NCBI GenBank assembly: GCA_943354835.1
Contig: CALRDH010000002.1
Location: 106,270-170,269, forward strand
Origin: a candidate division WWE3 bacterium
GTDB lineage: Bacteria; Patescibacteriota; WWE3; 2-01-FULL-39-13
Direction of reading: 5' to 3'
Length of the DNA stretch: 64,000 nt
Position numbers and translations under genes: made by a program
Shown: positions 1 through 64,000 of the stretch, in pieces
How the letters are laid out: the number at the start of each line of letters is the position of its first letter
How positions within the stretch are numbered: the stretch's first letter is position 1
The notes under the pieces: generated by a model
Database searches by the model: none
Seen by the model: the letters and a program-made list of their open reading frames with translations, nothing else
What the model was told of the DNA's origin: nothing

Positions 1-63
1 TCTAACTTTATTTGCGCCAAGCGCCGTTATTGATGATGTCGCAATTTCAAAAAATCTCATATT

Positions 64-747
64 TTATAAAGTCTTACTAATTTTTCCGTCTTTAAGTATT
101 ATCTTTCGGTTTGCAACTTCTGCCAATTCTTCGTCGTGCGTAACTATTACAATTGTTTTTCCTGATTTATTCAATTTACGAAATAGCTCAATAATTTCTG
201 TTCCTGTTTTTGAATCAAGATTTCCTGTAGGTTCGTCGGCCAAAATTAAATCTGGATCATTAATTAAGGCACGTGCAATTGCCACGCGTTGTTTTTGACC
301 TCCTGATAACTCATTTGGCTTATTATTTTTGCGATCTGATAAACCCACAATTTCTAACATTTTTAATGCCCTACTTTCCCATTCTGATTTTGGAACTTGG
401 CTGTATTTTAGTGGCAAAATAATATTGTCTAAAGATGATGTCCTTTGTAATAAATTGAATGATTGAAAAACAAACCCGATAGATCTGTTCCTTTGAAAAG
501 AAAGTTCATTCTGATTTAACCTGCTTACATCTTTATCATTTAAAAGGATGCTTCCTGAAGTTGGAGTATCCAAAAGTCCAATCAAATGCATCAAAGTCGA
601 TTTGCCTGAGCCAGATTTTCCAACGATCGATACAAACTCGCCTTTCTTTATTTTTATATCAACGCCAGAGAGTGCATTTATAACTTCACTCCCTAATCTG
701 TAAGTTTTAAAAACATTTTGTGTTTCGATAATTGTTTGTGTTGGCAC
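64..747 (-). CDS. ABC transporter ATP-binding protein (MacB/LolD-like)
   Basis: Walker A GKSGSGKST, ABC signature LSGGQKQRVAIARAL, Walker B LILADEPTGNLD; a cognate permease would lie upstream of the window. Confidence 0.9.
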   Translation of the reverse strand: MPTQTIIETQNVFKTYRLGSEVINALSGVDIKIKKGEFVSIVGKSGSGKSTLMHLIGLLDTPTSGSILLNDKDVSRLNQNELSFQRNRSIGFVFQSFNLLQRTSSLDNIILPLKYSQVPKSEWESRALKMLEIVGLSDRKNNKPNELSGGQKQRVAIARALINDPDLILADEPTGNLDSKTGTEIIELFRKLNKSGKTIVIVTHDEELAEVANRKIILKDGKISKTL

Positions 748-748
748 C

Positions 749-1819
749 TTATTTTTCTGACATTTTCCCAGGTTTGCCGTCTAAAAGTTCGATTTTTGAA
801 TCAGCTGATGTAATAACCTGTGTCAAACTATCTAGACCTATTACTTCTGTGTATAAATTACCTTCAACACCAATTTCGATATCCATTCTTCGTATAATAT
901 TTCCACTTACGAGTGTCCAAACGTAATTTGAACCATCAGTGTCTGTATATATTGCGTCAAATGGAATTGCATTTACAACGCCTTCTGATTTTTGAATAAC
1001 AACATCGACATCTCCAGTCATGCCGATAAGTATCGGGAGTTCATTATTAGCTTTATCTTCTACTTTAATTTTGATTATAAAACTTCCACTATTTGTTGAA
1101 CCTGTTTCTGCAGAAGCCGGAAGTTCATATACTTTTCCTTCAAATACTTCGTCTGAATATGCATCAAGTGATATGTGGACTGGTTGATCAATTTTAATTT
1201 TGCCAAAATCCTCTTGGTCAATAGCTACTTCAATATATTTCTTTGAAAGATCTGCGACTTGATAGATTGTTTCACCTGCGGACGCGACTTCTCCAACATC
1301 TTTTGTGACATTTAATACAGTTCCTGCAAATGGAGATCTAATTTTTAAATTATCAAGTGAACCGACTGTTGATTGATATGAGCTTTCGGCTTGGCTTATT
1401 AATTCATCATATTTTCTAATTTGAATTTTGTATTCATCGCTGTTATGAAAGTCACTAGAAGAATCTGCGTATGTATCTATATATGCTTCTTTATTTCTGA
1501 TTGCTATGTCTCTTGAATCTTTAGCGCTTTGTGAAGATTGTGCTTGTGGAAATGCGTATATTTGAGCTAAAAGCTGTCCTTTTGAAACTTGTGTACCTTT
1601 TTCTTTGCCTAGATATGATATTTTTCCGGAAGCTGCGAATGCAAGATCGGCTTGATTTTCGGATTTGACAACTCCGCTTGCTGATATTGTGCTTTCGACA
1701 TCAACCTGCTGAATTTCAACAAGGTTAACTGCAATTGGTGACTGCTTTGACCTTATAAAATATATGCTGATAATTAAGATTGCTATTGCAGAAGCAATAT
1801 ATATGTATTTTCTTTTCAT
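749..1819 (-). CDS. HlyD/MacA-like periplasmic adaptor (membrane fusion protein)
   Basis: N-terminal TM anchor, coiled-coil-rich middle and beta-barrel-like C-terminus; start is 1 bp from the ABC ATPase gene. Confidence 0.7.
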   Translation of the reverse strand: MKRKYIYIASAIAILIISIYFIRSKQSPIAVNLVEIQQVDVESTISASGVVKSENQADLAFAASGKISYLGKEKGTQVSKGQLLAQIYAFPQAQSSQSAKDSRDIAIRNKEAYIDTYADSSSDFHNSDEYKIQIRKYDELISQAESSYQSTVGSLDNLKIRSPFAGTVLNVTKDVGEVASAGETIYQVADLSKKYIEVAIDQEDFGKIKIDQPVHISLDAYSDEVFEGKVYELPASAETGSTNSGSFIIKIKVEDKANNELPILIGMTGDVDVVIQKSEGVVNAIPFDAIYTDTDGSNYVWTLVSGNIIRRMDIEIGVEGNLYTEVIGLDSLTQVITSADSKIELLDGKPGKMSEK

Positions 1820-2877
1820 GATTTTTTCGACTTTGTGACTTTGGGCTTAAGAACAAATTTATTCACTATAAGCCCTATCGATGACACTACAATTATAATA
1901 GATAAAGTTGAGCCGATAATTGGCGTCATTGTCAAAATATCTAAAAGCAAAACTCCTGTTATAAGTTGAAGAATTCCAAGCGGTCTTTTTTCAAAAACTT
2001 TTTGACCAAGTGCGATTGCTGGAATTACGTATCCAAAATAACCGACAAATATTGTTAGGAACGCAATAAAAAGCCCAATAGGAATACCTATGATTGATAT
2101 AAAAAGTGCCATTACAATAATAGGGATTAATATGGAACTTGCGACTCCAATTAGAATATTTCGTCCAAAACTTGTTTTATATGAAACTACAATGTCAGAC
2201 AATTTATCTTTGTTGATTTTAAGAAGTATAAGTCCGACTAATATCATGGTTAATGAGTGAAGAATTTTTGAAAGGATTAAATCTGATCTATTTGTGTTTT
2301 CAATATCCTCATCTTTCATTGTTTCTATAACTTGTCCATTTATGAAGGAATTTTCTAGAATTTCTGGTTTTGGTCCGCTGTAATATAAATTACCAATTAT
2401 TTTTCCGGAAATTGTGGAGATTATCTCTGAATCTGTTTGTTCAGGAGCATTTAAGTTAAGACTTTGGCCTATTCTTCCGTCTAGTACTAATTTATTTGTA
2501 AAACCGTATGCGTCTTTTTCTATTTCACCTAATGTTGAGACATAAACGTTGTCAGCAATATATAGTAATGATCCACTAATTGGTGCATTAACAGTAATTT
2601 GTTCTGCAACAATTCGAGCACTGCCTTTTATTGGAGAATTTATAGTGATTTTTTTGCCTATGGCAAAAAAATCACCTGCAATCTCTTTTTCAACAGTAAT
2701 ATTGTCACCGATTACAAAAACATCCGTGTTTTTATTTTCCTGAATTGAAATATCATTTGAAACCTCTATAAAAGGAGCTTCCTTTGAAAGAACTTCAGCA
2801 TTTGCAACATTTGGATTTATGATAAGAAGCAGGGCAATTAGAATCAAGGCGAAATTTGTTTTCATATTAATTTTCAT
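1816..2877 (-). CDS. Exported membrane protein with bactofilin-like (CcmA-type) repeat region and a C-terminal polytopic domain
   Basis: Signal peptide; repeated GD/IGxx beta-helical-type motifs (DVFVIGDNITV...FAIGKKITI...); about 5 C-terminal TM segments; overlaps the adaptor gene by 4 nt. Confidence 0.45.
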   Translation of the reverse strand: MKINMKTNFALILIALLLIINPNVANAEVLSKEAPFIEVSNDISIQENKNTDVFVIGDNITVEKEIAGDFFAIGKKITINSPIKGSARIVAEQITVNAPISGSLLYIADNVYVSTLGEIEKDAYGFTNKLVLDGRIGQSLNLNAPEQTDSEIISTISGKIIGNLYYSGPKPEILENSFINGQVIETMKDEDIENTNRSDLILSKILHSLTMILVGLILLKINKDKLSDIVVSYKTSFGRNILIGVASSILIPIIVMALFISIIGIPIGLFIAFLTIFVGYFGYVIPAIALGQKVFEKRPLGILQLITGVLLLDILTMTPIIGSTLSIIIVVSSIGLIVNKFVLKPKVTKSKKS

Positions 2878-2974
2878 TTTAACATCTTTTGTATCGTATC
2901 AAATGATTTATCTTTTTCCCCTAATTTAACTTGGTTTAAATCGCATTAAGTGACAAAATAAATGTGTTGACGCA

Positions 2975-4177
2975 ATGTATACAAACATATATACTTTGAA
3001 TACATCTCGTCGAAGATGTATACAAACTATGCAAAACTTTAAAATTGGTTTAGATATAGAACAAAAAGAGGGTTATAAAGCATTTACCCCAAACATATTT
3101 CCACCTATAGGTGGTTTTGATTTTGAACATAAAATTTTAAAAAAGAATAATGAGGCAACTCGATTGCTTGGAAAACTTGATGGTATTACCAAACTACTCC
3201 CGGACGCTGATTTCTTCCTTTTGATGTATTTACGAAAAGATGCAGCTTCTTCAAGTCAAATCGAGGGAACTATGGCCACGATGATTGACGCTATTGAAGC
3301 AGAAATCAAAATTAATACAAACATACCTGACGATGTTGATGATATTTTGCATTACATCAAAGCACTTAATTATGGAATAAGGCGAATGAAATCAGATAAT
3401 TTTCCTATGGCACTTAGATTTATTCGAGAGTTGCATAAGCAATTGATGTCTAAGGCTCGGGCAACTCATTTTTCTGATCCAGGCGAATTCCGCAAAAGTC
3501 AAAATTGGATTGGAGGTACAAGACCAGATAATGCCAAATTTGTACCACCAACTGTTTTTGATATGCATAATGCGCTTAACGATTTAGAAAAGTTTATACA
3601 TTCAGATGATGTTACTCCAACAGTAATAAAAGCTGGATTGATTCATGCCCAATTTGAAACGATTCACCCTTTTTTAGATGGTAATGGAAGAACAGGAAGA
3701 ATGTTAATAACCTTTTATCTTTGGAAGGAAGGCTATTTGGAAAAACCAGTCTTGTTCTTATCGTCTTTTTTTAAGAAACATCAAAAGTTATATTATGAAA
3801 AGTTGTTTGATTATCATAATGGAAATGTATCTGATTGGATAGACTTTTTTCTTGATGGAGTAATTGAAATTGCTAATGAAGCCATTGATATCGTTGGGAA
3901 AATTACTTTTTTGCGATACACCGATACTATGAAAATTCAAAAACTTGGCAAGCGTGCTTCTGAAAGTGCAACAAGTGTCCTACCAAAATTATATGGTCAA
4001 CCAATAGTGAATGTTAATGTAATTCAAGAATGGACGGGGTTCACTCGGGCTGGTGCGCAATCAGTCATCGATAGATTTATTGAGCTTGAGATTTTATCAC
4101 CAAAAGACAAGAATAAGAAATACGGCCAATCATATATTTACAAGGACTACATCGAACTTTTTAGTAGAAAAGATTAA
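2975..4177 (+). CDS. Fic family protein (class II, intrinsic inhibitory motif)
   Basis: Fic motif HPFLDGNGRTGR; inhibitory-helix motif SSQIEG ((S/T)xxxE(G/N)) upstream; C-terminal winged-helix-like tail. Confidence 0.9.
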   Translation: MYTNIYTLNTSRRRCIQTMQNFKIGLDIEQKEGYKAFTPNIFPPIGGFDFEHKILKKNNEATRLLGKLDGITKLLPDADFFLLMYLRKDAASSSQIEGTMATMIDAIEAEIKINTNIPDDVDDILHYIKALNYGIRRMKSDNFPMALRFIRELHKQLMSKARATHFSDPGEFRKSQNWIGGTRPDNAKFVPPTVFDMHNALNDLEKFIHSDDVTPTVIKAGLIHAQFETIHPFLDGNGRTGRMLITFYLWKEGYLEKPVLFLSSFFKKHQKLYYEKLFDYHNGNVSDWIDFFLDGVIEIANEAIDIVGKITFLRYTDTMKIQKLGKRASESATSVLPKLYGQPIVNVNVIQEWTGFTRAGAQSVIDRFIELEILSPKDKNKKYGQSYIYKDYIELFSRKD

Positions 4178-4305
4178 TAAGCATAATCCAGTTTGTCTTT
4201 TCACTCCTTTAGGTGTATTATCCTCCCATCTTATATACGGGCCTGGCAAATTTATCAATAGACTTTAATGTCTGGGGATTTTTTGAATCTGGCCTTTTGT
4301 AAAAA

Positions 4306-5934
4306 ATGATATTAGATAAGATTCGAGAAAACTTAAAATCAGGTTTGACTGTTTCACTTATTTCTATACCTCTATCGGTATCATTAGCTGTTTCATCTGG
4401 AGTAACTCCAGTAGTCGGTATTATGACAGCAATTTGGGCTGGTATTATTGCCGCCATTTTTGGGGGAAGCAATTTTAATATTGTAGGTCCAACTGGCGCA
4501 CTTTCGGGAATAATTGCAGCATATGTGATTTTGCATGGTATGACCGGACTTCCGATTGTTGCAGTTCTTGTTGGAATTTTTATTTTAATTGCGTATGTTT
4601 TGAAATTAGAACGATATCTTATTCTTATTCCATCAAGTGTTATACATGGATTTACACTTGGAGTCGCCTTTATTATTGGTTTAGGACAGTTTAATTTTGC
4701 CTTCGGTCTAAAAAATCTTCCAGCACACGAGAGTCTTTTATTGAATATGTTTGAATCCGTTAAACATATTGGAAGTAGTTCTGTTTTAACCCTTTTTGTA
4801 TTTTTGATGTTTCTTATTGGCCTTTTAATGTTTAAGAAATTTACACCAAAACTTCCAGGAGCTATTATTCTTGCGCCAATTGGAATTTTAACTGGCTATT
4901 TAAGTGAAAGATCGATTATTCCTGTTGTTTTACAAACTTTAGGTAGTAAGTTTGGCGAAATCTCATTTCATTTTTTTGAAATTCCACATTTTCAATTTAC
5001 TTTTGACATGATCGAGACAGCAGCTGTTATTGCTCTTGTTGCGATTTTAGAAACTTTGCTTTCAGCAAAGATTGCAGATGGTATGACAGCAACAAAGCAT
5101 AATGAAAGAAAAGAAATGTTAGGACTTGGTCTGGCAAATATTGTTTCTGGATTAGTTGGTGGTATGCCAGCAACTGCAGCTTTGGCTCGTACTTCTCTTA
5201 ATATTAAAACTGGTGCAACGCATAAAACTTCAGCAATTATAAGCTCAATTTGTATTGCGATAATTTCAGTTATTTTCCTTTGCTATTTTAAGTACATTCC
5301 TTTAGCTGTTATTGCTTCGATTTTAGTTTATGTTGCGATTCAAATGGTCGAGCAGGAACATTATAAAAAGCTTTGGAAGTATGAAAGATTTGGCTTTTAT
5401 GTTTCTATTTTTGTTGCTATTGTGACGATTGTTATTGATCCAATTACTGGAATTCTTTTTGGTGTGTCAGTATCGCTTCTTGCTTTTGTTGACCGAATTT
5501 CTAAAGGTCACTTTGAGGCACATGTAAATAAATTTGAAGCTGGAATTGTTGATACCGTTTCTGGAGTTGATATAAGTGAAATTAAAGAAGATGGTGATGT
5601 TTTAGTTTATTCATTCAAGGGAAAGTTGTGCTACATAAATAGCCGTTCTCATCTTGGACGTTTTGAAGCTAATTTTAAAAAATATAAGTCAATTATTTTA
5701 AGGTTGCGCGAAGTCTACTTTATAGACGCGGATGGAATCGAAGCGCTTGATGAAATAATCGATATTGTAGAAGCAAGAGGACAAAAAGTACTATTATCTG
5801 GAATTAGCCAAAACACAAAAGACTTACTAGAGCAGTTATCATCTGGTTACAAAAAAATAAAAGCAAAGGGATTAATATTCGAAAAATCTGAACAAGGGTT
5901 AATTCATCTGGGAGTGAAGACTAGGAACCAATAA
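4306..5934 (+). CDS. SulP family anion transporter with C-terminal STAS domain
   Basis: About 11 TM helices, then an anti-sigma-antagonist-like region (FIDADGIEALDEI). Confidence 0.85.
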   Translation: MILDKIRENLKSGLTVSLISIPLSVSLAVSSGVTPVVGIMTAIWAGIIAAIFGGSNFNIVGPTGALSGIIAAYVILHGMTGLPIVAVLVGIFILIAYVLKLERYLILIPSSVIHGFTLGVAFIIGLGQFNFAFGLKNLPAHESLLLNMFESVKHIGSSSVLTLFVFLMFLIGLLMFKKFTPKLPGAIILAPIGILTGYLSERSIIPVVLQTLGSKFGEISFHFFEIPHFQFTFDMIETAAVIALVAILETLLSAKIADGMTATKHNERKEMLGLGLANIVSGLVGGMPATAALARTSLNIKTGATHKTSAIISSICIAIISVIFLCYFKYIPLAVIASILVYVAIQMVEQEHYKKLWKYERFGFYVSIFVAIVTIVIDPITGILFGVSVSLLAFVDRISKGHFEAHVNKFEAGIVDTVSGVDISEIKEDGDVLVYSFKGKLCYINSRSHLGRFEANFKKYKSIILRLREVYFIDADGIEALDEIIDIVEARGQKVLLSGISQNTKDLLEQLSSGYKKIKAKGLIFEKSEQGLIHLGVKTRNQ

Positions 5935-6571
5935 TTCTATAATGTCCGATTATTTCCCAGGTAAATAAAACATCCTCGAGTTGTGGTCCGCGTCCTGCAT
6001 TGTGAACAATTAAGTATCTTTGAGAGGTTAAATCAAATGCGTTCACAACAAGTCCTGTATGGACTCTGCCATTTGCAAATCTCCAGACTACTACATCACC
6101 TGGAATATAATCATTAGCATCATCTGTTACAGGCAGATCATAGTTTTTCCTTTGAAAATATGTTTGCAAATTTGGAACACGCCTATGGTCAATATTCTTA
6201 TCAGGTGCGGTTAAACCCCAGAGATTTGGATACACTTTAAAATTCGACGACATATCTTCGTGAATTTCTTTTTGTAAATCTATATCGATGTCTCTAAATG
6301 CCCTAATTATTACATCTGAACAGACTCCAACGTTCGCTGGAACATCTCCGTTTGGATAATCAATATCATAATAAGCAGGGTCGTATGTAACGGCACTTTT
6401 GGTTTGGTTGATTGTTGATTCTACAAGTGTTTTTATAGTTGGATTTTCGACTGTATTGTAGACTATGTTTTGGCTTGAGATATTAGTTAAGGACTTTAAT
6501 TTTACAAAAAAAACGCTAATTGGAATTGCGAATAACAAAAATAAAATTAGTAAAAGGGATTGAACTTTCAT
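5921..6571 (-). CDS. DUF1287-like membrane-anchored protein
   Basis: N-terminal TM; C-terminal region DVVVWRFANGRVHTGLVVN...IVHNAG typical of DUF1287; convergent 14-nt overlap with SulP. Confidence 0.55.
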   Translation of the reverse strand: MKVQSLLLILFLLFAIPISVFFVKLKSLTNISSQNIVYNTVENPTIKTLVESTINQTKSAVTYDPAYYDIDYPNGDVPANVGVCSDVIIRAFRDIDIDLQKEIHEDMSSNFKVYPNLWGLTAPDKNIDHRRVPNLQTYFQRKNYDLPVTDDANDYIPGDVVVWRFANGRVHTGLVVNAFDLTSQRYLIVHNAGRGPQLEDVLFTWEIIGHYRIIGS

Positions 6572-6573
6572 AA

Positions 6574-9500
6574 TTATTTATTTTTAGCTGTTCTTTTTTT
6601 TCGAATCAAGATGAATAGCAAAATTATAATAAGTATTGGAGTTCCAATAAATAATACGTAAATAACTTTTTGCTTAACGGAGGTGGATTCATTAGGTATT
6701 TTATTTGTTTGTTGTACTTGGGTTGTTTCAATTTTAACCGAGTTTAAATCTAAAGCGTTTTTACCATCAACTGTAAATGTTTCTGCAGTAGTTGACGCCC
6801 AGGTAGATGGATCGCTATTTAATTTCACTACAGCAGGTGGAACATTAAAAGTGCCATCTGATAATACGCGTGCTTTGTATTTGTAAACATATGTGCCAGA
6901 TAAGTTCCATGTAGAGAAATTTAGTTTAATTCCTTGATCTGTAATTTTGTGAGAAGCTGTTCTATCGGTTTGTCCAGGGATATCATCAAAGTTACCATTG
7001 TCTAGGCTTTGATCAATGGCCATTAGTCCAGCAGGTAAGTAATCTACTATTTCAACATTGTCTTCACCTAAACCTAGTCCGTCAATTTGTAATTGAACAA
7101 TAATTAAATCACCAATTTCTATTGGTTTTTTATTAATGTTTGTAGATAAATATTTTCTTGTAATTTCTAGATCGTTATTTTCCGCTGGATGTGATTTATC
7201 AATTACAAACTCTTTTTGAACTAATGCGCTATTAAGTTGACCATTGCCATTTTTTTCAATAATTATTTTTGAATTTGAATCGAATAATGATGCCGGAACT
7301 TTTACTGATTTTAATTGTTGCTGTGTACTTGATACCGTTCCTGTTGCTAAAACCTTTTGGTCAGCAATTACTTTATATGAATAATTTGGATTTATTTGAT
7401 CGGTATCTTGAAAGTATTTAATAATTGTTAAAAGTGTTAGTGCTTGAATTTCAGGTTCTGATTGAGGGTTTCTGTAAAGATAATCTAAAGCCTTTTCTAT
7501 ATCTATTGTTTTTGACCCAATCTGTTGTGAAGCATATACAGCCCATGCTGTTGGTCCTAAAATAATGTATTTTTGACTATTATTTGGTTTGACGTATATG
7601 CCCCTCCATGCCAATTGATTGTTAGTTGAATATGCGATTTCTGGTAATCTACTTTCTGCTTCTTTAGATATATCAAAACCTTGTCTTTTGTTAGCAATTA
7701 AGGCTCGTGAAATATATTCTGGATCTTTTGAAGAAGTTATATCTAATGCATGGCTATTTTGTTTTTTATCAGGAAATAGGGAAAGAGTGTACTGTTGTAA
7801 AAGATCTATCTTTGCCGAGGATTTATTTTGTTTGTAAATATAACTTAGCGTCTTATCAATAAAACTTTGATCAATTTCGTAGCCTGCTTTTCTCGCGATA
7901 GATATTGACTCTAAAATAAATATTGTTGCGTCAATGTCTATTGTGTTTATTGTCTGATTAATCCAATAGCCATTTGGATCTTGGTTATCTTTAAGAGAAT
8001 CGATTGCAGTCTTAACTTCTTGGTTAAGTTCATTTTGATTAAAATAAATTCCAAGGTCTTTGCCATTTTGCTTTAGCAAACTAGCTGCAATTAAAGTTGC
8101 AGCGTTGTCATAAATTGAACCACTGTATTGATTATTCACCAATGGGAGCAAAATTTTATCTATCTCATTATAACGACTGGCTTTGAGTTCAATACTTGAT
8201 TCGAGACGTTTACTATCCGTGCCACTTGTTGGGTTTAAAGAAAAACTTGCAGAATCAGTTTTTTTATCTATTTGTGTTTGCCAAGATCCATATTCATATA
8301 TTGGAAACTTCTCAATTGCATTATCTATCAAGTTACGATTATTTTGTCCTTGTGATTTAACGTTAAAGATAGCATTTTCGTTCATGCCAGTAATCTTTGT
8401 GGGAAATTTAATTTCCTGTATATCATTTGTATCTACTACAATTTGTTGTATCGATGATGACATATCGCCACCTGAAAGTTTTGCTTCTACAGAAAAATTG
8501 TCCTGATTTTTCGAAAAATTATTTATTAAAGCCGATAGAGTTAGCTGATCGCCAGTTCTTGCAAACATTGGAAATATTGGTCTAACAACGAAATCTTTTG
8601 TAACGATAAATTCGGTTTGGCCGGTACCAACTTGAGTCTTATCATTAGCAGTTATTGCAGCAGCCACCCAGGTAGTTAAATTGTCTGGTAGTGTAATTGT
8701 TACAGATGCTTTTCCGTCTTCGCCTGTAGAAATATTGGGGTTCCAGTAAGCAGTATCTTTATATTGTGAACGTGAATTATCTTTATCATTGTGAACATAA
8801 ATATCATTTGCAAAAAACGTATGAAAATTTTCGATTGCTAAGTTGTATACATCAAAATTTCCTCTTATCCATTCAATTGAATAAACTTCTAATCTAGTTT
8901 TATCGGATTTAAGCAGTGAATCACCAATATTAATTTCTCCTGCAGGAATCCATTTATTATTAACAAATAAAATATGTTCCGGAGTTATTTTAAATGAACT
9001 ATTTATAATCATGTATCCATCAACCTTTACAGCATGTGTTCCGGTCACCATTGCTGCTGCTTTTTCCTTAGTGCTAGTAGATCTGAATGTTTGAATTAAA
9101 TCGCCTTTAGCTACTTCATCTATTCTCTTTTTACTACCGTCAGACATGGTTATTAATGTATCGCCAGCAAAACAACCGCCTCCGCCTCCCCCTCCGTCAT
9201 TACTTGAAATTCCTTGATATGAATAATTTGTGGAAGTACTAAAACTTCTCTTATACCAAAAATTTTCATAAACACGATCAAACGAATTGTTATGTAATTC
9301 CAGTAATGCTTTATCAAAGACCCAAAATGCCATATCTGTTTTTATTAGGTTGCCATTACTATCTTTAGCAGTAATATCAAACTGAGCAGTTTCCCCAGGC
9401 TTGAAGGTTTTTTGTGATGGATCAATAGATACGAAAACTTTTTTATCATTAGTATCGACAGGAATATCTAAAGTAGATTTTTTCCATGATTCATTTAGGA

Positions 9501-11670
9501 AAGTTCCTGTAAATACAAAAATATTAGGTTGGTGGTTTTCAAGTATATCGAATTCAAAAGATGCTAAACCATTTGAAGCATTTAAGACACTAACATCTTT
9601 GCTATATTCCCTTCCAATTGAAACGAAAATATTTTTAATTTCTGGAATTGTTTTTATGTTGATTTTTGCTTTATCACCGATTTTATAATTTTCTTTGTCT
9701 GACGTAATAGTAAATATTTCTGTATATTTATTATTAGCAGTTTTACTTATATAAAATTCTTGATTAAGGAGTATTAGATTTCCACCTTTATCTTTTGTTT
9801 CTAATTGAAGTTTGTAATATCCAGCTAACCCAGCAGTAAAGCTTATCTTGAATTTTCCATTATTGTCAGAAACAGCAGTTAAACCATCAATTATTTTTGT
9901 GTCTATGTCGTTCTCTTTTTTTAGAAGAGTTCCCGTAATCTTGTGACCATTAAGATTAACACCAGGAATATTTTGATTTAACTTATAAGAGTTTTTGATT
10001 GTAGTATTTTCTACTTTGTCCTGATTGTCTACTTCCGGTTCAATTATAAAATCTCCAGGATTAATTAAAGTCTTAATTGCGCTATTTGCTGTTGTACTTA
10101 AGCTGTCTAAATATTCTGTTTCAATAACCCAAAATTGTCTTTCTCCAGTATTATTCAGGGCAGTCAATTGTATTTCTGCTTGACCCTTTTTATCTAGTGC
10201 TACCGTACCTGTGCCTTGTTTGATTTCTAAATCTTTAGAAAAATAGTTTTCTTCTTGGCTATTGTATTTTGCATTTAAATAATCGCCGAATATCCATGCT
10301 TTGTACTGATAAATTTTGTACCTAATTTCTTTATTACGTAGAGGTTGGCCAAGAAATGCAGTACCTGAAAATTTCAGAATAACACTTTCACCAGGCTGAT
10401 ACATTAATTTATCTGTAGTTACAGTTATAGATGCGTCGGGTTTCCTGAAATTGGCAACCTGAAGCCCAGTATAACTTATATGATCATCACGATCTTTAAT
10501 TAATATTTCGTAATATCCAGGCTCAATATCAGCAGGGATTTGAATATCAGCATTAATTGTGCCGTTGGGTAATAGTTCTAGATTTTTTTCAATGATTATA
10601 TTTTCGTAAGTTCCAAATGAAATCTGATAGGTTTTTGTTTCAATTGAGTAATCTGCGTCATCATCTTTTCTTATGATTGCTTTAAAATGTGCTATATCAC
10701 CCGGTTTATATAAAAAGCGATCTGTGAACGCGAAGGATCTAGTGTTGGGTTCTCTAGTAGAAAAACTTGAATAACCCCGCGCAGAGTTGTAATTTAGATT
10801 AGATAGATTTACTGGAATTAGTGTTAAATCTTTATCTTTAGAAACTATAGCGAAATCAATTGCACTGTTAATATCGTTAACTGCTAAACCTCTATCATCA
10901 GTATTTAAACTTTCCAATTTTGAAATCTTTTTGTTGCTATTATATAAATCAATATTTGCATCATTAACAGAAGTGTAATTGGTGTCTTGTATCCAAAAAA
11001 TGTTTTCATTATCACCTTTATGAATAATTCCAGATAAGTTTGTGCGAATCAACATTGTTTCTGATTTTCCGCCGTTGACCTCACCTCTTAGAAACCAAAT
11101 ACCAATATCTTCTAGTGGTAAGTTTATTGGGTTTGATTCATATGTATCTTTATTATAGGTAACTTGTTGTTGAAAAGTTTTATCTACGGGAATAGAAGTA
11201 GTATCAAACTTATATAACTTCTCAATTTGATTTCCCCAACTATTATCTTCAATTACTTTGTATACTAAGTAATTTAGAAGATCTGATTTCGTAACTTTAT
11301 ATAAAGTAAAAGTACCTAGTCCAACTGTAGTTTTACTATTTTCTACTTTTATCGTTGATGGCGTTTTGGCACTAAGTACAATAACTCCTCCATTTGAACC
11401 ATAATTGTCTGAACCAGAAAAACTAAATTCAGTTGATTTTTCAAGAACCTTGCTAATAGATTGCGTAGTGTTATCAAGAGGTGCCTCTATTGGAGTAGAT
11501 GGATTGTTAATAATAAAATTTTCTGGCACATCCTGGCTTATCTGTTTATTAAGTGATTGGTATCTAATAACAAAAAAAGTAAAAACAGCTATGAAAGTGA
11601 ATAGTAAAATAGCAATAGGTCTTTTATTAATTGGAGCAATTTGCTTCACAAAACTCAGAATAACATGCAA
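6574..11670 (-). CDS. Giant alpha-2-macroglobulin-like surface protein with inserted Hint/BIL domain
   Basis: 1698 aa; N- and C-terminal TM anchors, C-terminal basic tail IRKKRTAKNK; Ig/MG-like repeat region; LPDNLTTW resembles the A2M PDSxTTW motif; internal Hint domain CFAGDTLITM...TPEH...VYNLAIENFHTFFANDIYVHN preceded by a Gly7 linker. Confidence 0.65.
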   Translation of the reverse strand: MHVILSFVKQIAPINKRPIAILLFTFIAVFTFFVIRYQSLNKQISQDVPENFIINNPSTPIEAPLDNTTQSISKVLEKSTEFSFSGSDNYGSNGGVIVLSAKTPSTIKVENSKTTVGLGTFTLYKVTKSDLLNYLVYKVIEDNSWGNQIEKLYKFDTTSIPVDKTFQQQVTYNKDTYESNPINLPLEDIGIWFLRGEVNGGKSETMLIRTNLSGIIHKGDNENIFWIQDTNYTSVNDANIDLYNSNKKISKLESLNTDDRGLAVNDINSAIDFAIVSKDKDLTLIPVNLSNLNYNSARGYSSFSTREPNTRSFAFTDRFLYKPGDIAHFKAIIRKDDDADYSIETKTYQISFGTYENIIIEKNLELLPNGTINADIQIPADIEPGYYEILIKDRDDHISYTGLQVANFRKPDASITVTTDKLMYQPGESVILKFSGTAFLGQPLRNKEIRYKIYQYKAWIFGDYLNAKYNSQEENYFSKDLEIKQGTGTVALDKKGQAEIQLTALNNTGERQFWVIETEYLDSLSTTANSAIKTLINPGDFIIEPEVDNQDKVENTTIKNSYKLNQNIPGVNLNGHKITGTLLKKENDIDTKIIDGLTAVSDNNGKFKISFTAGLAGYYKLQLETKDKGGNLILLNQEFYISKTANNKYTEIFTITSDKENYKIGDKAKINIKTIPEIKNIFVSIGREYSKDVSVLNASNGLASFEFDILENHQPNIFVFTGTFLNESWKKSTLDIPVDTNDKKVFVSIDPSQKTFKPGETAQFDITAKDSNGNLIKTDMAFWVFDKALLELHNNSFDRVYENFWYKRSFSTSTNYSYQGISSNDGGGGGGGCFAGDTLITMSDGSKKRIDEVAKGDLIQTFRSTSTKEKAAAMVTGTHAVKVDGYMIINSSFKITPEHILFVNNKWIPAGEINIGDSLLKSDKTRLEVYSIEWIRGNFDVYNLAIENFHTFFANDIYVHNDKDNSRSQYKDTAYWNPNISTGEDGKASVTITLPDNLTTWVAAAITANDKTQVGTGQTEFIVTKDFVVRPIFPMFARTGDQLTLSALINNFSKNQDNFSVEAKLSGGDMSSSIQQIVVDTNDIQEIKFPTKITGMNENAIFNVKSQGQNNRNLIDNAIEKFPIYEYGSWQTQIDKKTDSASFSLNPTSGTDSKRLESSIELKASRYNEIDKILLPLVNNQYSGSIYDNAATLIAASLLKQNGKDLGIYFNQNELNQEVKTAIDSLKDNQDPNGYWINQTINTIDIDATIFILESISIARKAGYEIDQSFIDKTLSYIYKQNKSSAKIDLLQQYTLSLFPDKKQNSHALDITSSKDPEYISRALIANKRQGFDISKEAESRLPEIAYSTNNQLAWRGIYVKPNNSQKYIILGPTAWAVYASQQIGSKTIDIEKALDYLYRNPQSEPEIQALTLLTIIKYFQDTDQINPNYSYKVIADQKVLATGTVSSTQQQLKSVKVPASLFDSNSKIIIEKNGNGQLNSALVQKEFVIDKSHPAENNDLEITRKYLSTNINKKPIEIGDLIIVQLQIDGLGLGEDNVEIVDYLPAGLMAIDQSLDNGNFDDIPGQTDRTASHKITDQGIKLNFSTWNLSGTYVYKYKARVLSDGTFNVPPAVVKLNSDPSTWASTTAETFTVDGKNALDLNSVKIETTQVQQTNKIPNESTSVKQKVIYVLFIGTPILIIILLFILIRKKRTAKNK
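8788..9184 (-). other. Hint / bacterial intein-like (BIL) domain inside the giant protein
   Basis: Block A CFAGDTLI, block B TPEH, block G NFHTFFANDIYVHN; +1 residue is Asp, not Cys/Ser/Thr. Confidence 0.75.
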
Positions 11671-11702
11671 GCAAATTCTTTACAACGATGATTGGTTCAT
11701 TG

Positions 11703-11787
11703 TGGTGCCGAGGAGAGGACTTGAACCTCCATCCCTTTTGAGGACTAGCTCCTAAAGCTAGCGTGTATGCCATTTCACCACCTCGGC
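11703..11787 (-). tRNA. tRNA-Leu(TAG)
   Basis: Cloverleaf folded by hand; acceptor GCCGAGG/CCTCGGC; anticodon loop TTTAGGA; long variable arm; CCA encoded. Confidence 0.85.
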
Positions 11788-11825
11788 TTGTGTACCATCG
11801 TCCCCGAGATTATACAATATAAAGG

Positions 11826-14036
11826 CTACTTATTAATTTCTGGTAAGAAAATACTTTTTACTGAAGCGTTATCTCCGTTTTCGTTTGCATTTGGATCAGA
11901 AATTTGAACAGTGAAACTTCCGCTGGTATAAGGCTTCACACCGTTATTATTGTTGTCAAAGTCTCTTGTGACTATAGTTGCCACTGCATCAACGCCTTCT
12001 GGAGCCTTGAACTTGTGTTGGGTTGCAATTTTGGATTGATCATACTGATCATAATCACCACCATTTTCCATCGGAAAAAGCCATTCTGTACCATAGGCAT
12101 TATATCCAGACTCTGCTGGTGGATCATCAATAGAGCGATCCCAGATTATATCACCATCTTTATTAATTAATCCTAGTTTTACTACTGCTCTATCGCCGAT
12201 TGCAGGTGTTGTACTTGTAACTGATAAGCTACTTCCACCTTTTATTTTAAAATAAATACCAGCAGATGTTGGACTAGAATTTGTGGAGGCTAATTGTACT
12301 TGGTATTCTCCGGGTTTTTCAGGAGGCAGATTTTTTTCAGAAATCATAGGATTTGGAAGTAAATGATCCCCCAAATCTATTGTTCTTCCATCTGGCAATG
12401 ACATTATCATTCGTACTTGTTCTGTTGGATCGTATGCTAAACGTGGGAGGTTCAATAAGATAATTCCATTTTCTTCTCTTGCGCCCAAATCAAAATCCCG
12501 ATTATCAATTTTGCTAATAATTGTTACGTCAGATAGTGGCACTCCTAAAACTATTACACCATTTTGTAACGATGGCTCAGGTATTAAGTCTGAAAAGCTT
12601 TTATTTATTGCGATTTGGCCATAACCAGTTAATGGAGTTGCTTGAGATATTTGATAATCAATATCGACACTTGTAGGAATTTCAATTGCTGATCTTTTGT
12701 CTGTTTCTAGATTAAATGAAGTCTGACCGATTTGAAATGCAGCTGAAATTATATTGTCATTAGGGTCATCGTTTTTGGGGACGCTAAATTTTGCAGTATG
12801 GTTTGGTGGACATATGCCGACGACTTCACCTTCGAGGATTATTTCTTGTTCTAAACCACTGTTATTTGAAACGAATACAAATGGTTCTCCATTAGTGCCA
12901 ATTTCTAAACTTGCAGAACTCTCAACTGTTGAATCAGACATCTTAATTCCTGATCGTTGTATAACATCAGCCGATATAGCATCAAAATCAACTGGTTTAG
13001 ATATCTGGTGAATTATTGGCGTATAAGTGTTTAAGCCAGGTCTCATTCTTCTGTATGCTAGTCCAAATTCTTTATTAAATTCTGCCGATATAAATAGTGA
13101 GTTCATTGTGGCTTGTGGATCGTTTATTAGGTGTCTTGCAAATCTTTCTGTAAGATTATTATTGGCAGGTGTTAAGGCAAATCTGCTGGTTGCTGTAATA
13201 ACTGATAAATCCAAAAATTCAGAACTATCAGCACTAAGATACTGGTTGAGCCGTAAGAATATGTTTTCGTTTAATATATTAGGATCAATTTTATCCGTTT
13301 CATCTGCTTCTCTTGTAATTGTTCCGCCGCTGTAACATGAATCAACAAGTAGGCTTAAATTACATCTTTCAAGGTTTCCTGCTTTAGTCCTATTATTCAT
13401 GCCTTCGGCTATTGCGTCTGCGATTCTTTCTGTAGATAAAGTAATCTTATGGCGATTATCTCCGTCAGCGAGAATTAATTGCCATGAATCGCTCTTCTCA
13501 TCAATATATCCATGTCCGATTAAGTGAATAAATTTATCTGTTGACCCGCTTGATACAATTTCAACAATTTTTCTACATGCCAGCTCTAGCGCGTCTGTAT
13601 CAGCATTTGCTTCTAAGGTATCAGCAGGATCGCTAGGGTTTGAATATTTACTTAATTTATCATCAACCCAAGCACAAGTAGATATATCCAGTCCTAGTTT
13701 GTACATGTACATATCTTGCAGTTCGACCAAAGCCTCATCAATAAATACTTGTTCTCTGTTGCCTCTTCCGCCAATGAAAAGGACTTCAGGTTTTGAATCG
13801 CCGAGAATTTCGAGGGATGTTGGAGCTTCGCTTTCTCCTGAAACTGCTGCAGCAGTAGGAACGGCATTACCAGGAACTCCTAAAGCACTAAGTAGAGTCG
13901 CTGCACCTGCAACACCAGCAAGTCGTAAAAAGCCCCTTCGGGATATCTGGCTTGGGTTTTGTGTTGGTTCAACTGGAGTTGGAGGTAGAATGCTTGTAAT
14001 TTCTGTTTCCGGAGTTAAATTCGACGGATTTTCCAT
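11826..14036 (-). CDS. TAT-secreted clan-CD (caspase-fold, C11/C13-like) cysteine peptidase
   Basis: Twin-arginine signal SRRGFLRLAGVAGAA; catalytic His in FIHLIGHGY and Cys in LLVDSCYSGG; large beta-rich C-terminal region. Confidence 0.6.
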   Translation of the reverse strand: MENPSNLTPETEITSILPPTPVEPTQNPSQISRRGFLRLAGVAGAATLLSALGVPGNAVPTAAAVSGESEAPTSLEILGDSKPEVLFIGGRGNREQVFIDEALVELQDMYMYKLGLDISTCAWVDDKLSKYSNPSDPADTLEANADTDALELACRKIVEIVSSGSTDKFIHLIGHGYIDEKSDSWQLILADGDNRHKITLSTERIADAIAEGMNNRTKAGNLERCNLSLLVDSCYSGGTITREADETDKIDPNILNENIFLRLNQYLSADSSEFLDLSVITATSRFALTPANNNLTERFARHLINDPQATMNSLFISAEFNKEFGLAYRRMRPGLNTYTPIIHQISKPVDFDAISADVIQRSGIKMSDSTVESSASLEIGTNGEPFVFVSNNSGLEQEIILEGEVVGICPPNHTAKFSVPKNDDPNDNIISAAFQIGQTSFNLETDKRSAIEIPTSVDIDYQISQATPLTGYGQIAINKSFSDLIPEPSLQNGVIVLGVPLSDVTIISKIDNRDFDLGAREENGIILLNLPRLAYDPTEQVRMIMSLPDGRTIDLGDHLLPNPMISEKNLPPEKPGEYQVQLASTNSSPTSAGIYFKIKGGSSLSVTSTTPAIGDRAVVKLGLINKDGDIIWDRSIDDPPAESGYNAYGTEWLFPMENGGDYDQYDQSKIATQHKFKAPEGVDAVATIVTRDFDNNNNGVKPYTSGSFTVQISDPNANENGDNASVKSIFLPEINK

Positions 14037-14039
14037 GTT

Positions 14040-14741
14040 TTAGATTTCAGTTTCTTCTATCATTTCCATAAATGTTGAAACGCTTTTGGTCCAATGTGAA
14101 AGATCTGGGTCTCCGCCTGCGCGATTTACAGATCCTGGGTTATACCAAATTACAACGTCTTCTGGCGAAGTTGTTAGTTCACGCTTTTCGGCATTGCGTT
14201 TTATTCCGCGAGCGACCCTGCCTATAAATACTTCCCAAGATTCTGATGAGTAGCCACCGACATTTTTTGTGGTTTGATTATCGTCATATACGGCCCATCC
14301 CCAAGCGTTGTAAGATTCTTGCCCATTAAATTGTGGAGTCGTTTTGCCTCCGCTACTTTCTTTTTGAGCAATTGCAGGAAGCAAATATGGGTTTAGATTG
14401 TTAAGAAGAGCTTCTTTTAAAAAAGTGCAACCGTAGCCTGCTAGAGGCGTTTTTCGCTTTGCGAAAAACGCATTAATCTTTCTTGCCTCAACATTCTGGC
14501 AGTTATCAGTTATATCATCTGGATTTAGTTTCTCCTTTATTTGCGCCTCCTCTAATATACTTGGTGCCAAATCAATTCTAAAATCCGAAGCTTCTTGAAA
14601 CTCCACTTGAGCATTTGATTTTGCTATATCATCAGAACCATTTACTAACCAATACATGGATACAAATAAAAGGCCAAATGACAACGAAAAATAATAAATG
14701 ACAGGCAAAATAATATGCTTTGCGGACAGGTTTTGTTGCAT
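14040..14741 (-). CDS. Peptidoglycan hydrolase (N-acetylglucosaminidase family, FlgJ-like)
   Basis: N-terminal TM then LLPAIAQKESSGGK (AxxxESxxG glucosaminidase motif). The ORF track extends to 14873 only by reading antisense through tRNA-Leu; start trimmed to Met at 14741. Confidence 0.55.
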   Translation of the reverse strand: MQQNLSAKHIILPVIYYFSLSFGLLFVSMYWLVNGSDDIAKSNAQVEFQEASDFRIDLAPSILEEAQIKEKLNPDDITDNCQNVEARKINAFFAKRKTPLAGYGCTFLKEALLNNLNPYLLPAIAQKESSGGKTTPQFNGQESYNAWGWAVYDDNQTTKNVGGYSSESWEVFIGRVARGIKRNAEKRELTTSPEDVVIWYNPGSVNRAGGDPDLSHWTKSVSTFMEMIEETEI

Positions 14742-14793
14742 TAAAAAACAGCATACCAAACAAAAAAAAATGGGGCAAATGTCATAGAGTTTC

Positions 14794-14879
14794 TGGTGCC
14801 GAGGAGAGGACTTGAACCTCCATTCGCTTGCGCGAACAGCCTTCTGAAGACTGCGTGTCTGCCATTTCACCACCTCGGC
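14794..14879 (-). tRNA. tRNA-Leu(CAG)
   Basis: Same acceptor/T-arm backbone as the other Leu tRNAs; anticodon loop TTCAGAA; long variable arm; CCA encoded. Confidence 0.85.
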
Positions 14880-14928
14880 CTGGCTCGCTCATCGTCCATA
14901 TTATACCCTCTTTACATTCCTTATCGTT

Positions 14929-15246
14929 ATGATTAGTATGAAGTTACATCCCCCACCGGGGGACTGCACTTTGTTCAAAAAAATTATGATGCACGATAAG
15001 TCAAAAATATTACACAGAATTAAGATTATTAAAGGCCATATTTCAGCAATTGAAAAAATGATTGAAGATGATCGTTATTGTTTAGATGTCGTTCATCAGT
15101 CTCAAGCAGTTCAAAAAGCTTTAAAGAATCTTGATGGACTGTTAATTACAGATCATATTAATCATTGTGTAGTAGAGCAAGCTAAGTTAAATGAGTATGA
15201 GAAGATTGCATCCGAGTTAATTAAAATATATGAATTCAAACAATAA
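14929..15246 (+). CDS. csoR: CsoR/RcnR-family metal-sensing transcriptional repressor
   Basis: DUF156-like helical protein with conserved YCLDVVHQ and HINHC ligand positions; sits directly upstream of copper genes; true start may be an internal Met near 14985. Confidence 0.7.
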   Translation: MISMKLHPPPGDCTLFKKIMMHDKSKILHRIKIIKGHISAIEKMIEDDRYCLDVVHQSQAVQKALKNLDGLLITDHINHCVVEQAKLNEYEKIASELIKIYEFKQ

Positions 15247-16603
15247 ACCCAATAAGCACAGTAAAACTTTTTATGTCGAAGGCATGCATTGTAATGCATG
15301 TGAGATGTTAATTAAGCAAGATATTTCAAGCTTAGATGGCGTTTCGAATGTTGATGTTTCGCAAGCGGACTCTTGTGCAGTTGTTACGGCAGATTCACAA
15401 AAAAAGATTCCAGGTCTTTCTGAACTTAATGCAAAGTTTAAAGATTCCGGATATAAATTTTATGACTCAAAAGCCAGCATTTCCAAATTAAGTAAACAGG
15501 ATTTTTATTTGGCATTATCAGCTTCTATCATATTTATCATTTTATTCATCGCTTTAGAAAGGTCTGGCGTTACAAGCAAAATTTCTTTAAGCGGAGAAAG
15601 CGGAGACTTTGCATTTTTTTCATATTTCTTATTCGGCCTTGCAGCAGGAATTTCAAGTTGTGCTGCTCTTGTTGGTGGCCTTCTACTTTCACTTTCCAAA
15701 AAATGGGAGAAAAGTTTATATCCGTTTATTCTATTTAATTCTGCAAGGCTAATTGCTTTTGCTGTTTTTGGTGGAATTTTAGGATTTATAGGAAGTGCGA
15801 TTTCGATTTCAATTGGTGTTACAAGTTTCATCGCAATACTAATTGCAATATTTATGTTATTTATTGGTCTTCAAATGTTAGGTGTTAAAGGCTTTAAAAA
15901 TATTTCACTAAATAACTTTATTAAGATTCCATATTTAGATAAGAATCAGGATTTTAAAGGTAAATATATGCCGATAATTGTTGGTGCGGCTACTTTCTTT
16001 GTTCCATGCGGATTTACAATGATTGCCCAAACTACAGTATTAACATCTGGAAGCGCAATATCAGGTGCAATAAATTTATTTGCATTTGCACTAGGAACCT
16101 TGCCTGTTTTAGCCATAATAAGTTTTTCAAGCGTAAAAATATATGCGAATCAAAAATTTTCACGACAGTTTAATATATTTGCTGGTGCTTTAATTGTATT
16201 TTTTGCATTGTATTCGCTTAACTCTCAACTAAATGTTTTGGGGCTCAAAAGTTTAAATGATATAAAAAAGAGTCCTGTGCAAAGTAAACAAAGCACTAAA
16301 ACAAAAACTCCAAGTACCTCTGTTGTCGATGACTCCAAGCAATCAATCGAAATGGAAGCTTCTGGTTTTGAATATTTCCCAAAACAGTTCACTATAAAAT
16401 CTGGTTTAAAAACAAGATGGGATATTTTTGAAAACGATGCAGTTGGATGCGCAAAAGCCGTATATGCAAGAGGATTATACAAAGACATAATTTATTTGAA
16501 ACCAGGTATGAACTCGGTTAGCTTTATCGCACCAGAGCCCGGAACGTATAAAGTTTCGTGCTCGATGGGTATGGTTGATCCAGTTTATGTGAAAGTAATA
16601 TGA
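15230..16603 (+). CDS. HMA-domain / CcdA-MerT-like membrane / cupredoxin-like fusion protein
   Basis: N-terminal heavy-metal-associated motif GMHCNACEM; polytopic membrane domain with TM cysteines (SSCAAL, FVPCGF); C-terminal beta-sandwich resembling plastocyanin (YKVSCSMGMVDP) but with Met in place of the His ligand. Confidence 0.55.
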   Translation: MNSNNKPNKHSKTFYVEGMHCNACEMLIKQDISSLDGVSNVDVSQADSCAVVTADSQKKIPGLSELNAKFKDSGYKFYDSKASISKLSKQDFYLALSASIIFIILFIALERSGVTSKISLSGESGDFAFFSYFLFGLAAGISSCAALVGGLLLSLSKKWEKSLYPFILFNSARLIAFAVFGGILGFIGSAISISIGVTSFIAILIAIFMLFIGLQMLGVKGFKNISLNNFIKIPYLDKNQDFKGKYMPIIVGAATFFVPCGFTMIAQTTVLTSGSAISGAINLFAFALGTLPVLAIISFSSVKIYANQKFSRQFNIFAGALIVFFALYSLNSQLNVLGLKSLNDIKKSPVQSKQSTKTKTPSTSVVDDSKQSIEMEASGFEYFPKQFTIKSGLKTRWDIFENDAVGCAKAVYARGLYKDIIYLKPGMNSVSFIAPEPGTYKVSCSMGMVDPVYVKVI

Positions 16604-18870
16604 AAAAAATCATAAAAAAATCGTATCCGGTTATGGGAATGCATTGCGCTTCATGTGCATCGGTCATAAAACGAAAGCTTGAAAAACTTGATGGGGTTGA
16701 ATCATGCACCGTCAACTATGGTAACGAAAAAGCTCAAGTTGCATATGATCCACAGAAAGTGACAGTTTCCCAAATGAATCACGAAATTGATAAACTTGGG
16801 TACTCTTTGATGGAGGGTGAAATGGATCATTCTGATAGTTCAATTAAATCACAGAAATTAAAAGACCTTGCCAAACTTCAACGACATGTCCAAATTGTCT
16901 TGCCTATGGTCGCTGTCAGTATTCTTGTGATGGCATGGGAAATTGGAGCAGATCCACTTGGGTTTTGGCCTAAAATGCCCGAGATGCTTATGGAGTTCTT
17001 TCATCATCTCTTACCAGTTTTTGCCACTTATGCTTTGTTTGTGATTGGAGTTCCGTACTTACAAGGCGTGATTCGCTTTTTTAGATACAGAGTCGCTAAC
17101 ATGGACAGCCTAGTTGGAATCGGAACATCTGTAGCGTTTCTTTATAGCTTTATAGTAACGGCTTTTGAAGAATCACTCGCTTCTTACGTTAATACCGAAC
17201 AAAATTATTATGATGTCACAATTGTCGTGATTGGATTTATTACTCTTGGCAAGTTCCTTGAAGCTCGCTCAAAGTTAAAAACTGGTGAAGCCATAGAAAA
17301 GCTTTTGGGATTGCAAGTTAAAAATGCACTTATACTTCGTGATGGTAAAGAGATAGAAGTACCCATTGATCAAGTAGTAGTTGGCGATATTATGCTTGTA
17401 AAGCCTGGGGCGAAAATTCCTTTAGATGGAGTCATTATAGAAGGTAAATCATCAATCGATGAATCCATGATTACAGGTGAGTCAATTCCAGTAGACAAAG
17501 GACCAGGAGATACTGTTATTGGATCCACTATCAATAAACAAGGTTCACTACAAATCAGAGTCGTAAAAGTTGGTAGTGACACTATGTTGTCACAAATTAT
17601 TAAAATGGTGGAAGATGCGCAAGGCTCAAAAGCTCCTATTGAGCGAATGGTTGATCAAATATCTGCAATTTTTGTCCCAATAGTTTTGGTTTTATCAGTC
17701 GTGACATTGATATTCTGGTTAGTGATTGGTAGCCAATTTATGCCGTTTTCGCAAGCTTTGACCTTGGGTATTTTGAGTTTTGTGGGAATTCTCGTGATTG
17801 CCTGTCCATGCGCGATGGGACTTGCCACTCCTACGGCTATTATCGTTGGAGTCGGGAAAGCTGCACAGAATGGAATCTTAATTAAAAACGCAGAAAGTTT
17901 AGAGAAATTTAATTACATCAATTTTGTCATCATGGACAAAACCGGTACCATTACCAATGGCAAGCCGGTTGTAACTGACATTCAATCAATTGGTTCTAAC
18001 TCAGAGAAAGATATTTTACAGCTCCTTGCTTCACTAGAAAGCCATTCTGAACATCCATTGGCTTTTGCGATAGTCGAAAAAGCAAAGAATGAGAAACTTA
18101 GTTTGCATAAAGTCAAAGACTTTGAAGCGATTGAAGGAAAGGGTCTGAAAGGTACGATTGGTGATACAGAACATTTTGCTGGAAATCTCAAGCTTGCCAG
18201 TGATTTAAAGATAGCTGTTGATGATGAGGTAATAAAGACTTTTACTTCGCAAGGCAAAACTCCTGTTGTTTTTATGACCAAGCAAAACGTTATTGGTTAC
18301 ATTGGAATTGCAGACACTATAAAAGATGACGCCAAAGAAGCAGTAGCCGCTCTTCATAAACAAGGAATCAAAGTAGCTATGTTGACTGGTGATAACGAAA
18401 GAACCGCACAGTATATTGCCAAGCAGGTCGGTATTGATCGAGTGATCGCTGAAGTATTGCCAGCCGATAAAGCTAGTGAGATAAAAAAACTTCAAAAAGA
18501 GGGATACAAAGTGGCTATGGTTGGTGATGGCATTAACGATGCTCCAGCTCTTGCTACAGCTGACGTTGGGGTTGCGATGGGAACAGGCACTGACGTTGCT
18601 ATAGAATCAGCGGGAATAACACTTTTGGGAGGGCATATTTCTAAACTTCCTAAAGCTGTAAGTTTGGCACGAGCGACTATGAATATTATCAAACAAAATC
18701 TCTTCTGGGCATTTTTCTATAATATCATTGGTATCCCTATCGCAGCTGGATTACTTTATCCACTTTTTGGTATTCTTTTGAACCCTGCCATTGCCGGGGC
18801 GGCAATGGGATTTAGTAGCGTATCGGTGGTTGCGAATTCATTAAGATTAAAAAGTCAGAAAATAGCTTAA
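16600..18870 (+). CDS. copA: Copper-translocating P1B-type ATPase
   Basis: HMA motif GMHCASCA, CPC motif CPCAMGLATP, phosphorylation site DKTGTIT, hinge GDGINDAPAL. Confidence 0.95.
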   Translation: MKKIIKKSYPVMGMHCASCASVIKRKLEKLDGVESCTVNYGNEKAQVAYDPQKVTVSQMNHEIDKLGYSLMEGEMDHSDSSIKSQKLKDLAKLQRHVQIVLPMVAVSILVMAWEIGADPLGFWPKMPEMLMEFFHHLLPVFATYALFVIGVPYLQGVIRFFRYRVANMDSLVGIGTSVAFLYSFIVTAFEESLASYVNTEQNYYDVTIVVIGFITLGKFLEARSKLKTGEAIEKLLGLQVKNALILRDGKEIEVPIDQVVVGDIMLVKPGAKIPLDGVIIEGKSSIDESMITGESIPVDKGPGDTVIGSTINKQGSLQIRVVKVGSDTMLSQIIKMVEDAQGSKAPIERMVDQISAIFVPIVLVLSVVTLIFWLVIGSQFMPFSQALTLGILSFVGILVIACPCAMGLATPTAIIVGVGKAAQNGILIKNAESLEKFNYINFVIMDKTGTITNGKPVVTDIQSIGSNSEKDILQLLASLESHSEHPLAFAIVEKAKNEKLSLHKVKDFEAIEGKGLKGTIGDTEHFAGNLKLASDLKIAVDDEVIKTFTSQGKTPVVFMTKQNVIGYIGIADTIKDDAKEAVAALHKQGIKVAMLTGDNERTAQYIAKQVGIDRVIAEVLPADKASEIKKLQKEGYKVAMVGDGINDAPALATADVGVAMGTGTDVAIESAGITLLGGHISKLPKAVSLARATMNIIKQNLFWAFFYNIIGIPIAAGLLYPLFGILLNPAIAGAAMGFSSVSVVANSLRLKSQKIA

Positions 18871-18873
18871 GAA

Positions 18874-19290
18874 TTAGGAGAATGGGTTTATAACTTCAAT
18901 TTCCTTAAATTTTAGAAAATCTTTTGGGTTGTTTGTGTAAATTGTCGAAACGCAGTAATCAATCATGTGTGCTACAAGGTTTGCATCATAAATTCCATAT
19001 GACTTTACTTTATATTTGTTGATTAAGGTTTCAAGTACATCAATGGTGGATGATCTTGTTGTAAGAACTTTGAATTGTTCTTTTAGTTTATTTATTTCTT
19101 TCCATGCAGTTTGAGGAGTAAATGTGTTCGTGTAAATCTCGAATGATGTTATAACTCTAAATGTTTCGATTATGTTTTGATTTGTAATACAAGCATTTGG
19201 CATATCGATGAGCTCACGGGATTTTTTGTAATATTTCGATTTATCGTCAAATGCATAAATCAGGATGTTGCTATCAAATAATTTCATCAT
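18874..19290 (-). CDS. PIN-domain toxin (VapC-like)
   Basis: Starts FDSNILIYAFD; 138 aa; overlaps the upstream RHH gene by 17 nt. Confidence 0.65.
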   Translation of the reverse strand: MMKLFDSNILIYAFDDKSKYYKKSRELIDMPNACITNQNIIETFRVITSFEIYTNTFTPQTAWKEINKLKEQFKVLTTRSSTIDVLETLINKYKVKSYGIYDANLVAHMIDYCVSTIYTNNPKDFLKFKEIEVINPFS

Positions 19291-19513
19291 CTTTTGTGTA
19301 ATAGAGTGCCCTTGTAAGTTCTTTAACTTTCATGCCCATGTTCTTTGACTTTAAAATTTTACTTAATGGCGGTTTCTTTTCAGTTGTTATTGTATATTCC
19401 CTTAATGCTAGATTGACAATTTCCTGTAAAGAAACGCCTTCTCTTACAGCCATTGCTTCAGAAGCTTTCTTAATATCTTTGTCGATTCTTAAAGTGGTTT
19501 TTATTTTTTCCAT
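19274..19513 (-). CDS. Ribbon-helix-helix antitoxin (VapB/CopG-like)
   Basis: KTTLRIDKDIKKASEAMAVREGVSLQEIVNLALREY is an RHH fold; start trimmed to MEKIKTT. Confidence 0.55.
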   Translation of the reverse strand: MEKIKTTLRIDKDIKKASEAMAVREGVSLQEIVNLALREYTITTEKKPPLSKILKSKNMGMKVKELTRALYYTKDDEII

Positions 19514-19575
19514 ACCTAAAGTTTGCCATACTGCCATACAAGAAGTCAACGAGAAATTCATATATACTATTCAAT

Positions 19576-20277
19576 ATGGAAATTCGCTTAGATTCGTTTA
19601 TGTCTAAATATGGTGTTTGTTCACGTCGTAAGGCAAAGGTTTTGGTCGAGGCTGGAAATGTTTTTGTTAATGGCCAGATTACAAAAGAAATTATTAAAAT
19701 TGATGAAGGTAAAGACGTTGTTATTGTGAATCGTCAAAGGATTGATATTTCAAGTTTAAAATATAGATATATAGCTTTGAATAAGCCTGTTAATATTTTA
19801 AGTACTACAAAAGATGATCGCGGTAGAAAATCGGTTTTAGATTTGGTAAGGGTTCCTGAAAAGGTTTATCCGATCGGAAGGCTTGATTTTAATTCTTCGG
19901 GACTAATTATATTAACAAATGATGGCGACTTTGCTTTAAAAATGACGCATCCAAGATATCATGTTCCTAAAAAATATATTGTTAATGTTTTAGAAAATTT
20001 AACTAAACATCAGCTTGATACATTAAAAAGAGGCGTAAATATCTATGATACAAAAACATTGCCTTGTGAAGTTGAAAAACTTGATAGTAGAACATTTGGA
20101 ATAATTCTTCATCAAGGTATAAAAAGACAAATAAGGGAAATGTGCAGAGCCGTTAATTTAACAGTCAACGCGCTCGAAAGAATATCAATTGGATCTCTAA
20201 CACTTGGAAACCTAAAGCTGGGAGAATACAGAGACCTAACAAAAGAAGAAGTACAAATGCTAAAGGACTTATTTTAA
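19576..20277 (+). CDS. Pseudouridine synthase, RsuA/RluB family
   Basis: S4 domain followed by catalytic GRLDFNSSGLIILTNDGD. Confidence 0.9.
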   Translation: MEIRLDSFMSKYGVCSRRKAKVLVEAGNVFVNGQITKEIIKIDEGKDVVIVNRQRIDISSLKYRYIALNKPVNILSTTKDDRGRKSVLDLVRVPEKVYPIGRLDFNSSGLIILTNDGDFALKMTHPRYHVPKKYIVNVLENLTKHQLDTLKRGVNIYDTKTLPCEVEKLDSRTFGIILHQGIKRQIREMCRAVNLTVNALERISIGSLTLGNLKLGEYRDLTKEEVQMLKDLF

Positions 20278-20353
20278 TGGTGGTGAGGGTGAGACTCGAA
20301 CTCACATAGCCGGTTTTTCAGACCGGTGCCTTGACCATCTTGGCTACCTCACC
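20278..20353 (-). tRNA. tRNA-Phe(GAA)
   Basis: 76 nt; acceptor GGTGAGG/CCTCACC; anticodon loop CTGAAAA; CCA encoded. Confidence 0.7.
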
Positions 20354-20429
20354 GAAATTTTTTGCAAACTAAATGGTGCACACTTCGTGTACCCCAAATT
20401 CTAACTTTTCGCGTTGCTCAAAGAGAATT

Positions 20430-20505
20430 TGGTGCACCTGGTAGGATTCGGACCTACGACCTACCGCTTAGAAGGCGGTCGCTCTATCCCCTGAGCTACA
20501 GGTGC
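20430..20505 (-). tRNA. tRNA-Arg(TCT)
   Basis: 76 nt; acceptor GCACCTG/CAGGTGC; D-loop AGCTCAGGGGATAGAGC; anticodon loop CTTCTAA. Confidence 0.8.
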
Positions 20506-20545
20506 GTAATTTCTTCTGCTTAATTCTATATGATAGGCATAACAC

Positions 20546-20564
20546 TTATCAAGCACTGATAAAT
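20546..20564. repeat. Direct repeat (left copy) flanking Fic cassette
   Basis: ttatcaagcactgataaat; 18/19 identical to 21536..21554; both copies overlap a stop codon and encode the C-terminal residues FISA. Confidence 0.8.
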
Positions 20565-21436
20565 GGAACACCAATCTTCCATATGCCTTTTTCTAAAAAT
20601 GCTTCAATAGTTTGTCTTGTAGCCTTATTTATAAGATTTGAATGGGAAATTTTATTTATCCTAGAGTATTCAGCTAGTGTAATAATCTTCTTGTTTTCTA
20701 GATAGGCCAAGCGCTTATGGTAGCTGATAGTAAGGGCTTTTGCAACGATTTCATTCATAATCTCCGTTTTGCCATTTTTATCAAACTCGTTAAATGCTTC
20801 ATAATATTTATTACGGTCGATATACTTAATATTAATAGGGACAAAACCTTCTCTTATAAGTATGTAGTTATTCAGTACCCGACCAATACGACCATTGCCA
20901 TCAATAAATGGATGTATATATTCAAACGTTAAATGTAGCTTTGCTATGCGATTTATAATATTTAAATGATTATTAGAATTGTGTTCTACAATCATATTTT
21001 GCAATCTTTCATGAATTTCTTGTGGTGGAGGTGCGATGTGACTACCAACGCGAACAAACTCTTTGTCCTTTCTAAATCGTCCCGCAATATCATCTCTAAT
21101 GTTAGCAATAAGCATTTGATGAAGTGATAAGATAATATCCAATGTTAACTCCTGCTCTTTTGCTTTTGTATTGATATATGAAACAACTCGCGCAAGATTT
21201 TTTGCTTCAAAAATTTCTCGTTCACTTATAAATCTATCAAGGTCGATTTGCAGCAAAATCTTTTCTGTTTCTTCAAGTGTAAGTGTGCTGTTTTCGATTG
21301 CATTTGAGTTAAAAACCTGTTCGGCGACTTCTGCTTCACTTATTAGGTTAATCAAAGATTCCTTCCCAATAGAAGATTTATAATATCTATCACGGAGAAT
21401 GTTTATTTTGTTGTATGCAGCAAGTATTTTTGCCAT
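20549..21436 (-). CDS. Fic family protein (class II, N-terminal inhibitory motif)
   Basis: Fic motif HPFIDGNGRIGR; inhibitory motif SNAIEN; flanked by 19-bp direct repeats. Confidence 0.9.
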   Translation of the reverse strand: MAKILAAYNKINILRDRYYKSSIGKESLINLISEAEVAEQVFNSNAIENSTLTLEETEKILLQIDLDRFISEREIFEAKNLARVVSYINTKAKEQELTLDIILSLHQMLIANIRDDIAGRFRKDKEFVRVGSHIAPPPQEIHERLQNMIVEHNSNNHLNIINRIAKLHLTFEYIHPFIDGNGRIGRVLNNYILIREGFVPINIKYIDRNKYYEAFNEFDKNGKTEIMNEIVAKALTISYHKRLAYLENKKIITLAEYSRINKISHSNLINKATRQTIEAFLEKGIWKIGVPFISA

Positions 21437-21443
21437 ATATTAA

Positions 21444-21522
21444 TTGTAGGGTTTTTCACGCTTTTGTCAACACAATCGTGAAAACATATCATAAAAGCGG
21501 GCTTTTTCACGTTTTTGGTTGC
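21444..21522. promoter_or_regulatory. Two tandem palindromic operator-like sites TTCACG-N16-CGTGAA upstream of Fic
   Basis: Site 1 21444..21471, site 2 21495..21522; identical half-sites and spacing; 8-85 bp upstream of the Fic start codon. Confidence 0.6.
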
Positions 21523-21535
21523 AATATCGTGAAGG

Positions 21536-21554
21536 TTGTCAAGCACTGATAAAT
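21536..21554. repeat. Direct repeat (right copy) flanking Fic cassette
   Basis: ttgtcaagcactgataaat; overlaps the stop of membrane gene 21539..22504. Confidence 0.8.
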
Positions 21555-22504
21555 TTCTTGTTTATGTTTATTGAGGTGTATCCAAGTCCTATAAATATGA
21601 ATCCGAGTATTACTAATGACAATGGCCATCCTATGGAATCAGCAAAATATTCACCTGTTACGTAAGAAATGAATGCTAAGAGGGCTAAAGTACTTACTAC
21701 AAGTATTGTTTTGCTTCGTAAATAGACAGACAGATAAACTCCCGATAAAGCTAAGAATGGATATAGGATTTCCCAAAGTGTTGAATCGTATATTAATTCA
21801 AATGTAGTTGTGAATATTATAAATGTTGAAGCAAAGTATAAAGGTCTAGTTAATATACTGTTCCAAGTATTTCTAAATGATTGTCCAAGGATTAGGTAGC
21901 TTATACCAATTATTATTGCGATATATGAAAACTGTGTGTCAGTAAATGGAGCTACCTCGTTTACAGACATGATTATCGCGCCAATAGTCGCTGTCATGTT
22001 TGCTATTGTGAATAGTGTTAATACTGGTGTTTTATGTATTAAGTTTAAAAGAACATAAAGCATGGAAATTATTGAAAATATTATTGCAATATGAATTGGT
22101 TTTGGGTCGAAAGACGCAATTTCCATAAGCGTCACCATTGCTCCACCTGGAATTAAAACTCCACCTAATGCATGAAAGACGCTTCCTAGCATGTCATCTT
22201 GCTTGTCTTTAATAATAATTGATCCAAGAAATGTTAGTAAAAAGCCGACTCCTAGTGTTACTAATATGTGTCCGAATGAACCAAGATCTTCCCAAATTTG
22301 AGCCACAAAAATTACTATTCCAATTATTACAATTGCAGCACCTAAAAAGTAAAACATTTTTGTAACCGAAAACTTGAAAATGCTTTGTTTTAGTTCAGCT
22401 TTTAAAAGGCTAGATAAATCTTCTTTTGAGATCTCCCCCATTCGCATTTTAATTGATAATTCTTGAAGCAAATCTTGTTTTGTCATTTTTATTTTGAAAT
22501 CCAA
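21539..22504 (-). CDS. Polytopic membrane protein (hypothetical)
   Basis: Soluble N-terminal helix then about 8 TM segments. Confidence 0.45.
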   Translation of the reverse strand: MDFKIKMTKQDLLQELSIKMRMGEISKEDLSSLLKAELKQSIFKFSVTKMFYFLGAAIVIIGIVIFVAQIWEDLGSFGHILVTLGVGFLLTFLGSIIIKDKQDDMLGSVFHALGGVLIPGGAMVTLMEIASFDPKPIHIAIIFSIISMLYVLLNLIHKTPVLTLFTIANMTATIGAIIMSVNEVAPFTDTQFSYIAIIIGISYLILGQSFRNTWNSILTRPLYFASTFIIFTTTFELIYDSTLWEILYPFLALSGVYLSVYLRSKTILVVSTLALLAFISYVTGEYFADSIGWPLSLVILGFIFIGLGYTSININKKFISA

Positions 22505-22947
22505 CCGCGAAAATTAATTTTTGAATAATATGGATAAGATGCATCTTCAGATCCTGTTAAGTCAATATGTCTTCTAGAATCATTTTTCTGAAGAAAATAA
22601 GTGTAATCAGATCCTCTTGATCCCCCAAAAAACATATTGTTGGATGTGTATTTCCTTGTAAAAGTTATACCATCTGGAGAAGTTGTGTCAGAATCGATAA
22701 TTTTATAATTATTAATTTCTATTGGACCAAGTTCCCTATTCTGATTCGTTTTAGTATCATGTAAATAAAATCTTACTAACTCGGCTTTAGAATCTTTCGG
22801 AGATTTGCTTGAAACCTCATAAATAAAATTGTAATCAGTTGAAATAAAAAGGCTTGGAATATAAACATAAAGCCAAAAACCTATAATGGCTAAGATTGGT
22901 AGCGAAAAAGCTAAAATAACAGAAAAATTCTGCTTTAAAAACTTCAT
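22489..22947 (-). CDS. Membrane-anchored hypothetical protein
   Basis: N-terminal TM; 16-nt overlap with the downstream gene. Confidence 0.4.
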   Translation of the reverse strand: MKFLKQNFSVILAFSLPILAIIGFWLYVYIPSLFISTDYNFIYEVSSKSPKDSKAELVRFYLHDTKTNQNRELGPIEINNYKIIDSDTTSPDGITFTRKYTSNNMFFGGSRGSDYTYFLQKNDSRRHIDLTGSEDASYPYYSKINFRGWISK

Positions 22948-23016
22948 AGTGAAATAATAACACGTGAAGGCAAACTAAGATTAGAAATTGACAAGAATTA
23001 AGTCTAAAATAAGTAC

Positions 23017-24012
23017 ATGCAAAATAATTCGCAGATTATTATTTACCATACTAAAGAAGGTGAAACAAAAATTGATGTGCGATTTGATGGTGATACAGTT
23101 TGGCTGACACAAAAAATGATGGCTGAGCTTTTCGGTAAAGATAGAAAAACAATTACAGAGCATATTGGAAATATCTTTAAGGAAGGAGAACTGACGGAAA
23201 ATTTAGTATGCCGGAGATTCCAGCATACTGCCTTGGACAAGAAGAAATATAATGTTATTTTTTATAATCTTGATGTTGTCTTAGCGGTTGGCTACAGAGT
23301 AAAATCCCCGCAAGGAATGAAGTTTCGTCAGTGGGCAACAGAAAGATTAAAAGAATATCTGATCAACGGATTTTCACTCAATGAGGAAAAATTAAAATCA
23401 GGAAGGTCCATGGAATATTTCGATAAACTTCAAGCGAAGCTTCGGGAAATACGCCTTTCTGAAAGGATCTTTTATCAAAAGATAAAAGATATTTATACAA
23501 CAAGCATAGATTATGATGCAAAAGATAATAAGACGATTGAATTTTTTAAAGTGGTGCAAAACAAGCTACTTTGGGCAATAAGTAAAAAAACAGCTGCAGA
23601 ATTAGCGCATCGAAGGTCAGATCATAAACTTCCATATTTGGGTATGCAGTCTTTCGATAAAAATGATGAAAAGGCTATAACAAAAAAAGATGTGAGTATT
23701 GCCAAAAATTATCTCAATGAAAAAGAAATAAAAATGCTTGGACTACTCGTTGAACAGTATTTAGCATTTGCGGAAACCATGGCAGAAGAGCAAAAAACAA
23801 TGAAAATGTCCGATTGGATAAAACGGCTGGATGTGATTTTACAGATGAGTGGTAAAGAAATCTTAAAGCATGCTGGGAAAATATCTCATGAGCTAGCAAT
23901 AGCAAAATCAGAAAAGGAATACGAGAAATTCATACATAAACAAAAAAAACTAGAGCGAGAAGAAAGCATAAAAGAGCTTGAAGCTGATATGAAGGCTTTG
24001 AGAAGCGATTAG
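23017..24012 (+). CDS. RhuM-family virulence/genomic-island protein
   Basis: N-terminal DVRFDGDTVWLTQKMMAELFGK...NLDVVLAVGYRVKSPQGMKFRQWATERLKEYLINGF typical of the RhuM family. Confidence 0.7.
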   Translation: MQNNSQIIIYHTKEGETKIDVRFDGDTVWLTQKMMAELFGKDRKTITEHIGNIFKEGELTENLVCRRFQHTALDKKKYNVIFYNLDVVLAVGYRVKSPQGMKFRQWATERLKEYLINGFSLNEEKLKSGRSMEYFDKLQAKLREIRLSERIFYQKIKDIYTTSIDYDAKDNKTIEFFKVVQNKLLWAISKKTAAELAHRRSDHKLPYLGMQSFDKNDEKAITKKDVSIAKNYLNEKEIKMLGLLVEQYLAFAETMAEEQKTMKMSDWIKRLDVILQMSGKEILKHAGKISHELAIAKSEKEYEKFIHKQKKLEREESIKELEADMKALRSD

Positions 24013-24135
24013 TTATTTTATTTTCTGGTGCACCATCTGGGACGATGTTCGAACCTATCTGACCTCAACAATTGATCCCAAGGAGAAGTCTGCTCTCATT
24101 GTTGCCATTTCCTATTTCCGAAAGGAGGAACAACA

Positions 24136-24606
24136 ATGAACTGGTTCAAATGCCTTACATCTCGCCCAAAAATAGCACCCTCTATATTATATGACGAGAA
24201 TACCTTTTATCAAGCCTTCTTTAAGGACTTAGAATCCTCTCGAAAGGAGGTGATAATCGAATCTCCCTTTATAACTAGTTTAAGAATGCAGAAATTTTAT
24301 CCAGCATTTCAAAAAATGCTGGATCGTAGAACTAAAGTTCTTATTATTACAAGAGATCCATCGGATCTAGATCCAAATATAAGAGATTTTGCTACAAATG
24401 AGATTATGCAAATGTCAGAAATGGGAGTAAGTGTTACACTACTCAAAGGCAATCATCACCGAAAACTTGCTATCATAGATAGAAAAATAACATGGGAAGG
24501 AAGCTTGAATATTCTTTCCCAAAATAATAGTATGGAAATTATGAGAAGAATCGAAGATAATAAGACAGCCCAAGATGTAATAAGGTTTTTAAAGTTAAAA
24601 GTATAA
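24136..24606 (+). CDS. PLD-family (HKD) nuclease, Nuc-like single-HKD protein
   Basis: HKD motif HHRKLAIIDRKITWEGSLN (HxKx4Dx6GSxN); strong RBS AAGGAGG. Confidence 0.75.
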   Translation: MNWFKCLTSRPKIAPSILYDENTFYQAFFKDLESSRKEVIIESPFITSLRMQKFYPAFQKMLDRRTKVLIITRDPSDLDPNIRDFATNEIMQMSEMGVSVTLLKGNHHRKLAIIDRKITWEGSLNILSQNNSMEIMRRIEDNKTAQDVIRFLKLKV

Positions 24607-24652
24607 AATTAGTTTAGTGTTATATAATTAAATTTGTTGAAAGGAAAAAACC

Positions 24653-24883
24653 ATGAACAATAATGATCAAGTAATAAAAAAGACAGAATTAGTAATTGAC
24701 GCTCTTTCGTATGCTCATAAAAATCAATTGGATATCAATAACGAGGATGATGTAAAAGTAATTCTTAAAGCCGTTGATCCAGAACAGGCGGATAACACGG
24801 ATGTCGTGGAATTTATGGGACTACTCAAAGCCGCTAACACTTTAATGAAGGAAGATGCCAAACGTAGAAAGAGCATGAATTAA
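24653..24883 (+). CDS. Small hypothetical protein
   Basis: ORF with RBS GGAAAAAACC upstream; no recognisable motif. Confidence 0.3.
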   Translation: MNNNDQVIKKTELVIDALSYAHKNQLDINNEDDVKVILKAVDPEQADNTDVVEFMGLLKAANTLMKEDAKRRKSMN

Positions 24884-25033
24884 AGTCCTTTCTCAAATGC
24901 TGAGAGTAGCTAAAATGCACAGAGTATATGGAAGATTAATCGTGGGAGCAAAAAAAATATGTGTCAGATCGGAGGAAAACAGCCAAAGAGATCTTTGAGC
25001 TTTGCCAGTTAAATAAAATCTTCTAAATATAAT

Positions 25034-25621
25034 ATGAATAGCCGTGAGGAATTGCAAAGCTATGTCCCAGCAGAACAAAGTGAACCTTTGGTATTAAGGG
25101 ATGATTTGATGGATGTTGTAGGCAGATTGGGTCAAGTATTACCTCGTGAAGTTATCTGGCAACTTTTCTCCAGTAGCCCTAGTGAAACGGGCGGTAAAGT
25201 TGTTTTCCCATATTTTCGAGTAGATAGCTCTCTGACTATTATCCAAACTTATCATCATATGTTAAGCGATCCAGAATTTCGTAAAAAACTTACTCCAGAA
25301 AAAATAGATAAATATTATGAGTTGGCAAGTAAACAGGCTTTAGAAGCTATTACATGGGTTGAGGTCGGGTTCGAAGGATTAGAAAACCTAGCTCATAGTT
25401 CGGCGTCAAGAAACTGGACCTCTGGTGTTGGTCACTTTGTGACTGATGAAGAGAGGGCGCAAGGCATTATTACTAATGGCAAAAATTTATATTTAAAAAA
25501 TTTAGGATTATTTGTGGAATATCGTGACAAGCAGGGTATAACTGACGATTGCTTTACAGAGTATGGACTTGAGCATTTATTGAATGGGTTTAGGACTGTT
25601 GAAACTCTTCATGGAAGGTAG
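25034..25621 (+). CDS. Hypothetical protein
   Basis: 195-aa ORF, no recognisable motif; GC appears slightly higher than surroundings by eye. Confidence 0.35.
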   Translation: MNSREELQSYVPAEQSEPLVLRDDLMDVVGRLGQVLPREVIWQLFSSSPSETGGKVVFPYFRVDSSLTIIQTYHHMLSDPEFRKKLTPEKIDKYYELASKQALEAITWVEVGFEGLENLAHSSASRNWTSGVGHFVTDEERAQGIITNGKNLYLKNLGLFVEYRDKQGITDDCFTEYGLEHLLNGFRTVETLHGR

Positions 25622-25628
25622 CTCTATT

Positions 25629-26417
25629 CTATTCAAAAAATAAGGTTTTATTTCCTGTTTGTCTTATTACTTCGTTGCCTTGAATTAGATACCAACTTAT
25701 CCGATTTTCATTCAAGTCACTCTTAAACGAGCCCAAATATGGAGTTCCTCCCATTTGATAAATTAAGTTAACAGTACTTTCAACAGGAAGAGTGTTTTCA
25801 TTGACAGTAAGAAAATTTTGCTTTGTTTCAAGGTTAATCTCACCAATATATAAATTCTCATTTATAACCGATACAGTGGTTAAAATATTGTCTGATTGGT
25901 ATAGGCGTTTCCACAAGTTTGGAGTTTCTGGATTTATGCTAATGAGTCTGTTATCCGCATAGTTTTGGGATTGTTTCGTAATACAAAGAATCTCAGAAGT
26001 AGATTTAATAAAAGCAGAATCACAGAACTCACCCAAGCTTTTATCGTTATAAAAAGTTTCTTTTCGATTGTAGACTACATTTTCATCGTAATAATCTAGT
26101 ATTACATCCTGAATTTCTTTAACCTTTTCCCTTGTTTCAAGATTATAAATTGTTGTTAATGGCTTGTTTCCTTGTACCAAAATAAAATATGGGTAGTGAA
26201 ATAGTATTTTGTCTGGGTATCCTTTAAATTCGTATGTATCGTTAAATACTTGTAGTTTAGAATTCTCGAGGAAAACTCCATTACTCTCAACCACAGGAGT
26301 GCTTTTTCTACTAAATAAATAGAAAAGACCTAAAAACAATACAAGAATTAAGATTACTCCAATTTGGAGTAATCTTCGTTGATTTGCATCAAGATTATTT
26401 AGTTTAATATCTTTCAT
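25629..26417 (-). CDS. Membrane-anchored hypothetical protein (possible T4SS accessory)
   Basis: N-terminal TM; last gene of the T4SS-like minus-strand operon. Confidence 0.4.
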   Translation of the reverse strand: MKDIKLNNLDANQRRLLQIGVILILVLFLGLFYLFSRKSTPVVESNGVFLENSKLQVFNDTYEFKGYPDKILFHYPYFILVQGNKPLTTIYNLETREKVKEIQDVILDYYDENVVYNRKETFYNDKSLGEFCDSAFIKSTSEILCITKQSQNYADNRLISINPETPNLWKRLYQSDNILTTVSVINENLYIGEINLETKQNFLTVNENTLPVESTVNLIYQMGGTPYLGSFKSDLNENRISWYLIQGNEVIRQTGNKTLFFE

Positions 26418-26421
26418 AGTT

Positions 26422-27186
26422 CTATTTTATATAACTTAACGGATTTACCAACTTCCATACATTACTATCCTTTATTTGTATCTCATAATGCAAATGTTCG
26501 CCTGTAGCAAAGCCAGTTCCACCCATTTCACCAAGTGGCGTTCCTGCTTGTATTTTACTACCGGAGTTAACATAAATATCTTTAAAATGAATATACTTTG
26601 TTTTTAGATCTCCACTATCGTTCATAATCTCAACCGTTTTTCCTCCTTCACCATCTACATAGGTTGATGACGTACCTGAATGTGTAGCGTGAATAATTAC
26701 CTTATTGTTTTCTTTATACGAATTGCTTTGTGCATAGTAGGTCGAATTTGGAATAATATCTATTCCTGTGTGGTTTTTACCAAATTGAAGAAAATAAGCA
26801 GGATCCATAAAACCAGCTGTAACAGATGTGTAAGACATGCCCGATCCTCCAAATGGATTTTGACTTGGTATCGTAGACTTAGCAAATTCCTCATTTATTC
26901 CGTTTAAATTATCTCCGACACTTGCAGCAACATACTTAAAAAATCCAGTTGGAGATAAAAATATTGTTGAAAATATTGCAATAAAAGTCACAAACAACAT
27001 TAAAGTCAACATCACAATTGAAGCGATAAACCCAAGAATTGGGCCTTTGAATTTAGCAACAACATCACCTGCAAGGGGTATGGGGATTATTAGATTAACT
27101 ACTATCTTGATAAGTGAATCAACAATGAATCCAAATGGATCATTTTTAGCATGTCGAATATTTTTCGCTACGCTTAATGCCTTCAT
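26422..27186 (-). CDS. M23-family metallopeptidase (peptidoglycan hydrolase) with N-terminal TM segments
   Basis: M23 motifs NHTGIDI and GEHLHYEI. Confidence 0.8.
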   Translation of the reverse strand: MKALSVAKNIRHAKNDPFGFIVDSLIKIVVNLIIPIPLAGDVVAKFKGPILGFIASIVMLTLMLFVTFIAIFSTIFLSPTGFFKYVAASVGDNLNGINEEFAKSTIPSQNPFGGSGMSYTSVTAGFMDPAYFLQFGKNHTGIDIIPNSTYYAQSNSYKENNKVIIHATHSGTSSTYVDGEGGKTVEIMNDSGDLKTKYIHFKDIYVNSGSKIQAGTPLGEMGGTGFATGEHLHYEIQIKDSNVWKLVNPLSYIK

Positions 27187-27192
27187 AAAATA

Positions 27193-29316
27193 TTAAGAAG
27201 TAAATACCAATGGCTGTTCAAACGGTAAAACAATTATATTTACTCTTACATGCTCGTTTTCTCTAAATAACACCACTTCTCCTATTCCCAAATGTCCAAG
27301 TTGCTGTTTTTCCTCATCAGTCATCGGGTAAATGGTTCCGATATCGCCAAGTGTTGCATACGACTGTTTTAGTAGGATTTTTGTTTCTGAGTTTGTAACA
27401 ATTGCCTTACCGTACTCATTATCTAAAAAGTCCTCAACATCTTGAGTAATAGAAACAACTCCAATATTTCGTTTTCTAGCTTGCTTTACAAGCTCTCTAA
27501 AAAATACCGCCACCTCAGGGTCAATTAATAGTTTGTGAGCCTCATCAATAAAAAGCATTCTCTTTTTGCCATTGTATTTGTTCACTAAATTCCAGATTAG
27601 TGAGGTTAAAAGATACATTGCAGGATCACGTTTCTCATCTTTTTTTAGATCGTGTAAATCAAGCACAATAATATCGTTATTAAGCTCAAGCTTTCGAGAC
27701 GAATTAAATACTCCGCGCAGACTACCAGTAGATAGAACACTTAAATCTTTTTGCATTGGGTGATCATTTAATAGCTCAAGTAAATTTTCAAATGTCGGGG
27801 TTCCTTGATCATAAAGTTTTATAAGTGCCTCATCTAAAAATGCACCGTCATAATGTACAGGGGGAATAAAGAACTTAAAAAAGGTCTTGAGTGTTGAAAT
27901 ATGATCAAGAATATCGTTTTCTTGCAGACTTGAAACATAAAAAGGATTAATGCCGTTTTCTCTTGAGAAAGAGATAACTTCTCCACCAAGTGCTTTTGCA
28001 ATATTGACATATTCGCCTTCTGGATCAATGACAATAATCTGCACACCTCGCATATACAGCCTATTCATAAGTATTTTTGCAGTCACACTTTTACCCGATC
28101 CAGATACTCCAAAAATATTTATATTATTGTTTCGTGATGTAAACGGATTAACGAACGCCAAGCTGTTGTTATAAGCGTTTACACCCATAAATATACCTTC
28201 TGGATCATTGAGTTGCTTTGAAACAAAAGGAAGTAAGTACGAAGCCGCAGTAGATTGCAAAATTCTATTTTCTTGTACATGATCAATATTAAATGGTAAA
28301 AAGTTTTTGAATGCCTGTTTTTGACCGTAGGTATATTGATTAAAAGTCATGTCCATTGTTCCAGTGATGTTTTGAAGTTGTTTATGAAGATCTGAAAGCT
28401 GTTTTGTATCTTTGGCTTCAAGTTGTAAATAAAGTGAGTATAAAACGCCTTTTTCAGCCTCATGCACTAACTCATCAATAAAGCTCATAACCTCTTCAAT
28501 ATTTTTATCAACCTGTTGATCTCGAAGTTTCCCTTGTTTTAACCTCTCATTTTGTTGCATCTCTAAAACAGACAATCTTTGTCGTGCTTTTTTCAAAAGT
28601 TCACTACTTGGAGATGGTTGAATAAAAATACTTATGGTAAATGGCAACGCGGAGCTTAAAAGCCTAAAAAATACATAGGGACTTAAATAAGCTGGAATAT
28701 CGGCAAGATAGTAGTATCGTTTTAACTTTTCTCCTACTTGAACATGGCTATCATGTTCTTGAATATACTCACTCTTGTATATTTTATGACCATTTCGTTC
28801 GACCTTTAGACCATTTGCATCATTTTCAATGTTCAGGTGTACTTCGGCTTTCCGAGAAGTTTCCAAAGCTTTGTAGTATAGTTTCAAGTCTTTCCTATAC
28901 TTAAAGTAATTGCGGACAAACCAAATTGGATTTTTTGTTTTTACAATTGATGGTTTATGAACAAGTGGCAACTGATTATGAATAAACGGAGTTTGCTCAA
29001 TAAGTTCTTGTTGTTTTTCAATAACACTCATCAAGCGTTTTATCTCATCTCGTAGGGCTAGTTTTAGTTTGCTATCATTTATTTTAGGTTCTCCATTAAA
29101 AAAACTTTCTTCAATTTCTGAAATACCTTTGCTTTTTGTTTTATAAATAGCATATTGTCGTTTTAGCTTTTTAAGCTCTTCATCTTGTTTTTCTTTCTCA
29201 TACGAAAGGTGCTCCAAGCGATTTTGAAGTCTTTGACTTAAATTAAAGACACGAATATCGTTATATGTATTCTTTATTTTGTTTTTAATGGTTATAGGTA
29301 TAGCTTTTATTTTCAT
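27193..29316 (-). CDS. VirB4-family type IV secretion ATPase
   Basis: Walker A GVSGSGKSVTAK, Walker B RMLFIDEAHKLL, C-terminal VSITQD; 707 aa. Confidence 0.85.
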   Translation of the reverse strand: MKIKAIPITIKNKIKNTYNDIRVFNLSQRLQNRLEHLSYEKEKQDEELKKLKRQYAIYKTKSKGISEIEESFFNGEPKINDSKLKLALRDEIKRLMSVIEKQQELIEQTPFIHNQLPLVHKPSIVKTKNPIWFVRNYFKYRKDLKLYYKALETSRKAEVHLNIENDANGLKVERNGHKIYKSEYIQEHDSHVQVGEKLKRYYYLADIPAYLSPYVFFRLLSSALPFTISIFIQPSPSSELLKKARQRLSVLEMQQNERLKQGKLRDQQVDKNIEEVMSFIDELVHEAEKGVLYSLYLQLEAKDTKQLSDLHKQLQNITGTMDMTFNQYTYGQKQAFKNFLPFNIDHVQENRILQSTAASYLLPFVSKQLNDPEGIFMGVNAYNNSLAFVNPFTSRNNNINIFGVSGSGKSVTAKILMNRLYMRGVQIIVIDPEGEYVNIAKALGGEVISFSRENGINPFYVSSLQENDILDHISTLKTFFKFFIPPVHYDGAFLDEALIKLYDQGTPTFENLLELLNDHPMQKDLSVLSTGSLRGVFNSSRKLELNNDIIVLDLHDLKKDEKRDPAMYLLTSLIWNLVNKYNGKKRMLFIDEAHKLLIDPEVAVFFRELVKQARKRNIGVVSITQDVEDFLDNEYGKAIVTNSETKILLKQSYATLGDIGTIYPMTDEEKQQLGHLGIGEVVLFRENEHVRVNIIVLPFEQPLVFTS

Positions 29317-30122
29317 CGTAGTGTTTGTTTTGCAAAACTTATTAACTCGTCAACCTCCAAAGCGCGTACTTGTATGTTGCAAGCAAAAAGAGCAGAAGAA
29401 AAACGCATAGTCATGTCATGTAACTTTTTCATACTCGCCAGCTTTTCATTGGGTTTTGTCGGGTTACAAGATACCGTAAAAACGGCATAATGCTTTGTTG
29501 CTGTAAAGTTACTTTCATTTATCATATCGGTTAAGTTTTCAATGTACTGTGCAATCAAAGGCTCGCGTTTAGTATTTGATTTTGCATAGAGCGAAAAGAA
29601 ATGTTTTGAGTAGTCTTGTGTTTTAGCCTGTTCTTTTTTCACAATAAACTGCACTTGATCTGGCAAAACATGAAGCATTTGTTTTAACTTTAAAAAGAAG
29701 TGTTCTCGATCTTGATCATTTAAAAGTGATATATCAAAAGGCTCAACTTCTAAAAGTTGAATAATGCTATTTTTACGAATAACCAAGTTGTCTTGAATAG
29801 TAAAATCAACAAAGTATGGTTCTAGTTCTTTTTGTCTAAATGTTTTCTTGCCCTTTTTAAACATAATTGCTCTTGGAAAAATTTTATAAATTGGTTGATT
29901 ATCAATTCTTTGAGTTATAAATCCTACAAAAGCTATCTCAAGTACAATAAGTGAAGCCAAGTACATATTCCAATTAAATGCATGAAATACATATGTAAGC
30001 AAAAAGTACAAACTTCCTGCAATAAACACCCCTCCAACTAAAAAGATGGTGCTGTCTGTAAAAAACAGACTTCTTAAAATGTGTTGACGAATATCGTCTT
30101 TATATATTCTTACGTTTTTCAT
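29313..30122 (-). CDS. Small T4SS-associated membrane protein (hypothetical)
   Basis: Two TM helices; translationally coupled (4-nt overlap) to VirB4; start trimmed to MKNVRIY. Confidence 0.4.
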   Translation of the reverse strand: MKNVRIYKDDIRQHILRSLFFTDSTIFLVGGVFIAGSLYFLLTYVFHAFNWNMYLASLIVLEIAFVGFITQRIDNQPIYKIFPRAIMFKKGKKTFRQKELEPYFVDFTIQDNLVIRKNSIIQLLEVEPFDISLLNDQDREHFFLKLKQMLHVLPDQVQFIVKKEQAKTQDYSKHFFSLYAKSNTKREPLIAQYIENLTDMINESNFTATKHYAVFTVSCNPTKPNEKLASMKKLHDMTMRFSSALFACNIQVRALEVDELISFAKQTLR

Positions 30123-31863
30123 TTTTGTTATATGAATACATTCGAATGATAGAATCGGCCGTTTCTTTTCCATGTCGTTCGATAATTACTCCTTTAATTC
30201 CAAGCGCACTATTTCTTTTTTGCGAAACATCTAAAAAGTTTCTAACCTTTTCAGGAGGGCTTGATTTTGTAACATAGGCATAGCTAATTGCTTTGCCTTG
30301 TTTTTGTGATTCTTGCATAGCGTTGTAATGATGAGGGTTTGGATTTTTCTTGCTAAAGGTTGAAAGATCAATAAAGCGATCTTCTTCCAGTTGAACTGTT
30401 TCAAGTTTATCCTCTGATACACCATCTTGAACGGCTTCCATTCGCGTTGGATAGTACGAGGTAAGACCTGTTTGTTTGTCTTCATGTTTGTATGCTTCAC
30501 CACTAATTGCAACTATCCCTTGTTTTGCATTTTCGGTTTGTATATTTAGTCCTTTCCCTTCGAGATCTTTTGAGAATCTTGTTTTTTGACTACTTGGTGT
30601 GACTTCACTTACTGTATGGCTTGAGGTTTCATTTGAGTATGTATTCTTGTTTGTTGATCCACCCCCACCGTAAAATTCGTTTTCTTTAGAATCCGATCTA
30701 TTTTTTAGTATTTGGTCTCGAACAAAGTGTCCTGCAACTGTGCCTAAGCTTCCACCGATCAAACCTCTTTGAAAATCTTTGACCTGAGATTGTACTGGTC
30801 CAGTTACTGCTCTTGTAGCCATTGCAGCCTGCATATTTGTGGCAAACGATCCCCAAGTGTCACCAAATATTCTTCCAACAAGCATGTTTACTCCACCTAA
30901 AAAGAATAAAAAGCCGGTGTAAAAAAAGAGCATTCCAACTGTTGGCCCTTTTGAACTTAAAATACTGCTAAAGATATCATTGGCAATTGCAAAACCAAGT
31001 ACAAATGCTGGTTGCTGAATTAAAAAGGTAAACCATGTTTTAAAAAAGGTGTTTACTATTCCTTGAGTTCTCTCAGACAAAGCAAATGGAATAATGATTG
31101 GATACAATACTCCTAAAAATACGAGTGATGCAAACCGAATAACAAACTGAAAACCAATATATACAAATCCTCCGAGTAAAAATAGAAATGTAAGGACAAA
31201 TAAAAATGTTTGTACAATAAATTTGCCAAATGACTTGAGCACTCCGCCATTCATCGAAACATCGTAGCTTGGAATACCATATTGCTCTGATTCATTACCT
31301 GCCTGAATTTTTTCTTCTGATGAATCAAGATAATCATTTAAAAACCCAGTAAATTGTTGAGTTGTTGTGATTTTATCTACCAATAAGTTATTAAACTGAA
31401 TACTGTACGATAAGATTGATGGGACGGTTAAAAACAAAACTACGGTAATAAGAAAACGAATTCCAAATGATTTTAGCTCTTGAAGGTTATCTGATCCTAT
31501 TTTTGAGACGGCTATTACTGCAATTGATATAGCAATAATAGGTATGGCAAGTTGGTTAAAAATATCTCGGTATTTTGTAACTCCAGGAATTTCTGTGTTG
31601 TCTTTTAGTTTTATAGTTTCTCCAAAAGGGTTTGGAGTATAAAAAATGAATCCTCCCATAAATGAGTCAAATCCAGCGATAAAATCTTGAAGTAAAGTAA
31701 TGATTGATGAAGGCTTGTCTTCAACCGTAAAGTTGTTTACCCATTGTACTTGTGGTGGAGGAGTTGGTGTTGGTGCGGGCTCTTGTGCAAAAGCGGGAGA
31801 AATATTAGCGAATGTGAGAATGCACAAAAAGATAATTAGTTTTAATGCTTTCATGCATATCAA
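30100..31863 (-). CDS. VirB6/TrbL-like polytopic T4SS membrane protein
   Basis: Signal peptide, Pro/Thr-rich linker, at least 6 TM helices, hydrophilic C-terminal extension. Confidence 0.5.
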   Translation of the reverse strand: MICMKALKLIIFLCILTFANISPAFAQEPAPTPTPPPQVQWVNNFTVEDKPSSIITLLQDFIAGFDSFMGGFIFYTPNPFGETIKLKDNTEIPGVTKYRDIFNQLAIPIIAISIAVIAVSKIGSDNLQELKSFGIRFLITVVLFLTVPSILSYSIQFNNLLVDKITTTQQFTGFLNDYLDSSEEKIQAGNESEQYGIPSYDVSMNGGVLKSFGKFIVQTFLFVLTFLFLLGGFVYIGFQFVIRFASLVFLGVLYPIIIPFALSERTQGIVNTFFKTWFTFLIQQPAFVLGFAIANDIFSSILSSKGPTVGMLFFYTGFLFFLGGVNMLVGRIFGDTWGSFATNMQAAMATRAVTGPVQSQVKDFQRGLIGGSLGTVAGHFVRDQILKNRSDSKENEFYGGGGSTNKNTYSNETSSHTVSEVTPSSQKTRFSKDLEGKGLNIQTENAKQGIVAISGEAYKHEDKQTGLTSYYPTRMEAVQDGVSEDKLETVQLEEDRFIDLSTFSKKNPNPHHYNAMQESQKQGKAISYAYVTKSSPPEKVRNFLDVSQKRNSALGIKGVIIERHGKETADSIIRMYSYNKNEKRKNI

Positions 31864-31865
31864 AG

Positions 31866-32150
31866 TTATACGGTTCCACCAACAAATTGCTTAATAATTC
31901 CAGCCAATGTTGCGGCACCAAATACAAGTAAACCACCGATTAGAATATTGATGATCCAACCTCTAAGTGTTGATTTACGCTCAGTATCATCTCCGCTCAT
32001 AACTAAAAAGATACCAAGTGTAGCAATGGCGATAGCCATAACAGGAAGAGAATACCATTGAAGAGTCTTGACTATACCCCATAGAAGACTGTCAAGGTTT
32101 GTGAACTGAATGGGTTGAGCTGCGTCATACCCCGGTATTCCGTTTGCCAT
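31866..32150 (-). CDS. VirB2/TrbC-like pilin subunit
   Basis: 94 aa with two hydrophobic helices in hairpin arrangement; first gene of the operon. Confidence 0.5.
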   Translation of the reverse strand: MANGIPGYDAAQPIQFTNLDSLLWGIVKTLQWYSLPVMAIAIATLGIFLVMSGDDTERKSTLRGWIINILIGGLLVFGAATLAGIIKQFVGGTV

Positions 32151-32366
32151 AATAGTTTATTTTTCTTTGGGGGCAGAACTTATAACAACACTATGAGATT
32201 AACAAGCGTAGTATAATTCTACATATAGTAAATGTCAACAATAAATGTTGATTTAATAACCTAATTCAAAATTCCGAAGGCAATATTGTGTTTAATCGTG
32301 ATTTATTGACTATAATAAGTTCAAGACACTGAGTAGAGTAAAAAGGTTATAATTACAAATAACGTT

Positions 32367-35042
32367 ATGAAATTTAAATTTGAATCTAATCTAAAATTTC
32401 AACTAGATGCTATATCATCTGTGACTGATTTATTTGTAGGTGCTCCATTTATCAAACCAGAGGAAGCTATCTTTTCTGAAGTCGCTAGTAATGTTTTAAG
32501 AATATCTCCAGAGGAAATATTTGCCAATCGTGACAAAGTTATAAAAAATAATGGTATTACGAACTCCTGTAAGGAAGATGTCTTAGATTTTTGTGTTGAG
32601 ATGGAAACAGGTACAGGGAAAACCTATGTATATCTAAGAACTATCCTCGAGCTTCACCAAAAGTATGGTCTTTCCAAATTTATTATCGTTGTGCCAAGCG
32701 TTGCGGTTAAAGAGGGAGTAATGAAAACCCTACAGATCACCAAAGATCACTTTGAGGAACTTTATAACTCTATCCCCTATAGTTACTTTGAGTATGACAG
32801 CAAGAAAATAAATAAAGTAAGAAGCTTTGTTTACTCTAATCACCTGCAAATCATGATAATGAATGTTCAAGCATTTAACGCTGATGACAGAATTATTAAT
32901 CAAGAAAGAGATTCAAATAATGGTGAAAAACTAATTGATTTAATAGAGAAAATCAGCCCTGTTTTGATACTAGATGAACCTCAAGTTGGCATGGATACAT
33001 CCAACACAAAAGATAGAAGAAGAAAACTTAACCCACTTTTTACCCTTCGTTATAGCGCTACTCATAAAGTAGTAAAGAATCTGATTCATAGGCTTAGTCC
33101 TTATGAAGCCTACAATCAAGGTTTGGTCAAAAAAATTGAAGTTTTTTCAATTCATGAGAGCAATACCCAAAGCAATGTTTATGTTGAATTTGAAGGTATT
33201 AAGTTGACCAGTGATAAGCCACAGGCAAAACTCAAGATTAGTTATAGGCTTGCTAGTGGGGATTTTAAGATAAAGTCTGGATATTTTAAAGATGGTGATG
33301 ATCTAGAAGAAAAAACTAAAAACCCTGTATATAAAGGGTGGGTTATCGAAAGAATACTCAAAGATCCTCTAAATGGTACGAGCACGATTAAATTTAGTAA
33401 TGGCATAAACTTAACACAGGGCGAATCGCACGGTATAGATAAAGAAAGTATCTTTAGAGAACAGATTCGCTGGACAATCAAAAAGCACTTCGATAAAAAG
33501 GATAAGTATAAAGATAAGAAAATTAAGGTTTTATCACTCTTTTTTATAGATAGAGTAGCTAATTATATAGAAGACAATTCATTAATAAGGGTCTTATTTG
33601 AGAAAGTTTACACTGAGGAGTATAAAAATAGATATAAAATTCTACCAGACAATATATCCAAGGTTCATGATGGGTATTTTGCAAAGACTTCACAAGGAGA
33701 CTATACCGATAGTGAACTATCAATGAGTAAAAACAGTGAAGCTTACCAAAAGATTCTAAAAGATAAAGAAAGACTACTTTCTTTTGAAGAACCGCTTGAA
33801 TTTATTTTCTCTCACTCAGCCTTGGGTGTTGGTTGGGACAACCCCAATGTTTTTAATATCTGTACTCTGAATGAAACTGAGAGTTTAATCAAAAAACGAC
33901 AGGAAATAGGGAGAGGCTTACGTTTAAGTGTTACTCAAGATGGTGTTCGATACAGAGACTCGCTAGATGTTGAAGAAGGCAAGGAAATCAACCTGCTAAC
34001 GGTAGTAGCAAACCAAAGCTATTATGCCTTTACTCAGTCTTATCAAGAAGAATTGATAGCAGAATATGGCTTTGGTGAAAAAAAACCAGATATTAGAAAT
34101 GCTAGACATGAACCAAAGCAAATTAGACTTAATAAAAATGCTATTACAAGCAATGATTTTCAAAACCTTTGGAAAAAAATATCTCAAAAAACCAGATGTA
34201 AGGTTTTCTTTAGGGAAGATTCAATTATTGAGAAATGTATTGAAAGTTTAAACACAATTGTTGTCCCAGAAGTTGTCATATCAATTAACTTAAATAGAAT
34301 TACGGGAATTTTAGAACAAGAAGAAGACATGATTCAAAGCAAGAATGTGGGCCAAACAGAAGCAGAAACCAAAGCCAAGTTTGCTCCTATGAATCTCTTT
34401 GAAGAAATTGCAAAAAATACAGCCTTGAGTGTAGCTACTGCTACTAAGATTTTAGAAGGCGTTCATAACAAGCAAATGATCATAAGAAACCCAGTCGTTT
34501 ATCTTACAGAAGCGATTAAACGTATTAAAAGAGTTTTAAATGATGAAATGGTTAGATTAGTTAGATATGAAGCTTTAAATGAGAGTTACTCACTTAAAGA
34601 ATTTGAAGATGTAGTTACAACTTATCAGCAAAGTAACATCATCGAAGTTAATAAGAGCATTTATGATCATGTGATTTGTGACAGCGATATTGAGAGAAAC
34701 TTTGCCTTAGATATAGATGAAGAAAACAAAGTTAGAATGTTTGTAAAACTACCACATTGGTATACTGTACCAACTCCTATTGGAAATTATAACCCAGACT
34801 TTGCTTTGGTACTAGAAAAAAAGAATTTAGATGATGGGGGTAAGTCCAATTTTTACTTTGTAATTGAAACCAAAGGATCAAGAGAATGGGAATCCTTAAA
34901 GGAAGATGAGAAAATGAAGATAGACTGTGCTATCAAGCATTTTGAAGCTATTGGCTTAAAGGAGTATTTAGCTCCAATCGAGAGTATGAGTACTTTTAAG
35001 TCAAAGGCAAATGAAGTTACTGGCGAAAATGTGTTTAGTTAA
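32367..35042 (+). CDS. res: Type III restriction enzyme Res subunit (SF2 helicase-nuclease)
   Basis: Helicase motif I METGTGKTYV, motif II LILDEPQ; N-terminus characteristic of Type III Res. Confidence 0.85.
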   Translation: MKFKFESNLKFQLDAISSVTDLFVGAPFIKPEEAIFSEVASNVLRISPEEIFANRDKVIKNNGITNSCKEDVLDFCVEMETGTGKTYVYLRTILELHQKYGLSKFIIVVPSVAVKEGVMKTLQITKDHFEELYNSIPYSYFEYDSKKINKVRSFVYSNHLQIMIMNVQAFNADDRIINQERDSNNGEKLIDLIEKISPVLILDEPQVGMDTSNTKDRRRKLNPLFTLRYSATHKVVKNLIHRLSPYEAYNQGLVKKIEVFSIHESNTQSNVYVEFEGIKLTSDKPQAKLKISYRLASGDFKIKSGYFKDGDDLEEKTKNPVYKGWVIERILKDPLNGTSTIKFSNGINLTQGESHGIDKESIFREQIRWTIKKHFDKKDKYKDKKIKVLSLFFIDRVANYIEDNSLIRVLFEKVYTEEYKNRYKILPDNISKVHDGYFAKTSQGDYTDSELSMSKNSEAYQKILKDKERLLSFEEPLEFIFSHSALGVGWDNPNVFNICTLNETESLIKKRQEIGRGLRLSVTQDGVRYRDSLDVEEGKEINLLTVVANQSYYAFTQSYQEELIAEYGFGEKKPDIRNARHEPKQIRLNKNAITSNDFQNLWKKISQKTRCKVFFREDSIIEKCIESLNTIVVPEVVISINLNRITGILEQEEDMIQSKNVGQTEAETKAKFAPMNLFEEIAKNTALSVATATKILEGVHNKQMIIRNPVVYLTEAIKRIKRVLNDEMVRLVRYEALNESYSLKEFEDVVTTYQQSNIIEVNKSIYDHVICDSDIERNFALDIDEENKVRMFVKLPHWYTVPTPIGNYNPDFALVLEKKNLDDGGKSNFYFVIETKGSREWESLKEDEKMKIDCAIKHFEAIGLKEYLAPIESMSTFKSKANEVTGENVFS

Positions 35043-35081
35043 ATTTTTTTTGAGAGTATTATAAAAAGAACAGTTAAGAAT

Positions 35082-37034
35082 ATGAAAAATATTACAACAA
35101 ATATTACAAATAAGATTGACAAACAGTCACCTGATCTTCGTCAAGAAATGTTGGATAAGTTAAAAAAGCTATACCCCCCTCTTTTTGATAACGAAGGCAT
35201 GTTAAATCAAGATGAGCTAGAGCAATTAGTAAGTGACTTTTCTACTCCCCAAACAGAGAAATATGAGTTTAACTGGGCTGGTAAACAGCAATCCAAGAAA
35301 AAAGCCTTTACTGCAAGTAAAGCAACTCTTAGAAGCGATGAAAAACGCAGTGTGGATTTTAATAATACAGATAATCTTATTATTGAAGGTGATAACTTAG
35401 AAGTCCTCAAGCTTTTACAAAAATCCTACTTTGGCAAGATTAAATGCATATACATTGACCCCCCCTACAATACCGGAAACGACTTTATTTACCCTGATGA
35501 CTATAGCGAAGACAAACAAGCTTATTGGGAAAAATCAGGAGTTAAGCAAGACGGAGTTAAATTAGATACTAATACTGATTCAAGTGGTCGTTATCATAGC
35601 AAGTGGCTCTCAATGATGTATCCAAGACTTCTTTTGGCTCGCAATTTGCTCAAAGAAGACGGAGCAATATTTGTAAGTATTGACGATAATGAAGCTCACA
35701 ATCTTAGAAAACTGATGGATGAGGTGTTTGGGGAAGAAAATTTTATCACTCAAGTGGTGGTGCAAACTAACCCAAGAGGAAGGTCTTTGGATAGACATTT
35801 TGCTAAGACCTTAGAGTATGTAATAGTGTATGGCAAAAATGCGGATACAAACACTTCAATTTTTGAAATTCAAAAGGGAGAAAAGGCTTTAGCCCAATAT
35901 AATAAAGGTGATAGTCAAGGACAGTATAGATTGCTTGAGCTAAGAAATAGAAACCCTGTTTTTACAAGAAAGAATAGACCTAATTTGTTTTACCCTATCT
36001 TTATCAATAAAGATACTGGCGAAGTTTCCTTGGAAAAAGACGAAGTATTTTCGACTGAAGCACTACCTCTTAATTCTAAAATGGAGGAGGGTTGTTGGAC
36101 TTGGGGTAAGAAAAAGTTTGAGAAAAATAAAAAAGACTTGATTGGGAACCTTGCCTCAACTGGTGTTTGGAGAATATTTCGAAAAGACTATATCCCTAGT
36201 GATGGTGCAACAACAAAAGAGAAAACATTGTGGATTGATTCATCCCTTAATCACGAAAACGGCAAAGAGGAAATGGCCGACTTATTCAATACAAGTGGTA
36301 GTAGTATACCTTTTGACTTTCCTAAATCCGTTGAATATTTAAAAAAAATAATAAATGTATCAACACAGTGGGGTGTGAACGATGTTTGTTTAGACTTTTT
36401 TGCTGGCTCAGGTACTACGGCTCATGCAGTGATGGATTTGAATAAAGAAGATGGAGGTAATAGGAAATTTATCTTGATTCAAATTCCAGAATCTACCGAT
36501 GAAAAGAGTGAAGCCTACAAAGCCGGATACAAAACCATTTCTGAAATTTGTATTGAGCGAGTTAAGCGCGCAAGTAAAAAAATTATAGATGGGGGAAATA
36601 AGATTGATGCTGGATTCAAAGTATTTAAGCTTGCTTCTAGCCATTTTCCAGAAAATACTTTTGCCCCTAATCCAGAAAAAAATGATGAAGAAAATAAAAA
36701 AGCCTTAGTGGCATATATTAGTAAGGCTATTTCTCAAAAGGGTTTGTTTAAAGATGGAGTTGTTGATTTAATTTATGAGATTGCTCTGAAAGATGGATTT
36801 GAGCTAACGCTCAAGATGTATAAGGTAAAGGAATTTGATGAAAATGTGGTTTATAAAGTCACAGACAGTCATAAAGAAGCCCTTATTTGCGTGGATGATA
36901 GTTTGGAAGATGCCACTATCAAACAACTTGAACGCCACAAAGACCAAAGATTTATTTGTTTACATACAAGCCTAAACACTACAAAAAAGTGGAATTTACA
37001 AAATATTCTTGGAAGTAATTTATGGTTGGTGTAA
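35082..37034 (+). CDS. mod: Type III N6-adenine DNA methyltransferase Mod subunit (beta class)
   Basis: Motif IV DPPY before motif I FFAGSGTTAHAV. Confidence 0.9.
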   Translation: MKNITTNITNKIDKQSPDLRQEMLDKLKKLYPPLFDNEGMLNQDELEQLVSDFSTPQTEKYEFNWAGKQQSKKKAFTASKATLRSDEKRSVDFNNTDNLIIEGDNLEVLKLLQKSYFGKIKCIYIDPPYNTGNDFIYPDDYSEDKQAYWEKSGVKQDGVKLDTNTDSSGRYHSKWLSMMYPRLLLARNLLKEDGAIFVSIDDNEAHNLRKLMDEVFGEENFITQVVVQTNPRGRSLDRHFAKTLEYVIVYGKNADTNTSIFEIQKGEKALAQYNKGDSQGQYRLLELRNRNPVFTRKNRPNLFYPIFINKDTGEVSLEKDEVFSTEALPLNSKMEEGCWTWGKKKFEKNKKDLIGNLASTGVWRIFRKDYIPSDGATTKEKTLWIDSSLNHENGKEEMADLFNTSGSSIPFDFPKSVEYLKKIINVSTQWGVNDVCLDFFAGSGTTAHAVMDLNKEDGGNRKFILIQIPESTDEKSEAYKAGYKTISEICIERVKRASKKIIDGGNKIDAGFKVFKLASSHFPENTFAPNPEKNDEENKKALVAYISKAISQKGLFKDGVVDLIYEIALKDGFELTLKMYKVKEFDENVVYKVTDSHKEALICVDDSLEDATIKQLERHKDQRFICLHTSLNTTKKWNLQNILGSNLWLV

Positions 37035-37060
37035 ATAAATAATGCATATATCTAAGCTGT

Positions 37061-39076
37061 ATGGATAAACTCTTACATGAAAATATAGAAATCGGCGGCG
37101 AAGGAGTTAAATCAATCCTAGCTAAATTTAAACCAGAAGAGGCGATAGCTGAGTTTATCTGGAATGGTTTTGATGCAAATGCAACTGAGGTCAATCTCGA
37201 CTATGATGTTTCTAGGGAATTGGGTGAGGTAGAGTTTATAAAGATATCAGATAATGGAACTGGAATTCCTCAAAATAAATTAAATAACAAATTCAAACCG
37301 TTTTTTGAATCAGAAAAAGCCAAAAATGGAAAAGATAAATCTCACCACTCTCTTACTCACGGAAAAAATGGAATTGGGCGCCTGACATTTTTTACCTTCG
37401 CAAACAAAGCTTGCTGGACAACAAGATACGAAGAAGAAACGCAGATAATTAAAGAATATGATATTGAGATTCAATCAAGGGATATAGAAAACTATACAGG
37501 AAGCAATACAGATCTTAGAGGTACGAATGAGAAGACAGGAACAGTTGTTGAGTTTACAGGCATAAATAAGTTAAACAAATATGACTTTGAAGGAAAAGTG
37601 TTAGAGCATCTACGCCAAGAGTTTGGTTGGTTTTTAGAAATATTTTCAAAATTAGGCTATTCACTTAATATTAATGGTAATAAACTTGACTATTCTAAAA
37701 TTATTGGAGATAGGGACTCAATAACTTTAAAGTATGCTGCTAATGACACGCAGTTTAATCTAGGTTATATTCGCTGGAATACGCACCTGAAAAATGAATA
37801 CTCAAGATTTTACCTTTTAAACAGCAAAGGGAAAGAGATTTGGAAGGACACTACCAAACTTAACAATAAAGGAGACTCTTTTTACCACAGCATTTTTGTT
37901 AAGAGCGATTATTTTGATAATTTCACTTACGATGAACAACAGTCAAATGGAGAAATAACACTTTTTGGTCACTCCAAAGAAGATGAAGAATATAAATATA
38001 TTGAAGAAGAAATAACAAATTATTTAAGAAAAAAAAGAAAACCTTTTTTAAAAGAGTTTGCAGAACAGTTAGTTAATACATATGAAAATGAAGGTATCAT
38101 GCCCACTTTTCAATCAGAATGGGATAAACCTAGGAGGGAAGAATTAAGAAATGTCATAAAGAATCTCTATGAGGTCGAGCCAAAAATATTCAGTCAATCA
38201 AGTATTGAACAAAAAAAGACATTTGTTAGACTACTAAATACTTTGTTAGATACTGAAGATAGAGAACGTATTTTACAGATTATTAAGGAGGTAGTAGATC
38301 TTGACGAACAAGAGCAAACTGATTTATTAGATCTACTTAAAGCTACAAAACTAGATAGAATAATCTCTACAATTAAATTTATTCAAAATAGATATAAAAC
38401 AATTGATGAGCTGAAAGCGATTGTTTTTGATAAAGAATTAAAAGGAAATGAACGAGACCATATTCAGAAATCAATAGACTTTAATTATTGGATATTTGGG
38501 GAGCAATACCATTTACTATCTACAACTGAGGCAAAGTTTGATACAGCATTAAGACAATACACTTCATATTTAACTGAGTCGCAAGACATAATTCCTATTA
38601 CACATATAGATAAAAATAAAGAAATGGATATATTTATGTGTAGACAAATGAAAGGAATCAATAAAATTGAAAATATTGTAGTGGAACTAAAAAGCCCTAG
38701 TGTGAATTTGGGTGAAAAGGAAGTGAGTCAAGTGAAGAAGTATATGAGTGTGATTTTAAGCACTGATCAATTCAATAGTGACAATACGTACTGGGAATTT
38801 ATCTTAGTTGGCAACAGATTTGATTCTTCTGGATATATTGAAGGGGAGCTTGAAAATAGTAAAGGGCATGGTGAACGAAATAATGGACTAATTTTTAAGA
38901 ACGATAAATATAGAATTTATGTAAAAAAATGGAGTGAGATTTTTGAAGAATTTGAAATAAGGCATAAGTTTATTGAAGAAAAGTTAGAAATCGCACGAGA
39001 TAGTATTGCATCAAATTATTCTTCCGCAGATGAAATTATTCAAATACAACAAGATAGATCTCAAAAAGTTATTTAA
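37061..39076 (+). CDS. GHKL (MORC/MutL-like Bergerat-fold) ATPase fused to C-terminal PD-(D/E)xK nuclease-like domain
   Basis: Bergerat motif I EFIWNGFDANATE (ExxxNxxDA), motif II ISDNGTGIP, G-box HGKNGIGRL; C-terminal MDIF...IVVELKSP candidate D...ExK; 26 bp downstream of mod on the same strand. Confidence 0.55.
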   Translation: MDKLLHENIEIGGEGVKSILAKFKPEEAIAEFIWNGFDANATEVNLDYDVSRELGEVEFIKISDNGTGIPQNKLNNKFKPFFESEKAKNGKDKSHHSLTHGKNGIGRLTFFTFANKACWTTRYEEETQIIKEYDIEIQSRDIENYTGSNTDLRGTNEKTGTVVEFTGINKLNKYDFEGKVLEHLRQEFGWFLEIFSKLGYSLNINGNKLDYSKIIGDRDSITLKYAANDTQFNLGYIRWNTHLKNEYSRFYLLNSKGKEIWKDTTKLNNKGDSFYHSIFVKSDYFDNFTYDEQQSNGEITLFGHSKEDEEYKYIEEEITNYLRKKRKPFLKEFAEQLVNTYENEGIMPTFQSEWDKPRREELRNVIKNLYEVEPKIFSQSSIEQKKTFVRLLNTLLDTEDRERILQIIKEVVDLDEQEQTDLLDLLKATKLDRIISTIKFIQNRYKTIDELKAIVFDKELKGNERDHIQKSIDFNYWIFGEQYHLLSTTEAKFDTALRQYTSYLTESQDIIPITHIDKNKEMDIFMCRQMKGINKIENIVVELKSPSVNLGEKEVSQVKKYMSVILSTDQFNSDNTYWEFILVGNRFDSSGYIEGELENSKGHGERNNGLIFKNDKYRIYVKKWSEIFEEFEIRHKFIEEKLEIARDSIASNYSSADEIIQIQQDRSQKVI

Positions 39077-40577
39077 TTAAATATTTCAAAATAGTGTATA
39101 TCTTCAACATCGCCATTGTGTCCATTTCACAGTACCTGAGTAGGTTTTCTTTAATTGTTTCTTTTTTTGAAGTTTCTGCATTTTCATATACCATTTCAAA
39201 CCAGCTCGTCATGGCTGTTGCGCCTTCTCCAATTTCGAGTTCATTGTATGAAAAATCAGGAGCAAAAAGTGGAAGCACATTTTTTATTGAGTAACTCCCT
39301 TTTAGTTTTGGATCTGCGTACCATTGTTTTTGAAATATATCCATGAGGTCATAGATCCGCTCATTCATATTTAGGCAAAAATCTGCAAACTGAGGGTGAA
39401 TTTCTGCCATGCGTTTATTTTGTGTTCCTTCAAATGATTTATTCCAAACGATAAGCGAGCCTTCTTTTCCAATGTGTTTTTGCAGTTCTGTCAAAAAGTT
39501 TGGGATAGGATCAATTTGAGACGTTTCTATAAATTCAAAATGTTCTAGCTCTCGGCCTTGTTGTTGTATGTGCAGTGACCACTGAAAAGGCATCTGATCA
39601 AATGGTTTGTAACCATCATACATAGGAATAGCCGGGTTATATGATTCATAATCGATAAAATAAAGTGGGTAGATTACTCCACTTAAATCTTTTTGAATCT
39701 TGTTTGAATCGATCTCAACCTTATTGTTTTGAGCAACATCTACTTGAAAGCGTTGTATTTTTGAAAGTGAAAAGTCTTTTGGTACATCAAAAACACTTTC
39801 AATACCTTGATCAATAAGATCTCGCATCTTGGCAACATTCGCCGATAATCGATTAATATCGTAGATAGAATAATCTGGAAGATCTGGGTGACAGATATCG
39901 AGACAAGGACACTCTTTTGGTTTAATGCATTTATCAGCAGATTGTAGATTGTTTTTTTGGGCTGTAGTAAAAGCTTCTTGTCGTAACTCTATAACTTCAT
40001 CGGTTAGTTTGCTAACTTCTTCTGTAATATCAGAGACAGTGAATAATTCAGATAGGCTTACATCTCCACTGCGTACATATTCTTTATTAAGATGTAGTAT
40101 GTTTAGCGTTCCTATGTCGTAAGACTCTCTAAATACGAGGTATTGAAAAGTGGCATCGAATTTGTGTGTCTTTTTAACATCATTGGTACTTTTGATTTCA
40201 TAAATATCCCACTTATTTGTTTTGACGTTTTTAATGAGAACATCTGTTCTTGCCTGAAAGTTGCCGTGTATGTGTGTTGGCTGTAAAAATACATTATCAG
40301 GGTCAATCTTGTAACTTGGGATGAGGATGTTCTGAATGTATTTTTCAGCTTGCTCTTCTACCTCATACCCTTGATCGAATAGGTGTTGAATAAAAACATT
40401 TATTTCTTTTTCAGAAAGCTTATTGTTTTTCAGTGCCCAGAGATGCCGTGGAGCATCGAGGAAAGCTATAAAGTCGGTTTTTGTGATCATCATGTATCTT
40501 CCGATTATACTGGAAAATGAAATTATATCTCTCATTATTGGGTGGTTTTCCCTTTTCTTCCTATCATGCTTCTTCAT
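39069..40577 (-). CDS. DUF2779-like dual nuclease: RecB/Cas4-like PD-(D/E)xK with 4-Cys cluster plus C-terminal DEDDy 3'-5' exonuclease-like domain
   Basis: N-terminal D(VLI)...YEIK...QYLVF (D, ExK, QxxxY) and CIKPKECPCLDIC cluster; C-terminal Exo I DYE, Exo III YCEMD; 8-nt convergent overlap with 37061..39076. Confidence 0.55.
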   Translation of the reverse strand: MKKHDRKKRENHPIMRDIISFSSIIGRYMMITKTDFIAFLDAPRHLWALKNNKLSEKEINVFIQHLFDQGYEVEEQAEKYIQNILIPSYKIDPDNVFLQPTHIHGNFQARTDVLIKNVKTNKWDIYEIKSTNDVKKTHKFDATFQYLVFRESYDIGTLNILHLNKEYVRSGDVSLSELFTVSDITEEVSKLTDEVIELRQEAFTTAQKNNLQSADKCIKPKECPCLDICHPDLPDYSIYDINRLSANVAKMRDLIDQGIESVFDVPKDFSLSKIQRFQVDVAQNNKVEIDSNKIQKDLSGVIYPLYFIDYESYNPAIPMYDGYKPFDQMPFQWSLHIQQQGRELEHFEFIETSQIDPIPNFLTELQKHIGKEGSLIVWNKSFEGTQNKRMAEIHPQFADFCLNMNERIYDLMDIFQKQWYADPKLKGSYSIKNVLPLFAPDFSYNELEIGEGATAMTSWFEMVYENAETSKKETIKENLLRYCEMDTMAMLKIYTILKYLIK

Positions 40578-40582
40578 TCTAT

Positions 40583-40702
40583 GGGGTTAAAATCATCTGT
40601 CAAAAGGTGGGTTTTTAGCTCGTTCCTCACTAAAAATCCTTTTTGACTTTGCTTTGCTCCGCAAAAACTTTTGACAGACCACTTTCGTTTGATTTTCACC
40701 CC
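40583..40702. repeat. Long imperfect inverted repeat in the DUF2779/RadC intergenic region
   Basis: Arm 40583..40610 GGGGTTAAAATCATCTGTCAAAAGGTGG; reverse complement of arm 40668..40702 shares GGGGT(T/G)AAAATCA and TCTGTCAAAAG blocks. Confidence 0.6.
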
Positions 40703-40782
40703 ATGCCCCTTTTTTTGCATGATAGGAATAAAAATCTTATCTGCAAGTTATTAATTTATTAAAGAAAGGGGGTGAGATCGAG

Positions 40783-41199
40783 ATGATTATCAAACTGCAA
40801 GATGCCAAAGTATCAGTAGCTAGTCCTAAGTGTGTATTTGAGCTGTTAAAAGCTTACTTTCTGACACTTGATGATTTTGATCAAGATAAAGAACACTTCT
40901 TTGTTTTTCATCTGGATATTAGAAACAAAATCAAAATTATGGATTTGGTTAGTGTTGGTACTCTAACACAGTCATTAGCGCATCCAAGAGAGGTATTTAC
41001 AAGAGTTATTCATAAGAGAACACCAGCGATAATACTTGCCCATAATCATCCATCAGGCGAAACAAGTCCGTCTTATGAGGACATAAGCATAACTAAACGC
41101 TTGTGTGAAGCTGGAAAGATACTCTCAACAGATGTAATAGATCACATCATTTTTACTGATAATGAGTTCTATAGCTTTAAAGAGCATGAGCTGATTTAG
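40783..41199 (+). CDS. RadC-like JAB/MPN domain protein
   Basis: JAMM motif HNHPSGETSPS; strong RBS AAGAAAGGGGGTGAG. Confidence 0.85.
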   Translation: MIIKLQDAKVSVASPKCVFELLKAYFLTLDDFDQDKEHFFVFHLDIRNKIKIMDLVSVGTLTQSLAHPREVFTRVIHKRTPAIILAHNHPSGETSPSYEDISITKRLCEAGKILSTDVIDHIIFTDNEFYSFKEHELI

Positions 41200-41233
41200 A
41201 GGTAGTAGTTATTAATTTATTCCCTTAAAGGAG

Positions 41234-41560
41234 GTGAAAGTTATGAAATTATTAACAAAGGAATTGTTGATGAGGTTTGAGAAGGTTGGCAGACAAGAGG
41301 ATGATAAAGATCCGATTGTTATTGCAAAGTTCTTTAATCCAACAGGAGCAGGTACTTGGCTTGCAACTGAGTACGATCCTCATTCAAAAGAATTCTTTGG
41401 ATTTGTATCGATATTTGGTGATTACAACGACGAGTGGGGATACTTTTCTCTTGATGAGCTAGAAAGCTACATTGGTAGATTTGGCTTAGGCATTGAAAGA
41501 GATAGGTATTTTACCGAGAAACGAATGAGTGAGGTAATGCCAAGTGCAATACTAGAGTAA
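41234..41560 (+). CDS. Small conjugative-element-associated protein (DUF2958-like, hypothetical)
   Basis: 108 aa with RBS AAAGGAGGTG; such families commonly sit next to RadC in ICEs; assignment tentative. Confidence 0.35.
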   Translation: MKVMKLLTKELLMRFEKVGRQEDDKDPIVIAKFFNPTGAGTWLATEYDPHSKEFFGFVSIFGDYNDEWGYFSLDELESYIGRFGLGIERDRYFTEKRMSEVMPSAILE

Positions 41561-41568
41561 GTTAAACT

Positions 41569-41600
41569 AATCCGTGGGTAGTGAAAGCTACCTGCGGATT
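41569..41600 (+). terminator. Hairpin (13-bp stem, 6-nt loop), copy 1 of repeated terminator-like module
   Basis: AATCCGTGGGTAG-tgaaag-CTACCTGCGGATT; module GAGTAAGTTAAAcTAATCC... repeated at 41795. Confidence 0.55.
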
Positions 41601-41641
41601 TAGTTTCAGATTATTATTAATAGTTAAAGGATATAAAAAAT

Positions 41642-41800
41642 ATGATAAACCCATTACTAACCGAACCATTTGAGAGTGAGATTTTAGAGCTGATTGAAAC
41701 GAGTGACGAGTTTACAACCAGCGACCTACAAGGCGTTGTTACCGTGTTGGTGAACAAGATTATGATTAAAGGGCACGAGATTTTGAAAGAGTCAGAGTAA
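41642..41800 (+). CDS. Small acidic hypothetical protein (52 aa, below ORF-track cut-off)
   Basis: ATG at 41642, stop TAA at 41798-41800; followed by hairpin copy 2. Confidence 0.25.
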   Translation: MINPLLTEPFESEILELIETSDEFTTSDLQGVVTVLVNKIMIKGHEILKESE

Positions 41801-41808
41801 GTTAAATT

Positions 41809-41851
41809 AATCCGTGGGTAGTTGCCAACAGCTACCTGCGGATTTTTTTAT
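41809..41851 (+). terminator. Rho-independent terminator (hairpin copy 2 plus T-tract)
   Basis: AATCCGTGGGTAG-ttgccaacag-CTACCTGCGGATT followed by TTTTTTTA. Confidence 0.7.
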
Positions 41852-41862
41852 ATTCAGGACTT

Positions 41863-42216
41863 TTGATTAATTTTATAAATTTAGATTATAATGAATTCAT
41901 GTACAAAATATTTGTAATGGTTCCAGTAGAAAATACAGATGAGATTATTACTGCAATGGCTGATGCGGGGGCTGGAGTTATAGGCAACTACACTCATAAT
42001 GCTGTTATTACCGCTGTTATGGGTAATTGGATGAGTGAAGAGGGCTCTAACCCCACAATTGGAGAAGTAGGCAAAATGAGCAGAGAATCAGAAAACAAAG
42101 TAGAAATGGTTTGCCCAGAAGATAAATTAGAGGGAGTTGTTAAAGCAATGCGAAAAGTTCACCCATATGAAACAGCCGCAGTTGATGTAATTAAGTTAGA
42201 AGATCTAAAATACTAA
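41863..42216 (+). CDS. CutA/PII-like small protein (NIF3 insert-domain-like)
   Basis: C-terminal HPYETAAVDV motif; likely true start at MYKIFVMVPV (41899). Confidence 0.4.
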   Translation: MINFINLDYNEFMYKIFVMVPVENTDEIITAMADAGAGVIGNYTHNAVITAVMGNWMSEEGSNPTIGEVGKMSRESENKVEMVCPEDKLEGVVKAMRKVHPYETAAVDVIKLEDLKY

Positions 42217-42217
42217 T

Positions 42218-42667
42218 ATGAATCAACAGGAACTTAATCAAAAAGCAAAGGATATTGTAAATTCAAACAAATACGTGAGTCTTGCTACAACAGATCAATC
42301 AAGACCTTGGATTGCTCCAGTTTTTTACTGTAAAGATGACAAATACAACTTTTATTTCATCTCTCAACCAGAAAGCTTACACATAAAGCATCTAAAGTTT
42401 ACGAATGAGGTTGCTTTTGCTATTTTTGACTCACACCAAGAGGAAGGCCAGGGAAATGGTGTTCAGGGATCAGCAAAAGTTGAATTATTGGAAGGTGACC
42501 AGATTGAAGATGGCTTGAAGTACTACTCGACGAGTTTTATTGAAATGACCACGGAATCTTTAAGAGAACCTTCTCCATATAGGTTGTACAAAATGATTCC
42601 AGAAAAAGTATTTATACTGGATGCAGAAGCAGATGTAGACAAGAGAATTGAAGTGTTTTTTAATTAA
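42218..42667 (+). CDS. PNPOx-like FMN-binding split-barrel protein
   Basis: KYVSLATTDQSRPWIAPVFYCKDDKYNFYFIS characteristic of the general stress protein 26 / PNPOx fold. Confidence 0.6.
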   Translation: MNQQELNQKAKDIVNSNKYVSLATTDQSRPWIAPVFYCKDDKYNFYFISQPESLHIKHLKFTNEVAFAIFDSHQEEGQGNGVQGSAKVELLEGDQIEDGLKYYSTSFIEMTTESLREPSPYRLYKMIPEKVFILDAEADVDKRIEVFFN

Positions 42668-42672
42668 ATTTT

Positions 42673-43437
42673 TTATTCGTCAATCTCCACCTCGCTCCAC
42701 ACATCCCCAGTTGCACCTAGTTGTTTAATTTGTTCTTTGGTTGTTGTTTGAAATGTTAGGTTTTCTATCTGCTCGTTTCTGCAAATTAGTTTTACTTTTT
42801 TAGTAACATATTCTTCAATTTCATTGTTTGGGCAGATAAATAATATTGTGGGTATCTGTTCTTGTTTGATCCAGTCTCCTTTTGTAAAGAAGGTTATATA
42901 TTGGTTTATTCGGTTAAGAATGAAAAAGCGGGGTTTTTCTGGAAATATCTCTGCTATTAAGTATGGTTTCGTCTTCCCCTTGCGGAAGACGAAGAAAGGA
43001 AAAATTTCTTTGATAATCCCGTCTAGTGAGTATTCTGATCTTGTGTAGAAGGTAAGTCCTTCTTTTGTGCCGTATTTCTTTAGTAGATTGATATAAATGT
43101 CTGCAATTAAAACACAGTTTTCAATAAATTTAGTGGATCTTGTATCTTCTTGATATAGCTTTGTAATGTATGCCTGTTCTGCGTAATCTTGAGTTTTGAT
43201 AAACTTCATTCCATTAGTTTTAAGATAGTAAACCGCCGGTTGGTTATTTATTTTTGAAGTTGTATCTAATTTTCGACCTGTATAGCCTTTATCCGTTAGA
43301 TCTTTTAGCCATGCGTTTATTCTGTTGTATGTTTTGTGGTTAAGTAATGTTTGTATCTGGATTCTATTGAGGAATCTGAATTTATAGAGTAAATATAGTA
43401 TAGTTTTTTGTGTATTTGTTATTGTAGGTAGTTTCAT
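42673..43437 (-). CDS. Replication-relaxation family protein (wHTH)
   Basis: N-terminal LTNTQKTILYLLYKFRFLNRIQIQTLL; directly downstream of the coupling protein. Confidence 0.5.
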   Translation of the reverse strand: MKLPTITNTQKTILYLLYKFRFLNRIQIQTLLNHKTYNRINAWLKDLTDKGYTGRKLDTTSKINNQPAVYYLKTNGMKFIKTQDYAEQAYITKLYQEDTRSTKFIENCVLIADIYINLLKKYGTKEGLTFYTRSEYSLDGIIKEIFPFFVFRKGKTKPYLIAEIFPEKPRFFILNRINQYITFFTKGDWIKQEQIPTILFICPNNEIEEYVTKKVKLICRNEQIENLTFQTTTKEQIKQLGATGDVWSEVEIDE

Positions 43438-43581
43438 TTTTTTATTTAATGATTCGTTCTTTTTGTAGTACGAATTTTTCTTTTCCTTATTCATAAGGAA
43501 TAAAGAGTACAAAAAATATTTTGTTTTTCCTTTTATATCAACTAATACTCAATTAATTTTGTGTTAGCTGATGACACAAGA

Positions 43582-46260
43582 TTATATTGATTTTCTTTTA
43601 GATTCACCCTGTTTACTGCTATCTTTTTTCTTGCTCTTAGACTTTTCGGCTTTTGTTGCAGGTTCAACTATTTTTAACTTTTCATCTAACTTTTTTAAAG
43701 TCTCTACATCTGCACCATATTTAGCTCTTGAATTTTCAATTACCAACTGCTCAATGTTTTCATCCTTGGGAGTTGTAAAGTCATAAGTACTACCAGTAAA
43801 TGCATCTTGTGGAATTACACCATTTATTTTTATGTAAAAGTTAAATGAAGGTAAGTTTGCTATTTGGTGTTCTTTAACCTGAGGAGCAAATAAAGGTAGA
43901 ATAAAATCCTCATCTGTTGGGTTGCTTGTTCTATAGGAAACAACGGTACCTACATTTGCAAGAATAACTTTTAACAAGTCTTGATCTTCTATTTGAGAGA
44001 TGGTTTGGTGTGCAAGTATTGTATCAAGCCTGTATTTGCGCGCTTCGGATAAGATTTGGGCAAAAGTCATAGTAGCAAAGTTTTGAAACTCATCTATGTA
44101 TAAAAAGAAATCTTCACGCTTATCTTGTGAAATATGGACTCGGTTTAAGGCGGCTAACTGCAACTTAAGAATAAGTAAGCTTCCTAAAAATGACGAAATA
44201 TCCTCACCTATTTTCCCTTTTGATAGATCACAAATAAGAATCTTTTTGTTGTTCATAATATCGTCAAAGTCAAGTTTGCTATTTTCTTGGGTCAAAATGT
44301 TTCTGGTTGTTTTAGTGGTAAAAAATCTACCAAGTTTATTGGTAATTGGTGAAATAAGCTCAGCTCTTTGGAAACTTCCAAAACCTTTAAACTCTTTCTC
44401 CCAGAATTCTTTAAGTAACGGATCTTCAAGTTTGGAAACAATGGTATCTCTCAAGTTTTTATCTACCAGCATTTTATATGCGGTAAGTAATGTGGGTTTT
44501 TCTGTTGAAAGAATGGCTAAAATAGTATTTCGCAGTACATGTTCCATTCGAGGGCGGGCAGTATTAGATGGGTAAAGCTTTAAAAACACAGAAATAAGGC
44601 TTGAAACGATAAGATCTTTTTCCCGTTCCTTTTCAACATCAGATAAACCTTGGGTCATTTGCAATACATTTAAACCAATAGGATGCTCAAGGTCATACGG
44701 ATTGAAGTAAATTACATCTTTGATTCTATCTTTTGGAATAACACCAATTAGCCTAGTTGCTAAATCTCCGTGTGGATCCATTACAGCTACACCTTTCCCG
44801 TTTTTTATATCTTGATAGATCATTTGTAGCAAAAGTGTGGTTTTGCCCATACCAGTTGCACCGATCAGGTACATGTGCCTTCGTCTTTCTTCTATCGTTA
44901 ATCCTATTGGGGTAATGCTTTCACCATGAATATTGTGCGCAAATACAATATCAAGATTTGAAGGATTTTTAAGACTAATTGGTGCTGGTAAATGTGACGA
45001 TTTTATTGATTGTAAGTCCTCGGTTTGAGTAGTTAGTGTAAATGGAAAGTGATAAATTGTTGAAAGTTCTGATACTGAAAAGATTGGATTAGAAGTAAAC
45101 GAGAACAATCGATACTTGAGACGTAAAAAGTTTAGCTTGGTAAAGAGTGAGTTAAAGTGTGCTGATTTAACCTTAAGAGACTGATAGCTAAGATTGGTAT
45201 ATGTTGCAAAGTTTCCTATAATCCCCTTTTTTCTAAGCTCAATATTATTTTTAGAAGTTCCAACAACTAAAAGTCGCATAGTTACCTCAAATAAATCTTG
45301 ATTAATTTTTGACTCTACAACTTCTTGTATCTGGCTTTGTTTTGGTGTTAGTTCAATTATTTGATCAGTTGTACTCTTTTCTTGTTCAAGCACGTATTTG
45401 CTTGGATATTTTGGCGATGCCATTGCAAAATCCATAATCCATTTAGTAAGGTCTTTTAGAAGAAGTACAAAAAGATCAAAAATAAAAAGTGGGATTACTT
45501 TTAGTGTATGTAATGTTTTTGCAAAAGAACTGTTTTGAATATATGAAACAATTTCTTTCCCTTCGTAAATACGTTTTTGTAGCTTAAATAAGTAATCTGC
45601 AATGTGCCCATGGTAGACAGGCGTTACAGGAGAAGTGACCAATTGCAAAGTAATTAACTCATCTGGCTCAAGTTTTGTCATCTGTCCGGTGATATATGCA
45701 ATCGGATCGTGCTCACCAAGTACATTTTGTTCTTTTAACGGAAGTACAAAGTGATTTTTAAGTTTGAATTCGGTAAACGAATATTTTTTGCTTTCTAAAT
45801 CTTCTAAAGACTTTGGCAAGTGGTCGGAAATTTGCTGAATTTCAATACCTGGAAGGTACGAAAGTAAGTTTTTACGAAGAATTGAAACATATTCTTTTGG
45901 TGTATAAATTATGTAGCGAATTCCATCACTTCTGCTAGAAGCTATTTCATAGCTGACACGTTTTTTGTTTCTGAGTAATCGGTCTAAAAGTGTTGGCTTT
46001 GTATCAAGCGAATGAAGAATAGTAAATAGCTGTTTGGTAGTAAATGCCGTTTGTAATGATATAGATGGAGGTTTTATCTCTAATAAAACATACGAGCCTT
46101 GAAGTGATTTTTTAAACTGTAGATATTTAAGAACACTAAGACCGATAAAAAAGAAAAAGGTGGCAAAAAAAACCACAGTAATCCATGAAATATTTGCTCC
46201 TATTAAAATTAGTTGGGCAAGTGTCGGTGGGATTACATCAGACCAGTTTATATTTTCCAT
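43582..46260 (-). CDS. Type IV coupling protein (VirD4/TraG/TraD-like T4CP)
   Basis: N-terminal TMs; Walker A LIGATGMGKTTL, Walker B FFLYIDEFQNF, AHQTISQ motif; lysine-rich C-terminal tail. Confidence 0.85.
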   Translation of the reverse strand: MENINWSDVIPPTLAQLILIGANISWITVVFFATFFFFIGLSVLKYLQFKKSLQGSYVLLEIKPPSISLQTAFTTKQLFTILHSLDTKPTLLDRLLRNKKRVSYEIASSRSDGIRYIIYTPKEYVSILRKNLLSYLPGIEIQQISDHLPKSLEDLESKKYSFTEFKLKNHFVLPLKEQNVLGEHDPIAYITGQMTKLEPDELITLQLVTSPVTPVYHGHIADYLFKLQKRIYEGKEIVSYIQNSSFAKTLHTLKVIPLFIFDLFVLLLKDLTKWIMDFAMASPKYPSKYVLEQEKSTTDQIIELTPKQSQIQEVVESKINQDLFEVTMRLLVVGTSKNNIELRKKGIIGNFATYTNLSYQSLKVKSAHFNSLFTKLNFLRLKYRLFSFTSNPIFSVSELSTIYHFPFTLTTQTEDLQSIKSSHLPAPISLKNPSNLDIVFAHNIHGESITPIGLTIEERRRHMYLIGATGMGKTTLLLQMIYQDIKNGKGVAVMDPHGDLATRLIGVIPKDRIKDVIYFNPYDLEHPIGLNVLQMTQGLSDVEKEREKDLIVSSLISVFLKLYPSNTARPRMEHVLRNTILAILSTEKPTLLTAYKMLVDKNLRDTIVSKLEDPLLKEFWEKEFKGFGSFQRAELISPITNKLGRFFTTKTTRNILTQENSKLDFDDIMNNKKILICDLSKGKIGEDISSFLGSLLILKLQLAALNRVHISQDKREDFFLYIDEFQNFATMTFAQILSEARKYRLDTILAHQTISQIEDQDLLKVILANVGTVVSYRTSNPTDEDFILPLFAPQVKEHQIANLPSFNFYIKINGVIPQDAFTGSTYDFTTPKDENIEQLVIENSRAKYGADVETLKKLDEKLKIVEPATKAEKSKSKKKDSSKQGESKRKSI

Positions 46261-46537
46261 ATAAATCAGGGCAATTTATGCTTGGAGTATATCAAAGCCT
46301 ATAGAGAAAGTGAAGGGAAATAAAAGAAAAGAGCGTCCTTTGGATAATAGAAATAAGTTGCAACGGTTGAAACCGTGCGTATGTAATTGCGTTGGCAATC
46401 ACACTTACTTATTTTATTTGTCCATTGGACGCTCTGGGTTGCACTTTCTTTTGCGAAATTCGAATAGACTGATAACAGAGTCACCTGTCGTTTTCACGCC
46501 CTTTGCAGGTTTAGTGTATTCAGTTTGTGATGTTTAA

Positions 46538-46897
46538 TCACTTACTGAGTAGCATGGCCATCAAACCCAGCAAGCCAGCCGCATCATCGTCTGGAGACTG
46601 TGCGACAACGCCAGAAGCGATATCATCTCCAACCTGATCATAGCCAGTCTTTGCACCGTAGTGCCGCCGTTGTAAGGTCTGTGCCATTGCACCCATGATG
46701 CCTGTCATAGCATCTCCGTCAGGATCATCGTACAAGGTGTTGGCATGAGCTTCGTGAGCCTCGATGATATACCCTTTCGCACGTAGCGCACCAGAGATGC
46801 GGGCTCTGAAGTCCGAGTCGCTTTCACCTAGTTGTTGGCCGGGAAGTCCGAACTCACTTGCCCTTTGTGCAGTGATATCTGTACCTGATCTCATCAT
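46538..46897 (-). CDS. Hypothetical protein in high-GC islet (Ala/Gly/Asp-rich)
   Basis: 119-aa ORF; GC far above the window average. Confidence 0.4.
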   Translation of the reverse strand: MMRSGTDITAQRASEFGLPGQQLGESDSDFRARISGALRAKGYIIEAHEAHANTLYDDPDGDAMTGIMGAMAQTLQRRHYGAKTGYDQVGDDIASGVVAQSPDDDAAGLLGLMAMLLSK

Positions 46898-46906
46898 ATT
46901 CTCCTA

Positions 46907-47203
46907 TTAACTAAAATTGAGAAAAGCACGACGGTCATAGAATGCGCCTTTGTAGAACATAGAAATGCGTTCAACACCTTGCGCATCCTTAACGGAAGTC
47001 CAGAAACCATCGGTTTTCCGTGTCCATCCAGTTGGGGGAATAACCTGGTAGAACAGGTCATCTGTCTCACCTGTGACTTGGAAACCTAACGTTTCAAGAC
47101 CAGCTTTTGAATCGCGATCTGCACCATGCTCGTGGGTGTTAACCTCACGGGCTAGTTGCCATTTCTGATTCTCGGCGACTGCTCTCTGAGTGGCTTCTTC
47201 CAT
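46907..47203 (-). CDS. Hypothetical protein in high-GC islet
   Basis: 98-aa ORF; a further ~48-aa ORF (47155..47298) upstream carries a perfect AAGGAGG RBS. Confidence 0.4.
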   Translation of the reverse strand: MEEATQRAVAENQKWQLAREVNTHEHGADRDSKAGLETLGFQVTGETDDLFYQVIPPTGWTRKTDGFWTSVKDAQGVERISMFYKGAFYDRRAFLNFS

Positions 47204-47636
47204 ACTGTAGAGCTGACGGCTTGTAAAACCTGGGTCATTCCTTTGCCGACTTCTTCAGGGCTATAGGGTGACTTGTAGGTACCACTCTTCTTGGACATGT
47301 TTGCCTCCTTGTTGCAAACTTGAACTTAAAATGTTGTTTGCTAATCCCAAATGGATAGCTTACTGAGTACTAAAATAGGTAATACACAATAAGCTACCCA
47401 TTAAGGTAAAGGCTAAATTCCGCAAATTATTAAAGTGCAAACTAACGCTAATCGTACAACAATTAGAAAAGCAATTTTTCTATAGCTATGCAATTAGTGC
47501 GGACATTATACTATATTATAGGCAAATATACAATACTATAGGGTTTGTATTTATCTAGGTGAAGTGCTCAAAAACAGCATTATGACTTATTCAAGGCAAG
47601 AATGCAGGAGAAAGAAGGACAAACTACAGGCTAGGC

Positions 47637-47897
47637 TTAAAACGGTAATACTTCTGACGATTTTACTTTTAGTGCTATACAAATATTTTCTATAACCGCA
47701 AATGTTGGGTTTTCTTCTCCACGTTCTATACCTGCATAATAAGTTACCGATATACCACTAGCTTTAGCTACTTCTTCTTGCGAAAGTTGCAAGCCCGAGC
47801 GTATTTCTCGTAGATTTTCGCCAAACTTTTGCTGGCTTTTTGGATTTACAGATGAATTCATAACCATAGTATATCTCAAATTTTTATAGTTCGTCAT
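47637..47897 (-). CDS. XRE-family helix-turn-helix transcriptional regulator
   Basis: HTH LSQEEVAKASGISVTYYAGIERGE. Confidence 0.8.
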   Translation of the reverse strand: MTNYKNLRYTMVMNSSVNPKSQQKFGENLREIRSGLQLSQEEVAKASGISVTYYAGIERGEENPTFAVIENICIALKVKSSEVLPF

Positions 47898-47937
47898 ATT
47901 TTACACTTTTTACTCTAGAAATTGCAAAATTTCCACT

Positions 47938-47979
47938 TGACACTACAACTATAGTTGTATAAACTATAACTATAGTTAC
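47938..47979. promoter_or_regulatory. Promoter with two 12-bp perfect palindromic operators
   Basis: TTGACA (47938..47943); CAACTATAGTTG (47947..47958); TATAAA (47959..47964); TAACTATAGTTA (47968..47979); lies between the divergent XRE gene and the recombinase operon. Confidence 0.7.
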
Positions 47980-47999
47980 AGTAATTTAGATACAAAACC

Positions 48000-48209
48000 A
48001 TGAGTAAAGAGTTACTAGAAAAATTTAAAAAGCTATATTACGAGAAGTTTGGTATTGCTCTTGGCAACGAAGAAGCAACAGCAATGGCAAATGATCTTGT
48101 TAACTTAATGAAAGTACTATTAGAACCAGATAAGTCGAAAAGTACAGAATTCAAGTTGGAAGAAAGGAGCGAATATGCGACTATCGAAACACAACAACAA
48201 TACATTTAA
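48000..48209 (+). CDS. Small hypothetical protein (possible excisionase/RDF-like accessory)
   Basis: 69-aa ORF immediately upstream of, and overlapping, the recombinase start. Confidence 0.3.
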   Translation: MSKELLEKFKKLYYEKFGIALGNEEATAMANDLVNLMKVLLEPDKSKSTEFKLEERSEYATIETQQQYI

Positions 48210-49902
48210 TCAACAAGACAAAATACCTGTAATTAACAGGTACTTAGTTTACTGTCGAAAAAGCAGTGAATCTGATGAGCGTCAAATTCAATCACTTCCC
48301 GATCAAATACACACATTAATGACTTATGTCTCTTCTCGTGGCTTAGAAACAATTGGAGAGCCATTGCAAGAGTCAAGATCGGCAAAGATTCCGGGTAGAC
48401 CCGTGTTTGATCAACTTGTTCAAAAAATAGAAGATGGCGAAGCAAACTGTATAGTTTTATTAAACCCTTCAAGGCTTTCACGAAATACTGTTGATACAGG
48501 GAGAATTATTTACCTTATGGACCAAGGTAAACTACAGGAAGTAGTTACTCCTTACCAGACCTTTATAAATAATCCTTACGACAAGTTTATGCTTAATTTG
48601 CTTTGTACACAGGCTAAACTCGAAAATGATAACAAAAGTGTAAATGTGCGAGAGTCGTTACAACTGAAAGCTGAACGAGGTGTATTCCCAGGAAAAGCAA
48701 GACCTGGATATAAAAACAACCACGAAAAACCGCAAGGTTTGCGAGATATTTCAGCAGATCCTGTAACTTTCCCTCTTATGCGAAAGCTGTTTGATTTGGC
48801 ACTTACAGGAAATTACAGTATAGAAAAACTGATAAAAGAAGCAGGAGAACTCGGTATAAGGAGTTCAAAAAGTGGTAAGCCCATTTGCAAAAGTTGGATG
48901 CACCGTTTGCTTCGAGACCCTTTTTATACAGGTAAATTTATGTATTGCGGAAAGCTGTATGAAGGCAACCACCCTGCAATGCTCAACGATGATGAATTTA
49001 ACCTACTTCAAGATATTGTTGAAGGTAGATCAAAAGGAAAATCCAAGAAACACGATTCTGCATTAAATGGACTAATCACATGTGGCGAGTGTGGATATCG
49101 CATTACTGTAGAAACTCACACCAAGCACTATAAAAATGGCAATTCACAGGTATTTGCATACTACAGATGTACCAAAAAGGGTACAGAGTGTAAGTGTAAT
49201 CAACCATATGTTTCCACCGATAAGCTTGAAAACGAATATGTTGAGGATCTTACAAAGTTCGAGCTTATACCAGAATTTGCTGATATAGCATTCCAAGCAT
49301 TAGAAGAAGTAAAAGAAAAAGATGACCATGTAAATAAAAATAGCCATGAGGCACAGCAGAAGGCATTAGAGAATATAAACAAGAGAATTAATAACCTTGT
49401 TTCGCTTAAAATATCTCCCGATAACTCAGACGGAAGTTTGCTTTCTGACGAAGAGTTTGGAGATAGAAAACGAAACTTGCTTATTGAGAAAGAACAGTTG
49501 ATGAAAAAATTATCTCAAACTGATCCTAAAAATACCGAGTGGGCTAATATTGCAAAAGAAAGTTTTAACTTTGGATTACTAGCTGCAAAACGATTTGAAA
49601 ATGGAACCTCAGAAGCCAAAAAAATTATCTTCAATACAATCGGCTCGTACCCAAAGCTAAAAGACAAAAAACTGCAGTACAAAGCCAAATACCTGTTTTT
49701 TAAGTATAAAGAAGGGGTAAAAGAGACAAATGAGAAAATGAGTCCGCTCGTACCTGCAAACGTAGTGTCAGACCAGTCTAATCTCGAAAATTATCTAAAA
49801 AATAGTTTATGGTGCCGAGGAGAGGACTTGAACCTCCAAACCCTTTCGGGCACAGCCACCTCAAGGCTGCGCGTCTGCCATTTCGCCACCTCGGCATGGT
49901 GA
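48175..49902 (+). CDS. Large serine recombinase (integrase)
   Basis: N-terminal resolvase catalytic domain YLVYCRKSSESDERQ (catalytic Ser); recombinase domain; zinc-ribbon CGECGYR...YYRCTKKGTEC; coiled-coil; last ~31 codons antisense to tRNA-Leu(GAG). Confidence 0.85.
   Translation: MRLSKHNNNTFNQQDKIPVINRYLVYCRKSSESDERQIQSLPDQIHTLMTYVSSRGLETIGEPLQESRSAKIPGRPVFDQLVQKIEDGEANCIVLLNPSRLSRNTVDTGRIIYLMDQGKLQEVVTPYQTFINNPYDKFMLNLLCTQAKLENDNKSVNVRESLQLKAERGVFPGKARPGYKNNHEKPQGLRDISADPVTFPLMRKLFDLALTGNYSIEKLIKEAGELGIRSSKSGKPICKSWMHRLLRDPFYTGKFMYCGKLYEGNHPAMLNDDEFNLLQDIVEGRSKGKSKKHDSALNGLITCGECGYRITVETHTKHYKNGNSQVFAYYRCTKKGTECKCNQPYVSTDKLENEYVEDLTKFELIPEFADIAFQALEEVKEKDDHVNKNSHEAQQKALENINKRINNLVSLKISPDNSDGSLLSDEEFGDRKRNLLIEKEQLMKKLSQTDPKNTEWANIAKESFNFGLLAAKRFENGTSEAKKIIFNTIGSYPKLKDKKLQYKAKYLFFKYKEGVKETNEKMSPLVPANVVSDQSNLENYLKNSLWCRGEDLNLQTLSGTATSRLRVCHFATSAW
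49810..49895 (-). tRNA. tRNA-Leu(GAG)
   Basis: Leu backbone with long variable arm; anticodon loop TTGAGGT; CCA encoded. Confidence 0.85.
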
Positions 49903-49925
49903 CCATACAATTTCTCTGGTTTCTC

Positions 49926-50002
49926 TGGTGGTTGAGACTGGGTTCGAACCAGTGACCTTTCGGATGTAAACCGAATGCTCTAACCAGCTGAGCTACTCAA
50001 CC
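49926..50002 (-). tRNA. tRNA-Val(TAC)
   Basis: 77 nt; acceptor GGTTGAG/CTCAACC; anticodon loop TTTACAT; CCA encoded. Confidence 0.8.
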
Positions 50003-50051
50003 ATTTTTGCTTAGGTAATTTTATCATAAAGTTTGCTAGAATCCTTTTTAT

Positions 50052-50750
50052 ATGAAAAATATAATAAATTACACAATCGTCGGTCTTATGGTTTGCGCTT
50101 TAGCCTATGCCGGATATTACTCATGGAGTATGAAAAAGGCTCCGGAAACTCCTCAAGTTGCTGAATCACAAAAGATAGCGGAGACACCTGTGGTTCCGAC
50201 TCCTTCAATTCCTGAAACAAAAACCCCAATTACAGATGATACAATTTTGACAATGGAACAAAAAACAAATTTACCAAAACCAGAAATGACGATTGATGCA
50301 AATAAGAAGTATTCAGTTTTAATGCAAACTTCTGAAGGAGATATTACGATTCAGTTAAATCCAAAAGATGCTCCTGTTACTGTGAATAATTTTGTTTACT
50401 TAGCAAATTTAGGTTTTTATAATGGATTAACTTTTCATAGAGTTATAGAAGGATTCATGATTCAAGGCGGAGACCCACTTGGAAGTGGTGCGGGAGGTCC
50501 TGGTTACAATTTTGAGGATGAAATTAGTGCAAATAATAAAAACGTACGTGGATCAATATCAATGGCGAATGCTGGTCCAAATACAAACGGAAGTCAGTTC
50601 TTTATTAACCAAGTTGATAACAACTTTTTAGATGCAAAACACACAGTATTTGGAAATGTAACTTCTGGTCTTGAGGTCGTTGATAAAATCGCCAAAATGG
50701 CGAATCAAAGTCCAGCTATTATGAATACTGTAAAAATTACGGTTGAGTAA
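50052..50750 (+). CDS. Cyclophilin-type peptidyl-prolyl cis-trans isomerase, membrane-anchored
   Basis: N-terminal TM and linker, then FHRVIEGFMIQGGDP and GSQFFI motifs. Confidence 0.9.
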   Translation: MKNIINYTIVGLMVCALAYAGYYSWSMKKAPETPQVAESQKIAETPVVPTPSIPETKTPITDDTILTMEQKTNLPKPEMTIDANKKYSVLMQTSEGDITIQLNPKDAPVTVNNFVYLANLGFYNGLTFHRVIEGFMIQGGDPLGSGAGGPGYNFEDEISANNKNVRGSISMANAGPNTNGSQFFINQVDNNFLDAKHTVFGNVTSGLEVVDKIAKMANQSPAIMNTVKITVE

Positions 50751-51342
50751 AAAGCTCTGAAACTTTATTCCAGTTTACTAATTTCCACCAAGCAGAAATG
50801 TAATCTGCGCGTTTGTTTTGATAATTAAGATAATATGCGTGTTCCCAAACATCAAGTCCTAAAATTGGTTTATCACCTTGCATTAGTGGACTATCTTGAT
50901 TTGCTGTTGAATAAACATCCAATTCTCCAGATGGCTTAACGACAAGCCATGCCCATCCACTTCCAAATTTTGTTAAAGCTGCATTGCTGAATTTCTCTTT
51001 AAATGCCTCAATAGATTCGAATTTTGAATTAATTGCAGCGACAAGATCGGCACTTGGTAAAGTTTCTTTTTCCGGGGTCATGATTTCCCAAAACAAAGTA
51101 TGATTTGCATGGCCACCGCCATGATTTTGAATTGCAGTGCGAATATCTTCTGGAAGTGATTTAATATCTGTAAGCAATTCTTCTACAGCTTTTTCTTGTA
51201 ATTCTGCGTGTGTCGAAAGTGCATCATTTAATTTTGTAATATAAGTCGTATGGTGCTTAGTAAAATGGATTTCCATTGTTTTGGAATCAATAATAGGTTC
51301 AAGCGCGGAAAATTGGTAAGGTAATTCTTTTTGTGTAAACAT
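50737..51342 (-). CDS. sodA: Fe/Mn superoxide dismutase
   Basis: HFTKHHTTY, DVWEHAYYL motifs. Confidence 0.95.
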   Translation of the reverse strand: MFTQKELPYQFSALEPIIDSKTMEIHFTKHHTTYITKLNDALSTHAELQEKAVEELLTDIKSLPEDIRTAIQNHGGGHANHTLFWEIMTPEKETLPSADLVAAINSKFESIEAFKEKFSNAALTKFGSGWAWLVVKPSGELDVYSTANQDSPLMQGDKPILGLDVWEHAYYLNYQNKRADYISAWWKLVNWNKVSELFTQP

Positions 51343-51381
51343 ACACTACTTGTAACATATTGATAGAGGTCTATCAACGAG

Positions 51382-51456
51382 ATGGAAGATTCTGGAGCGG
51401 GTGGCGGGAATCGAACCCGCATCTTTTCTTTGGAAAAGAAAAATAATAACCATTAT
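51382..51456 (-). tRNA. tRNA-Gly(TCC)
   Basis: GCGGGTG...CTTTTCCAAAGAAA...GCGGGTTCGATTCCCGCCACCCGCTCCA; classical Gly backbone. Confidence 0.8.
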
Positions 51457-51535
51457 ACGACACCCGCTTGTTCGCGGTGCTCACTTGCGTGCGTCGTGGC
51501 TGAGTACAGCTTACGACACCCGCTTGCATGCACAT

Positions 51536-52087
51536 TTATTTTACCATAACCTTTTTCTTGTCTATGAATTTTGTTATGTCTTCTTTTGTAAGTAGTACCG
51601 ATTCAGTGCAAAAGCTGACCATTGCAACGCTTGGCATGTGAGAAAACCCTACGTATTTAACAACCTTCCCTTTTTCTCGTGCTTTTTTAATTGCTGGTGC
51701 TAGGTCTGTGTCTGATGATACGACTAAGATTTTATCGAATTTTTGTTCGTACGCAGCAACAACCATATCAACAGCAATTTGAACATCAACACCTTTTTCG
51801 TGAAAAACGTCACCGGATTTTAATAGATATCCAAGTGAAAATCGTATTTTGTGTTTTTTTAAATTCCCTATTAGCTTTTGTTGAGCATTAAAAAGTTTGT
51901 CAGTTTTTTCTGTGCTATCCTGTTTAATTCGTCCGACATAATAACAAATATCTGTATTTTTACTTGAATGAGTTAAAAAGTTTACAAACTTTGTAAAGTT
52001 AAAAGAAAGTAGATTGTGGAGTTTTAGATCTTTTAGTTTAAAGTAGAAATTACTGCCGTCTATAAGTATCAAACATCGTTCATTCAT
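51536..52087 (-). CDS. NYN-domain (LabA-like) protein
   Basis: LILIDGSNFYF and VVSSDTDLAPAI motifs. Confidence 0.7.
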   Translation of the reverse strand: MNERCLILIDGSNFYFKLKDLKLHNLLSFNFTKFVNFLTHSSKNTDICYYVGRIKQDSTEKTDKLFNAQQKLIGNLKKHKIRFSLGYLLKSGDVFHEKGVDVQIAVDMVVAAYEQKFDKILVVSSDTDLAPAIKKAREKGKVVKYVGFSHMPSVAMVSFCTESVLLTKEDITKFIDKKKVMVK

Positions 52088-52158
52088 AAATTTTAAAAGC
52101 CCTGCAAATGCCTTTCGACCTCACAGGGCGGTTTAGTGAGTCCATCTTATCAAAAATA

Positions 52159-53256
52159 TCACCTAACCACAACATCATGAGCGCCACTTTCGCGCATTCC
52201 TCCAGGCGTAATTTGTATGAACTTTGCCTTTTCCTGAAGCTCTTTTAGGTTCTTTGCTCCACAGTATGAAAATCCAGATCTAATTCCTGCGCAAAGTCCA
52301 TCAACAACGGACTCAAGTGAGCCTCGATATTCGACCATGCCTTCCACTCCTTCGATGTGGACTGTATATTTTTCACTTTTATCACTCGAATCTTTTTTAA
52401 CTTGGTTAACTTTTTCAGCTTTAGATGCGGATCCATTATAGTGTTTATATTTCTTACCATTAAATTCAAATATTTCGCCTGGGCATTCATCAGTTCCTGC
52501 AAATATAAAGCCAGAAACCGTTGCGCTTGCGCCAGTTGCGAGTGCTTTAACTATATCGCCGGAATTTTTGATGCCTCCACATGGCACAAATGTTTTATTA
52601 AATTCTTTTGCTGCTTTTGCCGTTTCTACAAGTGATGTAAACACTGGAACGCCACATCCTGTTTGAATTCTTGTTATGCAAATCGAACCTGATCCAACGC
52701 CAACAAATATACTATCTGCACCGGCTTCGTATAAATCTCTGGCACATTCATATGTTGCAGCAATTCCGCCAAAGATCGTTAAATCTGGTCCAAATTCGTG
52801 ACGTAGGTTTTTAATTGCTTCGATTGTTTGCTGCATATGACCATGTGCGACATCAACGTTAATTCCAATTGCACCAGCATTTACAAGAATTTTTGCTCGT
52901 TCCATATATCCGTTTTTTACACCTAACGAAACAACGATTTGTGCTTTTGATTTCACGATTTCAGAAACTTTATCTGCTTGAATTTCAATTGCGTCAAATC
53001 TAGGAAGAACTCCGATTCCTCCTAACTTATATATGGCCTTTGCCATTTCGACGCCGGTAATAGTATCCATATTAGTCGGAATCAAAGGAATTTTTAGTTT
53101 TAAATTCTTTGAAATAACGGTTGAAAGATCAACGTCTTTGCGAGATTTTATTTCAGAATATTGAGGTACAAGTAAAACATCATCTAACGAAAGTGCTAAA
53201 GGTAGATCGTAATTAACCACGAACTGAATCGTAATACAAAAGTTAAAAGATGGCAA
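52159..53256 (-). CDS. IMP dehydrogenase/GMP reductase family protein (no CBS insert)
   Basis: LDDVLLVPQYS N-terminus; catalytic loop GVGSGSICITR; about 365 aa; start codon uncertain. Confidence 0.8.
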   Translation of the reverse strand: MPSFNFCITIQFVVNYDLPLALSLDDVLLVPQYSEIKSRKDVDLSTVISKNLKLKIPLIPTNMDTITGVEMAKAIYKLGGIGVLPRFDAIEIQADKVSEIVKSKAQIVVSLGVKNGYMERAKILVNAGAIGINVDVAHGHMQQTIEAIKNLRHEFGPDLTIFGGIAATYECARDLYEAGADSIFVGVGSGSICITRIQTGCGVPVFTSLVETAKAAKEFNKTFVPCGGIKNSGDIVKALATGASATVSGFIFAGTDECPGEIFEFNGKKYKHYNGSASKAEKVNQVKKDSSDKSEKYTVHIEGVEGMVEYRGSLESVVDGLCAGIRSGFSYCGAKNLKELQEKAKFIQITPGGMRESGAHDVVVR

Positions 53257-53276
53257 ATTTTTCTATCTGTGATTTT

Positions 53277-53537
53277 TTAACCATATAATTCAGTATGCGA
53301 ACCAATCAGTACAAAAATAACAATCGCTTCACCTTTTTTTAGGTATAATGCTCTCAAATCGCCATTAACATTTAGGCTAAAATAACCTGAGAATTTACCT
53401 ATAAGTGGATGTACGTGTAGTTGAGGCGTCGACGGGTTTGAGAGAAATAACAATAAACGCTTATCGAATTGGACTTGAAATTTTTTCGGAAGCTTTTTGT
53501 ATTGTTTCTTAAATTGAGAAGTGTATTGAATAACCAT
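53277..53537 (-). CDS. RelE/ParE-family toxin
   Basis: 86 aa; RelE/StbE-like pattern with C-terminal H and Y; immediately downstream of the antitoxin. Confidence 0.6.
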   Translation of the reverse strand: MVIQYTSQFKKQYKKLPKKFQVQFDKRLLLFLSNPSTPQLHVHPLIGKFSGYFSLNVNGDLRALYLKKGEAIVIFVLIGSHTELYG

Positions 53538-53545
53538 ACCGACTT

Positions 53546-53815
53546 CTATTTTTTGAGATCAGTCAAAAAATCATTTGCATTATCGAACTTTTTGCTAACA
53601 TTGCCAGACTGCAAGTCAGCTTCTATGTCTGCAATAAGACTTTCAAGTTTTGGTGTCATTTGTTCTGGGGCATAAAGTTCAATCCTGCGTGTATACACAA
53701 CTTGTCGCAAATAAGCGGAAATTAGAGTGCCGAGTTTCAAACCAGCACTTTCTGCAACCTCTTGAGCCAAATTCTTAAGCTTTTTATCAATTCGAACACT
53801 AATTACGGTATTCAT
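53546..53815 (-). CDS. RelB/DinJ-family antitoxin (RHH)
   Basis: NTVISVRIDKKLKNLAQEVAESAGLKLGTLISAYLRQVV; start trimmed to internal Met. Confidence 0.55.
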   Translation of the reverse strand: MNTVISVRIDKKLKNLAQEVAESAGLKLGTLISAYLRQVVYTRRIELYAPEQMTPKLESLIADIEADLQSGNVSKKFDNANDFLTDLKK

Positions 53816-53953
53816 ACTACAAAATATATACTTTGTAGTTGCTTTGTCAAGGAGGCGAAAAATTGAACCCTTATCTCTTCCTTGGCGTTCTTTCAGAATA
53901 TCAGAATGAGCCAAAAAAGTTTTTATCAATTCAAAATATGCTAATATTTTTTT

Positions 53954-54367
53954 ATGTTTAGCGGAACAGCAATACTCGTTTGGTCAGAAAACCCAGATAA
54001 ATTAATGGAGTTTTACAGGGATGTTCTTGAATTAAAACTTGATGAGAAAACTGATATACCAGAAAAAAATGGTATTGCTTCTGACTATGGATATATGTTT
54101 TTTGTTTCTGAAAGCGGAGATAAAGTTTGGATTGGTCGTCATTCAGAAGTAAAAGGCGTTAGCAAAGAACCTATTCGCATAATGCACAATCTTTATACAG
54201 ATGATGTCGAGAAATGGTATGAAAAAATTAAAAAATCTGGATGCATAATTTTATGTGAACCAACTAAAACACCATTCTTCTCTGATTCATTACCTTGGTA
54301 TGTATCGACATTTTTAGACCCAGACGGCAATGCCTGGCAATTTATGGGAACACTAAGGAGTAGATGA
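53954..54367 (+). CDS. VOC/glyoxalase-bleomycin resistance family protein
   Basis: Beta-alpha-beta-beta-beta module pattern, 137 aa. Confidence 0.55.
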   Translation: MFSGTAILVWSENPDKLMEFYRDVLELKLDEKTDIPEKNGIASDYGYMFFVSESGDKVWIGRHSEVKGVSKEPIRIMHNLYTDDVEKWYEKIKKSGCIILCEPTKTPFFSDSLPWYVSTFLDPDGNAWQFMGTLRSR

Positions 54368-54401
54368 TGTATATATTGTAGCGAGTATAGTTATATCAAT
54401 A

Positions 54402-54998
54402 ATGCAAAAAGTACATAAAGTTATTATTATTCCTGGTCTTGGAGATGATACTCAGAAAGTCGAATGGGCTGTAAAAAACTGGAAGAATTACGGATTAGAA
54501 ACAGTAGTTCATGCTGTCGGTTGGCGAGATGGCGAAAATGATTTTGAACCCAAATTGCATAGAGTTACAGATATGATTGATCTTTTTGTAAAGCAAGGAA
54601 ACTTAGTTTCTTTAGTTGGAACAAGCGCTGGAGGAAGTGCTGTTTTAAATGCTTTCATGGATCGCAAAGATTCAATACATAAAGTTGTAAATGTATGCGG
54701 ACGTTTGCGTGTAGGACCAACTTCTGGTTTTCGATCTTTTGAAGCAAAAACACGCCCTAGTAAGCCTTTTGCGCAATCGGTAAAACTTTGTGAAAGTAGA
54801 CTTGAATCGCTATCTGAAATTGATCTAAAAAAAATAATGACAGTATGCCCAATGTTTGGAGATGAGGCCGTTCCTTCTGAAACCACGATTATACAAGGAG
54901 CCCTAAATACCAAAGTTCCAACCACAGAGCACATACTTAGTATCGCAGCAGCGCTAACAATATTTTCGAAGCGGATGATGCAATTTTTGATATACTGA
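54402..54998 (+). CDS. Alpha/beta hydrolase (lipase/esterase-like)
   Basis: Nucleophile elbow GTSAGG. Confidence 0.55.
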   Translation: MQKVHKVIIIPGLGDDTQKVEWAVKNWKNYGLETVVHAVGWRDGENDFEPKLHRVTDMIDLFVKQGNLVSLVGTSAGGSAVLNAFMDRKDSIHKVVNVCGRLRVGPTSGFRSFEAKTRPSKPFAQSVKLCESRLESLSEIDLKKIMTVCPMFGDEAVPSETTIIQGALNTKVPTTEHILSIAAALTIFSKRMMQFLIY

Positions 54999-55002
54999 AC
55001 TT

Positions 55003-55668
55003 ATGATTAAAGCAGTTCTCTTCGACATGAATGGCATCATTATTGATGATGAGCATATTCATGAAATGGCCTTCAAGGAAACAGTAAAACCATATGGAAT
55101 TGAAATGGATCATTCAACATATCTAAGTTGTTGTGCTGGACAAACAGATCGAGCTGGTTATGAACAAATAGCAAGCACTTTTTCTAAAAATTTACCCATT
55201 GATGATTTGCTTTTGCAAAAATCTCAAATGTATCTCAAATTATTTCCTGCTAATAAAAAAGATTATCCAAAAGTTATTGATCTTATTCATTCTTTGGCTA
55301 AAAACTTTACATTAGCATTAACTTCAAGTTCATCAAGAGCAGAAGTCGATTTAATTACGAAAGAATTCGATATCGATCATGAATTTAGTATAACTATTTC
55401 AGCGGATGACGCTACAAAAGGTAAACCAAATCCAGAACCTTATTTAATAACTGCTCAAAAGCTTAATCTCCAGACTAAAGAATGTGTTGTGATAGAAGAT
55501 TCTCATAGCGGAGTATTATCTGCAAAAGCAGCTGGGTGTTATTGTATCGGTGTAACTACAACTCACTCCAAAGAAGACCTAAAGGAAGCTGACCTTGTTG
55601 TTGGTGATTTTTCACAAATAAATACAGAAGTTATTCAAAAGCTTGCTTTTCAGAATAAATCAGATTAA
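55003..55668 (+). CDS. HAD-superfamily hydrolase (beta-phosphoglucomutase-like subfamily IA)
   Basis: Motif I LFDMNGIIID, motif III K, motif IV EDSHSG. Confidence 0.8.
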   Translation: MIKAVLFDMNGIIIDDEHIHEMAFKETVKPYGIEMDHSTYLSCCAGQTDRAGYEQIASTFSKNLPIDDLLLQKSQMYLKLFPANKKDYPKVIDLIHSLAKNFTLALTSSSSRAEVDLITKEFDIDHEFSITISADDATKGKPNPEPYLITAQKLNLQTKECVVIEDSHSGVLSAKAAGCYCIGVTTTHSKEDLKEADLVVGDFSQINTEVIQKLAFQNKSD

Positions 55669-55717
55669 TTCTAAGAAATAGAAGATACAAAAAAATTTCT
55701 GCAGAAACCAATCAATG

Positions 55718-56239
55718 TCACAGATCGCGAATATAACGGACTTCATTCAAATCAAAGCCATCTCTTTTTTCTGATTTTGTTTTGCCTTCTATCCTCCAAC
55801 CCTTTGATTCATACCATTTTCTTGTTTTTTCGTTAGTGTCGAGCACCCAAAGCGTGGCTTGTTTATATCCACTGTCTTTTAGATTTTGAAAAAGTTTTTC
55901 CATAAGTTTTGACCCAATACCTAGGTTTGTATACCCTGGCAAAACATAAATCCCATATAATTCTGCAATTGAAGTTTCATGCAAATCACTATCTCTATTG
56001 ACTCCTCCAGTAACCCAACCTGCAACAACATTATCAATATCAGCCACGTATGCAAAAGTATTCTCATAAGGATGCTCTAATTCTTTTTTCCATCCTTCAG
56101 TTCTATCCTCAACAGACATAGAATCCAAAAAACTATCTGGAATTTGCCCGCGATAGGCTTGTTGCCACATCTTTACATGCACTGTGGCTATTCCTTCTGC
56201 ATCATTTACATTAGCATCTCTAACGTTGACTTCTGTCAT
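55718..56239 (-). CDS. GNAT family N-acetyltransferase
   Basis: Acetyl-CoA binding QGLGIGSKLM; ORF-track N-terminus reads antisense through tRNA-Gly(GCC); start trimmed to MTEVNV. Confidence 0.7.
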   Translation of the reverse strand: MTEVNVRDANVNDAEGIATVHVKMWQQAYRGQIPDSFLDSMSVEDRTEGWKKELEHPYENTFAYVADIDNVVAGWVTGGVNRDSDLHETSIAELYGIYVLPGYTNLGIGSKLMEKLFQNLKDSGYKQATLWVLDTNEKTRKWYESKGWRIEGKTKSEKRDGFDLNEVRYIRDL

Positions 56240-56265
56240 ATAAAATATTCTATCAACTATATTTT

Positions 56266-56340
56266 TGGAGCGGGTAACGGGAATTGAACCCGTATCTCTT
56301 CCTTGGCAAGGAAGTATAATAACCGGTATACGATACCCGC
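56266..56340 (-). tRNA. tRNA-Gly(GCC)
   Basis: GCGGGTA...CTTCCTTGCCAAGGAAG...ACGGGTTCAATTCCCGTTACCCGCTCCA. Confidence 0.85.
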
Positions 56341-56394
56341 TCGTTTGTAGCCCTAATTTTACTATCACTTTTCTAAACCAGCAATGTTTATTGT

Positions 56395-56910
56395 CTAATA
56401 TTTCCCGATACCACTCATCATACGTAACCTAATATTTATATCATCAAATAACATAGGCAAATCTGGAGTCCATCCTACAAGTAATTTTGAAAGATCAGAC
56501 CTAGAACTGCTTCTCAAAATTCGTGGATGTACTTTCACTAGTATTTGAGTTGCTCCCATTCTGCAAGAAATATTTGATCCAGCATTAACGCAAACAAACG
56601 TCGCGAGTGGCCATTCTTCTGCTGTTGGACTTTTTTCATCTAGGAATTGAAATATACTCATAGGAACTCTAGCTATAGGATTTCCGGGTAAACTAGAGGG
56701 CAATTCTTGCCTTTGCCCAACTGCCATGGTGAATGGATATTGTATCAAATGTGAATCAAAATCAATGGAAGTTACCTTACCTGATTTTTCAAATCGATAA
56801 ACAAGACTGCCATTAGGAACTTCAACCTGTTGCGCAAATTCTAAAGCGGTAATCTCTGTAGTAGCAGTAACAGCAGTAACAGTTAATTCTTCTGTCTCTG
56901 TCATGGACAT
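56395..56910 (-). CDS. Hypothetical protein
   Basis: 171-aa ORF, no recognisable motif. Confidence 0.3.
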   Translation of the reverse strand: MSMTETEELTVTAVTATTEITALEFAQQVEVPNGSLVYRFEKSGKVTSIDFDSHLIQYPFTMAVGQRQELPSSLPGNPIARVPMSIFQFLDEKSPTAEEWPLATFVCVNAGSNISCRMGATQILVKVHPRILRSSSRSDLSKLLVGWTPDLPMLFDDINIRLRMMSGIGKY

Positions 56911-56961
56911 AGCGTGTAGTTGACGTCAAAGTCACAACTACAACGATATGTTGTAGAGTGG

Positions 56962-58419
56962 CTAAGCGCCAAAGAACTGATTATAAACAACTAACGCACT
57001 AAAAAGTCCAAAGAATGTGAATGCTGTGTATACAACGATTTTTCTAATTAATGATGGTCTGATTTCTTTTATCAAAAGTTTTGTGTTTAGTTTTATTAGG
57101 ATTCCTGAAAATACAAACATGCAAAATGCGTTAAGAACGGCACCTAAAACAATTAATGATTTTGGTTCGCTTGTTGCAAGAAGTAAGACTCCAGATCCAA
57201 ATAATATAAATGACCAAATTACTGTGTAGTAAATTTTTGGAATTTGTTTTCCTTTGTTGCGAATATTCGGCATTAAAAGAACTATATTTTCTGTAACTAT
57301 TCTTCCGCATGCATCGATTACAGAAAGTTGTGTTGAAAATAGCATTAATGAAGTGATGATTAAAATTAATGCTCCAAAAGTAGAACCAACCATTGATGAT
57401 ATAGCTTGAGCTTGATTATAGACAAAATTGATTCCTTCAGCATTATTGGGTTTACCGTAGGAAGTTACATATGCCAACAAAACCAACATAAAAATTGTAC
57501 TTAAACCCAAAAACCAAAAAACTATAAAATGCTCAATATTAACCATCTTCCACCATTTTTTAAATGTTTCGATTTGAGACTTATTTGCTTCGAATGTGCT
57601 TCCTTCTAATTGAATATCCTCTGTCTTTCCTGTAATTAGACTTGTAATTCTTCCGGAATACTTCCCCATTCCATAACCTTTTTCTTTAATGTAAAACGAT
57701 TGCGCAAGATTTAAATTTCCACCAGCACCAGAATATGCAAAAGCTGCTAAAAATGACATAAGCGGTAAACCCATTGGAATAAAATTGTATGAGCCTGGAC
57801 CGCAAGCTACACCATCTTTACATTGACTGCCTATGTGAATTCCGATTATCCCTTTAAATAAAGCGATTACGGCGTCTAGATCTACGATTGAAAGTACAAC
57901 ATACAGAATTAATGGAATCCCAAAAAAGATCAGAATTTTTTGATAAGTTTCTAACGTCTTATATAAAACTGGACCTAACGTTAGTATCGTTCCCGCCAGA
58001 AAAAGCATACCGACTGCAACAAGTGGTGTATTTGTAAGTCCAAAGGGTTTTAATACAGCAGCAGACGCGGCACTAAATCCTGGCCACGAAAAAGCAATTA
58101 TTGTAGATAGAATAAACCAAATCGGAATTTTTTTATAAAGCCTGGCAAAACCGACAAAAACACTTTCGCCGTTAGCGAGAGCGTATCGTTCGATTTCCAT
58201 ATTTAGAAAGAATTGGAAAGTAATTCCAAGAACTGCACCCCAAATAATTCCAAATCCCCAATTAGAAACTAAGTAAGGCCATAAAATAAGCTCACCTGTT
58301 CCAAGTCCAAGACCAAGAAGTATGAAACTCGGCCCTAAAAGCTTAAAAATAGATTTTGGAGGTTCGGGCAGAATGTTTTTTTGAAGACCTTTTATCTCCA
58401 TATAATGGGATACTATCAC
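56962..58419 (-). CDS. NRAMP-related divalent metal transporter
   Basis: About 11 TM helices; TM1 GPSFILLGLGLGTGE aligns with NRAMP GPGFL..DPGN region. Confidence 0.5.
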   Translation of the reverse strand: MIVSHYMEIKGLQKNILPEPPKSIFKLLGPSFILLGLGLGTGELILWPYLVSNWGFGIIWGAVLGITFQFFLNMEIERYALANGESVFVGFARLYKKIPIWFILSTIIAFSWPGFSAASAAVLKPFGLTNTPLVAVGMLFLAGTILTLGPVLYKTLETYQKILIFFGIPLILYVVLSIVDLDAVIALFKGIIGIHIGSQCKDGVACGPGSYNFIPMGLPLMSFLAAFAYSGAGGNLNLAQSFYIKEKGYGMGKYSGRITSLITGKTEDIQLEGSTFEANKSQIETFKKWWKMVNIEHFIVFWFLGLSTIFMLVLLAYVTSYGKPNNAEGINFVYNQAQAISSMVGSTFGALILIITSLMLFSTQLSVIDACGRIVTENIVLLMPNIRNKGKQIPKIYYTVIWSFILFGSGVLLLATSEPKSLIVLGAVLNAFCMFVFSGILIKLNTKLLIKEIRPSLIRKIVVYTAFTFFGLFSALVVYNQFFGA

Positions 58420-58438
58420 ATAGAAATTCTAGTGTCGC

Positions 58439-58909
58439 CTAAGTATATCTATCAGCAACTTTTGATGCGACGTAGCTATCTGGTTTTGTCACAACTTTGT
58501 ATCCGCTACTTTTGATCATTCCAACAACTTGAGCAATTATTTCTTTTGTTTTGCCATTATTTCCTACATCGACGTGGATTTCGAATGAGAAATTATGTGC
58601 ATTTCGTTTTTTAAGTTCATCTAAAAATGCAGAGGCGAATTCAAGTGACATTGCGGATTCTCTAAAAACTCGGTCGTAAAGTGAATGTCCGATTCCTGGT
58701 CTTTTGTGCCAAAAATAAATTCCGCCAAAACCTATTCGATGAACTAAAATTGCAGTTATATAATCAATATCTTGTCCCCCATTGTTTCCAGTCGAGTCTG
58801 TTCCGATTATAAAGCTATATCTGGCTGAAGAAACATCATCCATGTACTTCATGATCAACTCAACAGTCTTTTCAAATGTGATTGTTCCGTGAGTAACGCT
58901 GTGAAACAT
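58439..58909 (-). CDS. DUF458/YkuK-like RNase H-fold protein
   Basis: IIGTDSTGNNGG...YITAILVHRIG pattern. Confidence 0.45.
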   Translation of the reverse strand: MFHSVTHGTITFEKTVELIMKYMDDVSSARYSFIIGTDSTGNNGGQDIDYITAILVHRIGFGGIYFWHKRPGIGHSLYDRVFRESAMSLEFASAFLDELKKRNAHNFSFEIHVDVGNNGKTKEIIAQVVGMIKSSGYKVVTKPDSYVASKVADRYT

Positions 58910-58911
58910 GA

Positions 58912-59109
58912 TTAACCGATCGGAATCCCAAATGTTCTAAGAACATTGCGAATTATAGTCCAAGCCAACTTTAAAAGCATAATAAGAAAATTGAAAACGA
59001 CCTTAAGAACGCTTGCTAAAATAAATTCTGCTTTACGCATATATTTGTCTTGGTCTTGCTTTGCATCGTATTCACTTTGATATGAAATTTCCATATTGGG
59101 ATTATACAA
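58912..59109 (-). CDS. Small membrane protein (hypothetical)
   Basis: 65-aa ORF with one C-terminal hydrophobic helix. Confidence 0.25.
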   Translation of the reverse strand: MYNPNMEISYQSEYDAKQDQDKYMRKAEFILASVLKVVFNFLIMLLKLAWTIIRNVLRTFGIPIG

Positions 59110-59130
59110 TATAATGATAAAATGGTGACA

Positions 59131-59218
59131 TGCCGGGGTGGCGGAATGGCAGACGCGTCAGACTTAAAATCTGGTTTCCTTTATGGAAGTGCGGGTTCAA
59201 GTCCCGCCCCCGGCACCA
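59131..59218 (+). tRNA. tRNA-Leu(TAA)
   Basis: GCCGGGGTGGCGGAATGGCAGACGCG; anticodon loop CTTAAAA; long variable arm; CCA. Confidence 0.85.
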
Positions 59219-59238
59219 AATTCTCTTGTGAGAATTAT

Positions 59239-59315
59239 GCATCCGTAGCTCAACTGGATAGAGCGTTGGTCTTCGGAACCAAAGGTTAAAGGTTCAAATC
59301 CTTTCGGGTGCACCA
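59239..59315 (+). tRNA. tRNA-Arg(TCG)
   Basis: GCATCCGTAGCTCAACTGGATAGAGCG; anticodon loop CTTCGGA; CCA. Confidence 0.75.
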
Positions 59316-59386
59316 AAGGACTTGCTTGCTACTGCAAGCTTAGTCATTTGAGTACACTTAGTGTGTGCACCAAAGGTTTAAATTTC

Positions 59387-59461
59387 GGGCGCATAGCTCA
59401 ATGGTAGAGCAACTGGCTCTTAACTAGTAGGTTGCAGGTTCGAATCCTGCTGCGCCCACCA
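59387..59461 (+). tRNA. tRNA-Lys(CTT)
   Basis: GGGCGCATAGCTCAATGGTAGAGCA; anticodon loop CTCTTAA; CCA. Confidence 0.8.
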
Positions 59462-59685
59462 AAATTATTCCATAGCACTTGACGATTTATTGTCGTATTC
59501 CCCAAATGTCCATTTTTAAAATTTTCATTCAAACTTCGTAACACATTTATATACATCCAACCTATTTTGTTTTATTGGAGCCTATTAAGCTTAAGCACCT
59601 ATAAGTTTTACAAGATATCCCATAGTGCGTATAATGCATACATTCTTTCGCGACGCGCGAAATTAGACAAGGAGGTAGTTAATGA

Positions 59686-59853
59686 AATGGCAAGTTAAAT
59701 TTGCTGTATTAATTGCCGCAATCGCAGGGGTGATAGCAATTTCGTATGATCAGTCACTGGTCACAGTAATTGCTATCGTAATAGTCGGAATGCCAGTAGG
59801 TTATGGCATAATCCGGCTATCGGAGCTTATCGTTAAAAGGCTAAATCTATAAC
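59686..59853 (+). CDS. Small membrane protein (55 aa, below ORF-track cut-off)
   Basis: Strong RBS AAGGAGGTAG 7 nt before ATG; two hydrophobic helices. Confidence 0.3.
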
Positions 59854-59967
59854 TTAGCTGATTAGCGAAAGTTCTGCCCCCCCCTGACCTTTTGGGATAA
59901 GCATGTTCGCATGCATTTTTAAAAGGTCAGGGTAGTATTTTATACGCTATACTAAATAGTAATCATT

Positions 59968-60618
59968 ATGACCTTTAATATCATCACAATTTTTCCTTTC
60001 ATGTTTGATGGGATTTTTGATTTTGGAGTTGTCGCTAAAGGTGTTAAGTCTGATCTTTTAAAGATTAATATTCATAATTTGCGTGATTTTACGCATGATA
60101 AGCATAAGATTGTTGATGATCGTCCTTTTGGCGGTGGCGCTGGAATGGTTTTAAAGCCAGAGCCTTTATTTGAAGCAGTTGAATTTATAAAATCCAAATC
60201 AGAAAACGAAAATCCTCATGTAATTTATCTAACTCCACAAGGTAAAAAATTGACTCAAGAAAAATGCGAGCAACTTTCAAAAATGGAAAATCTTATTATC
60301 ATCTGTGGCAGATATGAAGGAATCGATCAGCGAATTCGAGATAATATTGTCGATGAGGAAATATCAGTTGGAGACTACGTTCTTTCAGGCGGAGAAATTC
60401 CAGCAATGACACTAATTGATGCGATATCAAGATTAGTTCCTGGAGTAATAAAAAACGAAGAATTCAACGACTCCGAATCATTTTCAAATAAAAACGACAG
60501 GACAAAACTTGACTACAAAGTGTATACTAGACCGGAAGAATTTCGCGGACACAAAGTGCCAGAAGTACTACTTAGTGGAAACCACGCTGAAATAAAAAAA
60601 GCGAGGGAGGAGAAATAA
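59968..60618 (+). CDS. trmD: tRNA (guanine37-N1)-methyltransferase
   Basis: N-terminus MTFNIITIFPFMFDG and SPOUT knot region GGGAGMV, YEGIDQR. Confidence 0.9.
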   Translation: MTFNIITIFPFMFDGIFDFGVVAKGVKSDLLKINIHNLRDFTHDKHKIVDDRPFGGGAGMVLKPEPLFEAVEFIKSKSENENPHVIYLTPQGKKLTQEKCEQLSKMENLIIICGRYEGIDQRIRDNIVDEEISVGDYVLSGGEIPAMTLIDAISRLVPGVIKNEEFNDSESFSNKNDRTKLDYKVYTRPEEFRGHKVPEVLLSGNHAEIKKAREEK

Positions 60619-60620
60619 AT

Positions 60621-60860
60621 ATGAGCCAAAATAATAATGAGTTAATTGAATGGGGAAAAGCTCTTCAAGAGACAACTCAGTGGATGGCACAGGATGAAGG
60701 AAATGGAGAATTAGGACTTAACGCTGAATCTTCCCTTGTAGAATTGAATGCAGCTATAAATGAAGCAACAAACGGTAATTTAGCAAAGCTATTATTAATA
60801 CGCGAACAATTTGATTCACCGGAAAGTAGGCTGGAAGTCGAAGCAATAAAACATTTATAA
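60621..60860 (+). CDS. Small hypothetical protein
   Basis: 79-aa ORF, 3 nt after trmD stop. Confidence 0.3.
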   Translation: MSQNNNELIEWGKALQETTQWMAQDEGNGELGLNAESSLVELNAAINEATNGNLAKLLLIREQFDSPESRLEVEAIKHL

Positions 60861-60880
60861 ACCAATAGATAAATTAAACT

Positions 60881-61261
60881 TTAGTAATCTTCCAACACAC
60901 CTTCATTAACATCATAATAGCCATAAGCTTGATATTCGTATTCGCGTTCATCAAATCGTATTTCAGCTCTTTTGCTTACATATAAACCGATTTCTTCACT
61001 GTTTCCGACATTCACAAAAAAACGTCCTAATGATATTCGGCCTTGAGGCGTCCGTGGAGCCCTTGCAACAAACATAAAGTACAGTGTCTCATTCACACGA
61101 TCAGCATTGCCAGAGAATAATTGACTACAACCACCTCGGGGCTCAAATGGAGTCACTTGGATGCTTAAAGCAGGACTTATTGTATTTGCAATAGCGTTTA
61201 ACTTTGTAGATAAAATATCTGTAAGAGTAAATACATTTAATCCTTCTTCTTCAGCAGACAT
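60881..61261 (-). CDS. Hypothetical protein
   Basis: 126-aa ORF in tandem with 61268..61687. Confidence 0.3.
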   Translation of the reverse strand: MSAEEEGLNVFTLTDILSTKLNAIANTISPALSIQVTPFEPRGGCSQLFSGNADRVNETLYFMFVARAPRTPQGRISLGRFFVNVGNSEEIGLYVSKRAEIRFDEREYEYQAYGYYDVNEGVLEDY

Positions 61262-61267
61262 TTGAAT

Positions 61268-61687
61268 TTATAATTTGGCAGATGAATGAGAATAGCCTTT
61301 TACTATCCGTAGTATGCCGTTTATTTGTTGCACGTTTATCTCTTGATTATCATCAACCGGTGAAAGCCCGTATGGCCTAGCACAAAGACCTACTTGTGTA
61401 AAAAATGGTATAAGATTCTGTACCCGATTGTCGTTACTTGGTAATTGAACACCAACCCCAATTTGTGCGAGCGTATTTGCTCCAAATAACTTTTGCAAAA
61501 TGCTTCTATTTTCATCTGGTAAAAGATCCTCTATATTAATTCCGCCGGGAGATGATCTAATGAACAATTCATCGTCATTAATATACCAATTGATAGCCAT
61601 TGTATGGACTTCTCCAGAAAACCCGGATAATAATTTTTCCATGTAAAAAGGTCCGTCTGATGTAAATGGTATCGGGTCGTAAATCAT
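61268..61687 (-). CDS. Hypothetical protein
   Basis: 139-aa ORF. Confidence 0.3.
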   Translation of the reverse strand: MIYDPIPFTSDGPFYMEKLLSGFSGEVHTMAINWYINDDELFIRSSPGGINIEDLLPDENRSILQKLFGANTLAQIGVGVQLPSNDNRVQNLIPFFTQVGLCARPYGLSPVDDNQEINVQQINGILRIVKGYSHSSAKL

Positions 61688-61742
61688 TGCGCTGAATTAT
61701 ACACAATCAATAGGGTTTTTCAATATTTGCTAATATGTCTGA

Positions 61743-64000
61743 ATGAAGGATACAAAAAAGTTTGATTTGCTTTATAAGAATTTGAATGTCGACCAGATGC
61801 GTGCAGTTGATTCTATAGAGGGTCCCGTAATGTTACTTGCCGGTCCAGGAACAGGAAAGACGCAAACTTTAACGATGCGTATTGCAAATATTCTATTAAA
61901 GACAGATGCTGCTCCTGATTCGATTTTAGCTTTAACATTTACAGAATCGGGTGTAAGAGCAATGCGTGAAAGGCTTTTGTCTATTATAGGAACGACTTCA
62001 TATTACATAAATATCCACACATTTCATTCATTTGCTAGTGAAGTCATTCAATCAAATCCAGATGAATTTATTATCTCAACCGAAATTGAGCCACTATCCG
62101 ATTTAGAACGAATTCACATTTTCAAAGAAATTTTTGATGAACTTGATTTGCAAATATTAAAACCGTTTAATTCAACATACTATTACCTAAGAACTGCCAT
62201 TTCAAAAATACAAAACCTTAAACGCGAAGGAATAGACATATCAGAATACAAAAAACTTATAGACGAATCAAACGAAATGCCAGAAAAAGACTTGGAAAAA
62301 AACATTGAACTTTCCAAAATATACGAACTTTATGAATCAAAACTAAAATCATACGGAAGATACGACTTTGAAGACATGATAAATTTCGTAATCGAAAAAT
62401 TCAAAACATCCCCCGCCCTTTTACAAAAATATCAAGAAAGATTCCAATACTTCTTAGTCGATGAATTTCAAGACACAAACTCTGCACAAGCCGAACTTCT
62501 ATACCAACTAAGTTCATACTGGGATCCAGAACCAAACCTATTTGTAGTTGGAGACGACGACCAATCAATATACAGATTTCAAGGAGCGTCAATTGAAAAC
62601 ATAATCAACTTCAACACAAAATATCCAAATGCACTAAAAATTGCACTTACGGAAAACTACAGAAGCGCTCAAAAAATACTAGACTCTGCTGAAAGCGTAA
62701 TATCAAAAAACAAACTACGAATAAGCACAGCATTAAAAATATCAAAAAACCAAAAATCAATGGTCAAGGAAACTGCATCTGACAAATGCATTTCTTATGG
62801 AGAATTTTCAACATCACACACGGAATCACACTTTATAGGACATGAAGTTAAAAAACTTCTAGCAAATGGTGAAAAACCAAATGAAATAGCAATAATCTAC
62901 AGAAACAATGCGGATTCTGAAAACATTGCAGACATGTTTTCTAGAATGGGAATCGAATACACACTTGAAGGTGGAGAAAACGTTTTGGAATCAGGAATAA
63001 TCGTTCGACTTTTGCATTTATTTAAAGTCATACAAAAAGTTAGATCAAAAGACGAAGACATAGACCTATTTACGCTTCTCAATTATGAATTCTTAGATAT
63101 AAATGGGCTTGATATCTTAAAACTATCAAGATTCGCATCAAGCAAAAAAATAAATCTTTTTGAGGCGATTTCGCACAGCGAAATCGCCGATTCCAAAATC
63201 GAAAACATAAAAGCCTTACAAGCATTTTCTGAAAAAATAGTTTATTGGAACGAACTTTCAGCAAACGTAACTCTTATGAAATTCATAGAGCAAGTAATGG
63301 ACGAATCGGGATTTCTAAACTGGGTCTTAAATAAAGAAAATAGCTATGAACTTCTAAACAAACTCAACTCATTTCTATCAGAAGTAAAACGTCTTAATTA
63401 TTCAAAAAAGAATTTATCACTCGAAACATTTTTAAAGTATGTAGATTTGATGATCGATAATGGACTTGGAATTTCAGAAAAAACTATTGATGTAGAAACA
63501 AAGGCAGTAAAACTTACAACAGCACATAAATCAAAAGGTTTGGAGTTTAAGCATGTTTTTATACCGAAATTTTTGGATAAAAAATGGGGAAACGCTATAA
63601 ATCGCGATTTGATAAAACTACCTTCATCTATTTTAAAAACAGTCGATCTTTCAAATGATAAGGCTATCAAAAACCAACTAGAAGAAGACGAAAGACGTTT
63701 GTTCTTTGTTGTTCTAACGCGTGCAAAAGAAAATATAACTATAACTTCGGCAAAATCTAATCAAACGGCTGCTTACCAAAAATCAGGATCTCCAAGCATG
63801 TTTTTATATGAAATTCCAAATGATCACATCAGACAAATTGATATTCAAAAGCATGAGGAATCGGCATCAGAAATACTTAAACAAATTCTGACACCATACA
63901 AAACTGAAGAAATCACAATTGATGAAAAAGACTTTTTAAAAGATTCACTCAAAAATTTTAAAATCAGCGCTTCATCTCTAAATTCATACATAGAATGCGG
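61743..64000 (+). CDS. UvrD/PcrA-family SF1 DNA helicase (3' end beyond window)
   Basis: Motif I LAGPGTGKTQTL; Ia ILALTFTESG; II LVDEFQDTN; III VVGDDDQSIYRFQGA; no stop before window end. Confidence 0.85.
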   Translation, partial: MKDTKKFDLLYKNLNVDQMRAVDSIEGPVMLLAGPGTGKTQTLTMRIANILLKTDAAPDSILALTFTESGVRAMRERLLSIIGTTSYYINIHTFHSFASEVIQSNPDEFIISTEIEPLSDLERIHIFKEIFDELDLQILKPFNSTYYYLRTAISKIQNLKREGIDISEYKKLIDESNEMPEKDLEKNIELSKIYELYESKLKSYGRYDFEDMINFVIEKFKTSPALLQKYQERFQYFLVDEFQDTNSAQAELLYQLSSYWDPEPNLFVVGDDDQSIYRFQGASIENIINFNTKYPNALKIALTENYRSAQKILDSAESVISKNKLRISTALKISKNQKSMVKETASDKCISYGEFSTSHTESHFIGHEVKKLLANGEKPNEIAIIYRNNADSENIADMFSRMGIEYTLEGGENVLESGIIVRLLHLFKVIQKVRSKDEDIDLFTLLNYEFLDINGLDILKLSRFASSKKINLFEAISHSEIADSKIENIKALQAFSEKIVYWNELSANVTLMKFIEQVMDESGFLNWVLNKENSYELLNKLNSFLSEVKRLNYSKKNLSLETFLKYVDLMIDNGLGISEKTIDVETKAVKLTTAHKSKGLEFKHVFIPKFLDKKWGNAINRDLIKLPSSILKTVDLSNDKAIKNQLEEDERRLFFVVLTRAKENITITSAKSNQTAAYQKSGSPSMFLYEIPNDHIRQIDIQKHEESASEILKQILTPYKTEEITIDEKDFLKDSLKNFKISASSLNSYIEC

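Follow-up and report, generated by a model that had tools for sequence, protein, structure and literature searches.

The usual account of serine integrases is that they avoid tRNA genes. Exceptions, called rare, are the serine recombinases of eight Mycobacterium AICEs, which target tRNA-Leu, and that of phiRSM1, which targets the 3' end of tRNA-Ser (Ghinet et al., 2011, PMC3218068). The locus described here resembles these in that a serine recombinase integrates into a tRNA gene; it differs in that the lineages are unrelated, that an overlap of recombinase and attP is not described for them, and that AICEs transfer by FtsK-like translocases rather than by type IV secretion. Against these cases, the present clade of large serine recombinases (LSRs) comprises at least 590 loci in species-representative genomes, and its targets have shifted between tRNAs of at least six identities.

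In streptococci, ICEs whose only integrase is a serine recombinase aimed at rumA have one copy of a direct repeat inside the integrase gene; on integration, the integrase and target genes trade their 3' portions, and the integrase C-terminus is altered (Ambroset et al., 2016, PMC4701971). Like the present element, these are ICEs moved by a large serine recombinase whose C-terminus is changed by integration. The differences are that their target is a protein-coding gene, which is altered, whereas here it is a tRNA gene, which is rebuilt exactly; that the host phylum is another; and that conservation of a native tail, tRNA mimicry and a 5-bp shift are not reported in the accessible text.

The attB of phage Mx8 lies in a tRNA-Asp gene. 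In Mx8 (IntP/IntX) and in SSV-type viruses, the reports place attP inside the integrase gene, which integration changes (Mx8) or splits (SSV) (PMC4383910, PMC6070905, PMC7253208). They share with our locus an attP core within the integrase frame and an integrase changed by integration, but they use tyrosine recombinases with long common cores and are phages or archaeal viruses, not ICEs.

For the recombinase itself, the closest solved relative is the SPbeta-type YokA/SprA (9dxh), a weak sequence match (E=1e-8). In the LI/A118 model of attachment site recognition, attP and attB agree in the position of the inner motif, and the outer motif is 5 bp closer to the centre in attB (Rutherford et al., 2013, PMC3783163). 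Our locus has the same domain set, short attachment sites and a 5-bp shift of the outer motif, here for the P'/B' pair only; it differs in that the attB half-site is a tRNA T-arm and in the lack of a recognised directionality factor. All the ingredients have precedents, but the literature that could be searched gave no match for their combination or for this Patescibacteria-wide clade.

Here, we describe a window of 64,000 nt (the whole stretch of DNA that was analysed) from a Patescibacteria (CPR) genome. We put at about 80% the probability that, as gene content and junctions indicate, positions 24026-49815 are a 25.8-kb ICE, of which the 2.3 kb covered by the original prediction are the regulation and integration module and the right end. 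Its insertion point is the last six bases of a tRNA-Leu(GAG) gene.

Gene content of the element

The genes of the element outside this module, and the left flank, are as follows.

ending at 24012: RhuM gene, host flank left of attL
24136..24606, + strand: PLD-like nuclease (PLDc_2, E=3e-11), ATG overlapping the stop of the recombinase tail (ATGA)
26422..32150, - strand: mating-pore gene block (M23 peptidase, VirB4-like, 286-aa ORF, VirB6/TrbL-like, pilin)
27193-29316, - strand: VirB4-like ATPase
30100-31863, - strand: VirB6/TrbL-like protein
31866-32150, - strand: VirB2/TrbC pilin
32367..42667: cargo (type III restriction-modification, HATPase_c_3 protein, DUF2779, RadC, DUF2958, PNPOx-like protein)
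32367-35042 and 35082-37034: type III restriction-modification, res and mod
42673-43512, - strand: Replic_Relax (PF13814) putative relaxase
43582-46260, - strand: type IV coupling protein

Of the features by which an ICE is recognised, the following are present: VirB4-like, VirB6/TrbL and VirB2/TrbC proteins, an M23 hydrolase, a coupling protein and a PF13814 putative relaxase, together with a site-specific recombinase and defined attL and attR ends. Intergenic repeats at 41554-41845 may serve as oriT. Among 13 related loci (L001-L013), the relaxase is syntenic with the XRE and recombinase genes in nine and the coupling protein in 11.

Attachment sites

The original prediction had taken the overlap of the recombinase gene with a tRNA gene as a mark of the attachment site and element boundary. 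This held: the core of attR at the tRNA has its counterpart in attL, 25.8 kb away.

24026..24031, + strand: attL common core TGGTGC, the window's only TGGTGC followed by a homologous P' arm
24032..24138, + strand: P' arm of attP with the detached last 35 recombinase codons (TIWDDVRTYLTSTIDPKEKSALIVAISYFRKEEQQ plus stop)
49810..49815, + strand: attR common core TGGTGC, complement of tRNA positions 71-76 (GCACCA)
49810..49895, - strand: tRNA-Leu(GAG), intact (ARAGORN; Rfam 51 bits), forming the B' arm of attB
49926-50002: tRNA-Val(TAC), next after tRNA-Leu(GAG)

The attR core and P arm are conserved in 13 loci, the P arm being the last ~8 codons of the native part of the integrated recombinase (...LKNSLWC). 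The reference for attL is a set of junctions of related elements in which P, core and P' are unsplit (L003, L094, L097 and L112); the P' arm of the window is ~80% identical to that of L003 and near-identical to that of L094. TGGTGC is the only sequence common to attL and attR, with no long direct repeat; published Int-S cores measure 5-8 bp (PMC8092301). Since attP and attB share only TGGTGC, the complement of G71-C72-A73-CCA, the tRNA is rebuilt exactly. The Islander signature of tRNA-gene islands combines a tyrosine integrase with a displaced piece of tRNA of a length that shows up as a direct repeat; the locus departs from it in having a serine recombinase as integrase, a repeat of 6 bp and an attL without a tRNA match. 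A tRNA-Leu(CAG) at 14794 (85% identical over 96 nt, 35 kb spacing) was considered as the other element end and rejected, because this is a paralogous tRNA in complete form and the actual P' arm is that at 24026.

The Rfam scan at attL gave no tRNA-like match, so that the P' arm is a mimic of the T-arm and not a tRNA fragment. Counted from the first T of the core, P' has GGGAC at 14-18 nt and GAACC at 26-30 nt, and B' has AGGAC at 14-18 and GAACC at 21-25. GGGAC or AGGAC occupies 14-18 in P' arms and tRNA arms alike. GAACC lies at 26-30 in every P' arm and at 21-25 in all indexed tRNA arms (the window, L001, L009 and L011), the latter because tRNA geometry demands it. The P' arm copies the tRNA T-arm with GGGAC at the same offset and GAACC 5 bp further out, the 5-bp insert of P' being GATGT; a shift of this kind is what the LI-integrase structural model expects between attP and attB half-sites. 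GAACC was also sought in the P and B arms and is absent from both; the attP/attB argument therefore stands on one half-site pair (P'/B').

Given this anatomy, the large serine recombinase would join attP to the 3' end of tRNA-Leu(GAG), its attB. If the enzyme recognises what all tRNAs share, namely the CCA end and the T-arm, the moves of relatives among Leu, Glu, Arg, Asn, Gln and Ser tRNAs would be accounted for. The predicted junctions are …AATAGTTTATGGTGCACCATCTGGGACG… for attP and …TTATTTTATTTTCTGGTGCCGAGGAGAGG… for attB, with 40-mers over them of AAAAAATAGTTTATGGTGCACCATCTGGGACGATG (attP) and GTTATTTTATTTTCTGGTGCCGAGGAGAGGACTTG (attB). Comparison of junctions places the probable 2-bp crossover within GTGC. 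Separately, the attP palindrome, centred between TATGGTG and CACCATA, would imply GC as the crossover dinucleotide; being palindromic, GC would not set orientation.

The recombinase gene and its exchanged tail

48175..49902, + strand: large serine recombinase, integrated form, 575 aa, with Resolvase, Recombinase and Zn_ribbon_recom domains

The catalytic domain (PF00239, E=2.8e-17) spans residues 25-170 and is accompanied by a Recombinase domain (PF07508, E=4.5e-9) and a zinc ribbon (PF13408, E=2.2e-11). Y26, C27, R28, K29 and S30 (YCRKS), R100 and R103 are invariant in 43 sequences. An AlphaFold2 model of a homologue has long helices at 365-412 and 424-448, as expected of the coiled coil inserted in the zinc-ribbon domain.

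As originally described, the ORF runs through the complement of tRNA-Leu(GAG); the ~31 codons reported are 30 codons plus stop, covering the whole tRNA gene and ending 7 nt past it. Residues 1-547 are native, codons 546-547 (W546-C547) are the core, codon 546 (TGG) being the complement of the tRNA CCA, and residues 548-575 are encoded by the antisense strand of the tRNA. On sequence comparison, these 28 residues are incidental antisense coding and not a functional C-terminus. The conserved native C-terminus is encoded at the far end of the element (24032-24135) and is joined to the gene only in the unsplit attP form, which specifies a free-form recombinase of 582 aa ending in the conserved helical tail TIWDDVRTYLTSTIDPKEKSALIVAISYFRKEEQQ. 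The LSR gene spans the attachment site, so insertion exchanges the tail of the enzyme: the two ends show a swap in which, on this evidence, integration leaves 35 codons at attL and fuses 28 tRNA-antisense codons in their place. The C-terminal conservation on which the original prediction had depended is found in the detached tail and not in the tRNA-encoded residues.

The overlap is widespread among relatives. Of 13 close relatives, 12 have the tRNA 3' end directly at LSR codon 546 or no more than 7 nt from it; of 19 loci with 31-38% identity, 10 have a recombinase ORF that overlaps a tRNA, and an eleventh has a tRNA 96 nt downstream. More distant relatives have tRNA-Asn, Gln, Ser or Glu as target. 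Tails that are tRNA-antisense occur in 74 of the best 120 homologues, and 33 stop at most two codons from WC. Proteins ending in 'WCG' were considered as attP forms and rejected, the stop lying inside a tRNA-Leu variant, TGGTGCGGGTGA (seen in L008). A terminator-like hairpin, weakly evidenced, lies antisense to the recombinase 3' end at 49745-49762.

The native tail measures 31-37 aa among relatives and is under purifying selection. We consider it unlikely that it is conserved non-coding DNA, serving as recombinase site and as promoter or ribosome-binding site of the PLD-like gene, with the recombinase ending near WC in both states. Such a role would fit the first nine tail codons, which overlie the P' half-site and hardly vary at the DNA level, and the last codons (KKE/RKE), which coincide with the AAGGAGG Shine-Dalgarno sequence of the next gene; tail length also varies from 31 to 37 aa, and two tails (in proteins P0026 and P0039) are shorter and divergent. 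However, the tail frame is open in all five DNA examples and is the only frame that is, and differences are concentrated at codon position 3. Codons 12-32 combine near-saturated synonymous change (pS 0.47-0.88) with low non-synonymous change (pN 0.18-0.37). The full tail is found in ten further database proteins and a partial one in two, and substitutions among tail-bearing proteins are conservative (K/N/Q, S/A/T, I/L/V). In the AlphaFold2 model of the L003 protein, helices span 530-559 and 562-578 with pLDDT near 80, and the junction falls inside a confident helix. Extended tails, with a common xVRTY-like motif, are present as well in more distant recombinases that have no tRNA.

Reading the tail as protein-coding, the overlap of its stop with the ATG of the PLD-like gene means that the nuclease gene belongs to the recombinase operon only when the element is circular. 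The same ATGA overlap occurs in L094 and L097, where PLD-like homologues follow P' in the same order as in the window.

Searches for empty sites and circular forms

The original prediction proposed comparison with relatives lacking the element, and this yielded nothing: exact-protein look-ups for SOD, RhuM and the recombinase (the flanking PPIase is not on record) found no empty site. They returned the same strain only, in four samples, with every contig occupied or broken at the tRNAs, and no circular junction of the window element was found in these samples. One metagenome scan with the host flank plus core gave 0 matches, which is uninformative rather than negative, since the collection may lack the species; a scan of viral contigs with the P' arm also gave 0 matches.

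A metagenome scan with the P arm, core and A gave 37 matches, mostly chance. Unsplit or partial junctions among them are L094, L097 and L112 only; five are tRNA fusions, and in L104 and L123 the end of the P arm continues into neither tRNA nor P'. The unsplit P-core-P' junctions in L003 (a full 579-aa recombinase), L097 (a 1.9-kb contig with recombinase end, tail, PLD gene and M23 gene) and L112 (a truncated recombinase) belong to related elements and not to that of the window. L003 and L112 appear to be remnants that have decayed in the chromosome and not circles, and L097 is the only unsplit junction with the gene order expected for a circle or tandem junction.

These results bear on whether the element is a fixed, immobile island whose recombinase is a relic or domesticated and whose tRNA overlap is a frozen accident without present function. 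The failure to find an empty site or circular junction for the window element in the four samples would agree with this, as would the lack of the native tail in the integrated recombinase, and L003, L032 and L112 show that such elements do decay. We nevertheless judge immobility quite improbable: the recombinase is full length with invariant catalytic residues, every conjugation gene tested is intact, and the operators described below are perfect palindromes. At attL the detached tail has kept its reading frame open, and purifying selection acts on the tails across elements, as would be expected only of elements that regularly go through the unsplit form.

Regulatory region

47637..47897, - strand: XRE-family repressor candidate (HTH_3, E=1.8e-12; PHROG transcriptional repressors)
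47898..47927, - strand: XRE promoter-like site TTGCAA, 18 nt, TAAAAT (9/12 matches, consensus match only)
47937..47965, + strand: promoter of the orf69-recombinase operon, TTGACA, 17 nt, TAAACT (10/12 matches)
47946..47957: operator candidate O1, CAACTATAGTTG, in the promoter spacer
47967..47978: operator candidate O2, TAACTATAGTTA, just past the -10, over the expected transcription start
48000..48209, + strand: orf69, 69 aa, conserved two-helix protein, overlapping the recombinase start by 35 nt

The true start of the XRE protein is probably TTG 47879, or else ATG 47867; gene callers give a length of 76 aa. Homologues with 42-77% identity occupy the same position in 12 of the loci L001-L013 plus L032. 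The two palindromes noted in the original prediction do overlap a TTGACA promoter; the gap between them is 9 bp and their centres are 21 bp apart. The TATAAA proposed as its -10 (47958-47963) overlaps a better one, TAAACT at 47960-47965, which with TTGACA at 47937-47942 forms the top promoter-like site of the region. O1 extends to a 16-bp palindrome, TACAACTATAGTTGTA (47944-47959). The exact core AACTATAGTT occurs in the 64 kb at O1 and O2 only, with a chance expectation of ~0.2 by our estimate.

The layout CTTGACA / AACTATAGTT / TATACT / AACTATAGTT is kept in 12 loci, where CTTGAC is invariant; the final A of TTGACA is shifted by an alignment gap in the window row only. In L003 and L011 both half-sites change jointly to CACTATAGTG; no clear co-variation of the XRE recognition helix with the operator variants was seen, the variant loci being two only. 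This conservation in position and sequence supports the originally proposed repressor control of the promoter for the small-ORF/recombinase operon.

The product of orf69, a two-helix hairpin, has no HTH and no match in PHROGs or in a Foldseek search of the PDB, and in Pfam only a sub-threshold match to T6SS-SciN; our guess is that it is an accessory or directionality factor. Of the CI/Cro-type switch that had been proposed, the HTH repressor and the palindromic operators over divergent promoters stand at the level of sequence, while a Cro-like partner does not, orf69 being without an HTH. The arrangement resembles ImmR/CI-type control in its small HTH_3 repressor divergent from an excision/integration operon and in the paired palindromes, with predicted binding, over the promoter; it differs in lacking a recognised ImmA-like protease, an S24 peptidase domain in the XRE protein and a Cro-like partner. 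With no peptidase domain in the XRE protein and no anti-repressor identified, no induction route was found.

A temperate prophage with a CI/Cro-type bistable switch over integration and excision, in keeping with the original description as phage-like, is very improbable: although the XRE protein matches a phage repressor family (PHROG phrog_3, E=3e-12), the recombinase matches a phage integrase family (phrog_95, E=8e-72) and the genes diverge from an operator-covered promoter region, the 25.8 kb between attL and attR hold type IV secretion, coupling protein and relaxase genes and no capsid, terminase, tail or lysis genes, eight element proteins scanned against PHROGs matched no phage structural family, a scan of the ORFs from 90 aa upwards in 24026-49815 gave no phage morphogenesis or lysis genes, orf69 has no HTH, family or fold match, and the closest phage recombinases are at most 24% identical (plasmid recombinases at most 29%).

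Proposed cycle and implications

For the ICE that we favour, an XRE dimer bound at each operator would keep the orf69-recombinase operon silent by blocking its TTGACA-17-TAAACT promoter. If repression were lost, orf69 and the recombinase would be expressed and the element excised. In the circle, the recombinase would be full length again and the nuclease gene would be part of its operon. Transfer by the products of the relaxase, coupling protein and type IV secretion genes would come next, and after it integration in the recipient.

A recombinase C-terminus that depends on the state of the element, and an operon that depends on the circle, offer concrete hypotheses for directionality control. 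We put forward tentatively, and would sooner doubt than accept, a joint reading in which the tail swap is a state sensor, circularisation activates the nuclease and at least some type IV secretion systems of Patescibacteria are true conjugation machines. The full-length recombinase encoded by the circle would then be the integration-proficient form, and the tRNA-tailed form encoded by the chromosome would differ in directionality or stability; the C-terminus given by the att configuration would partly set excision versus integration, with orf69 as a helper, and circularisation would turn on the PLD-like nuclease through operon fusion.

The present large clade uses tRNA 3' ends systematically and might supply integrases for sites that are universally conserved. 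Its T-arm mimicry with a 5-bp displacement is a natural test case for the structural rule that discriminates attP from attB. A 2025 survey found relaxases near few Patescibacteria type IV secretion clusters (PMC12102498); in the present element, whose ends are mapped, the secretion genes are accompanied by a recombinase, a coupling protein and a PF13814 putative relaxase. If the joint reading is true, some type IV secretion systems of Patescibacteria would be conjugation machines on tRNA-targeting serine-recombinase ICEs, and PF13814 relaxases may evade MOB typing.

Integration site and element boundaries

The regulation and integration end of the element lies at window positions 47637-49902, downstream of its transfer and cargo genes.

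Features of the element (window coordinates)
42673-43512, - strand: Replic_Relax/PF13814 protein
43582-46260: type IV coupling protein
Upstream of the switch: mating-pore genes (VirB4-like ATPase, VirB6/TrbL-like protein, VirB2/TrbC pilin)
Upstream of the switch: M23 wall hydrolase
Upstream of the switch: cargo (type III restriction-modification, RadC, DUF2958, others)
47637-47897, - strand: XRE gene (HTH_3, E=1.8e-12; start probably TTG 47879 or ATG 47867)
47927-47898: XRE promoter-like site, back to back with the LSR-operon promoter and weaker
47937-47942: TTGACA of the orf69-LSR promoter, then 17 nt and a TAACT-type -10, TAAACT
47946-47957: palindrome 1, CAACTATAGTTG, perfect
47967-47978: palindrome 2, TAACTATAGTTA, perfect
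48000-48209: orf69, a 69-aa ORF overlapping the LSR start
48175-49902: large serine recombinase (LSR), integrated form, 575 aa; Resolvase, Recombinase and Zn_ribbon_recom domains
49810-49895, - strand: tRNA-Leu(GAG)

The three domains together identify the recombinase as an LSR. Its codon 546 (TGG) is the complement of the tRNA CCA. The ORF traverses the entire tRNA beyond; the original prediction had already described a read-through of the tRNA complement. That prediction had also suggested that the attachment site and element boundary lie at this overlap, and a matching second end has now been located. In L003, a close-relative locus without the tRNA, TGGTGC is followed by ACCATATGGGACGAGACTCGTACC, and the same continuation is present at window 24026 (...TTATTTTATTTTC TGGTGC ACCATCTGGGACGATGTTCGAACC...), 14 nt past the RhuM stop codon. 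This places the integrated ends attL at 24026-24031 and attR at 49810-49815 and gives an element of 25.8 kb.

The sequence common to attL and attR comprises only six bases. They correspond to tRNA positions 71-76, and integration thus restores the exact tRNA sequence. Some junctions in other hosts depart from TGGTGC at the initial two or three positions (TTGTGC for the relatives L007 and L008; CAGTGC or GGnTGC as implied by attL peptides elsewhere), which places the crossover within GTGC. With TTGTGC instead of TGGTGC at L007 3651-3656 and L008 7624-7629, the rebuilt tRNA-Leu would end in CAA, not CCA; either the element arm has mutated and repair by the CCA-adding enzyme is needed, or CCA is not encoded by the tRNA genes of these hosts.

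On the host side of attL, 20549-24012 encodes Fic, DUF2157, a 152-aa ORF and RhuM. Since such genes are common on mobile islands, this flank may belong to an older island, with tRNA-Arg and tRNA-Phe (20278-20505) as its boundary, beside which or into whose edge the element inserted. The right flank carries a RelB-like antitoxin and ParE/YafQ-like toxin pair (53277-53929) and a 26-nt internal fragment of tRNA-Gly(GCC) (53861-53886, 96% identical to 56282-56307), 2.4 kb from the intact gene and separated from it by glyoxalase, HAD hydrolase and acetyltransferase genes, with no integrase. This fragment may reflect either the decay of a tRNA copy or the scar of an old island.

An LSR gene that spans attP

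Judged from sequence, the LSR gene spans attP, the element's own site (P arm, core, P' arm), and the isoforms encoded by its free and integrated forms would differ. As integrated, the gene encodes 547 native and 28 tRNA-antisense residues, compared with 582 aa predicted for the free form. Across unsplit junctions, where P, core and P' are contiguous, the LSR frame continues into a tail of 31-37 aa encoded in the P' arm (TIWDDVRTYLTSTIDPKEKSALIVAISYFRKEEQQ for the window, TIWDETRTYSTSRIDSKEKTALLEAIEYFTKEV for L003, and similar sequences in the metagenome junction contigs L094, L097 and L112). It is the only frame open in all five sequences, and the differences fall mostly at third codon positions. 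The first nine codons coincide with the binding site; for the codons after them, pS is 0.47-0.88 versus a pN of 0.18-0.37.

A protein search with the reconstructed C-terminus recovered ten more ORFs with the full tail at attL sites of other hosts, and two more with part of it. AlphaFold2 predicts for the L003 protein that the junction falls within a helix (530-559) followed by a second (562-578), both with pLDDT near 80, in a model that is otherwise mediocre (mean pLDDT 66). In the window, L094 and L097, the tail stop overlaps the ATG of a PLD-like nuclease gene (ATGA), which places this gene in the LSR operon only in the unsplit form. Extended tails also occur in more distant recombinases without a tRNA neighbor (L027, L028, L030, L031), and a related xVRTY-like motif is present in three of these tails.

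The metagenome contigs came from a scan with P arm plus core as the query. L097 (1.9 kb) runs from the recombinase end through the tail and the PLD gene to the M23 gene, an order that a circle or a tandem junction would produce; L112 has an unsplit junction with a truncated recombinase, and L094 a partial junction with the P arm reduced to about 17 nt. Two unsplit junctions are located in apparent decayed chromosomal remnants. For the window element itself, flank and LSR protein look-ups, same-strain contigs and one metagenome scan yielded no empty site or circular junction.

tRNA overlap across the family, and T-arm mimicry

LSR homologs number >1,700 proteins at E<=1e-10, and all those that are named belong to Patescibacteria (Roizmanbacteria, Woykebacteria, Microgenomates, Saccharimonadales). 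Nearly all of the best 120 have ...LKSS[LVI]WC followed by a tRNA-antisense peptide such as REDLNLH or RRDSNPR; by C-terminus, 74 of these 120 have a tRNA-antisense tail, 33 stop within two codons of WC and the tails of three are of another, non-tRNA kind. In a scan of species-representative genomes, at least 590 loci were confirmed, of which 80 were retained, nearly all titled as, or resembling, Patescibacteria MAGs.

Among close relatives (58-71% identity), an opposite-strand tRNA lies at or within 7 nt of LSR codon 546 in 12 of 13, the tRNAs being Leu (four anticodons), Glu and Arg. The final LSR codons, ...TTAAAAAGTTCTnTA TGGTGC, are conserved in DNA, and the tRNA complement follows. At 31-38% identity, the ORF overlaps tRNA-Asn, Gln, Glu or Ser in 10 of 19 loci, and in one more a tRNA is located 96 nt downstream. 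Across the loci compared, tRNA overlap is a property of the family. L006 appears to have one tRNA cluster flanked by two such elements. Its first recombinase has as its target tRNA-Leu(GAG), the near end of a six-tRNA array; on the far side of the array, a second (8487-10101, 34% identical) is convergent with the 3' end of tRNA-Gly(GCC).

Counted from the first core T, AGGAC or GGGAC occupies positions 14-18 of the tRNA arm and GAACC positions 21-25 in the four loci indexed (window, L001, L009, L011), a placement fixed by tRNA geometry. All P' arms have GGGAC at 14-18 and GAACC (GTACC in L003) at 26-30, and this outward shift makes P' a mimic of the tRNA T-arm with a 5-bp insert. The GAACC motif was not found in the P and B arms, and a single half-site pair provides the support for the LSR attP/attB model, which the attachment-site logic would fit. 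The 3' end of tRNA-Arg(TCT) at 20430-20460, TGGTGCACCTGGTAGGATTCGGACC, is closer to the P' arm TGGTGCACCATCTGGGACGATGTTCGAACC than tRNA-Leu is, and P' may derive from an Arg-type tRNA arm.

A conjugative element

The original prediction called the switch phage-like, an identity that the gene content contradicts. Type IV secretion, coupling and putative relaxase genes are present, and PHROG matches among eight proteins scanned are limited to repressors, integrases and one replication protein. The LSR has no relative above 24% identity in an annotated phage collection or above 29% in a plasmid collection. The element is a conjugative element, not a phage, with transfer itself predicted from its genes.

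A Replic_Relax (PF13814) protein lies beside the coupling protein in nine of 13 related elements (L001, L002, L004, L006, L008-L010, L012, L013). A 2025 survey with MOBscan reported that few relaxases lie close to the type IV secretion genes of Patescibacteria (PMC12102498), and PF13814 serves as a relaxase marker in another study (PMC11104534); the protein may be a relaxase that the survey overlooked. About 0.9 kb from its gene, between DUF2958 and a 117-aa ORF, an intergenic module of ~48 nt is duplicated (41554-41601 and 41794-41845, 240-244 nt apart). It consists of a 29-nt repeat (97% identity) and an exact 16-nt repeat, each copy is hairpin-capable (CCGTGGGTAG / CTACCTGCGG), and its candidate roles are oriT and regulatory RNA. 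In the cargo (37061-40577), a 671-aa HATPase_c_3 protein directly follows the type III restriction-modification genes, and the opposite strand encodes a 502-aa DUF2779/RNase_H-like protein; the two may form a defense module.

Regulation of the recombinase operon

The XRE gene, both palindromes, the TTGACA promoter and the small ORF are all present as predicted. The palindromes are 9 bp apart (21 bp between centers), and the 10-mer AACTATAGTT has exact copies only there within the 64-kb window. TTGACA-17-TAAACT is the top-scoring promoter-like site of the region (10/12 consensus matches). In a 12-locus alignment two stretches are invariant: CTTGAC (the last A of TTGACA is shifted by an alignment gap in the window row only) and, within the promoter spacer, CTATA at the center of the first AACTATAGTT copy. 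The -10 reads TATACT or TATTCT (TAAACT, with one base extra, in the window), the second AACTATAGTT copy lies at the expected transcription start, and the orf69 ATG is conserved and aligned in most loci. L003 and L011 have CACTATAGTG, with both half-sites altered symmetrically, which is what a dimer-binding site predicts.

XRE homologs (42-77% identity) occupy the same position in 12 of the 13 close-relative loci and in the further locus L032. Conservation of orf69 is seen as tblastn matches in five of the 13 and L032, and in L003 at a looser threshold; it is confidently predicted as a two-helix hairpin, and no fold match was found for the predicted structure. We soundly infer that the XRE protein would repress the orf69-LSR operon. 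This much of the proposed CI/Cro-type switch stands; a bistable CI/Cro circuit is not supported by the evidence at hand. Between the coupling-protein and XRE genes, 46276-47300 has a G+C of 0.42 versus about 0.34 and three small - strand ORFs (119, 98 and 48 aa) that match neither Pfam nor PHROG, two of them called as genes in same-strain contigs.

Precedents

Serine-recombinase integration into tRNA genes has been called rare, the known cases being eight Mycobacterium AICEs in tRNA-Leu and phage phiRSM1 in tRNA-Ser (PMC3218068), and the Islander paper describes serine recombinases as without known tRNA-gene targeting (PMC4383910). Integrases of Mx8 and SSV reach across attP (PMC4383910; PMC6070905). 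In streptococcal ICEs with a rumA-specific serine integrase, one repeat lies within the integrase gene, and C-termini are exchanged on integration (PMC4701971). Durrant et al. do not use the term tRNA in their large survey of LSRs, the 2025 Patescibacteria type IV secretion survey mentions neither recombinases nor tRNAs (PMC12102498), and the searchable library held no literature combining Patescibacteria and serine recombinases. The individual parts have precedents; what appears to be undescribed is how they are combined, how large the clade is, the mimicry of the tRNA, and a conserved tail that can be detached.
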